Shown here one piece after another: positions 1-64,000 of a DNA stretch of 64,000 bases. Positions within the stretch are counted from its first letter, which is position 1. Each line of letters begins with the position of its first letter. A program made the translations under genes and the position numbers. The notes under the pieces are model-generated. The model was not told the DNA's origin. It made no database searches and saw only the letters and a list, made by a program, of their open reading frames with translations. The stretch comes from Patescibacteria group bacterium (GTDB lineage Bacteria; Patescibacteriota; Patescibacteriia; 2-01-FULL-39-33), in assembly GCA_041649575.1 (NCBI GenBank), contig JBAZMW010000004.1, positions 21,687 to 85,686 of the forward strand, read 5' to 3'.

Positions 1-35
1 ATCTTGATCCCAAAAGAGAACGCTACCAAGAGTTT

Positions 36-437
36 TTGCCGATTTATAAAATATTCAGAAACCTAATTTTACTGGTTTTGCTGGTAATCTATCTGGCCGC
101 CAGTTTGTACAACATCGGTTGGCCGATTAATATCGGCGTTGTTGTGGCGCTGGCCATAGGAATATTGATGATCGTCTTGGGCAACTATCTGGGTAAAATA
201 AAAAATAATTGGTTTCTGGGGATACGAACGCCCTGGACATTGTCTTCGGAAAATGTCTGGAACAAAACGCACCGCCTGGGCGGCTGGCTGTTTATGCTGT
301 TTGGGCTGATAATAATTGTCGCGCCCTGGCTGCCAGAGATTGTGGCAACAGTCGCCTTTGTTTTTGGTATTGCCTTGTTGCTTATCGGCACCACGGTCTA
401 TTCTTACTGGCTTTACAGAAAAGAGCGAAAAAAATAA
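36..437 (+). CDS. SdpI/YhfL-family small integral membrane protein
   Basis: 133 aa with four hydrophobic helices and a GIRTPWTLSSENVWNKTHRLGG motif typical of the SdpI/YhfL family. Confidence 0.55.
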   Translation: MPIYKIFRNLILLVLLVIYLAASLYNIGWPINIGVVVALAIGILMIVLGNYLGKIKNNWFLGIRTPWTLSSENVWNKTHRLGGWLFMLFGLIIIVAPWLPEIVATVAFVFGIALLLIGTTVYSYWLYRKERKK

Positions 438-446
438 TAAGCCAAA

Positions 447-480
447 CAAAACCCTTCCAGTTAATTGGAAGGGTTTTGTT
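447..480. terminator. bidirectional intrinsic terminator between convergent genes
   Basis: AAACAAAACCCTTCCAGTTAATTGGAAGGGTTTTGTTTTT is a perfect hairpin flanked by A and T runs on both sides. Confidence 0.6.
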
Positions 481-488
481 TTTAAAAA

Positions 489-1706
489 CTACTTTTTGAC
501 GACTTTAGCAAAAAACTTTTTTCCTTTTTGTAGTAATAGACCGCTGCCTGACACTTCTAGTTGCATTTTTTCATTGCGCACCAATTGATCATCAACCCTT
601 AAAGCGCCCTCTTTGATCAACCGGCGAACTTCGGCATTGCTCTTGGCCAAACCAGCCTTAACAAACAGATCTAAGACACCGATTTTGCCATCTTTGTCTT
701 CGATTAGTACTTCTGATATTTCCAGCGGCTTTTGCTTATCTTGAAAAACCCGCTTGAAATATTGTTCCCCCTCTTTAGCTTTTTTATCGCCCTGATAAAC
801 CCGTACCACCTCGTAAGCCAATTGCATTTTAAGGTCACGGGGATTGACCTTGCCTAAAGACAACTGATCTTTTACTTCTAAAATTGTTTCTTCTGAGACA
901 TCGGTTAAAATCTCAAAGGCCGGAATAATCATCTCATCGGGCCAACTCATTACTTTGCTATACATTTCCTCGGGTGTGTCAATGAGAGGAATCATATTAC
1001 CTTCAGATTTGCCCATTTTTTTACCAGTTGGATCCTCTAGCAATCTAGTGGTCAAAACAAATTTTTCCTTGTTTTTCATTTTTTTCATCAAAGTCCGCCC
1101 AGCCAGCATATTAAACATCTGGTCATTACCACCAATTTCTAAATCTACATCCAGAGCCACGCTATCATAGGCCTGCATTACGGGGTATAAAAATTCATGA
1201 AAATACAAATCCTTTCCCGAATCAATCCTTTCTTTGAACATACTCCTAGCTAAAGTCTGTTGAGCAGTAAAATAAGAAGCGAGCTTAATGGTATCGGCAA
1301 AATTAAGTTTACTCAGCCATTTCGAATTATATTCAAATCTAATTTTTTTAATATCAATCAAATCCTTAATTTGGCCTTTCCACCCTTTTAGATTCTCCAA
1401 AACTTGTTTTTTGGTTAATTGTTTTCTGGTGGCTGATTTATCTGTCGGATCTCCAATCTGGCCGGTAAAATCGCCAAACAAAAAAATCACCTCGTGACCC
1501 AGCTGTAAAAATTGAGCCAATTTGCGAATGGTAATACCATGGCCGATATGTAAAGTAGCTGCCGTCGGATCATAACCACAATAAAGCCTGATTCGTTTTC
1601 CAGACAGCAAGAGTTTTTTAAGCGACTCCTTGTCGGGGTAGATATTTTCTACTCCGCGAGTAAGTAAATGCTCGATTTGTTTTTCGTCGGTGACGATTTT
1701 TGACAT
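489..1706 (-). CDS. tyrS: tyrosyl-tRNA synthetase
   Basis: Class I HIGH motif (TLHIGHGITI), KMSKS-like KMGKSEGN, and a C-terminal S4 domain. Confidence 0.9.
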   Translation of the reverse strand: MSKIVTDEKQIEHLLTRGVENIYPDKESLKKLLLSGKRIRLYCGYDPTAATLHIGHGITIRKLAQFLQLGHEVIFLFGDFTGQIGDPTDKSATRKQLTKKQVLENLKGWKGQIKDLIDIKKIRFEYNSKWLSKLNFADTIKLASYFTAQQTLARSMFKERIDSGKDLYFHEFLYPVMQAYDSVALDVDLEIGGNDQMFNMLAGRTLMKKMKNKEKFVLTTRLLEDPTGKKMGKSEGNMIPLIDTPEEMYSKVMSWPDEMIIPAFEILTDVSEETILEVKDQLSLGKVNPRDLKMQLAYEVVRVYQGDKKAKEGEQYFKRVFQDKQKPLEISEVLIEDKDGKIGVLDLFVKAGLAKSNAEVRRLIKEGALRVDDQLVRNEKMQLEVSGSGLLLQKGKKFFAKVVKK

Positions 1707-2075
1707 CTATTTTAGATTATTGTCTTTTTTGGGACAGAGGATGGCAGTCTCCTCTGTCGGTTAATGGCGGTGACCATTCTCATTTCTTCTTTCGCGAAAA
1801 TTGGGCTGTTTTCTCTTGGCAGTCCGGCCTTGGACTAGATCGCGCAAGGAGCCGGCGATAGGCGAGATGAAAGAAGCGCCTAAGCCGACGACCACGACAG
1901 AAAACGTAAACCTCAAGACCTTGTCGCAGTCTAACTTCAGCCAGATGAGCCCAACCAAGAGCAGCGCTACAACCCAAAGAACGGTTTCTAGCAGGAAGAG
2001 CTTCCGCCATTTCTGCAACGACCTCGCTACTATTCTAAGGTTCATGTGAGAACCCTCCTCTTATCAAATAGTGCT

Positions 2076-4730
2076 CTATTTCAAACTCTGCAAATTATCT
2101 TTTAATTTTAACACTTTTTCCTGGGCCATGGCCAGTTTTTCCTTTTCCCCGTCTACCACTATTTTAGGAGCGTGGCTAATAAACTCCTGGCCAGCCAACT
2201 TAACCTCTAAATTTTTTATATATTTTTCTAACTCGCCAATCTCCTTATTTAAACGCTCTTGTTCTGCTACCCTATTAATTGTAACCGATAAATCCAAATA
2301 TATCTGTGCCTGGTTGGTTACGGCACCAAGACTACTAGCTGGCTTCTGGCTGATGTTGTCGGTGACAGTCAAAGATTCTAGACGAGCCAGACGCTTGATA
2401 ATAACCGCTTGCGACTCGAGCAATTCTTTTTGCCCACTGATAATTACCGCTTTCAATAATTTAGCTGGCTCAATTTTGTTTTCACTGCGTAAATTTCTAA
2501 TGGAAGTGATGATCTGTTTTATTAATTCAAAATCTTTATTCTTGGCCGGCCCGGCTTTAACCGCGGGCCAAGTTTCGACCATCAATAAACCGCTGTCAAA
2601 ATTATGCCAAAGCTCTTCGGTAATAAAGGGGCAGAAAGGATGCCAGAGCCGCAAAATATTTTGCAAGACATAAAGCAGAATTTCATCCTTATCACCCTCG
2701 ATTTTGGCAATCTCCAAATACCAATCGGCAAAACAATCCCAGGTAAATTCCTGCAGTTTTTCCGCAGCTAAAGAAAACTCATATTTATCCATCAAATGCT
2801 CAATTAAATGAGTTGTCGCCTCCAGTTCTTGCAAAATCCAATGGTCGGACAAGGTCTGGGCGGTTGGCTTGGCCGTAATTATTTTAATGTCATCGACTGA
2901 CTGCAAAATAAACCGAGAAATATTCCAAAGCTTATTAATAAAATTCCTGGCGCCAGCCACTTTCTCCTCGAAAAATCTCATATCATTACCCGGGGTCGTG
3001 CCTTTAAGTAAGCTAAGCCGCAGGGCATCGGTGCCGTATTTTTCTATAATCTCCAACGGGTCCAGCCCATTACCGGCCGATTTAGAAAACTTTTTGCCAT
3101 TTTTGTCACGTAACATGCCATGAATATAGACCTCCTTGAATGGGATATCGTCTAAAGCATAGGCGGACAAGAGAATCATCCGCGCCATCCAAAAAAATAA
3201 AATTTCATAACCCATCTGCATCCAGGAGGTAGGGTGAAATTTTTTTAGGTCCGCTGTCTGGTCGGGCCAGCCAAGGGTCGAGAAAGTCCAGGCGCCAGAG
3301 GAAAACCAGGTATCTAGGGTATCTTCGTCTTGTCTGATATTTTTACTCTGACATTTTGGACATTTTAACGGACTACCTTCGCTAAAAAATATTTCTTGGC
3401 AATCATCACAATACCAAACTGGTAAACGATGGCCCCACCAAATCTGACGTGAAATACACCAATCACGCAAATTATCAATCCAATGCAAATAAATACTTTG
3501 AAATCGGTTAGGTGTAATTTTGATAATTTTATCCTGATCGCCGCTGTGGCCCGTAGTAACCGCTTCACGCATTAAATCTTTCAAGCTCTGGTCGCGGCCA
3601 GTAATTTTTTTATTAACATCAACAAACCACTGATCCATCGGCAGGGCTTCGACAACATCTTTGAAACGATCGGAGGTACCGACGTTATGTTCGATTTCTT
3701 CTTCACCAACATAAAGGCCATTATCTTTAAGCCAGTTAACAAATTTATCCCGCGCCTCCAAAACCGTTAAACCCTCATAACCCGGACCAGCGGCCTTAAG
3801 CATCCGGCCATCACGGCCAATGACCGGTGTAATACCGATATCTTTGTTATTCTGATACATTTCAAAATCGATCTGGCTGTGAGCCGGTGTCACACCCACG
3901 GCGCCAGTGCCATAATTCATGTCAACATTCTTATCGCCAATGACAGTGATTGTCAGCGGCCGCTCGGCACCGACATCGACTGTGAATTTCTGGCCAATAA
4001 ATTTTTGGTATTTCCCATCATCGGGATGAACCGCTACCGCAGTGTCCCCCAGCTTGGTTTCTGGACGAGTGGTGGCAATGGTAATGGGAAAATCCTTGGA
4101 ATATCTAAAAGTATAGACCCTCGTCTTTTTTGTTTCATAAACCAGCTCGTCATCGGAACAAGTGCTTTGTCCCTTGACCGACCAGTTGACCACCCGATAA
4201 CCGCGATAAATCAAGCCATCATCAAACATCATCTTAAAAAGCTTATTAACAGCAGCCGACCTCTTATCGTCAAAAGTATAGGCCAAACGCGACCAGTCGC
4301 AAGAAGTGCCCATTTTTTTGATTTGACCAATGATGATGCTTTTGTGATTCTCTGCGAATTCGCGAATTCGCTTCAACAGTTCTTCACGTCCTAACTCTTG
4401 ACGCGGATTGGTAATGCCCTGTTTTTTCAGCTCGTCTTCGACCCTGGCTTGAGTGGCCACGGCGGCATGATCCGTGCCGGGAACTATTAAGGCGCGTTTG
4501 CCTTTCATCCGCTGATAACGAATCTCGATATCCATTAGAGAATTTTCAAAAGCGTGACCCAAGTGTAAAATACCCGTGACGTTGGGCGGCGGCATGGAAA
4601 TAACAAAAACCTCGGGACGATCACCCGGCAATTTGTCAGGATCAAAAAAACCGGAAGCTTCCCATTTTTGATAAATCTGGTCTTCGACTGTTGCGGCTTC
4701 GTAAGTTTTAGGTAATTCGATTTTGGCCAT
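2076..4730 (-). CDS. valS: valyl-tRNA synthetase
   Basis: 884 aa with PPPNVTGILHLGH (HIGH motif), KFSKSAGN (KMSKS motif), an editing domain and a C-terminal coiled coil. Confidence 0.9.
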   Translation of the reverse strand: MAKIELPKTYEAATVEDQIYQKWEASGFFDPDKLPGDRPEVFVISMPPPNVTGILHLGHAFENSLMDIEIRYQRMKGKRALIVPGTDHAAVATQARVEDELKKQGITNPRQELGREELLKRIREFAENHKSIIIGQIKKMGTSCDWSRLAYTFDDKRSAAVNKLFKMMFDDGLIYRGYRVVNWSVKGQSTCSDDELVYETKKTRVYTFRYSKDFPITIATTRPETKLGDTAVAVHPDDGKYQKFIGQKFTVDVGAERPLTITVIGDKNVDMNYGTGAVGVTPAHSQIDFEMYQNNKDIGITPVIGRDGRMLKAAGPGYEGLTVLEARDKFVNWLKDNGLYVGEEEIEHNVGTSDRFKDVVEALPMDQWFVDVNKKITGRDQSLKDLMREAVTTGHSGDQDKIIKITPNRFQSIYLHWIDNLRDWCISRQIWWGHRLPVWYCDDCQEIFFSEGSPLKCPKCQSKNIRQDEDTLDTWFSSGAWTFSTLGWPDQTADLKKFHPTSWMQMGYEILFFWMARMILLSAYALDDIPFKEVYIHGMLRDKNGKKFSKSAGNGLDPLEIIEKYGTDALRLSLLKGTTPGNDMRFFEEKVAGARNFINKLWNISRFILQSVDDIKIITAKPTAQTLSDHWILQELEATTHLIEHLMDKYEFSLAAEKLQEFTWDCFADWYLEIAKIEGDKDEILLYVLQNILRLWHPFCPFITEELWHNFDSGLLMVETWPAVKAGPAKNKDFELIKQIITSIRNLRSENKIEPAKLLKAVIISGQKELLESQAVIIKRLARLESLTVTDNISQKPASSLGAVTNQAQIYLDLSVTINRVAEQERLNKEIGELEKYIKNLEVKLAGQEFISHAPKIVVDGEKEKLAMAQEKVLKLKDNLQSLK

Positions 4731-4874
4731 GGAGATAAAGCTTTTGGAATGGTTTTATTTTACTTAATTTAACTTAATTTTTCAAGTTTTAAAAGCCCTG
4801 TCCGGCGTTTATTGACAATAAATGAAAATTTGGCTAAGATTAAATATTCAGTTAAATTATTATCCAAAACACTT

Positions 4875-6011
4875 ATGGCTCTTTCGGAGCTCCAGCAGAC
4901 GCAGGAACTGATCAGAAAAAACAAATCAATACTGATAATCTTCAAAAAAGACTGGTCGGGCGATGCCGCAGCCAGCTCCTTGGCTTTGGCGGAAACCCTA
5001 AGAAAACTGGATAAAGCGGTGGAAATCGTCTGTCAGGATTTTAAGCCGACAACCAGCCTTAATTTTTTGCCGTTGTCACAAATTAAAAACAGCCTGATCA
5101 ATCTGCAAAAATTTATCATCAGTATTAACACTTCGCAAACCCAGGTGGGTGAATTTTATTATGACCACCAGGAAAACCGCCTGAACATCTACTTAACGCC
5201 GCAGAACGGCCAACTGGAAGCCAAGGACGTCACCACTGCCATTTCCGATTATAAATATGATCTAATTTTTATCATTAATTCTCCGGACCTGGCTTCTTTA
5301 GGCGAGGCCTATGAAAGGCAGCCGGATTTCTTCTTCAATACTCCTAAAATAAATCTGGATCATTCCAACCGCAACGAATATTTTGGCGACGTCAATTTGG
5401 TCAATATCACTTCGGCCGCCAGCGCTGAAATAGCCTACGAGCTGATAAAAAGTCTGGGCGACAAGCTGATTGACGATAATATTGCCACCTATCTATTGGC
5501 GGGAATTATTTTTTCTACCAAAAATTTCAAAGTTTCCAATCTCACTCCCAAAACCTTAAGCATTGCCAGCTTGCTGGTACACTATGGGGCGCGGCGAGAA
5601 CAAATCATCCAAGCCATTTACCAAAATAAATTTTTATCGACCCTGAAGCTCTGGGGCCGAGTTTTATCAAGACTCAACAACGACTTAGACGATCGCCTGG
5701 TGTGGTCGAGCTTGTCGGTTCAGGACTTTCTGGAGACTGCCACTACGCCCGAGGAGATTTTAGACGTGGTGGAAGAGCTGATTGTCTCCATGCCCAAAAC
5801 GGATGTGGTGGTGCTCTTGCACGAGGGCCGGGACATAAACAAAAAAGAGGTCTGCTGTTTGGTTTACGCTGTCAAAAACGGCAATGCCCTCTTTCTTAGT
5901 AAAAGATTCGAGCCCAGCGGTAACAGTGAGATTGCTAAATTCTCTTTAAACAACCTTTCCTTGGCCGAAGCCGAGAGGCTGGTAATCGGTGAGATAAAAA
6001 GCAAGCTGTAA
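4875..6011 (+). CDS. DHH/DHHA1-like phosphoesterase family protein (divergent NrnA paralog; start uncertain, TTG at 4812 possible)
   Basis: Architecture resembles NrnA at 18157..19107, but the D-x-D, DHH and GGGH motifs are degenerate (DWSGDAAASSLAL, LDHSN). Confidence 0.45.
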   Translation: MALSELQQTQELIRKNKSILIIFKKDWSGDAAASSLALAETLRKLDKAVEIVCQDFKPTTSLNFLPLSQIKNSLINLQKFIISINTSQTQVGEFYYDHQENRLNIYLTPQNGQLEAKDVTTAISDYKYDLIFIINSPDLASLGEAYERQPDFFFNTPKINLDHSNRNEYFGDVNLVNITSAASAEIAYELIKSLGDKLIDDNIATYLLAGIIFSTKNFKVSNLTPKTLSIASLLVHYGARREQIIQAIYQNKFLSTLKLWGRVLSRLNNDLDDRLVWSSLSVQDFLETATTPEEILDVVEELIVSMPKTDVVVLLHEGRDINKKEVCCLVYAVKNGNALFLSKRFEPSGNSEIAKFSLNNLSLAEAERLVIGEIKSKL

Positions 6012-6079
6012 GCTAATCTTGAAAATTCGAAAAAAATAGGTTATATTAATAACACTGTTTATTAAAAATCGCTAGATAA

Positions 6080-6152
6080 GGGCCAGTAGCTCAGGGGTTA
6101 GAGCACCGCTCTTATAAAGCGGGGGTCGGTGGTTCAAATCCACCCTGGCCTA
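6080..6152 (+). tRNA. tRNA-Ile2-like with anticodon UAU (decodes AUA)
   Basis: 73-nt cloverleaf GGGCCAG/CTGGCCT; anticodon stem CCGCT/AGCGG, loop CUUAUAA; T-loop TTCAAAT; body resembles bacterial ileX but has T34 instead of C34. Confidence 0.7.
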
Positions 6153-6315
6153 CAAAAACAAATTGGAATTAAAAGTTAATTGTTTTTAAAAAAGTAAAGA
6201 CTGACATTAAAGTGGATTTGAAGGGCAGTAATGAGCCAAATCCCGCCACCGGCGGGATGAAGGCGAGACGCCCGCCAAATCCGAGCAAGCGCAGGATTTG
6301 GCGCTGCCCCGGACC

Positions 6316-6335
6316 CAAATCCACCCTGGCCTACA
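6316..6335 (+). repeat. 20-bp direct repeat of the 3' end of tRNA-Ile(UAU) (copy of 6135..6154)
   Basis: CAAATCCACCCTGGCCTACA occurs at both 6135-6154 and 6316-6335, flanking a 161-bp insert. Confidence 0.8.
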
Positions 6336-6342
6336 AGAATGA

Positions 6343-6416
6343 GGACGGCTAGCTCAGTTGGTTAGAGCACTATCTTGACGTGATAGGGGTCAGAGGTTCG
6401 AATCCTCTGCCGTCCA
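6343..6416 (+). tRNA. tRNA-Val (anticodon GAC)
   Basis: Acceptor GGACGGC/GCCGTCC, D-arm GCTCAGTTGGTTAGAGC, anticodon loop TTGACGT, T-arm AGAGGTTCGAATCCTCT. Confidence 0.85.
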
Positions 6417-6479
6417 TAACTTAAAAGTTCCCACTACTGGTGGGAGCTTTTACTTTAAGCCTGTTTAAAAAAAATAAAA

Positions 6480-6962
6480 CTAAATATTTCTCTCCAATAC
6501 TAAATCATAATCCTTAAACCCCTCTCTTCTGTAAAACCTGATTGCTCTAAAATTTTGAGCACTGGCGACGACACGAACTCTTTTAGCCTTCTTCAGCCGG
6601 CACCATTTAATAAATTCTTTAAATAATTTGCCTCCGATTCCCAGGCTACGGAATTTTTCAAGCACGAACATATTTTCGGCTTCTGCCAATTTAGATATTG
6701 TTCTATATTCTTCGGCCTCAACAATACCACCGACTAGATAACCAATAACTTTATTTTCTAAAACAGCTACTAAGGCACAGCCGCTCCTTATTCTTTTTTT
6801 GAAATACTTTTCACTAGGATCGCTAAGTGAATAGTCCTTATCAATGGTCTGATCAAACTCCGCATACTCTTTTAAACAAAGACGGTGATTTAAGTCTTGG
6901 ATGTCTTTAAAATCTTTAAGGGTGGCAAATTTAATTTTTGGTTTCATATATTTATCTGCCAA
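6480..6962 (-). CDS. GNAT family N-acetyltransferase
   Basis: 160 aa with acetyl-CoA binding motifs (VIGYLVGG ... RSLGIGGKLF ... FYRREGF). Confidence 0.75.
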   Translation of the reverse strand: MADKYMKPKIKFATLKDFKDIQDLNHRLCLKEYAEFDQTIDKDYSLSDPSEKYFKKRIRSGCALVAVLENKVIGYLVGGIVEAEEYRTISKLAEAENMFVLEKFRSLGIGGKLFKEFIKWCRLKKAKRVRVVASAQNFRAIRFYRREGFKDYDLVLERNI

Positions 6963-6997
6963 TTGACTAAAATTACTAGGCTGACTTTATTGAGCAA

Positions 6998-7140
6998 TAG
7001 GAGTGACGGTTATTTCTTGCCCGCGCATCTCGTTTGGACCACCTGAACAAGTCAGGCGGAACTGTTTTTAGCGGCTTACGGGGCACGAGATATACACCAC
7101 CCGCAATAACTAACCGTCACTCCATTTTACCTAATAAAAT
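6998..7140. repeat. 143-bp long hairpin element with perfect 13-bp terminal inverted repeats (MITE-like or structured sRNA)
   Basis: GGAGTGACGGTTA at 6998 pairs with TAACCGTCACTCC at 7128; internal second stem ATCTCGT/ACGAGAT; no ORF. Confidence 0.4.
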
Positions 7141-7265
7141 TTTAAATTTTCATCTTTGAGTTCTACATACGAGCTGGCTAAAATGACCAGCCAAATACAG
7201 TGTCAATTATAGTTGAATACGTCTCTAAAATCAAGACGATCCTGGTGTAATAAAAAAATAAAGGA

Positions 7266-7294
7266 TTGACTTTTTTATAAATTTTACGTAAAAT
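7266..7294 (+). promoter_or_regulatory. sigma70-type promoter (TTGACT-17-TAAAAT)
   Basis: TTGACTtttttataaattttacgTAAAAT lies just upstream of the small GC-rich gene. Confidence 0.55.
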
Positions 7295-7336
7295 AAACAA
7301 ACCATTGTCTCTAAACATGGCACAAGGAGAATGGAG

Positions 7337-7579
7337 ATGGAATTTGTTCCTTTCTATATCGACACCGACACCACTAATACCGGAGTTAGAGATTCTGAGC
7401 AATGGGCCCGAGTCGAGGCTGAGGAAAAGAGACTCCTGCCCAACGCCAGGTTATCGGTTACACAGGAGATACGTGGGTTACCAACTTTCGGCTTCGACAA
7501 CTGGAGAGGCTATACGGGGGAAACGCTCGGGGAGTGGGCGCGTAGGAGGGGAATGGACCTTTTCCCCGACCGATTCTAG
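7337..7579 (+). CDS. orphan small protein (80 aa), GC-rich relative to flanks; alternative start at 7331
   Basis: AAGGAG RBS 8 nt upstream of ATG; own promoter and terminator; about 52% GC against roughly 35% in the flanks; no recognisable domain. Confidence 0.45.
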   Translation: MEFVPFYIDTDTTNTGVRDSEQWARVEAEEKRLLPNARLSVTQEIRGLPTFGFDNWRGYTGETLGEWARRRGMDLFPDRF

Positions 7580-7601
7580 AAAGTCAATGACCTTTGATTC
7601 T

Positions 7602-7642
7602 GCCGTGACCGTGCACTTAGCGGTCACGGCGGTTGCTTTTAT
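7602..7642 (+). terminator. intrinsic terminator
   Basis: GCCGTGACCG-tgcacttag-CGGTCACGGC followed by GGTTGCTTTTAT. Confidence 0.65.
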
Positions 7643-7732
7643 GACAAAAAACTTTATCATAAAACAATCAAATTTAAAATAAAAAATTGGGAATTTAAAG
7701 GCTTTTTATGTTAGAATAAAGATAATAGTTGT

Positions 7733-9331
7733 ATGAAAATTAGCGTAGAAAAAAAATTACGAAACTGGCAACTAGAGGCGCTGAAATCGCCCGAGTTTGC
7801 TTTTGTGGAAAAGTTGACAAAAAAATTCCCCGAGGCGAAAGTTTACTTGGTGGGCGGTGCCGTCAGAGACCTGATTCTAGAGCGTGATACTAAGGATTTT
7901 GATTTTGTGGTGGCCAAAGTGCCGGCCAAGGATTTGGAAAAATTCCTTAGCTCTTTGGGCAAGGTCAATCTGGTTGGCAAAAGTTTTGGAGTATTTAAGT
8001 TTGTACCTAATAACGTCATCCCGAGCGAAGCCAGGGGAGAAGTGTGGGGATCCCGCGGGATTGCCACGTCGTCCGGTTCCGTTACGCGGAACCGGTCTCC
8101 TCGCAATGACATTATTTTTGAACCCTTCGATATCGCTCTGCCGCGCACCGAGCATGCGGGCATGAGCGGCGGCTACAGGGATTTCGAAGTGCAAAGCGAC
8201 CAAGACTTGCCAATCGAGGAAGATTTGTCACGCCGCGATTTTACTATTAATGCCCTGGCCTGGGACTTGAGAGAGAAAAAAATAATTGACGAGTTTGACG
8301 GACTAAAAGATTTGGAAAATAAAACTATCAAAGCGATTGGCAAACCGGAACAGAGATTCCAGGAGGATTATACCCGCCTGCTGCGCGCTATCAGGCTCTG
8401 CTGCCAACTGGATTTTATGATCGAGGCCCACACCCTGAAAACCATTCACGACAAAGCTCAAAAAATCGGCACCATTGCCAAAGAAAGAATTAATGAAGAG
8501 CTAGTCAAAATTGTCATGTCGAACAAAGCCGAGGACGGTTTTCGATTACTGCAAAAAATCGGGCTTTTAAAAATATTAATTCCAGAACTGGAGTCGACGG
8601 TTAACATCAGCCAGAATAAACATCATATTTACGACATTTTTGAACATAGCGTACGGGCGCTGGGAGCAGGCGCTCAAAGGAATTATTCGCTTTGGGTGCG
8701 GCTGGCGGCGCTACTGCATGACATTGGCAAGCCGCAAACAAAAGAGGGCGAAGGCCCCGACTCAACTTTTTACAACCACGACATCGTTGGAGCCAAAATC
8801 GCCAAAAATATTTTAAAACGACTAGATTTTTCCAATGAGACTATTAGCAAGGTGACGCATTTAGTGCGTTATCATATGTTTTATTATGCCCTGGATACGG
8901 TGAGCGACGCCGGAGTAAGGCGACTACTAGCGCGACTGGGCAAAGAAAATATTCAAGATTTCATTGATGTCAGAATCTGCGACCGGTTGGGCATGGGCCG
9001 GCCTAAGGCCAAACCCTGGAAGCTGATTGAGCTGGAACGCCGACTCAAGGAAGTGCAGCTCGATCCCATTACTCCCAAGATGCTCAAAATCAATGGCGAT
9101 GAGCTGATGAAAATTTTGAAAATCAAGCCGGGACCGCGAGTGGGCCTGATACTTAATGCCCTGCTGGGCGAGGTTTTGGAAGATCCCGAGAAAAACGATA
9201 AAAAATATTTGACCAAAAAAATGAAAGAGTTGGATAAATCGAAAGACGAAGAATTAAAAAAACTAAATCCGGATGTAAAATTTTACGAAGAAGAAAGGAA
9301 GAGGTTGCTACATTTCAATAAAGACAACTAA
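7733..9331 (+). CDS. cca: CCA-adding tRNA nucleotidyltransferase / poly(A) polymerase family with HD domain
   Basis: GGAVRD and RRDFTINA head motifs; HD domain (LLHDIGK); 532 aa; contains an in-frame 96-bp repeat insertion. Confidence 0.8.
   Translation: MKISVEKKLRNWQLEALKSPEFAFVEKLTKKFPEAKVYLVGGAVRDLILERDTKDFDFVVAKVPAKDLEKFLSSLGKVNLVGKSFGVFKFVPNNVIPSEARGEVWGSRGIATSSGSVTRNRSPRNDIIFEPFDIALPRTEHAGMSGGYRDFEVQSDQDLPIEEDLSRRDFTINALAWDLREKKIIDEFDGLKDLENKTIKAIGKPEQRFQEDYTRLLRAIRLCCQLDFMIEAHTLKTIHDKAQKIGTIAKERINEELVKIVMSNKAEDGFRLLQKIGLLKILIPELESTVNISQNKHHIYDIFEHSVRALGAGAQRNYSLWVRLAALLHDIGKPQTKEGEGPDSTFYNHDIVGAKIAKNILKRLDFSNETISKVTHLVRYHMFYYALDTVSDAGVRRLLARLGKENIQDFIDVRICDRLGMGRPKAKPWKLIELERRLKEVQLDPITPKMLKINGDELMKILKIKPGPRVGLILNALLGEVLEDPEKNDKKYLTKKMKELDKSKDEELKKLNPDVKFYEEERKRLLHFNKDN
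8035..8130 (+). mobile_element. MITE-like palindromic element inserted in frame in cca (32 codons)
   Basis: 5' GTCATCCCGAG and 3' CTCGCAATGAC terminal inverted repeats; internal 9-bp hairpin CCGGTTCCG/CGGAACCGG; about 62% GC; the 3' half recurs at 35581-35624 and 44431-44466. Confidence 0.65.
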
Positions 9332-9395
9332 AAAGCACGCGACTACTGCCCCGCGTGCCCAGGCTAAGCTGATGGAGTGAACGCCCAATGTATGA

Positions 9396-9680
9396 CTACT
9401 TCCCTAATAAATCACCTGCGCCATTCTCGCGCATGTACGCCTCGGCTCGTGCCGCATTTGGATCGATGCGGGCATAATCATAGACATCGTTGGCGCACCT
9501 ATCCACTTGATCACCAATGAAGGAAAAACGATTGAACCAACCCTTCTCGTCGAATCCTGACGGCCTGATGAACTGCACTACGTCGCCGCTGGGACTACTG
9601 CCAACCGGGCTTAGCAGAATATAGAACCGTCCGGATTCCAAGTCTGCGGCTGTCACTTGTTTTGCTGCTGTCCCCGCCAT
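9396..9680 (-). CDS. hypothetical protein (94 aa), GC-rich
   Basis: AAGGAGG RBS 7 nt upstream; adjacent to and co-oriented with 9693..10028; no recognisable domain. Confidence 0.45.
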   Translation of the reverse strand: MAGTAAKQVTAADLESGRFYILLSPVGSSPSGDVVQFIRPSGFDEKGWFNRFSFIGDQVDRCANDVYDYARIDPNAARAEAYMRENGAGDLLGK

Positions 9681-9692
9681 AGATGATCCTCC

Positions 9693-10028
9693 TTAGCGCT
9701 GACTAACACTGATGTCGAAGAAAGCACGTAGACTCTGTGAAAGCCGTTTTTCCATCTGATCAAGTTGTTTGCCTCTCACGCGACGGCCGAAATCCTTTAA
9801 AGGGACCTGACCTTGGACAAGCTCGCCGGTATCCGAATTGAGCACAAACACATCAATGCCGGCTGGACTCACGAGAGCGCCACTTCTACCGATTACCCTG
9901 ATGATCTGCTGAGATTCTCTCCGATAATAGCAGGCGTCTAGACTCAGCCCTTTATACTTCTTTTTCTTCTCGTCTACCTGCCAATTCATTATCCAAACAA
10001 CTCCGTGTTCGACTTTTCTTCGTCTCAT
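9693..10028 (-). CDS. hypothetical protein (about 111 aa), GC-rich
   Basis: GGAGG RBS upstream of the ATG at 10028 (MRRRKVEH...); forms a two-gene cassette with 9396..9680. Confidence 0.4.
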   Translation of the reverse strand: MRRRKVEHGVVWIMNWQVDEKKKKYKGLSLDACYYRRESQQIIRVIGRSGALVSPAGIDVFVLNSDTGELVQGQVPLKDFGRRVRGKQLDQMEKRLSQSLRAFFDISVSQR

Positions 10029-10085
10029 TGCGACTCCACCTCCCTCCATAAGAGCGGATTAAAAGCCAAAGCCAATGTACAGCTT

Positions 10086-11078
10086 ATGATAGAAAACATT
10101 ACCATAATAAATTCTAATAGTCAAGGCCAACGCCTGGATAAATTTTTGGTGGAAAAATTACCGGAATTATCCCGTTCGCAAATCCAAAAAGCCATTAAAG
10201 ACGGTCTGGCTTTAGTCAATGATAAAAAGGTGACAGTACACCACTTTTTGAAAGCGGGTGATGTCGTTAAAATCATTCCCCTTTCTTCTAAGGAGGGGCC
10301 AGGGGGAGGTTCTGAAAGCCGCGAGAAAAAAAATAAGCCCTCAAAACCCCTCCCCGCCTCTCCTTGGAAGGGGGCGGGGCCAAAAATAATTGCCGACGAG
10401 CCGGAATTTTTGATTATCGAAAAGCCGGCTGGGCTACTGGTCCATCCGACGGAAAAAGGCGAGACAGACACCTTGGCGGATTGGCTGATTGCTAAATATC
10501 CGAAGCTTAAAAAAATCGGCGAAGACCCTAGCCGTCCAGCCATCGTTCACCGATTAGACAAAGAGGTCTCTGGACTGATGCTGATACCCAAAACTCAAGA
10601 GGCTTTTGATTATTTTAAAAATCAATTCAAAAAACATACCATTGTAAAAAAATACTCGACTTTGGTCTGCGGCCAAATAGCAGCGGCTGAAGGAGAGATC
10701 GACCTGCCCATAGGACGAAGCAAAAATAAAGCCGGACTCTTCGCTGCCAAGCCGCACAGCCAATGGGGAGAAAAGGACAAAAAAGCAGTCACCAGGTTTA
10801 AGGTTATTAAAAAATTCAAAAATTATACCTTGCTGGAAGTAGAAATTCTAACCGGGCGCACCCATCAAATCCGCGTTCATATGCTGGCCTTGGGTCATCC
10901 GGTACTAGGAGACCAGTTGTATGGCAAAAAACCAACCAATAAAAAGACAAAAACAACCCCAGAAAGAATCTTCCTCCACGCCACCAGACTGGCCTTTTCT
11001 GATCAACAAGGACAACCTCGGGAATTTATCAGTCCCTGGCCGGCTGAGCTGGAGAATTTTATCAGAACTTTGAAATAA
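10086..11078 (+). CDS. rluD: RluA-family 23S rRNA pseudouridine synthase (RluD-like) with low-complexity in-frame insertion
   Basis: N-terminal S4 domain; catalytic HRLD motif (AIVHRLDKEVSGLML); TGRTHQIRVH; start uncertain (ORF is open from 10005). Confidence 0.75.
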   Translation: MIENITIINSNSQGQRLDKFLVEKLPELSRSQIQKAIKDGLALVNDKKVTVHHFLKAGDVVKIIPLSSKEGPGGGSESREKKNKPSKPLPASPWKGAGPKIIADEPEFLIIEKPAGLLVHPTEKGETDTLADWLIAKYPKLKKIGEDPSRPAIVHRLDKEVSGLMLIPKTQEAFDYFKNQFKKHTIVKKYSTLVCGQIAAAEGEIDLPIGRSKNKAGLFAAKPHSQWGEKDKKAVTRFKVIKKFKNYTLLEVEILTGRTHQIRVHMLALGHPVLGDQLYGKKPTNKKTKTTPERIFLHATRLAFSDQQGQPREFISPWPAELENFIRTLK

Positions 11079-11146
11079 AACTTGTAAAAATTCCCCTTTT
11101 CTGTTAAAATTATTTTAAATTCTTAAGTAACAAATAACATTCATTT

Positions 11147-11395
11147 ATGGGGTTACCAAGCAAGAAAAGAACCAAAACTTCCAAAAGACAACGAGCCTCT
11201 CATTTCGCTCTGAAAAAGATCCGCCTGGTTAGCTGTAAAAAATGCGGCCGGCCAGTCCTGCCTCATCGGGCTTGTGAGTTCTGCGGCGTCTATAAGGGCA
11301 GAGATATTTTAAAAATCAAAACTAAGAAGAAAACCGCCAAGCAAAAAGCGCAGGACAGAAAAGAAAAAGCCAGAGAAAAAGAAGCCAAAAAATAG
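11147..11395 (+). CDS. rpmF: 50S ribosomal protein L32 with Lys-rich C-terminal extension
   Basis: SKKRTKTSKRQRASHFAL ... CKKCG ... HRACEFCG matches the L32 zinc-ribbon pattern. Confidence 0.8.
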   Translation: MGLPSKKRTKTSKRQRASHFALKKIRLVSCKKCGRPVLPHRACEFCGVYKGRDILKIKTKKKTAKQKAQDRKEKAREKEAKK

Positions 11396-11431
11396 CTGAT
11401 TTATAATTTGTAAATTATTTCTAAATCATAT

Positions 11432-11899
11432 ATGTCCAATAGGCATCTGGCCAGAACTTTGGCCATTCAAACCCTCTACCAGTGGGATTTCAACGGACAA
11501 AAGGAAGATGTTTTGCAAATTATGGAAAAAAATCGCCAGGAATTCGCTCCCGAATTCGATGACGGCGGTTTTATTAAACATTTGATTGAAGGAATCAAAA
11601 GCAACCTAAAACAAATAGACGCTCTAATCACCAAATTCGCTCCGGAATGGCCACTGGAGCAAATCACTATTGTTGACCGCAACGTCTTGAGGCTGGGCAC
11701 TTTTGAACTGAAGTTTGATGAGAGCATTCCGGCCAAAGTGGCCATTAATGAGGCGATTGAGCTGGCCAAAACTTTCGGCGGGGAATCCTCGGGTAAATTT
11801 GTTAATGGCGTTTTGGGAGCGGTCTACAAAGAAATCGGCGAAAAAGAAATTGACAAGCAAAAGAATTTGCAGCCAGACAATAAATTAGCCGCTAGTTAA
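11432..11899 (+). CDS. nusB: transcription antitermination factor NusB
   Basis: [17 protein letters not shown] is the NusB N-terminal signature. Confidence 0.85.
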
Positions 11900-11905
11900 A
11901 CAATC

Positions 11906-12613
11906 TTGGCACCACTTATGAAAAATTTGTCTAGTTTAGAAAAAATTCTGGGAGTGACTTTTAAAAAACAAGAATTGCTGCTCCAGGCCGTAACACATCG
12001 TTCTTATCTGAATGAACATCCAGAATTCAAGCTTGAACATAACGAAAGATTGGAATTTCTGGGCGACGCCGTTTTGGAGCTAATAGTTACAGAATATCTT
12101 TATAACAACTACCCCAACCCAGAGGGAGAGCTGACCAACTGGCGAGCCAGCCTGGTCAACCGTTCCAGCCTGGCAGAGACCGCTCAAGAATTAGCCATTG
12201 AGTCTTTTATTTCCATGAGCAAGGGCGAGAGTAAGGATAAAAATTCCAAAGCCCGGCAATATATCGTGGCCAACGCCATTGAAGCCATTATCGGCGCCGT
12301 TTATCTTGATCAAGGAATCGGCTCGGCCAAGAAATTCATCAAAAAAAACATTCTAAGCAAGCTGGAAAGAATCATAGCCAATAAGCTATACGTCGACCCC
12401 AAAAGCGATTTCCAAGAAAAGGCCCAAGACAAATTGGGTGTCACGCCGGTGTATAAAGTTTTGGAGTCGTCCGGGCCGGATCATGCTAAAACCTTCAAAG
12501 TGGGGGTATATCTGGCCAATAAAATGCTAGCAACCGGTGTTGGTTCCAGTAAGCAAGAGGCGCAAACAGCAGCGGCCAGAAACGCCTTGGCCAAAAAAGA
12601 TTGGGAAAATTAA
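11906..12613 (+). CDS. rnc: ribonuclease III
   Basis: RNase III signature NERLEFLGDAVLEL plus a C-terminal dsRBD. Confidence 0.9.
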   Translation: MAPLMKNLSSLEKILGVTFKKQELLLQAVTHRSYLNEHPEFKLEHNERLEFLGDAVLELIVTEYLYNNYPNPEGELTNWRASLVNRSSLAETAQELAIESFISMSKGESKDKNSKARQYIVANAIEAIIGAVYLDQGIGSAKKFIKKNILSKLERIIANKLYVDPKSDFQEKAQDKLGVTPVYKVLESSGPDHAKTFKVGVYLANKMLATGVGSSKQEAQTAAARNALAKKDWEN

Positions 12614-12626
12614 TAACAAAACAAAT

Positions 12627-13661
12627 ATGGATTTAGAATCTCTTTTACAAAAAGCGGTGGGACAAGAAGCTTCTGATTTTCATCTGATTGCCAATCTCCA
12701 ACCCTTTATCAGAATCGATGGGGAATTAAAACAACTAGATAAAAAGATATTTGAACCGAAAGAAATAGAAATTTTAGTCAAAAGAATCATCAGTGAACAA
12801 CAACTAAAAAGATTTTTAGTGGAGAAAGAATTGGATTTTGCTTATGAAACTTCCGACGGTTATCGTTTCCGTATAAATTTACACTTGGAAAAAGGCAATT
12901 TTGGCCTATCAGCCAGAGTGATTCCAAAAGAAATACCTTCAATGGAAGATGTGGACATGCCCGAGACCGTCTATCGCCTATGCGGTTTGGAGCGAGGGCT
13001 GATTATCGTCACCGGCCCGACCGGCTGCGGCAAATCCACGTCGCTGGCGGCAATGATTGATTACATAAATGAGAATCGCAATGTTAATATCATTACTTTG
13101 GAAGACCCGATTGAATTTCTCTTCAAGCCGAAAAAAAGTATTGTCCGCCAAAGACAACTAGGTTCCGATATGCTTTCCTTTCAAAACGGCTTGACTCATG
13201 TCTTGCGCCAGGACCCAAACGTGATCATGGTGGGAGAGATGAGAAACCTAGAAACTATCGCCGCCACCATCACTCTGGCGGAAACCGGACACCTGGTCTT
13301 TGCCACCCTGCACACCTACAGCGCCTCCCAAACCATCGACAGAATCATCGATATTTTTCCTCCTCACCAACAAAACCAAATCCGCATGCAAATATCCATC
13401 ACCCTGCAAGGCATCATCTCGCAACGACTGATTCCACGTGCCGATCATGGCCGAGTGGCCGCCCGAGAAGTGCTTCTTAATACGCCGGCGGTAGCCAACA
13501 TGATCAGAGAAAATAAAATTGCCCAAATCAAAACCGCCATCCAGACCGGCGCTAAGGAAGGCATGGTCACTATGGATAATTATCTTCTGAATCTATTTCA
13601 AAACGGCATAATTTCCAAAGAAACCTTCAATAACAATATTTCGGCCATACCAAAAGAATAA
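12627..13661 (+). CDS. pilT: type IV pilus retraction (twitching motility) ATPase PilT
   Basis: Walker A GPTGCGKST and an Asp box; PilT/PilU-like length (344 aa). Confidence 0.8.
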   Translation: MDLESLLQKAVGQEASDFHLIANLQPFIRIDGELKQLDKKIFEPKEIEILVKRIISEQQLKRFLVEKELDFAYETSDGYRFRINLHLEKGNFGLSARVIPKEIPSMEDVDMPETVYRLCGLERGLIIVTGPTGCGKSTSLAAMIDYINENRNVNIITLEDPIEFLFKPKKSIVRQRQLGSDMLSFQNGLTHVLRQDPNVIMVGEMRNLETIAATITLAETGHLVFATLHTYSASQTIDRIIDIFPPHQQNQIRMQISITLQGIISQRLIPRADHGRVAAREVLLNTPAVANMIRENKIAQIKTAIQTGAKEGMVTMDNYLLNLFQNGIISKETFNNNISAIPKE

Positions 13662-13759
13662 ACGGCCTTCTCTAAAGGTCAGTCTCGTTTGACGCTAAGG
13701 GATTGATCTTTTTTGTTTTTTTTGTTAACCTATAAATGTTCTTCTAAATTTTTATTTTA

Positions 13760-13785
13760 GCTCTCGTAGTGAAATGGATATCACG
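13760..13785 (+). repeat. duplicated 5' half of tRNA-Arg (acceptor + D-arm), 25/26 identical to 13812-13837
   Basis: GCTCTCGTAGTGAAATGGATATCACG matches GCCCTCGTAGTGAAATGGATATCACG. Confidence 0.75.
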
Positions 13786-13811
13786 ACAGACTCCTGCCCG
13801 CCACTGCCTAC

Positions 13812-13883
13812 GCCCTCGTAGTGAAATGGATATCACGCTTGGCTTCGGACCAAGAATTTTGGGTTCGAATCCTGACGAGGGCG
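13812..13883 (+). tRNA. tRNA-Arg (anticodon UCG)
   Basis: Acceptor GCCCTCG/CGAGGGC, D-arm GTGA-AATGGATA-TCAC, anticodon arm CTTGG-CTTCGGA-CCAAG, T-arm TTGGG-TTCGAAT-CCTGA. Confidence 0.75.
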
Positions 13884-13916
13884 TTGGCGATGGCAGGCGG
13901 GTCGGATCTGTTATTG

Positions 13917-13940
13917 GGGGTTCGAATCCTGACGAGGGCG
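13917..13940 (+). repeat. duplicated 3' portion of tRNA-Arg (T-arm + acceptor 3' strand)
   Basis: GGGTTCGAATCCTGACGAGGGCGTT is identical to 13861-13885; the intervening spacers (13786-13811 and 13884-13916) are partly reverse-complementary. Confidence 0.7.
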
Positions 13941-14061
13941 TTACCGCGTGGGATGTTAGCTTCCGCCTCGGCTCGCTTTGTTCGCCAAGGCGAGACAGGC
14001 AGCTAGGCTACGGATCAGACTGGAAGAGTATGATAAACAATTTACATAAAACGAGTAATAT

Positions 14062-14134
14062 GGGACGTTAGCTCAGTTGGTAGAGCAGTTGCCTCTTAAG
14101 CAAACGGTCGCAGGTTCGAATCCTGCACGTCCCA
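14062..14134 (+). tRNA. tRNA-Lys (anticodon CUU)
   Basis: GGGACGT/ACGTCCC acceptor, GCTCAGTTGGTAGAGC D-arm, anticodon loop CTCTTAA, T-arm GCAGGTTCGAATCCTGC. Confidence 0.85.
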
Positions 14135-14145
14135 AAAATTTAAAA

Positions 14146-14172
14146 GCCGCCGTTAGGCGGATTTTATTTATC
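14146..14172. terminator. bidirectional intrinsic terminator
   Basis: GCCGCC-gtta-GGCGGATTTTATTT on the plus strand; on the minus strand GGCGG is followed by CTTTTAAATTTTT. Confidence 0.55.
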
Positions 14173-14259
14173 TTAAATGTTTATTTAAAAAATGGTGGGC
14201 CACCGAGAGGTTGTTCCTCGGCAGCCCAGCAATCCTCGTTGCTCGGCGACCACTCACGC

Positions 14260-14391
14260 TCACTTGCGCAAGCAGCCGAGCACTGTCGACGCTACTCCGG
14301 ACAGCAGGGCGACAACCGATGTCGCAATCCACCAGCCGTCGACGTCGTAGTGCGCCGCGCGCGGCTTCGTCAAAACCTTAACATGCCTCAT
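14260..14391 (-). CDS. small hydrophobic peptide (43 aa, MRHVKVLTKPRAAHYDVDGWWIATSVVALLSGVASTVLGCLRK), type I toxin-like candidate
   Basis: Minus-strand promoter TTGACA-17-TAGAGT (14483..14455); GGAGGG RBS 9 nt upstream of ATG; one predicted TM helix; structured about 70-nt 3' UTR and terminator near 14185-14215; region is about 58% GC. Confidence 0.4.
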   Translation of the reverse strand: MRHVKVLTKPRAAHYDVDGWWIATSVVALLSGVASTVLGCLRK

Positions 14392-14454
14392 GTGCTAGAC
14401 CCTCCAATGCTCTTTCAGTCTCACAACCTCCAGTTCCCACGCGGAACTGGCACC

Positions 14455-14483
14455 ACTCTATCAAACAAAACAATTTTTGTCAA
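14455..14483 (-). promoter_or_regulatory. sigma70-type promoter (TTGACA-17-TAGAGT) on minus strand
   Basis: Read on the minus strand: TTGACAaaaattgttttgtttgaTAGAGT; lies just downstream of the hup terminator. Confidence 0.5.
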
Positions 14484-14545
14484 GATAACTTTTTTCAAAA
14501 AACCGCCCCAATAAGAGGCGGTGAAACTAACATTTTTTAAGGTTT

Positions 14546-14872
14546 TTACTGGCCTGCTTCAACAGTCGATGCCGGTTCGGTTCGTTTGTCTTCTTTGCCT
14601 TTCAGGGCGTCTTTTAGATTTTTGCCGGCTTTGAACTTGGCCACCACTACCGAGGGAATGGCAATTTTTTCTTGAGGATTTCTGGGGTTAATCCCTTCGC
14701 GGCCTTTTCTGGCACGAGCCGAAAAGGTACCAAAACCGGTCAGGGTCACCTCGCCGCCAGCCTTAATGGTCTCGGTAGTAATCTGAGTGAGAGTGTTTAA
14801 AGCTTCCTCTGCCTGCGGTTTGGTAATTCCAACCCGCTCAGCAATTTTTTCGGCTAATTCTGCTTTATTCAT
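14546..14872 (-). CDS. hup: HU family DNA-binding protein with short C-terminal extension
   Basis: MNKAELAEKIAE ... GFGTFSARARKGREGINPRN is the HU/IHF fold signature. Confidence 0.85.
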   Translation of the reverse strand: MNKAELAEKIAERVGITKPQAEEALNTLTQITTETIKAGGEVTLTGFGTFSARARKGREGINPRNPQEKIAIPSVVVAKFKAGKNLKDALKGKEDKRTEPASTVEAGQ

Positions 14873-14906
14873 AAAATGGTCTCCTTTCCAAATAAATTAT
14901 AAATTA

Positions 14907-15701
14907 TTAAACTTTTATTATTTTATTAATTCTTGTTATTTTTTTGATTTTCTTGGTTTTGGTGTCAATTTCTAAATACACCCCGTTGAGTTGACAGCGG
15001 CCGAATTCTGGCAAGTCATGCTTCTTGGAACCACGACCGCGGCCCAAGAAAAGATTAAAAATCTGCTCGGGATTGGCGCCGATAACCGAATCTTTATAAC
15101 CAATCATGCCGGCATCAGTAATATAGCCGGTACCAGCCGGCAAAATCTGCTCATCGGCGGTGGGCACGTGGGTATGAGTACCAATAACAGCCGCCACTTG
15201 CCCGTCGAAATAACGAGCGAAAGCAACCTTTTCAGAAGTGGCTTCGGCATGAAAATCAACCAAAAATATACCCTTTTTGATCTTTTTTAGAATCTTTTCC
15301 ATGGTTTTGAAAGGGCAAGCTGTTTTGTCCGGGATAAAAACTCTACCTAATAAGTTTACCACAATTAGTTTATTTGAGCCAATTTTTACCTCTTTGAAAC
15401 CCACGCCTGATTTTCTGGCCGAGTAATTAGCCGGTCGAACTAAATTTATTTCAGAATCATTTAAAATTTCATCACTACCAGCCTTTTTCCAAGCATGATT
15501 GCCAGAAGTGAAGAAATCCACGCCAGAGACTGACATCTCCGCCAAAGTCTTTTTGGTAAAACCAATACCATGAGCCAGATTTTCCACATTGGCAACGATT
15601 AAATCCGGATGATATTGCTTTCTTAACTTGGGTAGTTGCTGTTTAACGGCCTGACGGCCAATTTTACCGACAATATCAGCAAGAAAAATTACTTTAATCA
15701 T
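14907..15701 (-). CDS. ymdB: YmdB-like metallophosphoesterase (TIGR00282 family)
   Basis: MIKVIFLADIVGKIGR ... GNHAW ... GTHTHVPTAD are metallophosphoesterase motifs; lies downstream of rny as in Bacillus. Confidence 0.75.
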   Translation of the reverse strand: MIKVIFLADIVGKIGRQAVKQQLPKLRKQYHPDLIVANVENLAHGIGFTKKTLAEMSVSGVDFFTSGNHAWKKAGSDEILNDSEINLVRPANYSARKSGVGFKEVKIGSNKLIVVNLLGRVFIPDKTACPFKTMEKILKKIKKGIFLVDFHAEATSEKVAFARYFDGQVAAVIGTHTHVPTADEQILPAGTGYITDAGMIGYKDSVIGANPEQIFNLFLGRGRGSKKHDLPEFGRCQLNGVYLEIDTKTKKIKKITRINKIIKV

Positions 15702-15734
15702 TTTTTCACACTTAAAATTAGAGAGTTGTTGGCT

Positions 15735-17264
15735 TTATCTGGCAAATTCAACCACCCGCTTTTCTCTAATAACATTGACTTTAATTTCGCCAGGATATTT
15801 GAGCTCGGCTTCGATTTTTTCGGCAATATTCTGGGCCATCTTGGCAGCGCCCAAATCATCAACTTGTTCCGGAGTGACGAAAACCCGAACCTCGCGGCCA
15901 GCTTGAATGGCATAAGCCTTTTCTACTCCAGCAAAACCCTTGGCAATGCCTTCCAGCTCTTCGAGCCGTTGCAGATAATTTTCGTAAGTATCCTTTCTGG
16001 CTCCAGGCCTGGCTCCAGAAATCGCGTCAGCCACTTTGACAATCACACCTTCTAAAGTGGTTGGTTTATCGCTATGATGCTCAAAAACCGGTTTGATAAT
16101 ATCTTCGCTAATACCAAACTTTTTACAAATATCACGGCCAATCTCCGGGTGTGTGCCTTGCACTTCATGATCGACGGCTTTGCCGATATCGTGCAGCAAG
16201 CCAGCTTTCTTGGCCACCGAAACATCGGCGCCCAATTCTTCGGCTAACAGCGCCGATAGATGCGCCACCTCGACGGAATGGTTTAGGATGTTTTGGCCGT
16301 AACTAGTGCGATACTTCAAACGGCCGACAATCTGAACCAGCTTGGGATCCAGGCCGGCCACGCCGACTTCGTAAACGGCGCTCTCACCGGCTTTCTTAAT
16401 ATCGGCGGCGATTTCTTTTTTGGCCTCGTTAATAGTCTCTTCTATTCTGGCGGGGTGGATCCGGCCGTCGAAAATGAGTTTTTCCACGGCCAGCTTGGCC
16501 ACCTGGCGCCTAATCGGACTGAAAGAAGAAAGAGTGATGGCTTGGGGCGTATCGTCGATAATCACTTCCACGCCAGTCAATTGTTCAATGGTCCTGATGT
16601 TTCTGCCTTCACGACCGATAATCCTGCCTTTCATCTCATCATTGGGTAAATCGACAACCGAGGAGGTGGTTTCCTGGGCATGAGAAGCGGCGCAACGCTC
16701 AATTACCGCAGATAAAATTTCCTTGGCCTTCCTCTCCAATTCTTCCGAGGCTTCGTATTCCAATTTTTTCAGACGATTGACCAAATTTTCGGCAATGACT
16801 TTTTCGACATTATCCAATAATACTTTTTCTGCCTCAGCCTTGGTCAAACCGGCAATTTTTTCCAGTTTAGCCAGCTGTTCTTCTTTAATCCGACCGATCT
16901 CTTCTTTAACTTGGCTAAGCCTGTCGGCCTTGTCAGCCAATTCCTGTTTTTTGTTTTCCAAATCCATCAACTTTTGATCGAAAAGCGCTTCTCTTTTTTC
17001 CAAACGACGCTTGGCGATCTCAGTTTCCTGTCTTAGTTGCCGAACATCGGTTTTGGCATCTTCCAAAACCTTGATCGATCTTTCCTGGGCATCGAGCAAA
17101 ATCTGTTTTTCTTTAGTACGGGCGTCGGCAATTAATTTTTTGACTCTGGCCTCAATGGTATCTTGGCGATTTTTGGCCCATAATCTTCTGGCCAGATAAC
17201 CAATCGCAAAACCGCCGACCAAAAAAATGACGGCCAGGATAAAATAGATGAATAAATTTTCCAT
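15735..17264 (-). CDS. rny: ribonuclease Y
   Basis: N-terminal TM helix, coiled coil, KH domain, and HD domain (LLHDIGKAVDHEVQGTH). Confidence 0.9.
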   Translation of the reverse strand: MENLFIYFILAVIFLVGGFAIGYLARRLWAKNRQDTIEARVKKLIADARTKEKQILLDAQERSIKVLEDAKTDVRQLRQETEIAKRRLEKREALFDQKLMDLENKKQELADKADRLSQVKEEIGRIKEEQLAKLEKIAGLTKAEAEKVLLDNVEKVIAENLVNRLKKLEYEASEELERKAKEILSAVIERCAASHAQETTSSVVDLPNDEMKGRIIGREGRNIRTIEQLTGVEVIIDDTPQAITLSSFSPIRRQVAKLAVEKLIFDGRIHPARIEETINEAKKEIAADIKKAGESAVYEVGVAGLDPKLVQIVGRLKYRTSYGQNILNHSVEVAHLSALLAEELGADVSVAKKAGLLHDIGKAVDHEVQGTHPEIGRDICKKFGISEDIIKPVFEHHSDKPTTLEGVIVKVADAISGARPGARKDTYENYLQRLEELEGIAKGFAGVEKAYAIQAGREVRVFVTPEQVDDLGAAKMAQNIAEKIEAELKYPGEIKVNVIREKRVVEFAR

Positions 17265-17531
17265 AAATTTCTCCGCTAGAAAGAGAAATTTAGCACGTTA
17301 AGAGTTTGGTTTTTTTAAACCAACTTAAAATCCAGAACGAGAGCGGTAACTTTTGATATGGGTATATCAAGAGTGAGAGATTCTAATTTATAACGGAAAT
17401 TAAACAGTTTCATGACAATGATATTTTTAGACAAACAATCAAAGCGGCTAAATTTCTACTTTTTAATTATTTTATTTAAGTATAGACAGTATAGCACAAA
17501 ACCAAAAATCAGTCAAATTATAACCAAAACC

Positions 17532-18107
17532 CTACTTTACAATCTTATCGATCAGACCGTAATCCAAAGCCTCCGCTGCCGACATAAATTTGTCACGATC
17601 GGTGTCTCTCTCAATTTGCGTCAGAGTGCGCGAAGTGTGCTTAACCAAAATTTTATCTAATTTTTCTTTGACTTTCAAAATATGCTCGGCGCGAATCTTG
17701 ATGTCAATGGCCTGACCCTCGGCTCCACCCATCACCTGGTGAATCATGATCTCGCTGTTTGGCAAAGCCAAGCGCTTACTTTTAGCGCCGCCGGCCAAAA
17801 CTATCGCCGCCATACTGCCGGCCAGACCGACGCAAATAGTGGAGACGTCGGCTTTGACATATTGCATGGTGTCATAAATAGCCAAACCGGCAGAAACCGA
17901 GCCGCCCGGAGAATTGATATAAAGCTTGATATCCTGATCTTTGTCTTCGCTGTCCAAAAACAACAACTGGGCAATGACGGTATTGGCCACCGCATCGTCG
18001 ATAGGCGAACCCAAAAAAATTATCCGGTCTTTTAATAATCGCGAATAGATATCATAAGCCCGTTCGCCTAAATGGGTTTTCTCTAAAACAGTGGGGATTA
18101 AATACAT
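17532..18107 (-). CDS. clpP: ATP-dependent Clp protease proteolytic subunit
   Basis: Ser-His-Asp triad context ([10 protein letters not shown] ... MIHQ); 191 aa. Confidence 0.9.
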
Positions 18108-18156
18108 ATACTTATAAATTTAATTCTAAAATCACACTATCATCTTAATACTTTTG

Positions 18157-19107
18157 TCATGGTTTGACAATCAGCCGGCCGGCGGCCTCTTTTAAGGCCC
18201 AGGGCAGATGGAAGCCGGCGGCTTTTTTGTGGCCGCCGCCGCCAAAAAATCCGGCCAACCTGCTTAAATCAACATCTTCGCGCGTGGTTCGCAGGCTGAC
18301 CTTGGTGTTGTTGGCATTAATACGAAAAAAAATTGCTCCTCTGACGTTACTTAAAGAATTTAAAAAATTAACAAAGCCGTCAATCTCTTCTTCGCTAACA
18401 TGATACCTTTTGAGCTCCTCCTCCTGAATATAGGTATAGACCAATTCCAGTCGACGATTGAAAGCCAGGCGAGACAAAATTAACCCCCACAATCTCAAGC
18501 CTTCGAGGGATTTATTTTTAAAAACATTCTCGGTGATTTTGCTGATCTGGGCGCCACTCTTCAACAGCTGGGCCGCTGCGCTGATAGCAAAAGCAGTGGT
18601 AGCCGAATTGCTAAAGCCACTGGTATCGTTTAGAATGCCGCACAACAAACAAGTGGCTACTTGGCGATCGATCTTAAAGCCAACCGCCAGAAAAAATTTA
18701 TAAACCAGTTCACAGGTGGAGCTGGCTTTTTCATCAACCAAGTTTAGATCGCCAAATTTATTATTGGTGAAGTGATGATCCATATTAACCACCTTCAACC
18801 CCCGCCCTTTTAAATCCCTGACACCAGTATAGTCCCAGGCACCGGAGTCTAAAACCACCACCAAATCCCAAGGTTCGTCCAGTAACGAAAAATCGCTTTT
18901 TAACTCCTCCACGTAGGGCAAAAAATTAAAATAAGAAGGCCACAGATCAATCACCAGGCCCTCGGCCCTCTTGCCTTGGCGGCGCAAATAAACCAGCAGG
19001 CTCAAAATTGAACCTAGGGCGTCGCCATCGGGCTTACGGTGAGTGATAAGCAGAATCTTCCGCGAGCCGGAAAAATATTCATTCAATTGTTCTAAAGCAT
19101 GATCCAT
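18157..19107 (-). CDS. nrnA: DHH/DHHA1 phosphoesterase (nanoRNase NrnA-like)
   Basis: HRKPDGDALGS, MDHH and GGGGHKKAAGF motifs. Confidence 0.8.
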   Translation of the reverse strand: MDHALEQLNEYFSGSRKILLITHRKPDGDALGSILSLLVYLRRQGKRAEGLVIDLWPSYFNFLPYVEELKSDFSLLDEPWDLVVVLDSGAWDYTGVRDLKGRGLKVVNMDHHFTNNKFGDLNLVDEKASSTCELVYKFFLAVGFKIDRQVATCLLCGILNDTSGFSNSATTAFAISAAAQLLKSGAQISKITENVFKNKSLEGLRLWGLILSRLAFNRRLELVYTYIQEEELKRYHVSEEEIDGFVNFLNSLSNVRGAIFFRINANNTKVSLRTTREDVDLSRLAGFFGGGGHKKAAGFHLPWALKEAAGRLIVKP

Positions 19108-19228
19108 ATTTTTTAAACCTGATTGGGTAATCTTTAACTATAGACGGAAAAAATAATTCTGTCAATACTAAAACAAAAAATTCCCTTGAGGGAATTTCCT
19201 TTGGCCAAATTTAAATATTAATTTTAAC

Positions 19229-19561
19229 CTACTGCAAATTATCCAGTAAATGCTCGATTGCCACCGCTTTGCTTTCGGTTTCATCCAGAAAAAAAATTAA
19301 ACGAGGTATGCTTCTTAAAACGATCTTTTCGTTTATCAAACGCCGAAATTCTTTAGCTCCTCTGATCAGAATTTTCATCGCTTCTTGCTTGGCGCTTTCC
19401 GGAAAAACACTAACATAAATCCGGGCCGACTTGAGATCAATGGAAGTTTGCACTTTGGTAATCGTCACCAGACTGCCCAGAGGAAACTCCGCTTCGCTCG
19501 ACAGAATTTGGCCCAACTGCTGCTTGATTAGTTCGTTAACTTTCACTATCCTTTCGGACAT
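19229..19561 (-). CDS. rbfA: ribosome-binding factor A
   Basis: RbfA KH-like fold signature (RIYVSVF ... IPRLIFFLDE); sits immediately downstream of infB. Confidence 0.85.
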   Translation of the reverse strand: MSERIVKVNELIKQQLGQILSSEAEFPLGSLVTITKVQTSIDLKSARIYVSVFPESAKQEAMKILIRGAKEFRRLINEKIVLRSIPRLIFFLDETESKAVAIEHLLDNLQ

Positions 19562-19566
19562 AAAAT

Positions 19567-21549
19567 TTAAACACTTTTGGCTTCCTGATAGAATTCCAGA
19601 ACGTCACCGACTTCAATGGCCGCTTTGCCTTCAAAATTAATGCCGCATTCCTGGCCGCTGTGCACCTTGTCCACCGCCTGCCGCGAGCATTCCAGACGAT
19701 TCACTTTGCCGGAAGCCACTGGCGCGCCGCCGCGCGTGACGATCACCGTGTCGCAGACAAAGATGCCACCGTCAATAACCCGGCCGCCGACAATCATGCT
19801 GCCGGCTTCGCGACGAAAAACTTTCAAAATTTCGAGTTGGCCAATTAGTTTTCTGACGACTTCTTTTTCCTTTAAGCTTTCTATTTCTTTTTTGGTGTCC
19901 TCGATTAAGTGATAAATAACTTGGTAGGTTTTTATGGTCACGCCCTTGTCTCTGGCCAGATCAGCCACTTGGACGCTGGGCTTGACATGAAAGCCAATGA
20001 CTTTGGCCTTGGTGGCTTCGGCTTTTAAAATATCGGCTTCGGTGATAATGCCCAGACCCTTGCCGATAATCTTGATTTTCACCTCGGCGGTTTCCAGTTT
20101 GGCCAAACTTTCTATAATCGCCTCGACCGAACCCAGGACATCGGCCTTGATTACCAAATTAATATATTTGGCTTGACTGTCGGTTTCTGTTTCGCGCGTA
20201 TGAGTTGAAAAATCTTTTTCTTGATTAATCCGGTGTTGTTTGACGTCTTTGGTTAAATCCTTGGCGCTGTCAGCTACGGCCAAAATACTGCCAACCGCCG
20301 GCGCGATTTTCAGTCCCAAAATTTTGGCGGGCGTGCTGGGTGCGGCGGCGGTTATGGTTTCGCCTTTATGATTTTTCAAACCGCGGACCTTGCCGTAGAA
20401 AGTATTGTCCATGCTTAAGATATCACCAATTTTTAGAGTACCTTTCTGCACCAAAATCGTCGCTACCGGCCCCTCGCCTTTGTCGATATGAGACTCGATT
20501 ATCGTTCCCACAGCCAAGCCCGACGGATCGGAAAAAATGTTTTCTTTTTCCATTTCCGCCACCAGCAAAATGGTTTCCAACAGATCATCGATGCCCAAAA
20601 ACGCTTTGGCCGAAACCGGCACGCAAATCACCCGACCGCCCCAATCTTCGGACAACAAATTCAAGGCGGCTAAATCCTGTTTGACTTTTTCGATATTAGC
20701 CTCGGGCTTGTCGATTTTATTAATAGCCACGATAAAAGGCAACTTATTGTCCTGAATGATTTTAATCGCCTCTTTGGTCTGCGGCCGAACGCCATCGTCG
20801 GCGGCAATTACCAAAATAGCGATATCGGCTACCCGCGCCCCGCGACTGCGCATGGCGGTAAAAGCTTCGTGACCAGGAGTATCAATAAAGGTTATCGGGC
20901 AATCTTTTTTGTGAACCTGATAGGCGCCAATATGCTGGGTGATACCGCCGCTCTCGCTGGCTACCACGTCGGTTTTTCTAATTGCGTCCAGAATTTTGGT
21001 CTTACCGTGATCGACATGGCCCATGACCACCACTACCGGCGGCCGGCTTTGGCAGTTAATGGTTTTTTCTTTTAGCACTCCTTCCAGCTTCTGCTGATTG
21101 GAGGAACTCGCTTTATTAAAAGCCTGGTCATCGGCTACAATTTTAAAACCCAGCTCTTCACCGACGATTGAAGCGGTATCAAAATCGATCCTCTCGTTCA
21201 TGGAAGTCAAAACGCCGTTTTTCATCAATTCCACCAAAACCTTATTGACCGGCAAATTCAACAGAGCGGCAAATTCCCGCACAACGATAACCGAAGGAAG
21301 GCGCACTTCTATGATTTTTTCTTCAACCGGCTCCGAATTTTCTTTGCCGGCTTCTCCGCGAATTTCCGCTATCCGAGAAATTTCTCGTTCATGTTTGACC
21401 TGGCTTTTCCAGGCCTCGATTATTTTATTGGCGATCCGGTCGTCTACCTTGATAGCGCGCCGGCCGATGTCAAAACCCAAAGCCGGCAGTTTGTCAAACA
21501 GCTCGGAAGTGGTCACTTTAAATTGTCTTGCCAGCTCGGTAACGTTCAT
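19567..21549 (-). CDS. infB: translation initiation factor IF-2 (short form)
   Basis: G domain VVVVMGHVDHGKT, DTPGHEAF, NKID; C-terminal beta-barrels. Confidence 0.9.
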   Translation of the reverse strand: MNVTELARQFKVTTSELFDKLPALGFDIGRRAIKVDDRIANKIIEAWKSQVKHEREISRIAEIRGEAGKENSEPVEEKIIEVRLPSVIVVREFAALLNLPVNKVLVELMKNGVLTSMNERIDFDTASIVGEELGFKIVADDQAFNKASSSNQQKLEGVLKEKTINCQSRPPVVVVMGHVDHGKTKILDAIRKTDVVASESGGITQHIGAYQVHKKDCPITFIDTPGHEAFTAMRSRGARVADIAILVIAADDGVRPQTKEAIKIIQDNKLPFIVAINKIDKPEANIEKVKQDLAALNLLSEDWGGRVICVPVSAKAFLGIDDLLETILLVAEMEKENIFSDPSGLAVGTIIESHIDKGEGPVATILVQKGTLKIGDILSMDNTFYGKVRGLKNHKGETITAAAPSTPAKILGLKIAPAVGSILAVADSAKDLTKDVKQHRINQEKDFSTHTRETETDSQAKYINLVIKADVLGSVEAIIESLAKLETAEVKIKIIGKGLGIITEADILKAEATKAKVIGFHVKPSVQVADLARDKGVTIKTYQVIYHLIEDTKKEIESLKEKEVVRKLIGQLEILKVFRREAGSMIVGGRVIDGGIFVCDTVIVTRGGAPVASGKVNRLECSRQAVDKVHSGQECGINFEGKAAIEVGDVLEFYQEAKSV

Positions 21550-21625
21550 AAATTTTTTACTTAATATAATCTACCATAAAATCCATATTTTTTCAAGGAT
21601 TTATCAAAAAATAAATGACGCCCGT

Positions 21626-21660
21626 GTTCAGCACACAGGCGTCGAAACCTCCATAAACGA
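21626..21660 (-). terminator. intrinsic terminator downstream of pilM
   Basis: On the minus strand: GACGCCTGTGTGCTGAACACGGGCGTCATTTATTTTTTG. Confidence 0.6.
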
Positions 21661-21679
21661 ATCGCTTGTCGCGACCGGA

Positions 21680-22789
21680 CTACGCCAGGTTGATGTTGAT
21701 CTCGGCTCGTCCCAAAGCGGCCAAGGCCAGACCCAGAACGGTAGCAGCGGCATACGGCCGTTCCAAGAACACTGTGGAGCCGGAACTCATGCCGGCGAGC
21801 GGGTCAACCAGACGCACCTCCCTGCCAAACGCCCGCTGGAAGTACAGCGCGATGTTGCGTAAGCGCACGCCACCGCCTGTCAACAGGAACCGGTCCACCT
21901 CGCCGCCACCAGGCAACGAGCGGAAGTAAGCCAAGGAATCTTTGACTTCCGTGACCAGCCGGCTAAGCACCGGGCCGGTCGCTTCGCCCATCTTACCATC
22001 GCTGCTGACATCGCTGGTTGGAACGAAGCCTTGCTCGAGCTTCATGGCTTCCGCCTCCAAGAAAGGCACACCGAAAGCATTGCCGATCGCCGCGGTAACG
22101 TCGTTGCCGGCTAGGTGCAGCGGCCGCGTATAAGCGAATTGACCGCCCCTCTCTATTACCAGGTTGGTCGTGTTGGCGCCCAGGTCGAGCACGGCGACGC
22201 ACTCATCCGCGTGTCCCAATTCGCCGATATGCCTCAACCAGTCATAGAGCGCCACCGACGCGGGGATGCAGGCTATCGGATTGACCAGTTCTAGAGGCAA
22301 AGGCGCCAGGTGAGCATTCAGCGCATCTCGCTTGATAGCGGCCATCATAACCTGGTATCCCTTTTCCTTGGCGTCCGCCCCGCAGAGGAGCCCGCTCGTG
22401 TCCGTTGTGGGAAAAAGGTGATATCCCAGGCGAATCTGGTCGAGCTTGAATGGTATCTGTTGCTGAAGTTCATACCGCACGATCTTGTCGATTCTCTTCC
22501 TTGGAATCGGTGGCAGGAACCTGGTCCGAGTGAAAACCGAGCGGCCTGGCACTCCAACCACTGCTGGCTGACGCCAGAAGTGAAGACGATTGCCAATGCC
22601 CATTTCAGCCAGTAGTTCTTCCAGCGCCTGCCGCTTCTTGGCCCGCTTGTCGGCTTCATCGGCCAAGGGATCAAGTAGGTACTCCTTGAGGCCGAAACGA
22701 GACAGCCGCAGCATGGTGCCGGCACCACGCTCTAGTTCGCACACACGAACCTCGCTGGTACCGATGTCAACAGCAATCCTTCTAAACAT
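21680..22789 (-). CDS. pilM: type IV pilus assembly protein PilM (actin-like ATPase), orphan and GC-rich (about 58%)
   Basis: VDIGTSEVR N-terminus; PilM-like blocks (VGVPGRSVFTR ... IPFKLDQIRLGY ... VLDLGANTTNL ... LTGGG). Confidence 0.65.
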   Translation of the reverse strand: MFRRIAVDIGTSEVRVCELERGAGTMLRLSRFGLKEYLLDPLADEADKRAKKRQALEELLAEMGIGNRLHFWRQPAVVGVPGRSVFTRTRFLPPIPRKRIDKIVRYELQQQIPFKLDQIRLGYHLFPTTDTSGLLCGADAKEKGYQVMMAAIKRDALNAHLAPLPLELVNPIACIPASVALYDWLRHIGELGHADECVAVLDLGANTTNLVIERGGQFAYTRPLHLAGNDVTAAIGNAFGVPFLEAEAMKLEQGFVPTSDVSSDGKMGEATGPVLSRLVTEVKDSLAYFRSLPGGGEVDRFLLTGGGVRLRNIALYFQRAFGREVRLVDPLAGMSSGSTVFLERPYAAATVLGLALAALGRAEININLA

Positions 22790-22923
22790 GGGGGATCCCT
22801 CCAGTTGGTTTTACACATGTACTGACCAGAGATTAACAAAAATCATGTCGACCTGTCAATTTTATGACAAAGCCAACCAATTGAAAAAAAGATGTTTTTT
22901 TGCTATGCTAGCATTAGTTATTT

Positions 22924-22994
22924 GGCCTGATAGCCAAGTGGTAAGGCAACGGTCTGCAAAACCGTTATCGCGGGTTCGAATCCCGCTCAGGCCT
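22924..22994 (+). tRNA. tRNA-Cys (anticodon GCA)
   Basis: GGCCTGA/TCAGGCC acceptor, anticodon loop CTGCAAA, T-arm GCGGGTTCGAATCCCGC, discriminator U. Confidence 0.85.
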
Positions 22995-22999
22995 AAATA

Positions 23000-23034
23000 A
23001 AAACAGAGACCATCTTGGTCTCTGTTTTTATTGG
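23000..23034. terminator. bidirectional intrinsic terminator
   Basis: AAAAACAGAGACC-atctt-GGTCTCTGTTTTTATT. Confidence 0.65.
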
Positions 23035-23042
23035 TAATACTT

Positions 23043-23615
23043 TTAATAAATTTCCGCTTCCACATACTTGACGCCAAATTGCTTGGCCGCCTCGCGGCTG
23101 GACATCCAAACGTCAATGTAATAATGATAACGAGGATTCATCCGATCTTCGACACTGAAAACCCGATCACCAAAAATTTCCGGCAACTTGATTTTGGTGC
23201 CAAAAGGCAAAAAGTTGGTGGCGACAATTCCGTCCTTAACCCGGCTGCCATTGGCAGTGGTAAAAGGGTCACTATCGCACTGATCAACGGTTGAAGAGTA
23301 GGCGGTAACCGTTACCTTGACCCTGCGCTTGGGCCGGTTCCAGTCGGCCAAAACCAGTCTGGCCGAAAAGTCGGTTTCATCTTTGGCGTTAAAAATAACC
23401 TTTTCTTGGGAATTAGCCAAAGCCAATATGCTCTCTTGAGGGGTGGTTTGGCTAAAATCAACCGAATAGGCATGAGAGTACTGCGGAAACAGCAACTGAA
23501 AAGTAAAAATCAGAACAGCAACTATTAGTACTTTTTTCTCTAAATTTAAAGTAAAATTGTAAATTTGTTTTTTCATATATTTATTAACTTCCGGAAATAA
23601 AAACCACCCTAGCAT
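23043..23615 (-). CDS. 3D-domain (MltA/YabE-like) cell-wall-associated protein with N-terminal signal/TM
   Basis: C-terminal 3D-domain block (VTAYSS ... DSDP ... TANG ... IVATN ... PFGT). Confidence 0.65.
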   Translation of the reverse strand: MLGWFLFPEVNKYMKKQIYNFTLNLEKKVLIVAVLIFTFQLLFPQYSHAYSVDFSQTTPQESILALANSQEKVIFNAKDETDFSARLVLADWNRPKRRVKVTVTAYSSTVDQCDSDPFTTANGSRVKDGIVATNFLPFGTKIKLPEIFGDRVFSVEDRMNPRYHYYIDVWMSSREAAKQFGVKYVEAEIY

Positions 23616-23928
23616 TGTAGGGTGACCTTTCCAGACTTAACGAGTCATTATATCAAACAAAAAACTTTTTGTCAATGATTTTGTGCCTGTTTTTTATATT
23701 TTTTCGGCTAAAATTAGACAAAATTAATTAATTGAAAAATGTTTTTTATTTAAATTTAGATAAAAAAACAGTGTCTTTCAGTTGTTGCCAACCAAAAGAC
23801 ACCGAAACACAAACGCGCACGGAAGACAGTTCAGAACCAAGCGCGATAACCAACGTCTTGCGTGATCATCCTGATAGTCCCCTCCTGCCGCCCTCCCTCT
23901 CCATATCCTTGGCACCACTGATGATCTG

Positions 23929-24367
23929 TTAGACCTGGGCGGCCTTGCGAAAACGAAGTTGCTCCACGGTGATGCCCAGAGACCTGGCTTCGGCAGCATC
24001 GCTCTTCTGCCTGCCGAGGCTGTTTGCGGCTTTGCGGGCCTTGGCCTTGGCCACGTTGACGGTTGTTCGTTGACTGGTCAAAAACGGCCGATAGTCATAC
24101 TTGCTGCGCTGCCCGCCGGAACGTAACGAACCCGCTCCGCCTTTAGCGCTGGAGGATTGACCGACCCCCCCCCTGCTGATGTTTGGGGACAGACGTCGAG
24201 GCGTTGGTCGCTGAAGCATGTGCTCGATTGCCCATGTATCTCTTGTGGCGACTTTTTCCGTCGTCGCCGGAACGGTCACCTTTCCCTTTCCTGGCCATGG
24301 CTGTTCCTTTCCGCACGGAGTGCTCCAAACAAGACAAACAGAATGTACATGCAAAAAAACTTATCAC
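23929..24367 (-). pseudogene. small Lys/Arg/Gly-rich protein gene (KGG-repeat stress-protein-like?) interrupted by a frameshift at a G10 homopolymer
   Basis: RBS AGGAA followed by ATG at 24300 (MARKGKGDRSGDDGK ...); the frame ends 15 codons past the (G)10 run at 24167-24176 and a protein-like frame (...SAKGGAGSLRSGGQRSKYDY...) continues at -1; about 60% GC. Confidence 0.35.
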
Positions 24368-24485
24368 AACAGATAAAAATAGTCAATTTGATTTATCTCG
24401 CTAACCCGTTTAATTCCAGTTCTTTTCTATAACAAAAATAATCACCAAAAAGGTGATTATTTTTTGCTAAGCGGGTAACGGGAAT

Positions 24486-24633
24486 TACGCGTCGCTCCCT
24501 GCCTACCGGTAGGCAGGCGCTCCTTGCCCTGGGTTGGCAGCAGACCTGCCACCGGCAGGTCTGCTGACGTTCGACCTCATCACTTCGTGATTTGTCTCAC
24601 TGCCAACCCGTTCGATTCCCGTTAATTTCTGTT
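24486..24633 (-). repeat. 148-bp GC-rich hairpin-rich insert between tRNA-Gly and a duplicated copy of its 3' end
   Basis: 17-bp direct repeats AAGCGGGTAACGGGAAT at 24469-24485 and 24634-24650; insert holds palindromes CCTGCCTACCGGTAGGCAGG, CAGCAGACCTGCC-acc-GGCAGGTCTGCTG and GGGTTGGCAG/CTGCCAACCC. Confidence 0.65.
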
Positions 24634-24634
24634 A

Positions 24635-24709
24635 AGCGGGTAACGGGAATCGAACCCGTATTTCCACCTTGGAAGGGTGGCATAATAACCATTATACTAT
24701 ACCCGCGCT
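24635..24709 (-). tRNA. tRNA-Gly (anticodon UCC)
   Basis: Minus strand: GCGGGTA ... CCACC-CTTCCAA-GGTGG ... ACGGGTTCGATTCCCGT-TACCCGC-T. Confidence 0.8.
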
Positions 24710-24723
24710 TATTTGCTTCTTGG

Positions 24724-24794
24724 TCGGGGTGCGGAGAATTGAACTCCGGCTACATGCACCCCATGCATGCGTACTACCGTTATACTACACCCCG
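24724..24794 (-). tRNA. tRNA-Pro (anticodon GGG)
   Basis: Minus strand: CGGGGTG-TA-GTATAACGGTAGTAC-G-CATGC-ATGGGGT-GCATG-TAGC-CGGAGTTCAATTCTCCG-CACCCCG-A. Confidence 0.8.
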
Positions 24795-24837
24795 TAAAAC
24801 TAATTTATTGTATACTTAATAAAAAATGTCTCGTTAT

Positions 24838-24880
24838 GTCGGGGTGACAGGACTTGAACCTGCGACCTCTTACTCCTTCA
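24838..24880 (-). pseudogene. tRNA-like 3' fragment (T-arm + acceptor 3' strand), 3' half of an outer tRNA-like gene enclosing tRNA-Pro(UGG)
   Basis: Minus strand: TGAAGGAGTAAGAGGTC-GCAGGTTCAAGTCCTGT-CACCCCG-ACA; no D or anticodon arm immediately upstream. Confidence 0.55.
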
Positions 24881-24896
24881 CCCTGTTAAATAATTG

Positions 24897-24970
24897 TCGG
24901 AGTAGTGGGATTTGAACCCACGATCTCCTGCTCCCAAAGCAGGCGCGATAGCCAGCTTCGCTATACTCCG
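24897..24970 (-). tRNA. tRNA-Pro (anticodon UGG)
   Basis: Minus strand: CGGAGTA-TA-GCGAAGCTGGCTATCGC-G-CCTGC-TTTGGGA-GCAGG-AGATC-GTGGGTTCAAATCCCAC-TACTCCG-A. Confidence 0.8.
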
Positions 24971-24979
24971 GTAATTTAA

Positions 24980-25021
24980 CAGGGCGAGAAGCAAGCGCTC
25001 TAGCCAACTGAGCTACACCCC
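24980..25021 (-). pseudogene. tRNA-like 5' half (acceptor + D-arm + 5' strand of a long helix), 5' half of the outer tRNA-like gene
   Basis: Minus strand: GGGGTGT-AG-CTCAGTTGGCTAGAGC-G-CTTGCTTCTCG-CCCTG; acceptor GGGGTGT is complementary to CACCCC at 24843-24848. Confidence 0.55.
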
Positions 25022-25088
25022 GTATTAAAACAAACAATCAACAACGATGAGCGCATTGTCAATTGCAAATCGTTAACTGTTTTGAGTA

Positions 25089-25160
25089 TGCCGAGGGCGA
25101 GAATCGGACTCGCGACACAAAGATTTTCAGTCTTCTGCTCTACCACTGAGCTACCTCGGC
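25089..25160 (-). tRNA. tRNA-Phe (anticodon GAA)
   Basis: Minus strand: GCCGAGG-TA-GCTCAGTGGTAGAGC-A-GAAGA-CTGAAAA-TCTTT-GTGTC-GCGAGTCCGATTCTCGC-CCTCGGC-A. Confidence 0.85.
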
Positions 25161-25235
25161 TCTCACCTCGCCGTAGCCGATAGGCGAAAGCGGGTTAAAC
25201 TTTTATCAGTCCGCCTTCGCTAAAGCTACGGCGGA

Positions 25236-25300
25236 CACTGTGCGCATACCTGGATTTGAAGTCTGGACCTTCCCGATATATCGGGACGCTCTAATTAAAT
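25236..25300 (-). pseudogene. partial tRNA-Ile-like copy (D-arm end, variant anticodon arm, T-arm, acceptor 3' strand)
   Basis: Minus strand: TTAGAGCG-TCCCGATATATCGGGA-AGGTC-CAGACTTCAAATCCAGG-TATGCGC-A; matches the 3' two-thirds of tRNA-Ile(GAU) except the anticodon arm. Confidence 0.55.
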
Positions 25301-25527
25301 CCTCTAGATACTTTCGCGACTTCATTCTTTTTAAACAACTCTCTCTTCTGATTGCCTCTTTTTTGTCCTCGTATTCTTCATGATAGACTAATTTTTAAGG
25401 CTTTTTATTGCTGGTGTACCGGCCTGTAGAGCTATTATGCTGGCGAATTCTCTTTTCCAAATCAGAAGAGTAACCAATATAGTAGCTACCATCTCTTTCG
25501 CTTTGCAAGATATAAAGGCAATGCATG

Positions 25528-25601
25528 TGCGCATACCTGGATTTGAACCAGGGACCTCGTCATTATCAGTGACGCGCTCTAACCAACTGAGCTATATGCG
25601 C
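25528..25601 (-). tRNA. tRNA-Ile (anticodon GAU)
   Basis: Minus strand: GCGCATA-TA-GCTCAGTTGGTTAGAGC-G-CGTCA-CTGATAA-TGACG-AGGTC-CCTGGTTCAAATCCAGG-TATGCGC-A. Confidence 0.85.
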
Positions 25602-25604
25602 TTA

Positions 25605-25731
25605 ATTTTAAACCTGGGACCTTCCCGATATATCGGGACGCTCTACCAACTTTTCAATCCCGACTTGTCGGGGGGAGCCCCGCCCGACTGAACGGCGTTC
25701 AGCCGTTCGGGCGGGTATATGCGCTTAAATT
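25605..25731 (-). pseudogene. degenerate tRNA-Ile-like copy carrying a 66-nt GC-rich palindromic insert in the D-arm
   Basis: Minus strand: GCGCATATA + CCCGCCCGAACGGCTGAACGCCGTTCAGTCGGGCGGGG... + TTGGTAGAGCG + TCCCGATATATCGGGA + AGGTCCCAGG; shares the variant anticodon arm with 25236-25300. Confidence 0.5.
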
Positions 25732-25841
25732 TACTTAAATAATATAACAAAAAAAATTGATTTTGGCAAGATGAAAAAAATAGGCCTGACGACGGCCTAC
25801 AATGCCTGTGGAGCTTCCCAAGACTGGGGCTCTGTCATGTA

Positions 25842-26234
25842 TCAGAAAGGTACTGGCTGGCACCTGGATTGTTCCAGGCCTTCTTTTAAGGCGCTGGCCA
25901 GTTCATCTCTACTACCCCAATAGCAGACCGCATCCAGCCCATTTGGCTCTGTCAATGGAGCACGAGTCACCCCAATTAAGAACGGCCTGGGCCGACAACG
26001 CCGAAAATGTTTGACAACTTCTTCCGCGCCAGGATGTTGAAAGTCGACTATCAGGATTTGCGGCCGCATTACGCCTTGTAATTCCTTGCTGTTGACGACA
26101 CTGGTGATGGTGACCTGGGGATTGCTTCCATACCAATTAACACCAAGATCGTCAATGGCCCAGTCTTTGGCGCCTCGCCAGAGCTCCAAAGCCGATTGGG
26201 TATTGACGGCCAAAAAGGTTACCAGTGTGGGCAT
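25842..26234 (-). CDS. hypothetical protein (130 aa), GC-rich, own promoter; weak paralog of the next gene
   Basis: RBS GGGAGG; promoter TTGTCA-17-TAATAA; palindrome TTAACCAAGCGGTTAA between the -10 and the RBS; shares an ILIVDF/ILFIDF block with 26378..26893. Confidence 0.45.
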   Translation of the reverse strand: MPTLVTFLAVNTQSALELWRGAKDWAIDDLGVNWYGSNPQVTITSVVNSKELQGVMRPQILIVDFQHPGAEEVVKHFRRCRPRPFLIGVTRAPLTEPNGLDAVCYWGSRDELASALKEGLEQSRCQPVPF

Positions 26235-26377
26235 GGTTAGATCCTCCCTTAAAGAACAGCTCGACCAAATTAACCGCTTGGTTAATTATTAACATGCCAT
26301 AAAAAATTTGACAAGAAAAAGCCGTGCGCGAGGCAACGGCTCAAATCGCTCCCAATCTGTCGGAAGGGAGCGGCGTA

Positions 26378-26893
26378 CTAGAAGGGAATAATGTCGCTGA
26401 TGGCGTCTTCCAATCCTTGACTGGTCCTGGCGCAGAGGTCGAATTCCTCACAAACCATCGGGTCGTTGGGATAATGATCGTGATAAGGAACGACTACAAT
26501 ATGGAGCGCCGGGTTGTTGCGCAAGAAAGGCGGCAACGCCTCATCGGCCTCTGTGTGATCGTTACAAATCACGACGATGAACGGTTCGAACTCGACTAAG
26601 CGCCAAAGCTGCGAGTCACGTATGTCAGCAAACATGACCCTAAAATCGCCGTAACGATAACGACGGGTGCCAAGCCACAGCTCTTTCATCTGCGTCGGCT
26701 CAAAATCGATGAACAGAATGCGTGTGCCGTTTCCTTCAAGCACCTCGACTTCGTACTCCATTGACTCAACTGGTGGCGGGATCAAACGCTCCTGCGGCGG
26801 TGGCGCTACTGGTTCCTCCTCCCGAGTCTCCAGCCAATCCAAAAAGTCTGCGCCACATTCTGCCAGGGTTGCCGGCGCCGTTGACATGGCCAT
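26378..26893 (-). CDS. hypothetical protein (171 aa), GC-rich
   Basis: AAGGAG RBS 8 nt upstream of ATG; lies downstream of the 16S terminator; no recognisable domain. Confidence 0.45.
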   Translation of the reverse strand: MAMSTAPATLAECGADFLDWLETREEEPVAPPPQERLIPPPVESMEYEVEVLEGNGTRILFIDFEPTQMKELWLGTRRYRYGDFRVMFADIRDSQLWRLVEFEPFIVVICNDHTEADEALPPFLRNNPALHIVVVPYHDHYPNDPMVCEEFDLCARTSQGLEDAISDIIPF

Positions 26894-26960
26894 TCTCCTT
26901 CTGTTGCATACTAAAGTGCTTTATAAAAGAATTTAAAACAAAATACCAAAAAAAGCAAAT

Positions 26961-26985
26961 ACAAAAACCCCGCCCAAAGGCGGGG
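26961..26985 (-). terminator. intrinsic terminator downstream of 16S rRNA
   Basis: Minus strand: CCCCGCC-tttg-GGCGGGGTTTTTGT. Confidence 0.6.
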
Positions 26986-27098
26986 CAGTTGTTGTGACAA
27001 CTAAAAAGCGACAAAAAGTTTGTAAGCCCTCTTCCCGCCTAATGGCGGGACGACCTATCATAGATGTGACTTTTAAAAAGTCACATCAATTTCTCCCT

Positions 27099-28577
<1,479 letters not shown>

Positions 28578-28869
28578 AAAAAATTTGCAACTAGATTACG
28601 GCCAGTTGCCAACCGTATGAAACATTGCTTCGCTAGAAAGCGAAGATGCTTTGTTCAAAGAAAAATAACTTGGGCTTACGCTTTTTGTCACTTTTTAGTT
28701 GTCAAATTGCCTTTTTCCTCCGCTTTCAAGCGGAAAGAAAAAACAGAGGGATCCGATTTGGCGAACTCTCGTTTCAGGCGAGAATTCTGTCAGATACCAC
28801 TGTTTTCCCTCAAAATCTAAATTTTAGGAATTTTTTAAGAATGTTTTGTGCTTATTAGTCTGCCCTATT

Positions 28870-28898
28870 ATTTTATATTATTTTCGGCCGGTTGTCAA
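28870..28898 (-). promoter_or_regulatory. candidate rRNA promoter (TTGACA-17-TAAAAT) on minus strand
   Basis: Minus strand: TTGACAaccggccgaaaataataTAAAAT, about 290 nt upstream of the 16S 5' end. Confidence 0.5.
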
Positions 28899-29069
28899 GT
28901 AAAATGGCTGGTTATTGATTTTATTTCGATAAATTAAATTTTTGTCTAAATTTAGACGAATAAACTATAAAACTAATCTATGTCTGTTTTTATTAAACTT
29001 TTTTTGCACAAGATTTACACAAATAGTTTAAAAAAAGATCTGGCTTAACTTAAACTATTAAAAATGTTT

Positions 29070-29771
29070 CTATCTTCTTTTTCTGCTCTTCCGATCGCGC
29101 CACTCATCAATCTCGCCATGATGCCCAGAGAGTAAAACTTTTGGCACTCTTAGCTTTTTGCCTTCCTCTGTGACGAAGACTTCTGGCCGGGTATAGTGCG
29201 GATGTTCCAGATAGCCCGCTTGAGAGTGCGACTCGTTTCTGACAGATTCCTGTTTGCCAACAAAGCCGGGAATAAGCCGACAGACGGCTTCGATAATCAC
29301 AGCCGTCGGCAGCTCACCGCCGGCGAGGACATAATCGCCGATGGAGATCTTTTCGTCAACCAGTTTTTCCACTCGCGCATCAGCGCCCTCATAACGCGGA
29401 CAAACGAAAATCAACCTGTCATATTTTGATAACCGCTCGGCTTCTTTTTGACTGAATTTTTTGCCATTAGCTGCAGTTAAAATTATTCTGGTTTTAAATT
29501 TTACGTTTTTCCGCCTCGGCTCGCCGAGGGCGAGACGGGTAGCTTTAAGTTTCTTTAGCGCTTTATAAATCGGCTCCACCTTAAATAGCAGCCCGGTACC
29601 GCCGCCATAGAGGCGATCGTCGACGGTCTGGTGGCGATCAGAAGTCCACTGGCGCAAATTATGTATTTGGATTTTAATTAATTTGTTGTTTTTGGCGCGC
29701 TTAAATAAGCTCTCATTGAAATAGGAGTCTAAAATGTTGGGAAAGATGGTGATGATATTAAATTGTTTCAT
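29070..29771 (-). CDS. trmD: tRNA (guanine37-N1)-methyltransferase
   Basis: TrmD fold signatures: MKQFNIITIFP ... RLYGGGTG ... trefoil-knot SAM site. Confidence 0.85.
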   Translation of the reverse strand: MKQFNIITIFPNILDSYFNESLFKRAKNNKLIKIQIHNLRQWTSDRHQTVDDRLYGGGTGLLFKVEPIYKALKKLKATRLALGEPRRKNVKFKTRIILTAANGKKFSQKEAERLSKYDRLIFVCPRYEGADARVEKLVDEKISIGDYVLAGGELPTAVIIEAVCRLIPGFVGKQESVRNESHSQAGYLEHPHYTRPEVFVTEEGKKLRVPKVLLSGHHGEIDEWRDRKSRKRR

Positions 29772-30140
29772 GGTAATTTTATTATATACTAATTTATTAT
29801 TCTTTCATAACTGAAAAAGTTTTTTAAATCGTGAACCTCTTATTTGCTTACTTTTTCATATCTTAGAAAAGAAAAAGCTAACAAAAAGAAAAGTCGCGAG
29901 CTATTTGATAAATTCAGACAAAATCTGGCGCCAGTTTCGCTAGGCCATAAAGTCGCTACGCTCCAGTTATGGCCTTTCCGCCTAAAAGGCGGAACCGCTC
30001 AACTGACTTGATTTTGTGGCTGAATTTTCAAGCGCTCGCAACAGCTATTTCTAAACCAAATTTTCATGGGCTCGCAGAAATAATCCTGAAAACAAAACCC
30101 TCCCGGTTCATCGGGAAGGTTTTGTTTTATTGTGATGGTT

Positions 30141-30530
30141 TTAGATGGTTAAATCATCTACCACATCGGTATCAACCTGGTCTCTTCTGGGCCGAGGGCC
30201 GCGGGAACCTTCCGGTTCATTGATCTTCAAGTTGACACGAGCATTGTTTTTGGCGCCAACGATTTTAGCTAGAGTTCTGATGGCGCGAGCGGTCTGTCCT
30301 TGTTTGCCAATGACATAGCCGATATCGCCCGAGTTGACGTTCAAGGTGAGTAAAACACCGCGCTCGTCAACTGTTCTGTCGACTTTAACATCGTTAGGAT
30401 TGGCGACAATCTCTTTAACGATCATCTCGACGAACTTTTGATCTTTTTCCATACTTACTGTCGTGTTATTTCTTAAAAGTTCTAAAACTTCTTGAGTTGC
30501 TGACCTAGTGGCAACTGCTTTTTCGTCCAT
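30141..30530 (-). CDS. KH-domain RNA-binding protein (YlqC/UPF0109-like)
   Basis: KH motif VIGKQGQTARAIRTL; lies between rpsP and trmD as in the rpsP-KH-rimM-trmD operon, but rimM is absent. Confidence 0.7.
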   Translation of the reverse strand: MDEKAVATRSATQEVLELLRNNTTVSMEKDQKFVEMIVKEIVANPNDVKVDRTVDERGVLLTLNVNSGDIGYVIGKQGQTARAIRTLAKIVGAKNNARVNLKINEPEGSRGPRPRRDQVDTDVVDDLTI

Positions 30531-30638
30531 TTTTCTTTTAAGGACTAACCTCACTTTAACAGAAGGTAGAGAGCCTGTCAAGGATTTACCAAAACCCCGC
30601 CTGAAAGGCGGGGTTTAAAGACTAATGCTAGATTAATT

Positions 30639-31064
30639 TTAGGCGCTGGGAGTGTCTGCTGAAGCGGCTTCTGCCGGCGCGGCTGTTTCGGCTTTCTCTT
30701 GAGCCTGCTTGGCGGCTTCGGCTTCGGCTTTCTTGGCGGCGTCGATAGTGGCTTTCTCTTGAGCCTTTTGAGCAGCTAGGGCCGCCTGTTTTTTCTTGCC
30801 GGGCTGCGACTTGGAGGCTCTGACTTTCTTGTCTTTGATAATCCCTTGGCTGACCAGTAGATTGTGAACCGTCGAGGTAGCTTGAGCTCCTTGCTTTAGC
30901 CAATACAAAATTCTGTCATTTTTTATCTGACTTACTTTGGTCTTAGGGTTATAAGAACCCAGGTTTTCTAAAAATTTACCCCAGGGATCACGGGTTTTTT
31001 CGGTGACAATCAGCCGATAAAGCGGCTGTTTTTTCTTGCCAACGCGAGATAGTCTGATTGATAA
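30639..31064 (-). CDS. rpsP: 30S ribosomal protein S16 with Ala/Lys-rich C-terminal extension
   Basis: MLSIRLSRVGKKKQPLYRLIV is the S16 signature. Confidence 0.85.
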   Translation of the reverse strand, partial: LSIRLSRVGKKKQPLYRLIVTEKTRDPWGKFLENLGSYNPKTKVSQIKNDRILYWLKQGAQATSTVHNLLVSQGIIKDKKVRASKSQPGKKKQAALAAQKAQEKATIDAAKKAEAEAAKQAQEKAETAAPAEAASADTPSA

Positions 31065-31288
31065 CATTATTTGTTGCTGATTAATTCTTAATTTCTGAGC
31101 ATTGAACGGTAAAGTTATGCTACTATATTTTACAAAAAAAGTCAATTAACCTTATTGGATTAATATATTTTATAACCAGCTTTTACAAAAAAAGGGCCAG
31201 CGATACGAGATCACTGTCCCTTGGAAAATCGCGGCCGAAGGCCAAGGATTCAATCCAATGGCCAAGCGGCCGAAAACCGAAGTCCAGA

Positions 31289-32251
31289 CTACCCGAGGCA
31301 GAACACCGACGCCGAATAGTCGTCGCTGGCATACGACAGATAGTCGGTGTAGTCGAAGTTCGCATAGGAATCGTAGGCGAGGAAGCGGAGCGAGTAGGAC
31401 TGCCACTGAAGAGCCGGGCAGCGCACTATTGGTGTCTTGGCGTCTCGGCAGAGCTCCTTGGCATAGGCCATGTAAGCCACTGCCGTGTCCAAGCCGCCGC
31501 CCAAGAGCATCCATTCGGGAATCTGGGCGGACAGTTCATGCCCGACGAAGGTCTCGCGACAAGCGTCGACGCTGTAACCGCCGAAAGGCAGAAGCGTGAC
31601 GCCGACAACCGGTTCTTTGGCCAAGGCGGCGAGCAGACACTCGTGCCGACTGCCGGCTACGATGCTGACCTCGCCGGCCAAGTCGGTTTCACGGTAGTTC
31701 GTGAACTTCCTGCCCTCGGCCTCGAAGGCTTCCTCATAAGCGCTCCTCACCCCGTCGACAAAAAGCTTCAAGGTGGCGCCGTAGCCACCTTTGTCCTCCG
31801 GCAGAATCGTGCCCGCTGGCAGAACAGTCGGCAGCCAAATGCCTTTGACGGCATTGGCCGTGCGAGGATCGCCCGCCAGCCTGGTGATAGTGGCCTTGGC
31901 TCGTACTTCGAATTCCTCGGCCGACGGCAAGCTGAGCGCCTCGGCTTTGACTCGCAGTCCGATGGCCAGATGCCGACGGACGCGCTCGAGGATCTCGCCG
32001 TAGTTGATCGAGGGTTGGTTGACGTAATACGCGCCAGCGTCGCAGAACGCAGCTTTGAGTCCGGGAAACGGAATGAAGCGGCTGTTCTTGTCGAACAGCT
32101 TACGGACGGTCTCCTTGATCTCCGCGGTCATTTCGTGACGCAGCAGCGCCTTGACGACATTGACGCCGCCAAGCTGGTTGCCAAGCGCCACCCAGTGGGT
32201 ATGTGGCAGGTCGTCCAGTGTTTCCAGTTGATCAATGTTAAAGTCCTTCAT
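31289..32251 (-). CDS. hypothetical protein D (320 aa) of GC-rich island
   Basis: RBS AAAGGAG; strong promoter TTGACA-17-TATAAT at 32363..32335; about 60% GC; no recognisable domain. Confidence 0.5.
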   Translation of the reverse strand: MKDFNIDQLETLDDLPHTHWVALGNQLGGVNVVKALLRHEMTAEIKETVRKLFDKNSRFIPFPGLKAAFCDAGAYYVNQPSINYGEILERVRRHLAIGLRVKAEALSLPSAEEFEVRAKATITRLAGDPRTANAVKGIWLPTVLPAGTILPEDKGGYGATLKLFVDGVRSAYEEAFEAEGRKFTNYRETDLAGEVSIVAGSRHECLLAALAKEPVVGVTLLPFGGYSVDACRETFVGHELSAQIPEWMLLGGGLDTAVAYMAYAKELCRDAKTPIVRCPALQWQSYSLRFLAYDSYANFDYTDYLSYASDDYSASVFCLG

Positions 32252-32334
32252 CTTGCGCTCCTTTCAGCCCATGGCCGAAATGGCTTTTCCCCTACCCGAG
32301 GATTGGGAACAGTCCTACGCAGGACCATCAGACT

Positions 32335-32363
32335 ATTATACTAAATAAAAAATAATCTGTCAA
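32335..32363 (-). promoter_or_regulatory. consensus sigma70 promoter (TTGACA-17-TATAAT) on minus strand
   Basis: Minus strand: TTGACAgattattttttatttagTATAAT in the AT-rich spacer upstream of gene D. Confidence 0.6.
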
Positions 32364-32520
32364 TACTAACAAATTATTTAAAGTTAAATAAAAACTTCCT
32401 CATCTGTCCGGCCAAGCTTCTTGAATGAGATAGAAACTATCTCAAACAAGAAGAAGAGAGAGTTTGGCCGGACGAATGAAGAAGCTTTAAAAGTATTCCT
32501 CAAAACTTGTAAAAAAGATT

Positions 32521-32569
32521 TGCAAGTTTAGTTGGAAGGAGAAGCTGACAAACCACATCAGCTTCTCCC
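32521..32569. repeat. island repeat, short copy 3
   Basis: TGCAAGTTTAGTTGGAAGGAGAAGCTGA-caaaccaca-TCAGCTTCTCC: 11-bp perfect hairpin plus the CCAGTTGGAAGGAG-like core. Confidence 0.6.
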
Positions 32570-32593
32570 AAAACCATCTACCGATCAAGGCCG

Positions 32594-33451
32594 CTAGGCC
32601 TTGGCGATGACGGCGCGAGTTGCCTCAACCGCCGCCACGACGTCGGCCAGCATCATGCGCTGACCGCGGGGACTGCCGGCGATGCCCGCGTGCCCGCCGG
32701 CCGCCTCGCCCCAAAGCCCCTGCACGATCTCTCGTGCCGAGACTCCGGGGATCGGGTCGGCGATAGACACTGTCACCGCACCGGTGACTGTGTTGAAGGC
32801 GACAACAGCTTTCGCCAAGTCGCCTTCCGGGTCGACGTACAGATGGCTGACAAACGTGTCCGCCACCCGCACTGCCACCCCGCCGCCAGCCTCGACGAAC
32901 GATTGCGCATTCAGCGCGACCTCCGCCGAGCGGAACGCCTCGCCCGCCGCGAGAAGTTCCGGGTCGTCAGCGCAAATGCGCTCAACGACCCTGACGGCCT
33001 CCATCACCTGCTCGGTGACTTCGGCCGCGCTGCCGTCGCGCGGGGGCAGGCAGCGGTGACCGTTGCTCCACGCCCAGAAAGCGTAGAGCCGGACGATGTC
33101 GGCTGGCTCGGCGCCGGCTTGGCCTAGCTTGTGCGGACCGTTGAGGTCCACAAAAGCTGCCAGGAGCCAGAATCCCGGCGTCTCGGGCTTGCGACCGAGA
33201 ACGGCCGCACAGCCGCCGACGGAATCGAGATCAAGGTGGGAAAGTCCCACCGCCTCGACTTCACCAGCCGCGCCGTTGTCGGCGAGGCAGGGGGCGGGGT
33301 TGCCCGCCCGCGGCCCGTGATGGGCCAGGGTTGCGACGGACCCGGCGACACACTCGTCGCCGAATTCCGCCTCAACCGAAGCGGTCAGGCCGAAGGGGGC
33401 GAGGACGGCGGCCAATGCGGCCGCATGGTTTGAAATAAAAAACTTCGTCAT
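32594..33451 (-). CDS. hypothetical protein C (285 aa), about 68% GC; faint DHH/DHHA1-like motifs (HLDLDSVGG ... AAGGHAGIAGSP)
   Basis: RBS AGGAGA 7 nt upstream of ATG; longest frame in the region; the motif resemblance is weak and unverified. Confidence 0.45.
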   Translation of the reverse strand: MTKFFISNHAAALAAVLAPFGLTASVEAEFGDECVAGSVATLAHHGPRAGNPAPCLADNGAAGEVEAVGLSHLDLDSVGGCAAVLGRKPETPGFWLLAAFVDLNGPHKLGQAGAEPADIVRLYAFWAWSNGHRCLPPRDGSAAEVTEQVMEAVRVVERICADDPELLAAGEAFRSAEVALNAQSFVEAGGGVAVRVADTFVSHLYVDPEGDLAKAVVAFNTVTGAVTVSIADPIPGVSAREIVQGLWGEAAGGHAGIAGSPRGQRMMLADVVAAVEATRAVIAKA

Positions 33452-33560
33452 GGCTTATCTCCTCTCTCGGAGTTTCAGCGCGCCACGCGCTGTGCCTCTC
33501 TCTGGTTTATCAAACCCTGCAAGCGAGAGACAAACTGGCAACTCCGCGCCGACAACCGGT

Positions 33561-33724
33561 GCAGAGTTTTTTCCTCAAGCCCCGCAAACTCACATTGTTT
33601 GCGAAGCCAGTTGGAAGGAGGAGACAGAAAAACCACTCTGACTCCTCCGGATAACCTTGTTTGCGTTTGTAACGAGGCCGCCGCCTCCGATTGTTTGACC
33701 TCTAACAATCGTAAAGGAGTGTTC
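33561..33724. repeat. island repeat, long copy 1 (164 nt, multi-hairpin)
   Basis: About 96% identical to 34422-34585; contains the TGCGAAGCCAGTTGGAAGGAGGAG core plus hairpins GGAGGAGACAGA/TCTGACTCCTCC, GCAAAC/GTTTGC and CGATTGTT/AACAATCG. Confidence 0.75.
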
Positions 33725-33762
33725 AGATTAAGGCCTAACACACAAGGTCTTTCTGGCGTGAC

Positions 33763-34333
33763 CTACTCGGACAGCGTGATGATCAGGTCTTTGACCTGAT
33801 CATCACGCTCAGACCAGACGGCGTTGGCTGGCTTCTGCCACCACCGCTTCTTCGGTGCGCCCCATTCGGCGGCGCATTCAGCGAAGTGGCTGCAATCCCC
33901 CCCCGAATCCGCGCAACAGAGCGCGTAATACGCGGCTAGCGCTCGGCGTTCGGCCGCGATACCAGAGGAGGAGCAGCAGAAGGCAGCGACGTCACCCGCT
34001 ACCTTTTTCGCCCGGGCGAGTTGCTCCGGAGAACTTACATTCTCCAGATAACCGCGGGCCCACTCTTCAACATCCGCGATGTCGCACATCGCGGCATGCT
34101 GCGCTACGATCCTTCTGGAAACGCGCACAGCCCACTTATTCGCTAGCTCCTTGGCTAGCGAATAAGAGGCGAGGCAAATGATTTCGTAGCTTGAAAATTT
34201 CCACGAAATCAGAGCATCCACGTCCTCCCTCCTAAACTCATTGCCCGCCCCATACCAGCGGCGGGCCACTTCTCTTTCGCATTTAGGAAAGCTCCTGAGA
34301 GCTTCCCTCAGGGTTCTGTACCTTTTCAAGTTC
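33763..34333 (-). CDS. hypothetical protein B (190 aa) of GC-rich island
   Basis: RBS GGAAAGGAGAGAGAG-ATG; the longer upstream frame is an artefact of running into repeat copy 2. Confidence 0.5.
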
Positions 34334-34421
34334 ATCTCTCTCTCCTTTCCGGATGTGGCCGAGATGTGGCCGGTCCCCTCGGAAACTACCATATATCCAA
34401 AACTCCGCACCGACCATCGGC

Positions 34422-34585
34422 GCAGAGTTTTTTCCTCAGGCCCCGCAAACTCACATTGTTTGCGAAGCCAGTTGGAAGGAGGAGACAGAAAAACCACTCT
34501 GACTCCTCCAAATAACCTTGTTTGCGTTTGTAATGAGGCCGCCGCCTCCGACTGTTTGACCTCTAACAATCGTAAAGGAGTGTTC
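34422..34585. repeat. island repeat, long copy 2
   Basis: Near-identical to 33561-33724. Confidence 0.75.
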
Positions 34586-34717
34586 TAATTAAGCTCTTGC
34601 GAGCCGGCCTAACACACAAGGCCGTTTGCCCATGATTTTACGCGGATGGCTTCTGCCCTTGACACGGGCCAAGGACTTTACCGCAACCGCCGAAGCGGGC
34701 TGTGAGGACGCCGAAGG

Positions 34718-35206
34718 TTACTTGGCTTTCGGCATCCCCGGCAGCTCCTGGAGCTGTCGGATGAAGGGGCCGACGATGTCGGCCACCTCCGAACGGAAGC
34801 ACGTTTGTGCTTCCATCGCGCACTCGCAGTCACCAACGGCGATTGCGAATGGAGGAAGGGGAAGTTCCACCGCCTCTTCCGGCAGTGAAACTTCCACCTG
34901 CAGAGGATATTCTCCCCCACAAATGTCTTCTGCCAATACCTGAATATGATCCAGGTAACCGCCCACGCTCACGTAGCGGCGAAACTCCGCCGCCACACTC
35001 GACACGCCCACCGAATATGAAACGGCGAACGTGCCCGACCGGGAGGATAGGCTAACCTCCATCCCGGCCTTCGTAAGAATGACGTACCCGCCATCATTAC
35101 GACCCACCTTCCACCCCGCTGCTACTGCAGCGGAGATGGGAATATTCCCTTCCCGCGGCCAGTTCGACCGCAGAAAAGACTTAACCCCTTCAGAATAGAA
35201 ACTCAT
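34718..35206 (-). CDS. hypothetical protein A (162 aa) of GC-rich island
   Basis: RBS AAAGGAGATAAGTT-ATG; no recognisable domain. Confidence 0.5.
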   Translation of the reverse strand: MSFYSEGVKSFLRSNWPREGNIPISAAVAAGWKVGRNDGGYVILTKAGMEVSLSSRSGTFAVSYSVGVSSVAAEFRRYVSVGGYLDHIQVLAEDICGGEYPLQVEVSLPEEAVELPLPPFAIAVGDCECAMEAQTCFRSEVADIVGPFIRQLQELPGMPKAK

Positions 35207-35404
35207 AACTTATCTCCTTTCACAGAGATCTCGGCCTGCCACAGGCCGTGTCCGCGAGGATCGACAATCCTCTTTTTTCGTCTCATGACGGCGGACAAAT
35301 TACTGCCAGTACCGCACAATGCGGCGCTGGTTTTTTCTATGCTTACCAGCCGCTGACCCAAGTCAGCTGCTAGGAATTTCCTCAGACTTCACGGACAACA
35401 GGCC

Positions 35405-35450
35405 TGCGAAGTCAGTTGGAAGGAGAAGCCGAGACTCGCCCGGCTTCTCC
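35405..35450. repeat. island repeat, short copy 4
   Basis: TGCGAAGTCAGTTGGAAGGAGAAGCCG-agactcgcc-CGGCTTCTCC. Confidence 0.6.
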
Positions 35451-35547
35451 AAAATCAATCATGAATAAATATTTAATTTATTTATCTCTTAATTTTTTAT
35501 TCAGTTGTCAAAATACTTCTTGTCTTAGCTTCTCACCATATGCTCCC

Positions 35548-35624
35548 GTAGCCCGAAGCGCCTTGTTTCTTATAACTCGGGATTGCCGCGGTCGCCCGCC
35601 TCTGGCGGACTCCCTCGCAATGAC
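35548..35624. mobile_element. intergenic copy of the MITE-like element (degenerate 5' end)
   Basis: CGGGATTGCCGCGGTCGCCCGCCTCTGGCGGACTCCCTCGCAATGACA matches the 3' halves of the cca and polA copies. Confidence 0.6.
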
Positions 35625-36349
35625 AGTTACGAAAGGCGTTTTACTAATCAAGACGGTTCTTCCAACCAACGGGTGGTTAATCTGTTGATTGGAAATGTCT
35701 GTCTCGAATAGATAGACATTTGGCAAAGGAGTTGCGATCCGAGAGGCTGACGCTAACAAGCATGCGGCGCCAGACCTCGAGCCGGACAGCTATCCAACAA
35801 CCGTCACTCTAACGGTGGTTTGTTGCCCTATGAGTGATATTTAGCGAGGCGAGGATTTCTCTCTTCGATAGTCCTGGCTTCGCCAAACATTTTAAGGTGC
35901 TTGAGTTTAAAGTGCTGTTCCCAACTCTCTCTTTGGGAAGGCCGGGTTCAGAAGTGACAAGCTCTTCCGAGGCCCGGCTCTCCCGCCCGATCTAGAAAGT
36001 TTCAAAAAACTCTCAACCGGGCGGAGAGAGCTTCGAGGTGCTTCCTTTTTCTATTGGTCGCCGCCCTCTCTCCTTGGCGGCTTCCAAATCCAGTAAGGAA
36101 GCAATTGACTTTTTATTTAATGTTCTCTGGTCGGCTATCTTTTTCCTGTTTTCAGCTTACAAACCCATTATATCATATATAACAAATATTGTCAAGCATA
36201 TATGACTAAAAATTTAGAATTTATTATTATTTTCCTAAATTTATTAAAATATATTATCTAATTTATAATACTATTTTGTCACAAAAATTTGACATTTAAA
36301 TATTATGGGTGTATAATGAAAGTATCTATTTAATAAATCAACAAAGAAT

Positions 36350-37138
36350 ATGTACAAACAGTCATTAACTCAGGCCGGGCTGACCGAAGAAATGGCCCAA
36401 ATTTATGAGGTTTTGCTGAAAAACGGGCCACAAAATGCTGGAAAATTAGCCAAAAAAACCGGCTTAAAACGCGGTTTGGTTTACAAAACACTGGATCGCC
36501 TGTTAGAAAAAGGGTTGCTAGAAAAAAACGAGGCCGACAAAAAGGTGTCCCTATTTTCCGCCAATCATCCGCTAAAATTGCAAGAAATAGTAGAAACCAA
36601 GCAGCAAAGGGCAAAAAACGCCGCTTTGGCCCTGGATGGTGTTTTGCCAGCCCTGGTTTCCGACTACAACCTGCTAAGCGGCAAGCCAGAAGTTCTCTAT
36701 TTCGAAGGCGAGGAGGGTCTAAAAAAAATTGCTTTCGATTCCCTGTCGGCCAAAACGGAAATACTGCAATATATAGACAACGAGGCAGCCAATAAATATT
36801 GGCCAAATCTTAATGAGGAATATGTAAAAAAAAGAAAGGGCCTGGGCATTAAAAAACGCATGATTACCATTGACAGCGAGTTTATCAAAAAAAATAAAGC
36901 CAAGTACGATCGCAGTATTACCGATATTCATCTGATAGACGGAGAGCGCTACCCCTTTGCCACCTCCATGCAGATTTATGACAATAAAGTAAGCCATGTC
37001 ACTTTGAGCCAGAATAAAAAAATCGGCTTTCTCATCGAAGATGCCGAGATTGCTGGAATGCATCGGACTATTTTTGAGTATATGTGGGAAAAAACCAGTC
37101 CACTTTTTGAGCCTCAAACCGCCGCGGCCAATGATTGA
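36350..37138 (+). CDS. TrmB-family transcriptional regulator
   Basis: N-terminal wHTH (AGLTEEMAQIYEVLLKNGPQNAGKLAKKTGLKRGLVYKTLDRLLEKGLL) and a TrmB-type C-terminal domain. Confidence 0.65.
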   Translation: MYKQSLTQAGLTEEMAQIYEVLLKNGPQNAGKLAKKTGLKRGLVYKTLDRLLEKGLLEKNEADKKVSLFSANHPLKLQEIVETKQQRAKNAALALDGVLPALVSDYNLLSGKPEVLYFEGEEGLKKIAFDSLSAKTEILQYIDNEAANKYWPNLNEEYVKKRKGLGIKKRMITIDSEFIKKNKAKYDRSITDIHLIDGERYPFATSMQIYDNKVSHVTLSQNKKIGFLIEDAEIAGMHRTIFEYMWEKTSPLFEPQTAAAND

Positions 37139-39414
37139 GGCTGGGCGGCCAAATCGTTTCTCTCAATCACAACAAATTTTTCGCCGGCAATTTCCGTCTC
37201 GCCCACTTCCTTGAAACCGAACCGACTTTTATAAAAATCCAGCAGTTCCGGCCGGCGACCGTAAACAACCGCCTCAATAATATTTTCCCGGGCCGCCGAG
37301 TCAATGACTTCTTTGATCATGGCATTGCCGATTTTAAAACCCTGGGCTTCGGGACGAACATTAAAGGAGGCGGCATAGAGCCGGTTTTGGCCGCGCGGCT
37401 CCAGACGCAGAAAACAAATAATTTTTCTGTCATATCTAAGAATGGTAAAAACCGATTGAGACTTGGCAGAACCTTCTTCTGGGGAAACCGCCTCTTCAAA
37501 ATCACTAGAAACTTCTCTAAGCAGCTCTTCGGGGTAATCCTCTCTGTTGGCCAAAAAAATTCTAATCATCTCCTCTTTTTCCGAGGGCAAAAGATCGGCT
37601 GGCTGCCTGGTCTCCATACTAACCTTGGCCGCCTCTTTGAAATCAATCTCTTCTCCGGCTTCCAATAAAGCCCTGAAAGAAGCGGCGAACAGCAAAACGT
37701 CCGCTTTAATACTATCCATCTGGTCCAGAATTTCTGATGCCTCAAAACCGCGAGCTGCCTTCAGACAAAAATCATTTAAAACGTCCCTACCTCGAGACAA
37801 CAGGCTTGAGCGCACCTTATCTAAAACATCACCAGGAATATTTCTGCCAAACTCTTTGGCCACCAGCTCTATTGTCTCATCGGCTGTCTCGATGATTTCG
37901 ACATACTTGGCAAAAATTTTTTCCGCCACGGCTGGCGGCAACCTTTCGCCTAACTCCAGAATCTTGTTACCCATTTCTTGACCATATTCACAGGAAAGAA
38001 AAGTCTTAAATCCAGTCAAACCAAACCGAGAGGCAAACCGCCTAACTGGCTCCATTTTAACAGAGGACATGGTCTTAATGAATTGCAAAAAATGAAACTG
38101 CTCCCTCAGGGACAGGTTTGATAAATCAATATTTAGCTCTTGGCCTATTTTTTCACGCATGGATTTTTTTGACATCCACTTAAAATCCACCAATGCCTCT
38201 TCCCGCTGCCTACTCTCATCTTTGGAGCGACTGGCGGGTATAAAAACATCGGTGACAGACAATTTCCTGGAAAAAAAAGACTCTAACGACCTAAAAAGTT
38301 GGTTACGCTCGTACAGTAAGGCTGAGTCAGGACTAAAAAATACTTCTGTTTCGCCATTGGCTATCGCTAAATCAATTAAGTGCTGGGGAGGACGAATTTT
38401 ATCTTCAATAGAATCTATCTCTTGATTTAAACGGCAAATTTCATCAAAGTCTGACTCATCAGCGACATAAAGACCATGACGAGATTCCCAAGCGTAAATT
38501 CTGCCACTTAAAATAAAAGGTCGACGATTATTGTGCCTTGACTCTAGTAGTTCACCTTTTTCAAAATGGTTATATATTTCCTGAGCTCGCATTTTTAAAA
38601 AATAACTGCCCTCGTTTTTTTCTATGGCTTCCTTTAAAACCATTATAACTTTAGAGCCAGCTTTCTCGGAAAAAGAATAGTCCTGAGAAACCTCACATAG
38701 CCTCCTAATAAACTCTAAAAAAACAGCGGTACGAGAAAAATTCTTACTATTGGAAAAATCTAAATTATCAACTAAAACCTGATCATAAAGTTCGCTAAAA
38801 AAAGAATAGGCGTAGTTTAAACCATGCAGAACCTCGCTCTCCAAATCCGCGTCAGTGTCTGGCCGACAAATTAAATCCACTAAGCCTTCTATAAAAATGT
38901 CTGGGCGTATTGTCTGGGGATCCTGAAAAAGATACTGAAAAAATTTTCTACTAGCACTCGGGCTCTGGTGGTGAGTTTTAATAACAGCTTTAAAGGTCTT
39001 GTCAGCTATAGATTCATCTTTGGAGCCGTCCCTTTTAAAATCTCCGTGAAGCTGAAGCGCGCAATTCAAGTCCATCGCCAGAAGATCTTGCTCTGCCTCT
39101 GGCCTATCCTCGATTAAGGATAAACCCCTACTAATTATCGCCTCTACTATCTCTGGTGGCAATAAGTGTCTCTGACTATTTTGCTCTAATTCTGGCAGTA
39201 GCTTCTTAAAAAAATAGTCAAATGGCAGGGAATTAATTAAAACCAGTGCCTGATTTTTTTTAGTCTGATCTACAGGGGTTGTTTCTTGTCTATCCGCTAT
39301 AGATAGCAACAAACCCCTGCCCACCAAATAGTCAAACAAATTTTCTTCAAATTTTGACTCTTTTTGATCAGAACTTGCTTCAGCTTTATTTGCTATTTTT
39401 TTTTCGCCTTCCAT
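37114..39414 (-). CDS. large hypothetical protein (766 aa) with C-terminal GNAT acetyltransferase domain
   Basis: C-terminal about 150 aa show GNAT motifs (IIEAVVYG ... FYKSRFGFKEVGE); lies 4 bp downstream of smc on the same strand. Confidence 0.55.
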   Translation of the reverse strand: MEGEKKIANKAEASSDQKESKFEENLFDYLVGRGLLLSIADRQETTPVDQTKKNQALVLINSLPFDYFFKKLLPELEQNSQRHLLPPEIVEAIISRGLSLIEDRPEAEQDLLAMDLNCALQLHGDFKRDGSKDESIADKTFKAVIKTHHQSPSASRKFFQYLFQDPQTIRPDIFIEGLVDLICRPDTDADLESEVLHGLNYAYSFFSELYDQVLVDNLDFSNSKNFSRTAVFLEFIRRLCEVSQDYSFSEKAGSKVIMVLKEAIEKNEGSYFLKMRAQEIYNHFEKGELLESRHNNRRPFILSGRIYAWESRHGLYVADESDFDEICRLNQEIDSIEDKIRPPQHLIDLAIANGETEVFFSPDSALLYERNQLFRSLESFFSRKLSVTDVFIPASRSKDESRQREEALVDFKWMSKKSMREKIGQELNIDLSNLSLREQFHFLQFIKTMSSVKMEPVRRFASRFGLTGFKTFLSCEYGQEMGNKILELGERLPPAVAEKIFAKYVEIIETADETIELVAKEFGRNIPGDVLDKVRSSLLSRGRDVLNDFCLKAARGFEASEILDQMDSIKADVLLFAASFRALLEAGEEIDFKEAAKVSMETRQPADLLPSEKEEMIRIFLANREDYPEELLREVSSDFEEAVSPEEGSAKSQSVFTILRYDRKIICFLRLEPRGQNRLYAASFNVRPEAQGFKIGNAMIKEVIDSAARENIIEAVVYGRRPELLDFYKSRFGFKEVGETEIAGEKFVVIERNDLAAQPQSLAAAV

Positions 39415-39417
39415 ATT

Positions 39418-42180
39418 TTATTTCCCTATTTTTTCCGCCTCGGCTAATTTGAGCGACAAGAGCCGAGAAACACCGTCGCCTTGCATAGTGACACCATAAA
39501 GCACATTGGCGCGCGACATAATGGCCCGATTGTGGGTGATGACGATAAATTGAGTTTTATGGGCCAGCTCCTCGATGATATCGCTGAACTTGGCGGAGTT
39601 GTTTTCGTCCAGAGCCGCGTCTACCTCGTCAAAAAGAATGAAAGGCGAGGGATTGTTGGCAATGATGGCGCAAATTAAGGCCAGGGCGGTCATGGTTTTT
39701 TCCCCGCCGGAAAGCACGCTGACGCTTTTAATTTTTTTGCCTGGCGGACAGGCTTCGATATCAATGCCTATATTGGCCAAGAAAGATTTATCCTCGGGAC
39801 AAACCTCTTTTTTTTCTGGGGTAGCTTCTTTTAGCTCCTCTGCCGCCGTATTTTCTGGCAACGGAACAGAATTTTTCTGGGCGATTTCTTCGCGGATTAT
39901 TTCGGCTTCGGTTTGTTCTTCCTGTTTCTGCGTCAAAACCAATTTGGCGCCGCCGCCATCGAACAACTTTTTGAAATAACGCGAAAAATCCTGATTGATT
40001 CTTTTAAATTCTTCTTCGAATTGCTTTTTAATTAATTTGTCCAACTCCACCACCACCTTCTCCAAGTCTTTGATGGCTTTTTTCAGGTCGTCGCTTTGCT
40101 GACTAAGAAAATCATAACGAGTTTTGACTTCCTCATATTCTTTTTCCACCTCCGGATCGGTGCCGCCAATCAGTTCCAACTGTTTTTTGAGCCGGCTGAT
40201 TTTCAAAGACAGTTCGCCAATGTTGATATTTTTCAAACTACTGTCGACTTTGGGCCGATAGTCCTGGCCCAAATCTTGCCGCATGGCGGAAAAAAGGTCT
40301 TCTTTTTTGGTTTCTACCTTGGCCAATTCCACCCGCACCTCATTAAAGGCCAAATTGACTTTATTTAATTCCAATTGCAATTGGTGCATCTTTTCCTGCA
40401 GAATAAAAACTTCTTGTTTTTTGCTTTCCTCGGCTTCATTAAAGCTATCGATTTGCTCTTTAACTTCCGCCAATGATTTTTCGGTTTTGGCCAACTGGCT
40501 TTCTAATTCCTTTTTCTCTGCCGCCAGCCCTTTGGCCAGCTCGTCCTGATCTTTGGGGGCTAGCTGGTTTTTGGCCAGTTGTTCGGCGGTTTTATTCAGC
40601 TCGGACTCCAATTCTCCTACTTTATTCCGGAGAGAATTCTTTTGGGAAAGCGCCACTTCGACTTTAATTTTTATCTCGTTAATTTCGTTGACCAAGAGGT
40701 CTTTATCTTTCAAAAAACCTGACAGTTGATTTTGCAGAGCGGCAATCTCTTGTGACTGCTCCTGACGGTTGGCGCTGGAGAGACGCTGATAAAAAACTTC
40801 CATCTCCGCGAACAGATTATCGGCTTCGCGTTTCAAGTCTTCCAAAACTTCCAGGGTGGCAGTCCGCCTCAATTTATTAGTGAAATCACGCTGCAACAGA
40901 TAGATGCGATTGACGGTTTGGCGGATTTCTTTTTCGGAAATACCCAATTCGCTCTGAAATTCTTTTTGTAATTTCAATAAATTATCCTCCAACTCCCTGA
41001 ATTCGCTCAAAACCATTTCTTGCCGCGATCGCTTGCCGTTTAAATCCTCTTGCCAGCGCTTAATTTGTTTTTCTTGATCAGCGATCTGAACGCCAAAATT
41101 TTTAAGCTGCGCGTTTAATTCGTCCTGACGCCTTTCGAGCCAAGACAAGTCCTGCCGACCGACTTTCAGATATTCCACATCCAATTTGCCTTTGACTTCC
41201 GCCAGTGACTGGAGCAAAGAGTTTCTTAAAGCCAGCTTTTGATCGTAATCGTTTTGCAATTTATTGAACTCTTCTGCCCGTCCGCGCTGACGACCGATTT
41301 CTTCCAATTGCCTGTGTAGTAAGTCTATTTCCCGCTCCAGCCGCATGCCGCTTTTTTCTTTTTCGGTAAAAGAGCGGGCCAGCTCCTGATAACTAGCGTC
41401 TAAATCAAGCCAGAGGTGGCCGTAATAGTTCATTTGCCATTGCCGCAATTCTTTTTCTATCTCTTTGCGTTTTTGCAAACGATTGACCTGGCGCGTCAGT
41501 GATTTCAGGTGCGGCTCCAGCTCAACCAACAACCCCTTGACCTGTTCGATGTTTTCCCTGGATTTTTTTAGCTTACCAACCGAACGGTCGCGCTTGAGCT
41601 GAAACTGCTTGACACCGGTCGCCTCATCAAAAAATTCTTTTCTTTCCTGGGTCGAATAGTTAACCAAACGATCAACCATGCCTTGGCCGATGATACTATA
41701 GGTATTTTGGCCAAAGTTGGCTTTGGCCAAAAATATAATAATATCAAACAGCCGCACTTCATTTTTATTGAGTAAATATTGAGAGGAAGCGTCACGATAA
41801 ATTTTTCTGGTAATCGCCACTTCGGCATAGTCCACCGGAGCCGATTTGTCTTCATTGTTTAAATGCAGAGAAACTTCGGCCAAGCTCATTTGGGATCTGT
41901 TGGAGGAACCGGAAAAAATCACGTCGGTCGATTTTTTGCCACGCAGCAGCTTCAGCGACTGTTCGCCCAAAACCCAGCGCACGGCGTCAACCACATTGGA
42001 CTTGCCCGAGCCATTAGGGCCGACGATGGCTGTGACGCCGCAAATGCCTCGCGGCAACTGTCCGGTCCGCGACGAAAGGTGTGGGGCGATTTGGCAGCCC
42101 TGGCCGGGCGTGGGAAATTCCAACACCGTCTTTTGGGCAAAAGATTTGAATCCTTGGAGTTCGATACGCTGAAGATACAT
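39418..42180 (-). CDS. smc: chromosome segregation protein SMC
   Basis: N-terminal Walker A GPNGSGKSN, long coiled coils, hinge, C-terminal LSGGEKTMTALALICA/D-loop; about 25-aa GC-rich in-frame insert before the Walker A. Confidence 0.85.
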   Translation of the reverse strand: MYLQRIELQGFKSFAQKTVLEFPTPGQGCQIAPHLSSRTGQLPRGICGVTAIVGPNGSGKSNVVDAVRWVLGEQSLKLLRGKKSTDVIFSGSSNRSQMSLAEVSLHLNNEDKSAPVDYAEVAITRKIYRDASSQYLLNKNEVRLFDIIIFLAKANFGQNTYSIIGQGMVDRLVNYSTQERKEFFDEATGVKQFQLKRDRSVGKLKKSRENIEQVKGLLVELEPHLKSLTRQVNRLQKRKEIEKELRQWQMNYYGHLWLDLDASYQELARSFTEKEKSGMRLEREIDLLHRQLEEIGRQRGRAEEFNKLQNDYDQKLALRNSLLQSLAEVKGKLDVEYLKVGRQDLSWLERRQDELNAQLKNFGVQIADQEKQIKRWQEDLNGKRSRQEMVLSEFRELEDNLLKLQKEFQSELGISEKEIRQTVNRIYLLQRDFTNKLRRTATLEVLEDLKREADNLFAEMEVFYQRLSSANRQEQSQEIAALQNQLSGFLKDKDLLVNEINEIKIKVEVALSQKNSLRNKVGELESELNKTAEQLAKNQLAPKDQDELAKGLAAEKKELESQLAKTEKSLAEVKEQIDSFNEAEESKKQEVFILQEKMHQLQLELNKVNLAFNEVRVELAKVETKKEDLFSAMRQDLGQDYRPKVDSSLKNINIGELSLKISRLKKQLELIGGTDPEVEKEYEEVKTRYDFLSQQSDDLKKAIKDLEKVVVELDKLIKKQFEEEFKRINQDFSRYFKKLFDGGGAKLVLTQKQEEQTEAEIIREEIAQKNSVPLPENTAAEELKEATPEKKEVCPEDKSFLANIGIDIEACPPGKKIKSVSVLSGGEKTMTALALICAIIANNPSPFILFDEVDAALDENNSAKFSDIIEELAHKTQFIVITHNRAIMSRANVLYGVTMQGDGVSRLLSLKLAEAEKIGK

Positions 42181-42395
42181 TCAAATAAATTTAACTTTTA
42201 TTAAATCGGGCTTTAATCGCCTTGATAGTTTAAAGATTAAACTATAAAAAACCGGAGTTGTTCCTTTTATCTATTCTAACAGAAAATTCAACTTGACAAA
42301 ATAGCTGAAACAATATATAATGCCGGAGTTGCCCGAGAACTGTTCTTGGCCGCAGCATTAAACCGTGGAGAAGTTTTGGAGGAGGGAAGACGCCC

Positions 42396-43235
42396 ATGGC
42401 AATATCCGCCAACAATGGCGCCAACTCAATGCCAGCGCCGCTACTAGAAAGGCAGGAAGCGGTACTTAAGTTCTTTCCCAACAGAAAGCCGTCATCCAGA
42501 CTTGATAGCAGCCCGTCTATCTCTGGACACGAAGGCATCGTGGTCTTTCCTGACAAGGAGCTTGGGCGAGCGATCGCTTCACAATGCTTGGTTGGCAAGA
42601 GTCTGCAGATCATGCTACAAGTCTACAAAACCGCAAGAGGGACCCACGTCTGGACCGCCAGCAAACACCCCCGAAAGAATCTGGTACTTCAAACCGCCGA
42701 CCTTGGCGGAAAAGAAGTGGCGGTCATCATCGACGGGCAAAACCTGCTGGGGTCCATGAGACGACTCGGGCTGAAGTCAATGGTTGACACTATTAGCAGG
42801 GTTCTGCGACCATTCAGGCCGAAGCTTATCAATCTTTACCTGGGAGCCAACGACCTTATACAACTACTTCCCGCTGACAGGACAGCACTCCATTCCGGCG
42901 CAAGGATTGGTGAAACGCAGTTGACACTCTTCACTGTGGAGACTCGGCGCGTGGCCGACGATAACGGTACCAGAATGAAGAACAATATCGACGGCAGTAT
43001 ACTGCCGATCCTGGGAGAGCTGACAAACGACAGATCTTGCGAAGGCCTAATACTCTTTACGGGCGACAAGGATTTCAGCACCGGCGTGGAGCTTTGGATG
43101 GGTATTGGCGAACAATCACACCGCCCGGGCAGACCGGCCATTGTGGTCTCGGCCGATCCCATGCTTAGCACCGAACTGCGAGAGGCCATGAACCACCCCA
43201 GAGGGAACCTGATCTTTTTGGAAGACCTGTGTTGA
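42396..43235 (+). CDS. NYN/LabA-like PIN-domain protein
   Basis: VAVIIDGQNL and ILFTGDKDF blocks typical of NYN domains; RBS GGAGGAGGG; about 54% GC. Confidence 0.55.
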   Translation: MAISANNGANSMPAPLLERQEAVLKFFPNRKPSSRLDSSPSISGHEGIVVFPDKELGRAIASQCLVGKSLQIMLQVYKTARGTHVWTASKHPRKNLVLQTADLGGKEVAVIIDGQNLLGSMRRLGLKSMVDTISRVLRPFRPKLINLYLGANDLIQLLPADRTALHSGARIGETQLTLFTVETRRVADDNGTRMKNNIDGSILPILGELTNDRSCEGLILFTGDKDFSTGVELWMGIGEQSHRPGRPAIVVSADPMLSTELREAMNHPRGNLIFLEDLC

Positions 43236-43401
43236 AACCAGTCTGCGCTATAACACCCGGCCGACTCTGGCAAGAGTCTGGCCGATTTTTTTTATTAAAA
43301 AACGCCAAGACAATCTAAATTCCGAAGCCTGACTTAAAATTTGTAAATTCCTGAATTTCAACTAAAATGCTATAATACAGCCAATTAAGCAACCAATAGC
43401 T

Positions 43402-46302
43402 ATGACAAACAAAAAACAGAGGCTGGTTATCGTTGACAGCAATGCTCTGATTCATCGCGCTTTCCATGCCTTGCCACCACTCTCCAACAAAGAAGGCCAA
43501 TTGACCAATGCGGTCTATGGCTTCACTATGATTTTAATCAAAGCCATCAAAGACTTAAAACCAGATTATTTGGCTGCCTGCTTTGATTTAAAAGGCAAAA
43601 CTTTCCGCCACGAGGCCTATGATCAATACAAGGCCACCAGGATAAAACAGCCCGACGAACTCTACCAGCAAATTCCCATCGTCAAAGAGGTTTTAGAGGC
43701 TTTCAAAATTCCTGTTTTCGAAAAAGAGGGGCTGGAAGCCGACGATTTAATCGGCACCATCGCTCACTTAAAATCTGTTGACCGTCCGGACATCGAAACC
43801 ATTATCGTCACCGGCGACCAAGACACTCTGCAGCTTGTCGACTATAATACCAAGGTGCTAACGCCGCATAAAGGCATGAGCGAAACCATCCTTTATGGCG
43901 AGGATGAGGTAAAAGGAAAATTCGGCGGCCTGGAGCCCAAACAACTAATTGATTATAAAGGGCTACGTGGCGACGCCTCTGATAACATTCCAGGAGTCAG
44001 GGGTATTGGTGAAAAAGGAGCCATTGAACTTTTGCGAGAGTTTGGCAGCGTGGAGAATGTTTACAAAAACATTAAATCCAAAAAAATTAAAGAACGAACG
44101 CGCGAGCTGCTTTTGGCCAACAAAGACACGGCGCTATTATCGAAAAGGCTGGCGACCATAGTTTTGGACGCTCCGATAAAATTCGAATTGGAAAACTGCC
44201 GCTTTAGCGGCTTTGATAAAAATGCCGTGGTAGATATTTTTCAAAAATTAAACTTCAAACGACTACTGGCGCAACTAGCCACACTTTTAAAAAATGACCC
44301 TGCGACAACAATAGGGCAAGGAAATTTATTTTCCCAGATGTCATTCCGAGGAGTCCAGTCATTACACCGACTAGACGACGTTGGCCTGCCTGCCGGCAAG
44401 GCAGGGATCCCGTCTAATATTGAAAAAGATGGGATTGCCGCGGTCGCTCCGCTCCCTCGCAATGACAATAAAAAAATCGGCCGGCAAAATTATCAGTTGG
44501 TTGATGAGGAAAAAACCGCCAAAAAATTCTTAACTGAACTGAAAAGGCAGCGCGAGTTTTGTTTTGATACCGAAACCACCGGACTGGATCCTTTTCAGAA
44601 CAAACTACTGGGAATCAGTTTTTGTTGGCAGGAAGGCGAGGCTAGTTATTTGACAGTCAGGATTATTAAAAACAATCTTAAAGAGCTAAAAAAAATATTT
44701 GAGAACAAAAATGTAAAAAAAATCGGCCATAATCTAAAATATGATATTGAGATTTTGGAAAAAAGCGGCCTAAAGACCAATAGGCTTCACTTCGACACCA
44801 TGATCGCTTCCTATGTTTTGAACCCCGGCGGCCGCCAGCATAATTTAGACACGCTGGCTTTCGTTGAACTGGGATACCAAATGCAACCGATAGAGGAGTT
44901 GATCGGCAAGGGACGAGGCCAAATATCCATGGCCGAAGTGCCAATAGACAAAGTTTGTTGGTATTCTTGCGAAGATGCCGATCTGACTTTTAGACTGTAC
45001 CAGAAACTGAAGCAAGAGCTGGGTGAGCAAGGCACGGAGGGCCTGTTGGAAAACCTGGAAATGCCGCTGGTGGAGGTTTTGGCGACAATAGAAACTAACG
45101 GCGTTAAAATTAATGACAAAATTTTAAAAAAATTAAGTGATGATTTCGCCAAAAAAATTTCTGCCATAGAAAAAAATACCTGGAAGCTAGTTGGAGAAAA
45201 ATTCAATTTGGCCTCGCCGTTACAATTAAAACAAATACTGTTTAAAAAACTAAAAATTGACGGGGCTGGGCTGGCTAAAACAAAAACTGGCATTTCCACC
45301 GGCGCGGCAGAACTGGAAAAACTGGCTGCTTGGTTCAGAGAAAACAAGGCGGACGAAAAAAAACTCAAGGTTATAAATTTACTTCTTGAATTTCGCGAGT
45401 TATCAAAATTGAAATCAACTTATCTGGACGCCTTGCCGGCTCTAATAAATAAGGTTGACGGCCGGGTCCATACCAGCTTTAACCAAACCGTGACAGCCAC
45501 CGGTCGCCTATCGTCCAGCGAGCCAAACCTGCAAAATATTCCTATTCGCACAGAAACTGGCGGACCAATAAGACGCGCTTTCATCGCCGAGCGGGGCTAC
45601 AAAATAATGAAAGCCGACTATTCGCAAATCGAATTGCGTATTGTCGCCTCACTGGCCAATGACAAAAAAATGTTAAAAATTTTTGAGAGCGGCGGCGACA
45701 TTCATACCAGCACCGCGGCTTTTATCCACGGCATCAAACCCGAAGAGGTGACCAAAGAAATCAGGCGTACCGCCAAGGAAGTTAATTTTGGTGTCCTCTA
45801 TGGCATGGGTGCCTGGGGGCTCTCGCAACGCACCGGCATTTCCAACACGGAAGCGCAAAAATTTATCAGCAAATACTTTTCTACTTTTAAAGAAGTGAAA
45901 AAATGGCTGGATGAAACCATTGAGCTTGCCAAAGAACGCGGCTACGTGGAAACGCTTTACGGCCGCCGGCGCTACTTACCGGAAATCAATTCGGGCGTCA
46001 GCCAGGTACGCAGCGGCGCCGAACGCATGGCGGTCAACATGCCCATTCAGGGCACAGCCGCCGACTTAATAAAACTAGCGATGATCAAAATTCATAAAAA
46101 TTTGCCCCATATCAGCCCTAAAGCCAAAATAATCCTGCAGGTGCATGACGAGTTGGTTTTTGAGGTGCCGGAAAAAGACATTAAAAAAGTGGCAAAGTTT
46201 GTCAGGGAAAAAATGAGCTCGGTCATTAGGTTGCGCGCTCCGATTGAAGTAGAGGTCTCCGCCGGCGACAATTGGGGTGAGACCCGGGAAATAAATTTAT
46301 GA
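43402..46302 (+). CDS. polA: DNA polymerase I
   Basis: 5'-3' exo (LVIVDSNALIHRAFHA), 3'-5' exo and pol motifs A/B/C (DYSQIELRI, KEVNFGVLYG, QVHDELVFE); in-frame repeat insertion in the exo-exo linker. Confidence 0.9.
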   Translation: MTNKKQRLVIVDSNALIHRAFHALPPLSNKEGQLTNAVYGFTMILIKAIKDLKPDYLAACFDLKGKTFRHEAYDQYKATRIKQPDELYQQIPIVKEVLEAFKIPVFEKEGLEADDLIGTIAHLKSVDRPDIETIIVTGDQDTLQLVDYNTKVLTPHKGMSETILYGEDEVKGKFGGLEPKQLIDYKGLRGDASDNIPGVRGIGEKGAIELLREFGSVENVYKNIKSKKIKERTRELLLANKDTALLSKRLATIVLDAPIKFELENCRFSGFDKNAVVDIFQKLNFKRLLAQLATLLKNDPATTIGQGNLFSQMSFRGVQSLHRLDDVGLPAGKAGIPSNIEKDGIAAVAPLPRNDNKKIGRQNYQLVDEEKTAKKFLTELKRQREFCFDTETTGLDPFQNKLLGISFCWQEGEASYLTVRIIKNNLKELKKIFENKNVKKIGHNLKYDIEILEKSGLKTNRLHFDTMIASYVLNPGGRQHNLDTLAFVELGYQMQPIEELIGKGRGQISMAEVPIDKVCWYSCEDADLTFRLYQKLKQELGEQGTEGLLENLEMPLVEVLATIETNGVKINDKILKKLSDDFAKKISAIEKNTWKLVGEKFNLASPLQLKQILFKKLKIDGAGLAKTKTGISTGAAELEKLAAWFRENKADEKKLKVINLLLEFRELSKLKSTYLDALPALINKVDGRVHTSFNQTVTATGRLSSSEPNLQNIPIRTETGGPIRRAFIAERGYKIMKADYSQIELRIVASLANDKKMLKIFESGGDIHTSTAAFIHGIKPEEVTKEIRRTAKEVNFGVLYGMGAWGLSQRTGISNTEAQKFISKYFSTFKEVKKWLDETIELAKERGYVETLYGRRRYLPEINSGVSQVRSGAERMAVNMPIQGTAADLIKLAMIKIHKNLPHISPKAKIILQVHDELVFEVPEKDIKKVAKFVREKMSSVIRLRAPIEVEVSAGDNWGETREINL
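44340..44466 (+). mobile_element. MITE-like element inserted in frame in polA linker (effective about 126 bp)
   Basis: TIRs GTCATTCCGAGG ... CCCTCGCAATGACA; internal hairpin CCTGCCT/AGGCAGG; 3' half GGGATTGCCGCGGTCGCTCCGCTCCCTCGCAATGACA shared with the cca and intergenic copies. Confidence 0.65.
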
Positions 46303-47249
46303 TTTTCTTCCTCTATGGCACGGATCATTACCGCGTCAAAGAAAAACTGAAAGAATTAAAACAAGGTTTCACCCAAAAACGCGATGAGACCGGCTTGAAC
46401 GTAATCAATTTAAACGGCGAGAATTTAGAGGCCGATCAGCTGCGGCAAGAAGCGCTGGCCACGCCTTTTTTGGGCGAGAAAAAAATGATTATTGTCAAAA
46501 ACGTTTTAGCCAACAAAAAACAGGCCAGGGCTATAATTGAGTTTTTAAAAAATTATGAAGAAAAAATTGACAATATTCTTTGTTTTATCGACCTTTTAGA
46601 CGAAGTAAAATCAACGCGTCAGACAAAAGCCGAGAACGCCAACGCCTTATTTCAATATTTGACCAAACAAAAATTTCACTGGCAATTCAACCTCATGAAC
46701 AACCTGGAAGTCGAGCGCTGGCTAAAAAAATATTTAGAAGACAAAAAAATACTCATGGAAAAAACCGCCAGTCAGCAACTGGTTGCTGCTGTCGGCAATA
46801 ACCTGGATAGCCTAATTTTGGAGCTTGGCAAACTGGCCGCCTACAGAAATGGTCAAATCATCACCAACGCTGATATAAAAGAATTAGTCCGAGCCAAATT
46901 TGACGAAAATATTTTTAACCTGGTTGACGCCCTGGGACACAAAGACAAAAAGCTGGCCCTAAAACTAACTAGCAACCAGTTACGGAGCGGCAATTCCCCT
47001 CTGGCCATTTTTAATATGATGGCCAGGCAATTTAAAATCTTACTTCAGGTTAAAACGGAAAAGGCCACAGCCAACAGCTTAAAGCTCCATCCCTTTGTTT
47101 TTAAAAAGGCGCGGGATCAGTCGCAAAAATTTACAAAAAATCAACTGCTGAAAATTTATCAGGAACTGGTGGCGCTGGAAGCGCGGTTAAAATCCGGCAC
47201 CAAAAATCCCGAATTATTATTTGACCTGTTTATTATGAACATGCGCTGA
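46299..47249 (+). CDS. holA: DNA polymerase III delta subunit
   Basis: HolA N-terminal MIFFLYGTDHYRVKEKL and a clamp-loader fold; overlaps the polA stop by 4 nt. Confidence 0.7.
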   Translation: MIFFLYGTDHYRVKEKLKELKQGFTQKRDETGLNVINLNGENLEADQLRQEALATPFLGEKKMIIVKNVLANKKQARAIIEFLKNYEEKIDNILCFIDLLDEVKSTRQTKAENANALFQYLTKQKFHWQFNLMNNLEVERWLKKYLEDKKILMEKTASQQLVAAVGNNLDSLILELGKLAAYRNGQIITNADIKELVRAKFDENIFNLVDALGHKDKKLALKLTSNQLRSGNSPLAIFNMMARQFKILLQVKTEKATANSLKLHPFVFKKARDQSQKFTKNQLLKIYQELVALEARLKSGTKNPELLFDLFIMNMR

Positions 47250-47295
47250 TACAGATAATAATGATTACTTTAAAAGCCCCGTTAAGGGGCTTTTG

Positions 47296-47562
47296 TTATT
47301 TTAGCATTTTACTGAGTTTTTTCATTAACCTCGACTTCTTGCGAGCGCCGGTATTCTTTTTGATAATTTTTTGCTGCATTGCCTTGTCAATCGCCTTAAC
47401 GGCTGCTTTAATTTTTTGTACCGCCGAATCCTTTTCTTGTTTGAGGATAAATTTCTGCGATTTTTTAACTAAATCCCTGATTGCGGTTTTGGCCTTCAGA
47501 TTTCTGGCCAACTTTTTTTTGCTTTGGCGCAGGGCTTTAATAGCTGATTTTTTTATGGGCAT
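47296..47562 (-). CDS. rpsT: 30S ribosomal protein S20
   Basis: MPIKKSAIKALRQSKKK...NLKAKTA is the S20 signature. Confidence 0.85.
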   Translation of the reverse strand: MPIKKSAIKALRQSKKKLARNLKAKTAIRDLVKKSQKFILKQEKDSAVQKIKAAVKAIDKAMQQKIIKKNTGARKKSRLMKKLSKMLK

Positions 47563-47687
47563 AACAAAAAGATTTATTTTTTACGCAAACGGTTGACAAA
47601 TTGACTATAACACAAAAAATTTTTTTTGACAAGCGGCTTTTGTTTAAGCTAGAATTAATCAGTAATAACAAATAACTTGCCGCTTAT

Positions 47688-48146
47688 ATGTTCAAAGAAA
47701 ATCAGCCCGCCGGTGAAACCGAAACCGTTATTGGACCGTCGGTAAAAGTGGAGGGCGACTTTGTCACTGAAGGCAATGTCGTGGTTCAGGGAACGGTTTG
47801 CGGTACCATTAAAACCTCCAAGGACCTCAAAATCGGCTCTAAATCAAAAATTTTCGCCGATGTCAGCGCCGAAAACGCCCTAGTTGCCGGAGAAATTCAA
47901 GGGAATATCAGGATCGGCTCTAGATTAGAGCTCACTTCTACGGCCAAAGTCTTCGGCGACGTTAAAACCGAAACCCTGATTATGGCAAACGGCGCCATTT
48001 TAAATGGCAAGTGCCAAATGGGTAATGTCAAAGAGCGGTCTTCTCGACCCGACTTTACCAAGCAGGCGAAAATCGACCTAAAACCACAAACGACGGAGGA
48101 ACTGACGGAAAATTCAAACGAAGAAAACAAAAAAAAGAAAAAATAA
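47688..48146 (+). CDS. bactofilin family cytoskeletal protein
   Basis: Repetitive beta-helical G-x-I/V pattern (VEGDFVTEGNVVVQGTVCGTIK ... IFADVSAENALVAGEIQGNIRIG). Confidence 0.7.
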   Translation: MFKENQPAGETETVIGPSVKVEGDFVTEGNVVVQGTVCGTIKTSKDLKIGSKSKIFADVSAENALVAGEIQGNIRIGSRLELTSTAKVFGDVKTETLIMANGAILNGKCQMGNVKERSSRPDFTKQAKIDLKPQTTEELTENSNEENKKKKK

Positions 48147-48186
48147 ACAAAACCAACCGCCAATAAGCTGTTATTGGCATCTTTTT

Positions 48187-48930
48187 ATGTATTACTATCT
48201 CTATGATTCGCGCTTGGCTGAAAAAAAATATGGCAGCACTGTCGCTAAAATTGAAACCCGGCTAACGGATTTGGGCATTAATGGAAAAATAAACCATCTG
48301 TCTTTTCTAAAAAACATTCAGCAAGTGGTGGGCGAAGAGCTTAAAAGGGGCGTGAAAACAATTGTCATTGTCGGCGATGACAAAACTTTTGGACAAGTAA
48401 TAAACCTGATAGCCGACTTTAATGTGGTTGTCGGCTTTATACCTGTTGAGGGCAAAAACGACATTGCCAGGTTATTAGGCATACCTGAGGGTGAGAAGGC
48501 CTGCGACGTCTTGTCTTCTAGAATAATCAAAAAGATGGATCTTGGAGAAATTAATGGCTATTACTTTTTTACCTCCTTGGAGGTTATTAACCACCAGGTG
48601 GCCCTAGAGTGTGACAATAGTTATTTTATCAACTCTGAAAAAAAAGAATTGGCGATAAAAATTGCCAACCTGGACTGTTATCAAGAAGCGCCCACTCAGC
48701 CCGATGACAATAAATTGGATATTTTTTTAACCGGCCCTAAAAGCACTTTTTTTTGGAAAAAAAATACCGACCCGCCGACGCATCTAAAAGCCAAAAACAT
48801 AAGAATTACCAGCTTTAAATCAACACCCATCTTATTAAACGATGACGGCCGCATTATCAAAACTCCGGCCACCATCACCATCAGCCACAAAAAAATAAAA
48901 GTTATCGTAGGAAAAAATAGATTATTTTAA
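48187..48930 (+). CDS. diacylglycerol kinase catalytic-domain (YegS/LCB5-like) lipid kinase family protein, degenerate GGDGT motif
   Basis: IVIVGDDKTFGQVIN aligns to the DAGK_cat GGDGT region. Confidence 0.5.
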   Translation: MYYYLYDSRLAEKKYGSTVAKIETRLTDLGINGKINHLSFLKNIQQVVGEELKRGVKTIVIVGDDKTFGQVINLIADFNVVVGFIPVEGKNDIARLLGIPEGEKACDVLSSRIIKKMDLGEINGYYFFTSLEVINHQVALECDNSYFINSEKKELAIKIANLDCYQEAPTQPDDNKLDIFLTGPKSTFFWKKNTDPPTHLKAKNIRITSFKSTPILLNDDGRIIKTPATITISHKKIKVIVGKNRLF

Positions 48931-48969
48931 AAAAACGGCCTCTAAGGCCGTTTTTTTATTCTAAGAAGA

Positions 48970-49239
48970 TCAAGTGGCGACCGGTTCCCGAATAAACTTT
49001 TTTTGTTCAATTAAATTATCATCAACTATCATCACTTTTTCTCTTATCTCTATTACCCGACTACTATCGATGATTAAATCATGAACCAATAGCTTTTCAA
49101 CCAACTTGGGAGAAGAGACGATATATTTTTCCAATTGCTGGGTCTCACTGTTAAACTCAAAATCCTTTACCTGGCCTAATCTTTGACCACTTTCAGTCTC
49201 GACCTCCAGGCCAATTAGTTGTTTTTGATTAAGAAACAT
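48970..49239 (-). CDS. PRC-barrel domain protein (YlmC/YmxH-like)
   Basis: 89 aa with a GLEVETESGQRLGQVKDFEF PRC-barrel pattern. Confidence 0.55.
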   Translation of the reverse strand: MFLNQKQLIGLEVETESGQRLGQVKDFEFNSETQQLEKYIVSSPKLVEKLLVHDLIIDSSRVIEIREKVMIVDDNLIEQKKFIREPVAT

Positions 49240-49251
49240 CGATTTTAAAAA

Positions 49252-49995
49252 TCAACGCTTATCTAATATTTCTACGGCGGGCTGATCCTTCTTTTTTCTA
49301 AAAGTCACTAATTGCTGCAAAATTGTTAAAAGAGTAACTACCAGCCAGTAGAGAACTAGGCCGCTAGGCAAGGTAAAACCAATAATAAAAGTCATGATGG
49401 GCATAAAAATAACCATCTGTTTGTTCATAATAGCCAACGTACCCTCATCTTTACTACCAGTGGTTTTAACTTCCGGTTTATTGAAATTAAGCATTCGAGC
49501 TTGCCAGAATTGAGCCAGAGCGGCTAAAGCCGCCAGAATTACCTGTGGCTTGGATAAATCCAAAAAACCAAAAGCGATCGGGCTAAGTGTGCCGGGATTG
49601 GGAATAAAAGAATAAAGCTTGCTTAAACTGCCCTGGGCCAAACCAGTGTAAAAAACTTGATAAATGGCTATTAAAAAAGGAAATTGAATCAATAGGGGCA
49701 AGCAGGAAGAAAAGGGACTGACTTTTTCTGCCTTATAAAGCTTCATCATCTCTACGCCCATTTTTTCCCGTTGATCCTTGTATTGATTTTTCAGGGCGTT
49801 AATTTTTGGCTGAAGCTGTTGTAAGGCTTTCTGCGACTTCAAGGATTTGGCAGAAAAAGGATATAAAATCAATTTAATCAAAAAAGTTAATAAAATAATA
49901 GCCACTCCGATGTCATGACCGGGAATAAAATTATAAAACAACACCAATAGATTCAGCAGCGGCTGATAAAAAATAATATTAAATAATTGAATCAT
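49252..49995 (-). CDS. yidC: membrane protein insertase YidC (short form)
   Basis: Multi-TM; YidC/Oxa1 conserved helix hairpin (ILLTFLIKLILYPFS ... SKLYSFIPN ... QFWQ). Confidence 0.85.
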   Translation of the reverse strand: MIQLFNIIFYQPLLNLLVLFYNFIPGHDIGVAIILLTFLIKLILYPFSAKSLKSQKALQQLQPKINALKNQYKDQREKMGVEMMKLYKAEKVSPFSSCLPLLIQFPFLIAIYQVFYTGLAQGSLSKLYSFIPNPGTLSPIAFGFLDLSKPQVILAALAALAQFWQARMLNFNKPEVKTTGSKDEGTLAIMNKQMVIFMPIMTFIIGFTLPSGLVLYWLVVTLLTILQQLVTFRKKKDQPAVEILDKR

Positions 49996-50026
49996 AAATT
50001 AATTTTAGTCCGGCCTGGAAAAATTT

Positions 50027-50299
50027 TTATTTTACCTGGTCGAGGCCGCCTTTAGAAAATGGGTTGCAACGCAGCACCCGCCCCAAAGCCTTTAACCCCC
50101 CCTTAATAATTCCATATTTTTCTACCGCCTGATAGGCATACTCTGAACAGGTCGGCTGAAACTTACAGTAACCGCCCGGGTAAAAAATCCGTGGCCAGCC
50201 GTAGTCAAAAGAAAGGGTTTTTTGGTAGAGTCTGATTAATCTTAAAGCAAAAAAACGAAGAGAATAAGCCAGGTTGCGAATTGTTAAATTAATCGGCAT
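50027..50299 (-). CDS. yidD: membrane protein insertion efficiency factor YidD
   Basis: Conserved Cys pattern (PTCSEYA ... RCNPF). Confidence 0.8.
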
Positions 50300-50622
50300 T
50301 TTTTAAAAACAGTTAGGAGCTCCGATTCTAAAAACTGTTGTTTTTGACCCAAGGCCAAAGGCGTAGCGCTAATAATTATATCAATATTTTGACTAAATTT
50401 AAATAAATTTTTTTTAACAATCTCCCTTAATCGTCTTTTGATTAAATTTCTTTGCGAGGCCTTTTTAGAGACTTTATTAGAAACGACTACCGCAAAACGA
50501 CAGAAATCTAAACCATTAGGCTTATAATAAATTGCCAAAAATCCACTGAAAGCCCTCTTACCGCTTCTAAAAATTTTAAGAAAATCGTTACGTTTGGTTA
50601 GACGATATTTTTTGGCCAACAT
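50284..50622 (-). CDS. rnpA: ribonuclease P protein component
   Basis: [16 protein letters not shown] ... [25 protein letters not shown] is the RnpA signature. Confidence 0.85.
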
Positions 50623-50663
50623 AATAATAAAAAATTAGGTAATTATGGCCAAAACCGTGCCGA

Positions 50664-50792
50664 CTAGTTTGACCGACCTCGATTTTTTCTTCTTTTTAGG
50701 ACTTTTCTGCCATTTTTAGTCTGCATCCGATGACGAAAGCCGTGCTTTTTGACTCTTTTTCTCTTTTTTGGTTGGTAGGTTCTCTTGGGCAT
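50664..50792 (-). CDS. rpmH: 50S ribosomal protein L34
   Basis: Manual translation [42 protein letters not shown]; not in the ORF track (under 60 aa). Confidence 0.85.
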
Positions 50793-50799
50793 AAAACTT

Positions 50800-51004
50800 C
50801 AATTAATAACTCTTTGTATTATTTTTTGTCGCTTTCAAAAGAATAACATTTTTTTAATAACACGTCAATGAAAAGAAAAAATATTTATCAACATCTAATC
50901 AACATCTAATCAACACTTTTTGTTTTTTATTGACTATTTCTAATTTTGTTAACTTGTGCTAAAATTATAAAGACTTATTTTTACTCTTAATCCAACCCTC
51001 CATC
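50800..51004. promoter_or_regulatory. putative oriC / dnaA promoter region between rpmH and dnaA
   Basis: AT-rich; TTATCAACA (one mismatch from DnaA box TTATCCACA); tandem ATCTAATCAAC repeats; classic rnpA-rpmH-dnaA-dnaN synteny. Confidence 0.5.
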
Positions 51005-52396
51005 ATGATTCCCCAGCAACTCTGGCAAGCAGCGCTCGGCGAGCTAGAACTTTTATTATCAAAGGCTAATTTTACCACTTGGTTTAAAAACACGGGAATC
51101 TCTTCTGTTGAAGAAAACAAGGCAGTGATTTCTGTGCCCAACAGCTTTACTAAAGAATGGCTGGAAAAAAAGTACCATCAAACTATTCTTAAGGCCCTAA
51201 AAAACGTTACCGACAATAAAATCAAAGAGGTGGTTTACAAAATCGAGGCCGTAGCCCAACAACCAAGCTTTAATTCGGCCAGCCTGCTTAATAAAAACAT
51301 TACCCCAGATAACACCCCACCAGAAGCCACCAAAGAGAGCTACTTCAGTGATAAAATCCCGGAAACAACCAATAATTTTATTCTTAATCCCCGCTATACC
51401 TTTGCCACTTTCATTGTCGGCAAAAACAACGAACTGGCCCATGCGGCTTCGCTGGCGGTCGCCAAGAACCCGGGCCACGCCTATAACCCATTGTTTATTT
51501 ATGGCGGCGTGGGTCTAGGAAAAACCCACTTACTTCAAGCTATCGGTCATAAAATTTTAAACGATAATCCTAAAACCAAAGTTTTGTATGTTTCCTGCGA
51601 GAAATTTGCCAATGATTTTATTAATGCTATCCAAAACGGCAAGGCCGAAGAATTCAAACAAAAATACCGCTCTATTGATTTGTTGTTAATCGATGATATT
51701 CAATTCATTTCTGGCAAGGAACAGACCCAGGAAGCTTTTTTTCACACCTTTAACGAACTACACCAGCAAAACAAACAGGTGGTGATCTCCTCTGACCGGC
51801 CGCCCAAGGCTATCGCCACCCTGGAACATCGCTTGGTTTCACGTTTTGAGTGGGGAATGATTGCCGACATCTCCAGCCCGGATTTAGAAACAAAAATGGC
51901 CATTATCGAGGCTAAAGCCAAGGAAAAAAATTACTCTCTGGAGCCGGCAGCCACCAACTACTTGGCCAGCGTCATTCATAATAATGTCAGGGAATTAGAA
52001 GGTGCGTTAAACCGTATTATTGCCCACAGTCAACTACAAAATAAAAAGTTAACTCTTGAGGAAATCAAACAAATAACCGACTCCATTACCACCAACTCTC
52101 AAAAAAAATCAATGACCCCTAAGTATATCATTAATACTGTCGCCGAATACTTTGATATTGAAATAGCCGACATTCTCTCACCTTGCCGCAAAAAAAGCCT
52201 CACCGAGCCAAGACAAATAATTATGTATTTGATGCGCGAGGAAATGAAAGCCTCCTATCCGACAATTGGCCAGGAGCTCGGCGGTCGCGATCATACCACA
52301 GTCATCCACGCTTACGAAAAAATTGTCAAAAATTTAAAAACCGACGACAAATTAAGGCAGGACATTAATGTTTTAAAACAAAAACTATATAGTTGA
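51005..52396 (+). CDS. dnaA: chromosomal replication initiator protein DnaA
   Basis: AAA+ Walker A GGVGLGKTHL, box VII, and a C-terminal HTH (domain IV). Confidence 0.9.
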   Translation: MIPQQLWQAALGELELLLSKANFTTWFKNTGISSVEENKAVISVPNSFTKEWLEKKYHQTILKALKNVTDNKIKEVVYKIEAVAQQPSFNSASLLNKNITPDNTPPEATKESYFSDKIPETTNNFILNPRYTFATFIVGKNNELAHAASLAVAKNPGHAYNPLFIYGGVGLGKTHLLQAIGHKILNDNPKTKVLYVSCEKFANDFINAIQNGKAEEFKQKYRSIDLLLIDDIQFISGKEQTQEAFFHTFNELHQQNKQVVISSDRPPKAIATLEHRLVSRFEWGMIADISSPDLETKMAIIEAKAKEKNYSLEPAATNYLASVIHNNVRELEGALNRIIAHSQLQNKKLTLEEIKQITDSITTNSQKKSMTPKYIINTVAEYFDIEIADILSPCRKKSLTEPRQIIMYLMREEMKASYPTIGQELGGRDHTTVIHAYEKIVKNLKTDDKLRQDINVLKQKLYS

Positions 52397-52685
52397 TAAT
52401 TTGGGTAAAAATTCTTTATAAAAAGTAACTAACTTGGTGATAGTATTGTTTTAAAAAGTTAATAAACTTTAGATAAGTTAAAATAAAACTGGAAAAATTT
52501 TTTAAAACCATTTAATAAAATTCAAGTCACTAGTTTTAAACAGTTGGTTGTAATAATTATTCAGTGTTTATACCTAAAAAATTTATTTTAAATATTAAAA
52601 AAGGTATAGTTTCATAAATTTTTAATAACTTTCCACTTTTCCCCTGTCATTAATATAATTATTAATAATTATTTTATTAAACTAT

Positions 52686-53810
52686 ATGAAAATTTCTTGT
52701 ACCCAAGAAAATTTAAATCAAGGGTTGATGGTAGTTAGCCATATTGCCAATAAAAATTCTAATTTGCCAATTTTAGCTAACATTTTAATAAAAGTAGAAG
52801 ATAAAATTTTAACTTTCTCGGCAACTAATCTAGAAATTGGCATTATAGCTCAAGTAAGGGGTAAGGTGGAAAAAGAAGGCGACTTCACAGTGGATGCTAA
52901 ATTACTAGCCGACTATATTTCTTTATTACCAAAAGAAAGGGTGGACCTGGAGTTAGTAGAAGATAATTTAAAAATAGAGTGCCAAAAACAAAAAACAAAA
53001 ATTAAAGGATTAACAGCTAGTGATTTTCCTTTAATCCCTAAAATAAACAAAGAAAACCCCTATATTATTAGTGCTAAGAGTTTTAAAGAGGCAATCAGCC
53101 AGGTGACTTTTGCTGTTTCTAATTCAGAAACTAGGCCGGAAATTTCTGGGGTGTTTATAAAATTTACTAATAATACTGCTGTTTTTGCTGCTACTGACGG
53201 CTATCGGTTGGCGGAAAAAACAATTGACCTAATTGAGGGCGGCAAAGAAGAAAAGACAATAATCGTACCAGTCAGAACCCTACAGGAGATTTCCAGGGTG
53301 TTAGGAATTTTTAAAGAGGACGTGTCCCTAAAAGAAGTGGAAAATGTGGAGATTTATATTTCTAATAACCAGATAGTGTTTACTTATAATGGGGTGGAGT
53401 TAGTCTCCCGTTTAATTGAGGGAGAATATCCTAATTATTCCCAAATCGTACCCAATAACAGTAAGACACAAATTAAAACCAATATCAATTCTTTAATTAA
53501 AGCAGTTAAAACAGCCAGTCTCTTCACTAAGAGTGGTATTTATGATATTAAATTAGAATTTAAAAAGAATAATGAAATAATCATCACCTCCTCCTCTTCT
53601 CAAACAGGGGAAAATATTTCAACCCTGGAGGCGGCTGTTAGCGGCGAAGAAAATAGTATTGTTTTAAATTATCGGTATTTTTTGGATGGTTTACAAAATA
53701 TTAATACAGAAGAAATAATTATAGAAATAAATGACAGTAACAGCCCCTGTTTAATGAAGCCATCCGGATTGAGTGATTATTTTTATATTATCATGCCAAT
53801 AAAACAGTAG
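52686..53810 (+). CDS. dnaN: DNA polymerase III beta sliding clamp
   Basis: 374 aa; N-terminus MKISCTQENLNQGLMVVSHIA; three-domain clamp pattern. Confidence 0.85.
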   Translation: MKISCTQENLNQGLMVVSHIANKNSNLPILANILIKVEDKILTFSATNLEIGIIAQVRGKVEKEGDFTVDAKLLADYISLLPKERVDLELVEDNLKIECQKQKTKIKGLTASDFPLIPKINKENPYIISAKSFKEAISQVTFAVSNSETRPEISGVFIKFTNNTAVFAATDGYRLAEKTIDLIEGGKEEKTIIVPVRTLQEISRVLGIFKEDVSLKEVENVEIYISNNQIVFTYNGVELVSRLIEGEYPNYSQIVPNNSKTQIKTNINSLIKAVKTASLFTKSGIYDIKLEFKKNNEIIITSSSSQTGENISTLEAAVSGEENSIVLNYRYFLDGLQNINTEEIIIEINDSNSPCLMKPSGLSDYFYIIMPIKQ

Positions 53811-53862
53811 ACTGGCTAAATAAAAAGATCACCCCAGTTTGGGGTGATCTTTTTATTTAGCA

Positions 53863-56757
53863 TTATTTTATTTCTAAATTCAACTTAGCGGTAGGTGTTT
53901 TTTTGTTATTTAGATCAAATATATAGCCGTAAATTTCATAATGGCCGGGACTGATTGTCTTATTCCAAATAATGGAAATGTCGGCTTTTTGGGGTTCACT
54001 GTAGCCCAAATATCCCTCTGAGCCATCCCCTACTTTTTGATAGTAGAAATCAATTTTTTTTACCTTTTGCCAATTGGTGAGCTGGGCACGCAGGGTAATT
54101 GGCAGTTTAATAGTGAAATTATCCTCTGGATAGGACCAAGTAAAGACGGGCAGGGTTTGTGGTAAAAGAAGATTTAATTCCACAGATTTTTTGGTGGTAT
54201 TTTCCAAATCATCCTTGGCCAAAACCGATAGAGTATGATAGCCATTAGTTAAGGCTGATAAATTAAGGGAAGCGTCGCTGGAATCATTTTTGGTCTCAAT
54301 TAGCTTGTTATCCAAATAATATTCTATTTTTTTTATACCCCGTCTGGCTGATGCCGCTATTTCCACAGTTAGGCTGGCTTCTTTTATGGTTTGGTTGGGT
54401 AGTGGAGTAATAATAGTTAGGTTGGGCTGGTCGGCTTCCAGGTGAATATTATCATAATCCGTCGGCAAGTTTTGATTATTTTGGCTAGTGTCATAACCTT
54501 TCTCTTTTGCCCATCTTTGGACGGCCTGCTCCCAGTTATTAAATTGGGGATCGGCAGAGGGATTTTGGGGCGGCTCACCGTGAGGATCGTCTTTGTTTAT
54601 ATAATTTAAAATGTCGTGAATCTCTTTGATTTTGATTTCTTTAATGGTTGATTCCGGTGTGTATTGCGTGGCCAGTTTATTGGACATGGTATCGATTTTT
54701 ACAATGGTCTCCGGGCTGGTTTGGCCGTCTAAAATCGGCTTGCCGGTGGTTATTTTTTCTGGGGCAGTAAAATTTTCTGGGGCAGTATCTTTTAGCGCTT
54801 CAAGCATAAATTGATTCCAAATGGGAGCGGCAACAATACTGCCGTCGGCGCCGCGTTTCATTTCCTTATTGTTATTGTTGCCCACCCAAACGCCGGCTAC
54901 CAGGCTGGGCGTATAGCCAATAGTCCAAGCGTCATGATAATCATTGGTGGTACCGGTTTTAGCGGCGACAGGACGGTTTGGTAGGGTCAGTTTACTGCCT
55001 CGTCCAAAAATAAACGACCTGGCTTCATCGTCAGAAATAATACTGGTGGTTAAGCGGGCAATTTCCGGTTCTAAGATTTTTTTTGTTTTATCTTTGTACT
55101 CATAAAGCACCCGGCCTTGTTTATCTTCGATTTTAAGGATGGGGTTAAGCTCATGTTTTATGCCTTCTTGGGCCAAAACCGCATAAGCTCCCACGTGTTC
55201 CAAGAGTTTTATTTCCCCGCCACCCAAACAAATTGACAGACCAAAGCGGTCGCGATCCTTGAGGGTGGTATATCCCAGTGAGTCGGCCAGATCCAAAATA
55301 TTATTAATGCCGGTGAGGTAGGTGGTTTTAACGGCCGGGATATTAAGCGAGCCGGCCAGCGCCACTTTCATGGTTATGGGGCCGTGTTCTTTTAGGTCAT
55401 AATTTTTAGGCTCATATGGCTGGGAACCAGTGGTGTCGAAATTGGTATTAACATCATACAATACCGTGTCAGGGGTGTAGCCCTTAAGAAAGGCGGCGCT
55501 ATAAACGATCGGTTTAAAAGAAGAGCCGGGTTGCCTAGGTCTTAGGGAGACATTGACCTGGCCGTCAATTTCGTCATTAAAATAATCAACGGAACCAACC
55601 ATAGCCAGAATTTGTCCGGTTTTCGGATCGAGAGCGGTTAAAGAGGCGTTGGTAAAATTATATTTTTTACCATTAGTTTCCACTCCCGCTTTCACTGCCT
55701 CTTCCGCTATTTTTTGCTTGTCTAAATCTAAGGTGGTAAAAACTTTTAAACCTTCTTGAGTAATAAAATCTTCGCCATATTTTTCTGAAAGCAATTCCTT
55801 GATATACATGACAAAGTGCGGGGCGATAATTGACTCCCGAAGCGGTTTAAAAATAATTTTTTCCTGTTTGGCGGTTTTGGCCTGGTCTTGGCTAATGTAG
55901 CCCAACTCCGCCATGGAATCTAAAATATAACGCTGGCGAGCGATTAGCTTGTCTTTGTTGTTGCCATGGGGAGAATAATAGGTTGGGGCTTGAGGAATAG
56001 CAGCCAGAATGGCACTTTCGGCCAGCGTCAGTTCTTTGGCTGGTTTGCCAAAGAATGACTGAGAAGCAGCTTCAATGCCATAAATTATCGAGCCATAAGG
56101 TATTTCATTAAAATACATTTGTAAAATCTCGTCTTTACTGAACTTTTTCTCCAGTTGATAAGAAATTAAAAACTCTTTGATTTTACGAGTGTAAGTCTTC
56201 TCTCCAGTCAAAACCGCATTTTTTACAAACTGTTGGGTGAGGGTTGAACCACCAACCTTACTGCCGGTAAGAACATTTTTTATTAATGAACGGGCGATAC
56301 CTGTCAGACTAAAACCTTTATGCTTGTAAAAATCCCTATCTTCGGCGGCTAGAGTCGCTTGCTGGGCGAATTTGGGGATATCGTCTAATTTGATTAAAGT
56401 TCTCTTGATGTCGCCGTGTACATCATATAAAACAGTTTGCCCGGTGCGATCGTAAATTTTAGTGCTGACCGTCAGGTTGCGGTTGATTACTTTGTTGGGG
56501 CTGGGCAGGTCCTTGGAAATCCAGGCCAGAACTCCAATCGAAGAAAGCCCAACCAGAAGAATTATAAAAATTATTAGAGGTACTAGGGTACCAATCAGCT
56601 TCTTTAATCCTTTTTTGGGCGGCCGATAACTACTTTTGGCAAAGGTTAGATCGGCTTGATGGTGGGTCTTGTCTTTCTGGCGCCGTGATTTTTTCAGATA
56701 AACCGGATTACGCCAGTCTGGCGTGGGTTTGCGAGGAGAGAGTTGAGGTATGGTCAT
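53863..56757 (-). CDS. class A penicillin-binding protein (glycosyltransferase + transpeptidase) with C-terminal extension
   Basis: N-terminal TM; GT51 motifs (EDRDFYKHKG ... GGSTLTQQ); TPase SxxK/SxN/KTG. Confidence 0.85.
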   Translation of the reverse strand: MTIPQLSPRKPTPDWRNPVYLKKSRRQKDKTHHQADLTFAKSSYRPPKKGLKKLIGTLVPLIIFIILLVGLSSIGVLAWISKDLPSPNKVINRNLTVSTKIYDRTGQTVLYDVHGDIKRTLIKLDDIPKFAQQATLAAEDRDFYKHKGFSLTGIARSLIKNVLTGSKVGGSTLTQQFVKNAVLTGEKTYTRKIKEFLISYQLEKKFSKDEILQMYFNEIPYGSIIYGIEAASQSFFGKPAKELTLAESAILAAIPQAPTYYSPHGNNKDKLIARQRYILDSMAELGYISQDQAKTAKQEKIIFKPLRESIIAPHFVMYIKELLSEKYGEDFITQEGLKVFTTLDLDKQKIAEEAVKAGVETNGKKYNFTNASLTALDPKTGQILAMVGSVDYFNDEIDGQVNVSLRPRQPGSSFKPIVYSAAFLKGYTPDTVLYDVNTNFDTTGSQPYEPKNYDLKEHGPITMKVALAGSLNIPAVKTTYLTGINNILDLADSLGYTTLKDRDRFGLSICLGGGEIKLLEHVGAYAVLAQEGIKHELNPILKIEDKQGRVLYEYKDKTKKILEPEIARLTTSIISDDEARSFIFGRGSKLTLPNRPVAAKTGTTNDYHDAWTIGYTPSLVAGVWVGNNNNKEMKRGADGSIVAAPIWNQFMLEALKDTAPENFTAPEKITTGKPILDGQTSPETIVKIDTMSNKLATQYTPESTIKEIKIKEIHDILNYINKDDPHGEPPQNPSADPQFNNWEQAVQRWAKEKGYDTSQNNQNLPTDYDNIHLEADQPNLTIITPLPNQTIKEASLTVEIAASARRGIKKIEYYLDNKLIETKNDSSDASLNLSALTNGYHTLSVLAKDDLENTTKKSVELNLLLPQTLPVFTWSYPEDNFTIKLPITLRAQLTNWQKVKKIDFYYQKVGDGSEGYLGYSEPQKADISIIWNKTISPGHYEIYGYIFDLNNKKTPTAKLNLEIK

Positions 56758-56813
56758 AAGAAAATTTTATTGAGACTATCGCAAGTATTTGTACTTTAAG
56801 ACAAGGATTGGTT

Positions 56814-57746
56814 TTAGCGGCGGTAAAATCTGGCTGCCTCTTCGGGAGAGATAGGATTGACGATTAGTCCGGAGCCGATCTCCACTCCTGCCCAAACGGA
56901 GCCACGTGGCGTTACTTTGAGATAGAGATGTTGATCGTTGTCGTTTATAACTTGATGGAAGTAATAATTATAAGGCAGATTAAGCTGGTTGATTTTATTT
57001 AGAACTTTCTTAAGCATCTTTGCCAGGCTAAAAAATTCAGCTTTTGTAAGCAAGGAGATGTTGTCTACGTGACGTTTGGGCATCAGCCAAATTTCATAGT
57101 TGTGCATCGGCGCCCAAGGGCAAAAAACAAGGAAATTTTTGTCTTCGAAGACGGCGCGCGGACCACGTTTTTCTTTTTTAAGGACATCACAATAAACACA
57201 TGAGCCATTTTGCAGCTTATAGTCACGGGTTCGTTGGGATTTGTCCTTTAGGTGCGGCGGCAAGAACTGAGTGGCAAAGATTTGGGAATGGGCGTGCCGC
57301 AAGGAAGCGCCGGCGGCACCCCCGTGGTTTTTAAAAATCAAAATGTATTCGATTTTTTTGTACCGGCTGATGATTTTGGTGCGCTCGGCGTAGATTTCTA
57401 ATATTTTAACCAGGTGACTATCAGAGAGATTTTCAACTTCTTGCAAATGATCCGGCGTCTCTATCACAACTTCCTGCCGACCATAGGCGCGGGGATTATC
57501 TTTACTAACTGCAGGAAATTTGTTACGGATGACTTTTATTAACCAGCCTCGGCTTTTTCCGGGCAAAAAGACGGTAGTGATCAACCGGCCCGCTTGGCCG
57601 ATTTTTGGGGGACAAAAAATGCAGTTTTTTTCGCCAGTTGAGATTGAAGCTTGAGGCAATTCTAAATCATGAGGCCGTCGGCCGCGTTTGGGCGCGATAA
57701 TGACGTATTTATTTTGGATGTAATCTTGGCGAATTTCTGATTTCAT
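56814..57746 (-). CDS. GalT-family (HIT superfamily) hexose-1-phosphate uridylyltransferase-like protein
   Basis: CxxC zinc site (CIFCP); HxHxQ motif (RHAHSQ); two HIT-like halves. Confidence 0.6.
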   Translation of the reverse strand: MKSEIRQDYIQNKYVIIAPKRGRRPHDLELPQASISTGEKNCIFCPPKIGQAGRLITTVFLPGKSRGWLIKVIRNKFPAVSKDNPRAYGRQEVVIETPDHLQEVENLSDSHLVKILEIYAERTKIISRYKKIEYILIFKNHGGAAGASLRHAHSQIFATQFLPPHLKDKSQRTRDYKLQNGSCVYCDVLKKEKRGPRAVFEDKNFLVFCPWAPMHNYEIWLMPKRHVDNISLLTKAEFFSLAKMLKKVLNKINQLNLPYNYYFHQVINDNDQHLYLKVTPRGSVWAGVEIGSGLIVNPISPEEAARFYRR

Positions 57747-57838
57747 CTTTTTATTTACTTAATATATCATTTTTTTCTAAGCTTTTCAATTAAAAAACGT
57801 CGATTGATTAAAATCGACATTTTTTAATTTTAATCTTA

Positions 57839-57970
57839 TTATTCTACTTCTTCTTCTGACTCTTCGGCATCTGGCTCCGTTTCGTCCCCTTCCTCGCCTT
57901 CTCCGTCAGTAAGGGGATCTAGCTCTGCATCGTCGTCAACCAAAGAGAGATTTTGGATTTCATCCAACAT
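57839..57970 (-). CDS. small highly acidic peptide (43 aa: MLDEIQNLSLVDDDAELDPLTDGEGEEGDETEPDAEESEEEVE)
   Basis: Manual translation of an intact short ORF between galT-like and ruvC; not in the ORF track. Confidence 0.25.
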   Translation of the reverse strand: MLDEIQNLSLVDDDAELDPLTDGEGEEGDETEPDAEESEEEVE

Positions 57971-58033
57971 ACTTAGTTGTTTATTAATTAAATAACTAAC
58001 AGTTTCTTTATTATAACTTTTTTATAAAAATTG

Positions 58034-58558
58034 TCAAGAGCCAAGTTGGCTGGTAAAATTTTGGTGATTTAGGCCACAAATAGCTATAGCTAGAGCGTCG
58101 GCCGCGTCATCCGGTCGGGGCACCTCCTTTAATCCAAGAATGGCTTTAACCATTAGCTGGATTTGTCTTTTGTCGGCTTGCCCGTAGCCAGTAATTCCTT
58201 GTTTGACTTGCAAAGGGGTAAACTCTTTGATTAAGAGATGGTTTTTTTCGCCAACCAAGAGGATCACTCCGCGGGCTTGCCCGACCATAAGGGCGGTTTT
58301 GACATTTTTGCAGAAGAAGAGCTGCTCGACGGCCAACAGTGTTGGCCGGTAAACTTTTATCAACTTGGTTAGTTCTCGTTCCAGACTTTCTAGGCGTTTG
58401 GCCAACTCTAAACCCTTTTTGGTTTTGATGGAGCCATAAGCCAGAAGAGTTAGCTGATTTTGTCTCTGGCTGATAAGACCATAACCAGTATCGGCTATTC
58501 CCGGATCGATGCCCAGAACAATGGAATTGGTTTTACCAGCTGGCATTGGTGTAGACAT
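58034..58558 (-). CDS. ruvC: crossover junction endodeoxyribonuclease RuvC
   Basis: RNase H-like fold with catalytic acidic residues (GIDPGIADTGYG ... LAVEQ ... DAADALAIAIC). Confidence 0.85.
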   Translation of the reverse strand: MSTPMPAGKTNSIVLGIDPGIADTGYGLISQRQNQLTLLAYGSIKTKKGLELAKRLESLERELTKLIKVYRPTLLAVEQLFFCKNVKTALMVGQARGVILLVGEKNHLLIKEFTPLQVKQGITGYGQADKRQIQLMVKAILGLKEVPRPDDAADALAIAICGLNHQNFTSQLGS

Positions 58559-59267
58559 TGCTTATTTCATCATAATCACTTAAAGCGTCATATAATTGGG
58601 AAATTTTGTTTTGCATTTCTGAATCAGAGACAATCAGTTTGTCTTTGGGGGCATAGACCAAGCCGGATTCAGCCGGGTTTATTCCTAATTTTTTTAGGGC
58701 CTCGTTAATTTTTAACAGCTCTTGGCTGGCGGTATAAATTTCCCAGTCAGCATCATTTTTTGTGATATCCAGAGCGCCCAGATCGATAAATTGGAGCTCA
58801 AGCTCATCGGGTTTTTTGTTGGACAATTGGTCAAGGCCCACGACAAGCAGGCCGCATCTTTCAAACATCCATAAAACACTATTGGGAGCACCCAGTTGGC
58901 CACCATTTTTATTCAGAATGTTCTTGAGCTGCGCCACGGTTCGGTTTTTGTTATCGGTAATGGCCTCGACAATAAAAGCGCTGCCGCCGGGACCAAATAT
59001 TTCATAGGTCACTTCCTCCAGGGCGCTGTCGCCGCTGGTCAAGCCAGCGCCTCTACTAATTGCTCGTTCGATGTTGTCTTTTGGCATGTTGGCTTCACGA
59101 GCCTTATCAATCGCCAGGCGCAGTTTAAAGTTGCTATTAGTATCAGAACCGCCTTCTTTAGTGGCGATGGTTATGAGGTTGGCTAACTTGGTAAAAATAG
59201 CACCTCGTTTGGCGTCTTGGGCCGATTTTTGGCGGTGGGTGGTGGCCCACTTACTGTGTCCGGACAT
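58533..59267 (-). CDS. yebC: YebC/PmpR family DNA-binding transcriptional regulator
   Basis: MSGHSKWATTHRQKSAQDAKRG is the family N-terminal signature. Confidence 0.85.
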   Translation of the reverse strand: MSGHSKWATTHRQKSAQDAKRGAIFTKLANLITIATKEGGSDTNSNFKLRLAIDKAREANMPKDNIERAISRGAGLTSGDSALEEVTYEIFGPGGSAFIVEAITDNKNRTVAQLKNILNKNGGQLGAPNSVLWMFERCGLLVVGLDQLSNKKPDELELQFIDLGALDITKNDADWEIYTASQELLKINEALKKLGINPAESGLVYAPKDKLIVSDSEMQNKISQLYDALSDYDEISNVYTNASW

Positions 59268-59400
59268 AAAGGTTAAAAAATTTGATGAAGATTATTGATT
59301 AATATACCCCATTGAAGCCAAAAAAGCAACCAAAAATAATTTTGTCATTAGGGGTGATTTCTGTTAAAATGTAATCAATTAATAGCTAAACTAAAAAGCA

Positions 59401-60474
59401 ATGAAAAATTTTTTAGACGATATTGACGAATTAAAAAAGTATAACCAATTGAAAGAAACAGAATCGGTAGCTTTTTTGCCGGAGCAGCTGCTAGATTCGT
59501 GGCAATCGGCTAAAGTGACCGCCCTTAAGATTACTCCCCAGAAGTTTAACAATCTGGCCGTTTGCGGTATGGGCGGATCAAATTTGGCCTCGGAAATAAT
59601 CAGAGGCGTTTATAGCGAACAGCTGGAACAGCCATTAATTTTAATCAGAAACTATGGTTTGCCAAAATGTATTAAGATTGGCAGTTTGGTGATTATTTCC
59701 AGTTATTCCGGTAATACCGAAGAAACTATCAGTTGTTTTTTGGAGGCCAAAAAGAGAAAAGCCAAAATAGTTTGTATTTCCAGCGGCGGCCGGTTGGAAG
59801 CCTTGGCCAAGAAGACTAAAACGCCATTTTTCAAGTTAAACAGCAGATACAATCCATCGAAACAGCCGCGCTATGGCCTGGGCTTGCAGTTAATGGCAGT
59901 TTTAGTAATTTTTTGCAAATTAAAATTGATTAAAATCGGTGACCGGGAGGTGATTGGCCTGGCCAGGCACCTTAAAGGATTGGATCGGTCTTTGGGTTGG
60001 GCGGCAAAAACCGATATTAATCCAGCCAAGCAGGCGGCGATCTTTTTGAAAGGCAGTGTGCCTTTGGTGGTAGGCTCTGGTTTTTTGGCAGCCAACGCTC
60101 ATATTCTGGCCAATCAACTTAACGAGAGCGCCAAGGTTTTGGCCTATCCTTACCTGTTGCCAGAATTAAACCACCATTTATTAGATGGTCTGATGTTGCC
60201 ACCAGCCAGCGCCAGACAAATAAAATTTTTATTTTTTAATTCCAATCAGCTCCACCCCCGGATCCAAAAGAGATATAAGATTACGCAAAAAATATTAAAA
60301 AAGCAAAAAATAGAGTTTATGGAATATCTGCTTGCCAGTGACGAAAAGCTGGCTTCGAGCCTGGAAATTCTATTTTTTGGGTCTTACCTAAGCTTTTATC
60401 TGGCGGTTTTAAATCAGCAAGAGCCGGCCGCGGTGCCCTGGGTCGACTATCTTAAGGCGGAATTAAAAAAATAA
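59401..60474 (+). CDS. bifunctional phosphoglucose/phosphomannose isomerase (SIS domain)
   Basis: Two SIS domains (CGMGGSNLASEI ... ISSYSGNTEET ... VGSGFLAAN). Confidence 0.65.
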   Translation: MKNFLDDIDELKKYNQLKETESVAFLPEQLLDSWQSAKVTALKITPQKFNNLAVCGMGGSNLASEIIRGVYSEQLEQPLILIRNYGLPKCIKIGSLVIISSYSGNTEETISCFLEAKKRKAKIVCISSGGRLEALAKKTKTPFFKLNSRYNPSKQPRYGLGLQLMAVLVIFCKLKLIKIGDREVIGLARHLKGLDRSLGWAAKTDINPAKQAAIFLKGSVPLVVGSGFLAANAHILANQLNESAKVLAYPYLLPELNHHLLDGLMLPPASARQIKFLFFNSNQLHPRIQKRYKITQKILKKQKIEFMEYLLASDEKLASSLEILFFGSYLSFYLAVLNQQEPAAVPWVDYLKAELKK

Positions 60475-60549
60475 TTAAGCCGGAAATTATTTTTGGCGGG
60501 GTTTGCAAACCCCGCTAATTTTGTTATAGTTGGTTTATAAAAATTATTT

Positions 60550-62193
60550 ATGTTTTTAGGTATTTTCATTAGAGTCAACAGGTGGTTAGAGCAAAATAAT
60601 TTACTGGCATATTTAATAATATTTTTGATTTGTCTGGTCGTTTTTTCTTGGTTGCAGTATGCCCCAGTCTTTCCCGATCCAGACTCTTTTTATCATGTTA
60701 AACTAAGCCAACTAATGGGGCAGGGTGGGATCATAAAAAGTTTTCCTTATCAGCAATTCACGATTTTAAAAGATGGTTATATTGATCATCATTTTTTGTA
60801 TCATCTGTTTTTGGTGCCCTTTGTCACCTATTTGCCCTCACCGCTCGGTGGCAAGTTGCTTCAGGTGATTTTGGATTCTTTGTTGGTTTTGACTTTTTTT
60901 TGGTTGTTAAAAAAGTTTAAGATCAGGGGAGCTTTTTGGTATGTTTGGTTGTTGTTTCTGGGAACGACTTTTATTTTTCGTATCAGTCTAGTCAAAGCCC
61001 AGCCCTTGTCTATCATCATTCTCTTTTTAGGCGTCTATCTGATTCTGAGTCGTCGTTATTTTAAGCTTATGGCTCTGGCTTTTGTTTACGTTTGGGCCTA
61101 CGGCGGCTGGTTTTTGCTATTAATTCTAACTTTGATTTATATTTTCACTGTGGCTCTAAATCAGGCCGTAAAAGAAACAGACGTCGGTCGAGTTAGAAAA
61201 ATTTTGATAAAAACCGGCTGGCTAAAAAGAAGGTGGCTGCTTAATTTTGTTAAGGGCTTGATAAACGGTTTGTTTAAGGCCGACAATTTTAAGCTGCTGG
61301 CCAGCGTGGCTGGCGGTTTATTGCTGGGAGTTGTCATTAATCCTTATTTCCCGCAAAATCTGAATTTTTATTGGGTGCAAATAGTTCAAATTGGTTTGGC
61401 TAATTACCAGCATCTTATTGGTGTCGGCGCGGAGTGGTATCCTTATAGTTTCCCGGATTTTTTAAAGAATTTAGCCGTACCGCTCGTCTTGGCGCTGCTG
61501 GCTTTAGTCTTGTATCTCGATTATTATAAAAAATACAGCGTGGCAGTAAAATATTTGAGTTTTATTTTCTTATTTTTTTTGATAGCCACCATTAAATCCA
61601 GAAGGAACATCGAGTATCTGGTGCCTTTTTGCTTGTTGTTCGTCGCTATGGTTTTTAGCGCCGCCAGCCAACTGAAAGAAGTAAAAGGAGCTTTGGCGGT
61701 TTTTAGAGAGAGAATTTGGCAGACCCTTTTTATTAAACAATCGGTCAATCTCTTGCTAATAGCGGCGTTAGTGCTGCTGTTCGCCAATTCGCTTTTGGGG
61801 GTCAAAAGCAGCTTAAGTCGCGGCTGGAATTTTAATTATTTGCAGGCGCCGTCCGAGTACCTAAAAAACAATTCTCAAACAGGCGACATCGTTTTTACCA
61901 GTGATTGGGACGAATTTACGGTGCTTTTTTATCATAACGATAAGAATTATTATCTAAATGGGCTGGACCCGACCTTCATGTATTTGTATAATAAAGACCT
62001 CTATCGCCAGTGGCGCGACATTACCGAGGGCAAGAGATCGGGGGAAATTTACGAGATTATAAAAAATAATTTTCGGGCCAAATACGTTTTGGTTTCCCAG
62101 GGCCATACGGCCATGGAGAATAACTTGGATAATAATTTTCGTTTTAAAAGAGTTTATCAGGATAAAGAAGCCACTCTTTATCAGGTTTTATGA
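60550..62193 (+). CDS. polytopic membrane protein, putative GT-C fold glycosyltransferase
   Basis: At least 12 predicted TM helices; overlaps the downstream GT2 start by 4 nt (operon). Confidence 0.5.
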   Translation: MFLGIFIRVNRWLEQNNLLAYLIIFLICLVVFSWLQYAPVFPDPDSFYHVKLSQLMGQGGIIKSFPYQQFTILKDGYIDHHFLYHLFLVPFVTYLPSPLGGKLLQVILDSLLVLTFFWLLKKFKIRGAFWYVWLLFLGTTFIFRISLVKAQPLSIIILFLGVYLILSRRYFKLMALAFVYVWAYGGWFLLLILTLIYIFTVALNQAVKETDVGRVRKILIKTGWLKRRWLLNFVKGLINGLFKADNFKLLASVAGGLLLGVVINPYFPQNLNFYWVQIVQIGLANYQHLIGVGAEWYPYSFPDFLKNLAVPLVLALLALVLYLDYYKKYSVAVKYLSFIFLFFLIATIKSRRNIEYLVPFCLLFVAMVFSAASQLKEVKGALAVFRERIWQTLFIKQSVNLLLIAALVLLFANSLLGVKSSLSRGWNFNYLQAPSEYLKNNSQTGDIVFTSDWDEFTVLFYHNDKNYYLNGLDPTFMYLYNKDLYRQWRDITEGKRSGEIYEIIKNNFRAKYVLVSQGHTAMENNLDNNFRFKRVYQDKEATLYQVL

Positions 62194-62921
62194 AAATTTT
62201 AATTGTCTTTCCGGTTTATAACGAGCAGCTGATTGTGGAGAAGAGTGTCAGACAAACGCTGGATTTTTGTCGAGGAAATTTTTGCTCCGATCGGTTCAAA
62301 ATCGTGGTGGCCGACAACAATTCAACCGACAAGACGGCGGAAGTGGTTAAGGGGCTGGTCGGGGAAACAGCCGAACTGGAGTATTTTTTCATTCCGGAGA
62401 AAGGCAAGGGTCTGGCTTGGCGTAGCGTTTTTTTGCAAGAGACGGCCGACATTTATATTTTTATGGATGTTGATCTGGCGGTGGCTCTCGAGGATCTTAA
62501 ATCTCTAGTGGCAGGAATAAAATCGGGCTATGCTTTGGTAATCGGTTCGAGATTTTTGGCAGCGGCCAAGGTGGAGCGATCTTTTTTGAGAAGCTTGGTT
62601 TCTTTCACTTATCGTTTTTTGGTGCGGCTGATGCTGAAAAGTAAAATTAGCGATTTTCCTTGCGGCTTCAAAGCCTTAAACCAAACAATCAAAGAAAAGG
62701 TTTTGCCTCTGACGCAGGACAAACTGTTTTTTTTGGACACGGAGCTGGTGGTGCTGGCCGAAAAAATGGGTTACCGGATCAAAGAGGTGCCGGTTAACTG
62801 GTCGCAGTTTCGCGATCTGGCCAGGAAGAGCACAGTTAATATTATGGAAACCGCTGTCGAGTATTTTGTAAAAATCTGGCGGTTAAGAAAAAGGATAAAC
62901 AATTTATCAGAACGTCGCTGA
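62190..62921 (+). CDS. family 2 glycosyltransferase (polyprenol-phosphate sugar transferase, DPM1-like)
   Basis: GT-A motifs VFPVYNE ... DNNSTDKT ... DVD (DxD). Confidence 0.75.
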   Translation: MKILIVFPVYNEQLIVEKSVRQTLDFCRGNFCSDRFKIVVADNNSTDKTAEVVKGLVGETAELEYFFIPEKGKGLAWRSVFLQETADIYIFMDVDLAVALEDLKSLVAGIKSGYALVIGSRFLAAAKVERSFLRSLVSFTYRFLVRLMLKSKISDFPCGFKALNQTIKEKVLPLTQDKLFFLDTELVVLAEKMGYRIKEVPVNWSQFRDLARKSTVNIMETAVEYFVKIWRLRKRINNLSERR

Positions 62922-63037
62922 AGTCAGCGGCGTTTTTTGGCTATTGACATTTTGGGTTATTTTTGGAATAATGGAGCGTTACCCTGGAGGTAATGAACAT
63001 TGGTCAACAAATCCCCTTTTCGGGGTATGGGAGAGCG

Positions 63038-63625
63038 ATGATGAACAGGAACAGGCAAGCGGTATTTCTGGTGATTTTGGCGGTTGCGGCGGCTGGGTGT
63101 TCGACGACGGTCAGTCCCAACGGCTATCGTAGGGACTTTCTGACTTTCGGCGGCGAGCGGTATCAGAAGTACCAAGACCCGCGGCTGGAGGCGAATTCCG
63201 GAGTCGTGGCTTACAGTGGCATTAACGGCCCAAGCGGTCCATACGCGGCCGCGTTGGCAGTCGGCAGTATCTCCGACCCGGCGGCGCGGCGTGATGCGGC
63301 CGAGACCATAAAGAGCGTGGCCGAGAATGAAGGAGCCTATGGCGGCGGACGAGCGGCCGGTGGCTACCGCGGCTATCACGGCGGGTTTAGACAGTTGGGC
63401 TATCTGCTCAACAACAGCAACGAAACGCGTTTTGTCAGTGTTGACGGCAGCCGGCCGATCGAGGTGCTGCCTTGGCGCAAGTTGTTTCTGGAGCTGCTGC
63501 CCGGCGACCACCAGCTGGTGGTGACAAGCCGGAGCGGCGCTTTCATCAAGGAACGGTCTTTCGTCGTGAATGAGGAAAGGCGCGATGCGCCCGATCACCT
63601 CCACGATTGGATGCAGAACATTTAG
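63038..63625 (+). CDS. putative lipoprotein, GC-rich (about 60%)
   Basis: Promoter TTGACA-17-AATAAT at 62945-62975; signal peptide with lipobox VAAAGC; opposite-strand ORF 62957..63652 judged spurious. Confidence 0.5.
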   Translation: MMNRNRQAVFLVILAVAAAGCSTTVSPNGYRRDFLTFGGERYQKYQDPRLEANSGVVAYSGINGPSGPYAAALAVGSISDPAARRDAAETIKSVAENEGAYGGGRAAGGYRGYHGGFRQLGYLLNNSNETRFVSVDGSRPIEVLPWRKLFLELLPGDHQLVVTSRSGAFIKERSFVVNEERRDAPDHLHDWMQNI

Positions 63626-63654
63626 GGGGAGTGTAAACAGGCACAAGAACAAAA

Positions 63655-63702
63655 GGGACGCGAGATCTCGGAAATCGCGCCCCTTGAAATTTTTATTACA
63701 GA
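63655..63702. terminator. bidirectional intrinsic terminator between convergent genes
   Basis: GGGACGCGAgatctcggaaaTCGCGCCCC followed by TTGAAATTTTTATT. Confidence 0.5.
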
Positions 63703-63707
63703 CGAGA

Positions 63708-64000
63708 TTAAGGCGTACCTGTTCCAGTAGAGGCTCTGTTTAGCTGATCGACGATAAAATAAGAGATGGAGTAGGAAGCTAAGACGATCACTAGTCCAAT
63801 GGTAGCGGCGATAATAATATCTTTGGCTTTTTTGACTTTTCCATCGTCGCCGCTAGCGATCATCCAGATGAAGCCGGCATAGATAATAAGCATGATGAAG
63901 ATGACGCCGAGAATTCCCAAGGCTACGCCGATTATTCTGCCGACAGCGATAGGCAGAGCGTTTTCACTGGCGTCGCCGCCCAGGCCGGAATTTTCTTTGA
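63708..64000 (-). CDS. small two-TM membrane protein, pilin-like (TrbC/VirB2-like?), 5' end outside window
   Basis: Open frame continues upstream of the listed TTG start to the window edge (...NSGLGGDASENALPIAVGRIIGVALGILGVIFIM...); two hydrophobic helices. Confidence 0.4.
   Translation of the reverse strand, partial: KENSGLGGDASENALPIAVGRIIGVALGILGVIFIMLIIYAGFIWMIASGDDGKVKKAKDIIIAATIGLVIVLASYSISYFIVDQLNRASTGTGTP

Follow-up and report, generated by a model that had tools for sequence, protein, structure and literature searches.

A single unit of a palindromic REP-type repeat in non-coding DNA of a Patescibacteria genome

Introduction

The closest described class of unit to the repeat analysed here is the superfamily of CGTC/TGTC-tagged REPs, whose members include RPE-4 and RPE-6 of Rickettsia and dRS3 of Neisseria (Di Nocera, De Gregorio & Rocco 2013, BMC Genomics 14:522; PMC3733652). 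Its units have an unpaired CGTC (or TGTC/CCTC) tag, a stem that starts with A-T and then T-A, and a 3-nt tail with the consensus CCA. In the families CGTC-1 to CGTC-4 the stem has 8-9 bp and the loop 4-5 nt; compound loops are described there for some GTAG families only. The units are dispersed, from tens to thousands per genome. Heterodimers with the tags outside (HH) predominate, with spacers of 20-100 nt, and singletons occur too. In-frame intragenic copies are found especially in replication and repair genes, including that of DNA polymerase I, and the superfamily has no associated transposase (PMC3733652).

In the REPIN/RAYT systems, two inverted hairpin units and their spacer form a putatively mobile doublet, and singletons are seen as immobile remnants (Bertels & Rainey 2011, PMC3116915; Nunvar 2010, PMC2817692). 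What is recognised is thought to be a single-stranded DNA hairpin with a short unpaired guide at its foot (PMC3116915, PMC2817692). The subclasses of Y1 transposases have been tied only to REPs of the GT[AG]G type or to atypical ones (Quentin et al. 2018, PMC6006769).

In the searchable literature we found no description of REPs for Patescibacteria, and searches with the sequence strings GTCATTGCGAG and CTCGCAATGAC returned unrelated primer matches only. Here we analyse 64,000 nucleotides (hereafter the window) of a contig from a Patescibacteria group bacterium (GCA_041649575.1 JBAZMW010000004.1:21687-85686). A first-pass annotation of this DNA had described 35548-35624 as a degenerate intergenic copy, carrying a terminal inverted repeat (TIR), of an element also present in cca and polA.

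Results

A complete hairpin unit at 35579-35625

The 49-mer quoted by the first-pass annotation occurs exactly once in the window, at 35578-35626. Within it lies a single complete unit of a palindromic REP-type repeat, confirmed by exact sequence blocks, a strict scan and a covariance model. The unit and its parts are the following.

35579-35625, minus strand: intergenic REP unit, singleton
35622-35625, minus strand: unpaired tag TGTC (GACA on the plus strand), read directly from the sequence
35582-35586: foot stem arm ATTGC, pairs with 35617-35621 in the folds
35617-35621: foot stem arm GCAAT, pairs with 35582-35586 in the folds
35594-35610: copy-specific inner hairpin, core CCGCC / TCT / GGCGG, from the folds
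35579-35581: tail CCC (GGG on the plus strand), from the sequence
Flanks of the 47-nt unit: ...TTATAACT on the left, AGTTACGAAAGG on the right

Read on the minus strand, the sequence is TGTC-ATTGC-GAGGGA-GTCCGCC-AGA-GGCGGGC-GACCGCG-GCAAT-CCC. It starts with the unpaired tag and the first arm of the 5-bp foot, continues through an internal loop and a GC-rich inner hairpin, and closes with the second foot arm and a tail of 3 nt. The folded unit totals 46 nt, with a 5-bp foot, an internal loop, an inner stem of 5-7 bp (5 bp for the best perfect stem) and a 3-nt loop; its folding energy on the minus strand is -22.8 kcal/mol. The inner hairpin stands where the unit in polA has a shorter GCGGAGC centre.

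The unit shares exact blocks with the repeats in cca and polA

Nucleotide similarity to the copies in cca and polA had been named as the test of this element, and it is clear. BLAST aligns the intergenic and polA copies in an exact block of 17 nt (35579-35595 = 44431-44447) and a second, colinear exact block of 16 nt (35610-35625 = 44452-44467), separated by a centre of 14 nt in the intergenic unit and 4 nt in the polA unit. The right unit of polA thus has 33 of its 36 positions in common with the intergenic unit. The 11-mer CTCGCAATGAC is common to all three loci, with exact matches at 8100, 35614 and 44456. At no more than one mismatch it has five matches in the window against 0.84 expected, and none of 100 shuffles reaches five.

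We scanned the whole 64 kb with a strict pattern (head GTCAT[TC][CG]CGAG ... tail G[CG][AG]AT[CT][CT]C) and found exactly five clean units. We also searched the window, with filters off, using a covariance model trained solely on 14 units from other phyla. The five units, with the scores of this model, are as follows.

8015-8054, plus strand: cca left unit (17.5 bits, E = 0.03)
8057-8110, minus strand: cca right unit (20.5 bits, E = 0.005)
35579-35624, minus strand: intergenic unit (34.6 bits, E = 1.9e-6)
44340-44411, plus strand: polA left unit
44431-44466, minus strand: polA right unit (34.6 bits, E = 1.9e-6, a tie with the intergenic unit)

Beyond the scored units the covariance model found nothing significant in the window. 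A loose head-and-tail regular expression over the 64 kb gave background-level matches and no further copies, and a generic scan for hairpins (GTCAT plus a perfect 6-nt arm) gave AT-rich chance matches only. A candidate extra copy at 36056-36069, which matches the core at 12 of 14 positions, was dropped because the covariance model gives it no support. A further 19.5 kb of the source contig contains no additional unit, which leaves five units at three loci in ~84 kb. The BLAST blocks, the enrichment of the motif and the five-unit scan together show that the first-pass annotation had noticed a real copy.

In cca and polA the units form in-frame dimers

Both genic copies are inverted dimers with the tags pointing outwards.

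8014-8111: tag-outward inverted dimer in cca, in frame in the ORF 7733-9331 (plus strand), with ~34 aa added
44339-44467: tag-outward inverted dimer in polA, in frame in the ORF 43402-46302 (plus strand)

The cca dimer has 98 nt, with a spacer of 2 nt and the tags CGTC and TGTC; that of polA has 129 nt, with a spacer of 19 nt and TGTC at both ends, and lies in the linker between the 5'-3' and 3'-5' exonuclease domains. The feet of the left units, ATCCC/GGGAT in cca and ATTCC/GGGAT in polA, are compensatory variants of ATTGC/GCAAT.

Comparison with orthologues shows that, relative to them, both copies are insertions. The nearest relatives of the source genome, in the neighbourhood of Buchananbacteria, have ~70-79% protein identity with it. 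The nearest cca orthologues (79% identity, 498 aa) lack the insert and read FGVFKFVPAKA-TNIEPIDIALPRTE at this place, where cca of the window has ~34 residues more; comparison with the PDB places ~42 extra residues between aligned blocks. Other cca relatives have different inserts in the same loop (VIPAEA..GIS; VIPSEV...PRND; SFKTPLNLPLERGE). Similarly, polA relatives at ~70% identity are without the insert of the window, and in several the same linker holds repeat-like peptides of other sequence (VIPAKAGIQ, VILSQSEGS, LSSRAKRG..PAQAGIP, GIATS..PPRNDS). The odd extra peptides of the two proteins, VIPSEARGEVWGSRGIATSSGSVTRNRSPRNDI in cca and SFRGV...GIPSNIEKDGIAAVAPLPRNDN in polA, are thereby explained as the read-through of a DNA hairpin repeat and not as a protein domain. 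In another genome, a Buchananbacteria MAG, a cca-type dimer with the identical junction GGGGATCCCGCGGGATTGCCACG is located between genes. This dimer, the intergenic copy in ORF-less DNA and the orthologues of cca and polA without inserts bear out the first-pass suggestion that the element can land between genes.

A hairpin family across many phyla

We searched for foreign units with the pattern GGGATTGCC-N(5-35)-CTCGCAATGAC, taking one genome per species. The pattern matches at least 120 genome loci in at least 13 phylum-level groups, and is present in 83 stretches of IMG/VR viral contigs. Among the matches listed, the hosts within Patescibacteria are Buchananbacteria, Paceibacterota, Parcubacteria, Komeilibacteria and Saccharibacteria. 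The other hosts among the matches listed are Bacteroidota, Chloroflexota/Dehalococcoidia, Bacillota, Planctomycetota, delta-, beta- and gamma-Proteobacteria, Nitrospirota, Elusimicrobiota, Aminicenantes, Zixibacteria, Ratteibacteria, Cyanobacteria and Melainabacteria. Whole units that are nearly identical are found in a Patescibacteria MAG and in a goat-gut Ruminococcus MAG, and the 11 nt of tag plus foot are identical across that lineage (GTCATTGCGAG...GGCAATCCC).

The matches listed hold 154 units with 125 distinct central cores. Among them, an inverted partner lies within 130 nt of 91 of the 145 units that are off locus edges, so that 63% of the units are in dimers and 37% are singletons; the spacers between partner units, again among the matches listed, range from 2 to 76 nt. 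In 144 foreign units of the matches listed, the outer neighbour of GTC is A (69%) or G (22%), giving the tag TGTC or CGTC. Only 32% of the 154 units listed lie within a stop-to-stop ORF of at least 150 aa, and such ORFs make up 85% of those loci.

What is conserved in the family is base pairing. The foot helix is paired in 100% of the 122 distinct units among the matches listed, with some CG swaps on both sides, and columns 4-5 are AU and UA in 122/122; this conservation is partly by construction because the collection pattern fixed both feet. The pattern left the inner stems free, and the pair counts were made on the model-fitted alignment. In the matches listed, 112 distinct cores have a length of 10 nt or more; half of these hold a perfect stem of 4 bp or longer, compared with 16.5% after shuffling (maximum 23%), and the stem-bearing cores among these matches have 40 different arms. 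In the 150 model-aligned matches among those listed, pairing holds in 98.2% of cells (79.8% shuffled) and 191 cells have double-sided changes (50.5 +/- 5.5 shuffled). The covariation score reaches 0.233, and slid controls do not exceed 0.039. One-sided changes number ~4 in the alignment, which means that G-U pairs are almost absent.

The motif GCGNAGC has a strand preference, with 19 occurrences on the tag-first strand and one on the opposite strand. The sequence d(GCGAAGC), of the form GCGNAGC, is a very stable DNA mini-hairpin motif.

The compensatory changes of the inner stems and the scarcity of G-U pairs identify a hairpin repeat at the level of DNA and not a protein module. The conserved feature is Watson-Crick pairing on DNA, not a peptide, and the members of the family, found in many phyla, lie mostly between genes. 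The first-pass annotation had drawn the same distinction between nucleotide repeat and protein module from the intergenic copy, and it is supported.

The intergenic unit lies in a probable structured leader

Gene calls of the identical public contig are empty from 35207 to 36349, the only long ORF-less stretch of the neighbourhood, in agreement with the non-coding location given by the first-pass annotation. The stretch lies between a hypothetical gene (34718-35206, minus strand) and a gene for a TrmB-family regulator (36350-37138, plus strand), and the short ORFs that overlap the unit have no Pfam match. Its main features are listed below.

35207-36160, minus strand: ORF-less, hairpin-rich host segment (no gene called, fold statistics)
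36195 to 36167, minus strand: consensus sigma-70-type promoter, TTGACA-17-TATAAT with TG (12/12 positions; predicted function)
36289 to 36317, plus strand: second consensus promoter, back to back with the first (12/12 positions)
35558-35577: left arm of a local host hairpin, GCGCCTTGTTTCTTATAACT, with the unit at the tip (MFE structures of both strands)
35625-35639: right arm of the local host hairpin, AGTTACGAAAGGCGT (MFE structures of both strands)

The segment 35207-36160 is a probable leader of the minus-strand genes from 34718-35206 onward. This leader of ~950 nt is a chain of hairpins, with MFE z-scores of -9.1 (minus strand) and -12.1 (plus strand); the minus strand folds better by 16 kcal/mol. 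The unit sits ~535-580 nt downstream of the minus-strand promoter, and is therefore probably transcribed, tag-first, as a stable hairpin inside the long structured leader. The first-pass annotation had put the copy at the edge of a GC-rich island; it actually lies ~540 nt inside the non-coding leader of the GC-rich segment. A terminator was considered at this place and rejected: the transcribed strand has no U-tract after the hairpin, and the site was left unflagged by a scan. Rfam at the gathering score gives nothing in the window apart from 16S rRNA and tRNAs, and at E <= 5 it gives only noise in 35100-36450.

The pairing of the two flanks suggests, from the predicted structures, that the unit was inserted into the loop of a pre-existing hairpin. 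Flank pairing of this sort is found in 1.9% of 54 foreign singletons among the matches listed. We found no sign of a preference for palindromic targets, since flank complementarity is not enriched in 144 foreign units among the matches listed. The local stem around the intergenic unit is therefore specific to its locus.

The gene order in relatives is trmD-KH-rpsP-radical SAM-smc-x-polA, and in the window the region between rpsP and smc has the GC-rich genes, the leader, TrmB and a 766-aa GNAT protein. The ORFs of the GC-rich island have no match in Pfam, PHROGs or NCBIfam. Two other Patescibacteria contigs encode homologues of its 285-aa protein, again next to a divergent TrmB and to a long, very structured ORF-less gap. 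The ORF-less gaps beside TrmB in relatives have z-scores of -6 to -17 and cannot be aligned with one another. One of them holds canonical CGTC-type palindromes, TGTC-ATCCTCGGG-CTCGA-CCCGGGGAT-CCC and the double-footed TGTCATCCCCGGGCTTGACCCGGGGATGACA. The ORF-less gaps beside TrmB appear to collect CGTC-type repeats.

Contigs with the same proteins show 100% identity with the window, and the next relatives have ~70% protein identity and another gene order, so there is no orthologous intergenic region for comparison. A search of metagenome contigs for filled and empty alleles (0-60-nt insert between the flanks) gave 0 matches. An insertion at the intergenic site is therefore a putative one.

The GC-skew minimum and dnaA-dnaN are at 51-54 kb, which places the origin to the right of all copies. 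The tag-first (minus) strand of the singleton then has leading-strand sequence and is the lagging-strand template. IS200/IS605-type enzymes act on this strand, an observation that is consistent with spread as single-stranded DNA and that, coming from a single singleton, has no statistical weight.

Alternative readings of the intergenic copy

The most serious alternative is that the unit survives from a tag-outward dimer, with a left unit eroded beyond recognition and a right unit that is immobile. In P. fluorescens, REP singletons derive for the most part from dimers (PMC3733652), and dimers are also the commoner form among the foreign units listed. Within the 59 nt on the left, TCCCGTAGCCCGAAGC is similar to TCCCGAGCGAAGC in the left unit of cca (shuffle p = 0.018). 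Its distance from the right unit, ~38 nt, is close to the 42 nt in cca. Within 35548-35578 this resemblance is gapped and covers 13 letters (TCCCG-AG--CGAAGC), and its p-value is marginal because two comparisons were made; the other, with the polA left unit, shows no likeness (p = 0.97). The covariance model is blank there even at E <= 10 with filters off, the left side has no tag, foot or tail, and more than a third of the foreign units listed are likewise singletons with no partner. We consider a decayed dimer possible, but rather unlikely. The intergenic copy is one intact unit, a singleton of an element that is an inverted dimer in cca and polA, and not the degenerate full-length copy of the first-pass annotation. 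Of the interval 35548-35624 proposed there, the part from 35579 onward, extended to 35625, is the element, and the left 31 nt (35548-35578) seem to be local sequence with no demonstrable element origin.

An RNA selected for its own sake is less probable still, and we regard it as unlikely. The hairpin would be a functional part of the long structured leader, or of a non-coding RNA, transcribed from the minus-strand promoter; it might stabilise the RNA, or be a site of processing or of protein binding, and its likeness to the repeat family would stem from exaptation. The background given in the survey of CGTC repeats mentions REPs that serve as RNA stabilisers or terminators in other bacteria (PMC3733652). 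The perfect promoter at 36195 to 36167 points into the region, and the unit caps a longer local helix, but the hairpin is not followed by a U-tract on the strand that would be transcribed. The 956-nt segment folds far better than its shuffles, and better on the minus strand; however, the fold of the 131-nt neighbourhood alone is no better than that of its shuffles, with non-significant z-scores of -0.4 and -1.6. Gaps beside TrmB in relatives are structured likewise, yet they do not align with one another, and no Rfam family matches. The scarcity of G-U pairs across the family argues for a constraint on DNA.

It is improbable that the elements are MITEs, that is, deletion derivatives of an insertion sequence whose DDE transposase would recognise 12-nt terminal inverted repeats (TGTCATTSCGAG), with an intergenic copy truncated to one end. 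The dimers of cca and polA do end in inverted repeats of 11-12 nt and their lengths fall in the size range of MITEs, some of which are known in frame, e.g., in Coxiella (PMC5896051). However, each of these ends is a complete hairpin unit, found alone in over a third of the cases listed, and the spacer between units is variable among the matches listed. No transposase family is found among the Pfam matches of the genes over ~84 kb of the source contig. Direct repeats flank none of the three copies: the flanks read AATAAC and ATTATT in cca, CCAGAT and AATAAA in polA, and TAACTC and AGTTAC at the intergenic unit. The check for a target-site duplication, proposed with the first-pass annotation, is thus negative throughout; the MITE model is not supported, and REP/REPIN is the better model. 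The conserved end that had been called a TIR is present, as the tag plus foot of a REP-type hairpin and not as the terminus of a MITE.

The ORF-less stretch could also have arisen by decay of a gene in which the element stood in frame, which we find very improbable. The 90-aa ORF 35416-35688 (plus strand) and the 83-aa ORF 35508-35759 (minus strand) do cross the unit, but neither has a Pfam match. The public contig has no gene called there, tblastn of proteins from related clusters against 31000-39500 finds nothing in 35207-36349, the region forms one hairpin after another downstream of a promoter, and the frame read through in cca and polA meets a TGA stop at the end of the unit.

Finally, chance resemblance to the family has in its favour only the shortness of the element, and is made negligible by the two exact blocks shared with polA, the E-value from an independently trained covariance model and a motif count that no shuffle reaches.

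Discussion

We read 35579-35625 as one intact REP-type unit of the CGTC/TGTC class in non-coding DNA, and the copies in cca and polA as tag-outward, in-frame dimers of such units. Membership of the repeat family is shown, and the reading as a whole, with the mode of spread and the origin proposed below, is quite probable. Annotators should avoid calling ORFs across 35579-35625. By analogy with REP/RAYT and IS200/IS605, the units would have spread as single-stranded DNA hairpins, which an enzyme supplied in trans either copied or cut and pasted; the available ~84 kb encode no such mobilising enzyme. The singleton would either have inserted alone into a hairpin loop already in place or be what is left of a dimer with a decayed left unit, and would be transcribed passively as a stable hairpin within the leader.

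The singleton itself is ordinary, and only the recurrence of an identical tag plus foot across phyla could grow into more. One conjecture, which we hold to be doubtful, is that the hairpin lineage, found in at least 13 phylum-level groups and in viral contigs, is kept up by a very widespread activity or by phage-borne transfer, and not by a lineage-specific transposase. The activity could be that of a housekeeping enzyme of single-stranded DNA; if so, the small gene sets of CPR would sharply narrow the candidates. The lineage persists in CPR genomes of ~1 Mb with no transposase nearby. The class has no known mobilising enzyme, so these minimal genomes could be a useful place to seek one.

Comparison with known systems

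Like bacterial MITEs (PMC10969869; Coxiella QMITEs, PMC5896051), the elements of the window are small and non-autonomous, have inverted ends and are able to add peptides to proteins. They differ in the lack of a target-site duplication, in ends that are autonomous hairpin units and in having no known parental insertion sequence. Only the two dimers have inverted ends of 11-12 nt, the intergenic copy has a single such end, and the available sequence contains no IS.

The Rickettsia palindromic elements (RPE), as the CGTC survey presents them, are also palindromic repeats found in frame in surface loops and linkers of housekeeping proteins, and between genes (PMC3733652). RPE-1 differs in being longer (~100-150 nt) and, according to the same account, specific to Rickettsia (PMC3733652). 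The copy described here is the intergenic, single-unit form, in a Patescibacteria (Buchananbacteria-like) MAG.

The inverted hairpin doublet with an unpaired guide at its foot recalls the REPIN/RAYT systems. Here, the guide is TGTC, with neither GTAG nor GTGG adjoining the stem, and the ~84 kb of the source contig have no Y1 (HUH) transposase. With a different guide and no RAYT in sight, these are not classical GTAG REPs or REPINs. They also depart from classical REPINs, which are extragenic, in that essential genes carry two of the three loci, in frame.

The resemblance is closest to the CGTC superfamily. As in that class, the units have an unpaired CGTC/TGTC tag, directly followed by a stem that starts with A-T and then T-A (ATTGC/GCAAT), and a short tail of 3 nt. 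They form HH heterodimers (cca, polA) with variable spacers, and occur as singletons too; they are mostly intergenic, with in-frame copies that include one in DNA polymerase I, and no transposase is associated with them in ~84 kb of the source contig. Copy number is low over the ~84 kb covered, with five units at three loci; counts in that class are tens to thousands per genome. The tail is CCC or CTC here and CCA there, CCC being one base off. The units, of 28-55 nt, have a foot of only 5 bp, then an internal loop that leads to an inner hairpin of variable, self-complementary sequence, in place of a stem of 8-9 bp with a loop of 4-5 nt. The host range, with Patescibacteria, Chloroflexota, Bacillota, Cyanobacteria, Planctomycetota and others, extends well beyond the five phyla of PMC3733652. 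Given the differences in stem and loop dimensions and in the CCC tail, we file the repeat as a new member, arguably a new family, of the CGTC class. A CGTC/TGTC-tagged REP variant with a compound loop is now documented in Patescibacteria.

Recurrent in-frame insertions in cca and polA

Two sites in these proteins carry differing repeat-encoded peptides across relatives, one in a surface loop of cca and the other in a linker between domains of polA:

Residues ~92-126 (window 8006-8110): insert-bearing surface loop of cca
Residues ~310-356: insert-bearing inter-domain linker of polA

The peptides include VIPAEAGIS, VIPAKAGIQ and LSSRAKRG..PAQAGIP, along with the unrelated SFKTPLNLPLERGE type, in a comparison based on the relatives' proteins P0245, P0248, P0271, P0274, P0278, P0008, P0013-15, P0020 and P0032. 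The cca loop and the polA linker are recurrent hot spots of in-frame insertions. As a separate observation, three polA homologues (P0018, P0040 and P0074) are 1279-1387 aa long and have the intein/homing-endonuclease Pfam domains PF14528 and PF14890.

A structured segment within a possibly transferable gene trio

The segment without ORFs that holds the intergenic REP unit (window 35207-36162) is filled by a chain of strong hairpins. Its minimum free energy is far below that of shuffled sequences (minus strand z = -9.1, plus strand z = -12.1); of the two, the minus strand has the better fold, by 16 kcal/mol. Two back-to-back putative promoters, both perfect matches, lie beside it:

36195->36167, minus strand: putative promoter TTGACA-17-TATAAT, with the segment directly downstream
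36289->36317, plus strand: putative promoter of the TrmB gene

Rfam returned no match for the segment, which may form a long structured leader or else constitute an undescribed RNA.

The neighbouring GC-rich island shows further structure. A direct repeat of 193 nt (33540-33732 and 34401-34593, 94% identical) occupies the non-coding spacers upstream of two of its minus-strand genes (ORFs 32594-33451 and 33763-34269), and these spacers fold far better than their shuffles (z about -4 to -5). The first ORF encodes a protein with 488 homologues in Patescibacteria:

32594-33451, minus strand: 285-aa protein

The coding DNA is 69% GC and is also unusually structured (z = -9.7). The protein had no match in Pfam, PHROG or NCBIfam. 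AlphaFold modelled it with very high confidence (pLDDT 97.9), and the top PDB fold matches of this model are DHH/DHHA1 phosphoesterases (Foldseek probability 0.99), including the GdpP catalytic domain, NrnA and TM1595.

We compared the region with loci of other genomes (window 31146-39414; L123, L124, L125 and L127). The interval between rpsP and smc contains a radical SAM/SPASM gene in relatives, and in the window the GC-rich genes, the putative leader, TrmB and a 766-aa GNAT protein take its place. Other Patescibacteria also carry the trio formed by a large protein, TrmB and, across a long structured gap, the DHH-like protein, placed at unrelated positions in their genomes; the trio therefore behaves as a transferable module.

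Probable replication origin and RNA genes

The window also encodes:

51005-52396: dnaA
52686-53810: dnaN
6080-6153: tRNA-Ile, anticodon TAT (UAU), called by ARAGORN
27101-28583, minus strand: 16S rRNA gene, standing alone

Because the cumulative GC skew reaches its minimum at dnaA and dnaN (~50000-54000), the AT-rich region at 50-53 kb is probably the site of the replication origin. The tRNA-Ile(UAU) is uncommon among bacteria, where AUA is usually read by a CAU tRNA carrying lysidine. A tRNA-Ile(GAT) gene lies ~1.5 kb downstream of the 16S rRNA gene; 23S and 5S rRNA had no match within the whole 64 kb.

REP-type repeats in other genomes

The right unit of polA (44431-44466) differs by one base from a unit in a Ruminococcus MAG from goat ileum (L077 6869-6904, GGGATTGCCGCGGTCGCTCTGCTCCCTCGCAATGAC), and variants that share its GGTCGC...CTCCCTCGC frame are present in Dehalococcoidaceae, in a MAG of a gammaproteobacterium and in one viral contig (L043, L054, L133). 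Stretches of putative viral contigs that contain the REP unit number 83 (IMG/VR loci L132-L211, either phage genomes or host fragments), with 91 units, 23 of which have a partner.

In a relative, an AT-rich repeat of 36 nt, CCCTAAATACTAAATACTAA..., is present three times in the gap adjacent to TrmB (L125 6308-6343, 6463-6498 and 7083-7118). The same gap holds canonical palindromes of the CGTC type, with a 9-bp stem and a 5-nt loop, as well as a 'double-footed' perfect palindrome (6870-6900 and 7158-7191).

Follow-up and report, generated by a model that had tools for sequence, protein, structure and literature searches.

The window, a 64,000-nucleotide stretch of DNA from a Patescibacteria group bacterium, harbors a DNA polymerase I gene whose product is 100% identical to P0001 (MFA5029808.1, "DNA polymerase I, Patescibacteria group bacterium"). 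Pfam domains for the 5'-3' exonuclease, the 3'-5' exonuclease and polymerase A were detected in this protein, and between the two exonuclease domains lies a repeat element of which two further copies occur in the same window. The features are listed by position in the window.

43402-46302 (+): polA, DNA polymerase I, 966 aa, the host gene (ORF call)
44339-44467 (+): inserted element of 129 nt, 43 codons, residues 313-355 of PolA; two inverted hairpin modules and a spacer
44339-44412 (+): left (5') module, head TGTCATTCC closing on GGGATCCCG (from folding)
44385-44405 (+): inner hairpin CCTGCCT-gccggca-AGGCAGG at the tip of the left module, encoding LPAGKAG (from folding)
44413-44430 (+): AT-rich spacer TCTAATATTGAAAAAGAT between the two modules
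44431-44467 (-): right (3') module, an inverted hairpin whose minus strand reads TGTCATTGCGAGGGAGCGGAGCGACCGCGGCAATCCC (pattern match)
8014-8111 (+): complete sister element with both modules, in frame within the gene for the CCA-adding enzyme, encoding VIPSEARGEVWGSRGIATSSGSVTRNRSPRND
35579-35626 (+): solo module of the right type in intergenic DNA, on the right-hand edge of a GC-rich island

As an earlier note on this DNA had claimed, the polA frame (43402-46302) stays open for 966 aa across the segment, where it reads ...FSQMSFRGVQSLHRLDDVGLPAGKAGIPSNIEKDGIAAVAPLPRNDNKKIG...; the host flanks abutting the element are ...TTTTCCCAGA on the 5' side and ATAAAAAAATC... on the 3' side. We aligned the protein with 117 PolA relatives and found the linker to be hypervariable in both length and sequence. 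Relatives with a short linker pass from GQGxLF to xxYxLV in about 10 residues, and baseline relatives are 906-925 aa long compared with 966 aa for the window PolA, the extra 43 residues falling exactly at the linker site. The insert is in phase with polA on both sides, its 129 nt are a multiple of 3, and both flanks align in frame. Its GC content is 0.57 versus 0.44 for the rest of polA, and its folding z-score was -5.6, with equally good folds in 0 of 200 shuffles. In the AlphaFold model, residues 312-355 had pLDDT values below 50 and no secondary structure, while the neighboring blocks, at about 86-95, belonged to two well-folded exonuclease domains. Sequence comparison shows 44339-44467 to be inserted into the polA linker that joins the two exonuclease domains (5'-3' and 3'-5'), and from the intact 966-aa frame we infer that the insert is present in the translated PolA. 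We found no near-identical strain with an empty polA site in the databases, the closest PolA being 71% identical. Genuine inteins were seen elsewhere in the PolA of three relatives (P0018, P0040 and P0074).

The element had been placed at 44340-44466 (127 nt), and it does lie there, but the best ends are TGTCAT...ATGACA at 44339-44467 (129 nt). The -1 and +1 bases belong to the inverted repeat, because they are T/A in 56 and C/G in 9 of 91 family members. The terminal inverted repeats that had been described were found (GTCATTCCGAGG at 44340-44351 and CCCTCGCAATGACA at 44454-44467), as was the inner hairpin at 44385-44405, and these "TIRs" are hairpin modules of the NTS/SRM type, which is associated with GIY-YIG Ssn nucleases (see below). 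The element consists of two such modules, inverted, flanking an AT-rich spacer, and each module has a GTCAT head, a stem, a variable tip and an ATCC tail. We compared the left polA module with the left modules of the cca copy, P0032 and P0015; its stem pairs ATTCC with GGGAT, including one T.G pair, and its variable tip is enlarged. A near-identical counterpart of the inner hairpin, CCTGCCTGCGCAGGCAGGGATCCCG, is present in the PolA linker of P0015. Spacers vary within the family and are typically 20-60 nt. All five modules in the window show a (C/T)GTCAT head, a hairpin and an ATCC tail.

The cca copy lies within the ORF at 7733-9331 and, compared with 70 homologues, is an insertion into a loop that spans 2-14 residues in those proteins. 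Inspection of the junction sequences revealed no target-site duplication at either the polA or the cca copy. For the solo module at 35579-35626 we found no left module upstream, where the sequence had no significant fold, and the ORFs of the adjoining GC-rich island had no Pfam match. The 3' module pattern GGGATTGCC-N1-3-GTCG-N5-35-CCTCGCAATGAC matched the window three times (8057, 35579 and 44431), always on the + strand, and never in 100 shuffles; the 12-mer alone was not above chance, since allowing up to 2 mismatches gave 5 window matches where 3.6 are expected. The earlier description of the terminal 36 nt as near-identical among the three copies held for the blocks GGGATTGCC.C(G)GTCG and (C)CTCGCAATGACA, which are conserved, but not for the hairpin tip, which differs in both sequence and length. 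That the copies are related insertions rather than a coincidental linker was borne out: the polA segment is extra relative to the 117 relatives, and the other two copies share the terminal module.

The 3' module pattern was also found at 120 or more genome loci from many phyla, against a chance expectation that we estimate at about 0.1. A partner left module lay within 170 nt of 96 of 144 modules, giving a median element length of 102 nt among the loci listed, and none of 91 complete family members had a target-site duplication of k = 3 or more. Variant basal stems mostly kept a perfect complement, the stem pairs not imposed by the detector each showed 13-22 double compensatory changes, and the covariation score was 0.61 versus 0.15 in shuffles. 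The family hairpin is under structural selection. There were too few G.T and A.C mismatches for their strand asymmetry to separate RNA-level from DNA-level structure.

Copies were located in intergenic DNA and in many unrelated genes, and at least 11 besides the polA copy were in frame in confirmed housekeeping genes. Hosts confirmed by Pfam were UvrA, a class I aminoacyl-tRNA synthetase, UvrB, a MiaB-like enzyme, a Mur ligase, an O-antigen ligase, TrmFO/GidA, RpoC and RecG; in-frame copies were also found in Tgt and in the cca gene of the window. None of the in-gene copies elsewhere closed the host frame, and GIA...PRND, the frame read in polA, was used by 8 of 9 copies in the same orientation. 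In plasmid and phage collections the window copy matched 1 plasmid and 1 phage record and the consensus copy matched 8 plasmids, with Rickettsia absent among the plasmid matches to either query; viral contigs gave 20 matches among 2.9 million. Between distant outward-facing module pairs (120 loci, about 1 Mb) there was no transposase, only ordinary genes, and the ORFs between paired matches at three loci (L052, L038 and L007) were host genes. Rfam returned no family for the window at gathering thresholds or for the two in-gene copies at E up to 10. The 44-aa insert peptide retrieved no candidate with enough shared words from an index of 5.8 billion proteins, and literature searches with element 10-mers, with element-derived peptides and for MITEs in Patescibacteria gave no relevant match.

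One locus, L124, had the layout module, 97-aa GIY-YIG ORF, inverted module, and the module-associated gene is of the GIY-YIG type (PF01541). We then assembled an independent sample of 80 GIY-YIG loci picked by protein similarity only and sought a module within 200 nt on either side. A module was present upstream of the GIY-YIG gene in 35 of 73 cases and downstream in 37 of 75, with 28 loci having one on both sides; the background, by our own estimate from shuffle counts, is about 0.75% per 200-nt stretch. Of 68 modules, 64 had an outward-pointing head: 32 of the 33 lying upstream and 32 of the 35 lying downstream. The modules are inverted ends that bracket small GIY-YIG nuclease genes, heads outward. 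Modules of the GTCATTGCGAG type were seen on both sides of the GIY-YIG gene at L055 and L216 and on one side at L195, L207, L209 and L220.

A covariance model (R1) built solely from 43 GIY-YIG-flanking modules ranked the five window modules 1 to 5, with E-values of 0.008-0.097 and the next match at 1.9. Its E-values were 0.097 for the polA left head (44337-44359), 0.061 for the polA right module (44429-44469, minus strand), 0.008 and 0.017 for the cca copy, and 0.056 for the solo module; for single modules the R1 values are modest (0.008-0.1). The model also located modules in three relatives, within their PolA linkers. In the 84 kb of host genome examined there was no intact ssn gene bracketed by GTCAT modules. 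We did find a GIY-YIG pseudogene at 25287-25532 (minus strand), interrupted by an in-frame TAA, and an intact, tRNA-adjacent GIY-YIG gene of 85 aa that has no GTCAT modules (L227:16356-16613).

Repeats of this kind were characterized by Chenal et al. (2025, Nat Commun, PMC11893778), who defined the NTS as CGTCATTCCCGCGMAVGCGGGAATCYRG and described Ssn-related motifs (SRM), including the Neisseria dRS3 repeat, in many phyla, SsnA being a GIY-YIG single-strand nuclease. In the species tested, Ssn cuts single-stranded DNA beside the hairpin, and the NTS-ssnA-NTS layout was called IS-like; Rickettsia was named among the SRM-rich genomes, and NTS were rarely intragenic (2% in N. meningitidis) (PMC11893778). 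The window modules share with NTS/SRM the head (C/T)GTCAT, a stem starting with ATTCC, ATCCC or ATTGC, and a tail of (G)GAATCC or GCAATCC, as well as the character of a directional, multi-copy hairpin that occurs in many phyla and brackets small GIY-YIG genes with its heads outward. They differ in having a GAG-type internal loop and long variable tips and in forming a compact inverted doublet in frame within genes; modulation of transformation, for its part, has been worked out in Neisseria only. The published SRM string, HGTCWYN(0-2)YYVSBRHN(0-5)WNVSBRGN(0-2)RNCYNB, permits a loop of up to 5 nt and had no match anywhere in the window, and it also missed 34 of 63 GIY-YIG-flanking modules, including every long-tip and GAG-type one. 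Because this string misses them, the window modules are a variant outside the published operational definition. By its membership of the NTS/SRM-Ssn family, the polA insert is a fresh example of a known phenomenon and not a new type of system.

Palindromic elements in Rickettsia (RPE) were reportedly described by Ogata et al. (Science 2000; Genome Res 2002). RPE are palindromic repeats of about 100-150 bp found in frame, at fold-compatible sites, in housekeeping genes that are unrelated to one another; the peptide that they encode recurs and has a preferred frame, and they have no known transposase, decay over time and have been described as unique to Rickettsia (PMC10969869). In all but this last point the insert and its family match them in behavior, being palindromic repeats that lie in frame at tolerant sites (polA, cca and at least 10 genes in other taxa). 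RPE peptides may also share ...ARND/LAMT and HCEE... motifs with the polA element family. Because its host belongs to the Patescibacteria, with a family spread over many phyla, the polA element is not an RPE in the taxonomic sense.

REPINs and REP-BIMEs are GTAG-headed hairpins associated with the RAYT (TnpA_REP) Y1 transposase, and they are extragenic and lineage-specific. The polA element resembles them in pairing two inverted hairpin-forming repeats across a short spacer, in its conserved short head 5' of the hairpin, in lacking target-site duplications, and in that its repeats flank just one partner gene, which codes for a nuclease. Its head, however, is GTCAT rather than GTAG, its partner gene is GIY-YIG rather than an HUH/Y1 transposase, and its family, which also gets into coding regions, varies very little from phylum to phylum. 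The head and the partner gene rule out membership of the REPIN/REP-RAYT group, with which the doublet architecture alone is held in common. ERIC, Correia/NEMIS, Nezha and QMITE1 are derivatives of DDE or IS200/IS605 elements and duplicate their target sites. With such classical MITEs the polA element has in common that it is small and non-autonomous, has inverted ends and is, as they sometimes are, read through in a host ORF, but its family makes no duplication and has a GIY-YIG partner.

We read the polA segment, with a probability of roughly 80%, as a non-autonomous two-module repeat of the NTS/SRM type that is tolerated in frame in a short disordered linker. A copy of the element would have inserted between the PolA exonuclease domains, in a linker that is by nature short and disordered, and, because its length of 43 codons and its phase keep the polA frame open, would be transcribed and translated as a 43-residue unstructured extension. 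It would persist because the linker site tolerates extra length, and the insert is probably selectively neutral. For the spread of the family, an Ssn-type nuclease acting in trans through single-stranded DNA may be responsible. Two-module units would then be ORF-less derivatives that it mobilizes, a suggestion that we make with some reserve. We know of no demonstration of transposition by Ssn.

The insertion could be older than this account implies. A single event in the ancestor of the PolA clade, with the long variable linkers as its decayed descendants, differs from our reading in timing only, and we regard it as possible but rather unlikely. In P0032, whose PolA is 64% identical, the element is present as a canonical copy of 99 nt whose codon position, orientation and frame are exactly those of the window copy, and the P0032 peptide is thus encoded by the repeat itself and is not the repeat-free homologous peptide that the earlier note had named as counterevidence. 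At the matching right junction P0002 retains ...KPRNNDERLGKQNYQ; P0003 reads ENIATT...GHDKIG where the window has DGIAAV...RNDNKKIG, and the linkers of P0015 and P0020 carry modules or half-modules. At 64-71% protein identity, however, synonymous sites should be saturated, yet both copies are near-consensus at their termini. The left junctions of the relatives lie 2, 7, 11 and 16 residues past GQGxLF, and the module subtypes differ, with an NTS-like short hairpin in P0020 (its module GTCATTCCCGCGAAGGCGGGAATCC is identical to the NTS core) and a "VILSQ" type in P0002, which points to repeated independent insertions into a permissive site. The similarity in P0003 and P0004 is, moreover, weak and inconsistent. 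At the other extreme, the linker might be native, hypervariable as it is across relatives, and its palindromy a coincidence. This is refuted by the recurrence of the 36-50-nt module twice more in the window (0 expected), by its presence at 120 or more genome loci, and by the match of the nuclease-derived model R1 to the segment, at which there is also a jump in GC content.

The element is small, ends in inverted repeats, has dispersed copies and can form strong hairpins, all of which would suit a classical MITE, derived by deletion from a DDE-transposase insertion sequence and moved by a cut-and-paste mechanism acting on its TIRs. We consider this very unlikely. The family is not one of classical MITEs because the target-site duplication is absent (0 of 91), each "TIR" is itself a covarying hairpin, a GIY-YIG nuclease gene is the only one found between such ends, and about 1 Mb of loci had no transposase between distant module pairs. 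Loss of the insert on the way to the mature protein, by intron or intein splicing or by translational bypass, seems highly improbable to us despite the strong RNA structure (z = -5.6) and the inteins elsewhere in PolA of the three relatives. The reading frame runs uninterrupted across the insert and keeps its phase at either end, 43 residues are far below intein size, no intein domain is present, and Rfam gave no intron or ribozyme match at E up to 10; that in-gene copies are all open in the host frame and favor one frame is expected for a translated, not a spliced, product. The insert could finally have been co-opted, as a functional linker or as a DNA or mRNA signal, for instance a site cut by Ssn, so that transforming DNA replaces polA less often. 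In Neisseria, NTS reduce the integration of transforming DNA, and an anti-replacement role has been proposed for NTS-flanked genes (PMC11893778); the PolA linker of this clade repeatedly carries modules, and the hairpin is structurally selected family-wide. Nevertheless, we judge co-option improbable, as relatives do not conserve the encoded peptide, for which disorder is predicted, the structural selection is accounted for by recognition of the repeat, a cognate intact ssn gene was not seen nearby, and copies in many unrelated genes and in intergenic DNA are as for selfish spread filtered by tolerance.

Read as a tolerated NTS/SRM-type repeat, the polA insert taken alone is one more selfish palindrome accommodated in a protein linker. 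Protein-coding palindromes, described as confined to Rickettsia, nevertheless occur in Patescibacteria and, through the family, in at least a dozen housekeeping genes across phyla. The tie between in-frame palindromes and Ssn GIY-YIG nucleases provides a concrete candidate enzyme for their spread. For annotation, such inserts inflate protein lengths and yield spurious small ORFs (VIARSEAT..., SLRGA..., ...PRND) in metagenome-assembled genomes, and a covariance model such as R1 can flag them. We tentatively propose, while thinking it somewhat doubtful, that SRM doublets are the trans-mobilized, ORF-less form of a module-ssn-module element and represent a prokaryotic, GIY-YIG-driven class of transposon that makes no target-site duplication. 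If this is true, the family would have lengthened loops and linkers of PolA, the CCA enzyme, UvrA/B, RpoC, RecG, Tgt and aminoacyl-tRNA synthetases in many phyla, an effect especially visible in the small genomes of Patescibacteria, and the 25-year-old puzzle of how RPE enter genes in frame would become a special case.

The polA gene of this Patescibacteria (CPR) metagenome-assembled genome encodes a product identical to MFA5029808.1 ('DNA polymerase I, Patescibacteria group bacterium'), whose nearest named relatives are Candidatus Buchananbacteria. The earlier note had described a repeat copy lying in frame between its two exonuclease domains, and all of the features that it listed were present: GTCATTCCGAGG at 44340, CCCTCGCAATGACA ending at 44467, the inner hairpin CCTGCCT-gccggca-AGGCAGG at 44385-44405, and the open frame, translated ...FSQMSFRGVQSLHRLDDVGLPAGKAGIPSNIEKDGIAAVAPLPRNDNKKIG.... 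We set the ends of the element at TGTCAT...ATGACA (best boundaries 44339-44467) because the outer T and A are part of the inverted repeat. The resulting length, 129 nt or 43 codons, is a multiple of 3, a point that the note had proposed checking. Of the six frames of the element, only two are open, so that phase counts besides length. Its GC content was 57%, versus 44% for the gene, and it folded much more strongly than shuffled sequences (z = -5.6). The 12-mer by itself showed no excess over chance in the window; the composite 3' module pattern had 3 window matches versus 0 in 100 shuffles.

Features discussed here (module, a GTCAT-headed hairpin with an ATCC tail; element, two inverted modules and a spacer)
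43402-46302, polA, open reading frame of 966 aa
8014-8111, complete element in the CCA-adding enzyme gene (cca), translated VIPSEARGEVWGSRGIATSSGSVTRNRSPRND
35579-35626, solo right-hand module, intergenic, at the border of a GC-rich island
25287-25532, minus strand, GIY-YIG nuclease pseudogene with one in-frame TAA after codon 43
L227:16356-16613, intact 85-aa GIY-YIG gene of the same genome, ~5.9 kb past the right end of the window
L035 97-276 and 1669-1848, L041 4834-5638, L086 and L115, tandem arrays of elements in other genomes

In an alignment with 117 PolA relatives, the more distant proteins (906-925 aa) passed from a conserved GQGxLF to xxYxLV within ~10 residues, and the 43 additional residues of the window protein fell exactly between these motifs. 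The insert peptide was absent from the closest relatives (71% identity), the comparison that had been suggested for the segment. In an AlphaFold model (input alignment of 58 sequences, mean pLDDT 86), residues 300-306 and 312-355 had pLDDT below 50 and no secondary structure, while the adjoining 10-residue blocks averaged ~86-95; the insert encodes residues 313-355. These data confirm the original observation and support its interpretation, showing the polA segment to be an inserted member of a dispersed repeat family, in frame within a disordered linker.

The cca copy occupies a beta-hairpin loop whose length ranges from 2 to 14 residues in 70 homologues, and the polA and cca copies read the right module in one common frame (GIA...PRND). 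The solo module sits at the right border of the GC-rich island (31000-35600; 55-62% GC versus ~43%), which holds four minus-strand ORFs of 162-320 aa, none with a Pfam match, and a 193-nt direct repeat (33540-33732 and 34401-34593, with 94% identity between the copies). The window SMC ORF (39418-42180, minus strand) has ~20-25 extra GC-rich residues, …PTPGQGCQIAPHLSSRTGQLPRGICG…, at 42040-42130, directly preceding the Walker A motif VTAIVGPNGSGKS, and at 920 aa is ~100 aa shorter than its relatives (1026-1050 aa). The extra residues may be another decayed in-frame insert.

A search for the right-module pattern, with each species represented by a single genome, gave at least 120 loci, against a chance expectation that we estimate at ~0.1. 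The matches listed included Bacteroidota, Alpha-, Gamma- and Deltaproteobacteria, Dehalococcoidia, Clostridia, Elusimicrobia, Spirochaetia, Hydrogenedentota, Melainabacteria and many Patescibacteria; plasmids and phages nearly lacked the element, and a search of Rfam matched it to no family. The canonical left module reads [T]GTCATTGCGAG, a variable hairpin tip and GCAATC(C/T)C; a spacer of 20-60 nt follows, and the right module reads GGGATTGCC.CGTCGC, a tip and CTCCTCGCAATGAC[A]. Among the matches listed, two thirds of right modules (96/144) had a left partner within 170 nt, and element length had a median of 102 nt (range 66-210) with no overall preference for multiples of three. The basal stem covaried, with ATTGC/GCAAT, ATCGC/GCGAT, ATTAC/GTAAT, ATCCC/GGGAT and ATTCC/GGAAT all found, and no target-site duplication was detected in 91 complete family members. 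The tandem arrays, in Faecousia and Dehalococcoidia genomes, are head-to-tail with periods of 73, 154, ~130 and 178 nt and look at first sight like CRISPR arrays or BIME-like clusters.

In a sample of 141 modules, several loci had a long ORF running through the element. Pfam confirmed the host genes as UvrA, a class I aminoacyl-tRNA synthetase, UvrB, a MiaB-like radical-SAM enzyme, a Mur ligase, O-antigen ligase, TrmFO/GidA, RpoC and RecG, and tRNA-guanine transglycosylase (Tgt) was also seen with an in-frame element. The GIA...PRND frame was used by 8 of the 9 in-gene copies in the same orientation. In-frame copies are thus a general property of this hairpin repeat family.

The modules also bracket nuclease genes. 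In the genome of the PolA relative P0020 (locus L124), a 97-aa GIY-YIG gene lies between two inverted modules with heads outward, the whole unit spanning 378 bp, and the association recurred at L055, a Bacteroidetes locus, and at L084. As an independent test, we applied a strict module detector to 80 metagenome loci, chosen on protein similarity to these GIY-YIG nucleases and nothing else. It placed a module within 200 nt of the gene on the upstream side at 35/73 loci and on the downstream side at 37/75 (both sides, 28), typically 10-60 nt ahead of the start codon and 4-30 nt past the stop codon; we estimate the background from shuffle counts at ~0.75% per 200-nt stretch. Heads pointed outward in 32/33 upstream and 32/35 downstream cases, and in an alignment of 43 flanking modules the stem pairs that the detector did not impose each showed 13-22 double compensatory changes. 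A covariance model built from flanking modules alone (R1) returned as its best five window hits the two polA, two cca and one solo modules (E = 0.008-0.097); the sixth hit had E = 1.9. Together these data show a family defined by a structurally constrained, directional hairpin that makes no duplication and brackets Ssn-type nuclease genes.

At L124:22467-22575, 3' of the module-flanked gene, the module head GTCATTCCTNCCCTCCTTTT is repeated five times in tandem with a period of 20, without the remainder of the hairpin, and similar head-only copies flank the GIY-YIG genes of L146, L147, L175 and L193. At L055:7234-7911, a Bacteroidetes MAG has a 101-aa GIY-YIG gene with a left module on one side and a complete doublet on the other, and a second doublet just upstream. 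The left module also contains the initial 25 nt of the spacer of the local doublet; this sharing of subterminal sequence suggests that a deletion or an insertion relates the units with an ORF to those lacking one.

Several PolA relatives carry modules in the same linker. In P0032 a canonical 99-nt copy shares the codon position and the frame of the window copy, P0015 has a left module with the tip CCTGCCTGC...GCAGGGATCCCG of the window copy, P0008, P0013 and P0020 have the short module GTCATTCCCGCGAAGGCGGGAATCC, and P0002 and P0014 have module-type peptides; R1 detected the linker modules of L124, L121 and L123. A single old insertion, since decayed, would account for the right junction common to P0002, P0032 and the window (...PRN(N)D, 4-5 residues, (K/R)QNYQ), which speaks for common descent. 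Left junctions and module subtypes, however, vary among the relatives, and this favors repeated hits on the linker as the only tolerant site. The linker is not the sole polA site for modules, since an extra hairpin module overlaps the stop codon region of the P0020 gene (L124:12817-12860; R1 E = 0.0045). Three further PolA homologues (P0018, P0040 and P0074; 1279-1387 aa) have the intein domains PF14528 and PF14890, so the polA genes of this clade also host genuine inteins, at a site other than the linker.

Within 84 kb of the host genome, the sole ssn-like sequences were the pseudogene and the intact 85-aa gene, the latter with no GTCAT-type modules around it under the covariance model; for this reason the polA copy may be a fossil. 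Against the module-flanked L124 protein, the pseudogene shows 46% identity over 72 aa and the 85-aa protein 36% over 53 aa. The pseudogene begins right at the 3' end of tRNA-Ile (25527-25601) and is flanked by identical 26-nt palindromes, GACCTTCCCGATATATCGGGACGCTC, at 25266-25291 and 25618-25643; a duplicate of the tRNA-Ile 3' end (…TTCAAATCCAGGTATGCGCAC) then follows. The region (25240-25643, minus strand) looks like a decayed tRNA-targeting mobile cassette. The 85-aa gene has a tRNA-like GC-rich stretch on one side and a tRNA gene on the other.

The polA element is a member of an already described repeat family, NTS/SRM-Ssn. Chenal et al. (Nat Commun 2025, PMC11893778) described the Neisseria NTS, CGTCATTCCCGCGMAVGCGGGAATCYRG, which contains the old dRS3 repeat, and extended the concept to 'Ssn-related motifs', which flank ssnA (GIY-YIG, cd10448) across many phyla, with Rickettsia and Wolbachia among the richest genomes. 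Ssn proteins cleave single-stranded DNA beside their own hairpin, and NTS-ssnA-NTS was likened to an insertion sequence and to the REP/RAYT relationship; NTS were rarely intragenic (2%), and in-frame insertions and doublets were not discussed (PMC11893778). The window modules, with a GAG internal loop and long tips, had no match to the degenerate search string of that study, which also missed 34 of the 63 nuclease-flanking modules collected here. The window modules are therefore a variant beyond the published operational definition, but their architecture, association and model score place them within the family. Rickettsia palindromic elements (RPEs), as outlined in a review (PMC10969869, citing Ogata 2000, 2002), are ~150-bp palindromic repeats of ten families, often in frame within unrelated genes, that encode a conserved peptide and are compatible with protein folds (PMC10969869). 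The polA and cca inserts behave as RPEs do, the likeness being one of behavior; our literature search found no paper tying RPEs to GIY-YIG nucleases. RPE-like in-frame insertion is thus a known behavior, but the host phylum and the gene are new.

The two-module unit would be an ORF-less derivative of module-ssn-module that spreads via single-stranded DNA cut by Ssn. Within genes, only copies whose length and phase leave a tolerant host frame open would survive, which would explain the frame bias. Linking protein-coding palindromes to a concrete nuclease opens the question of their mobility to experiment.
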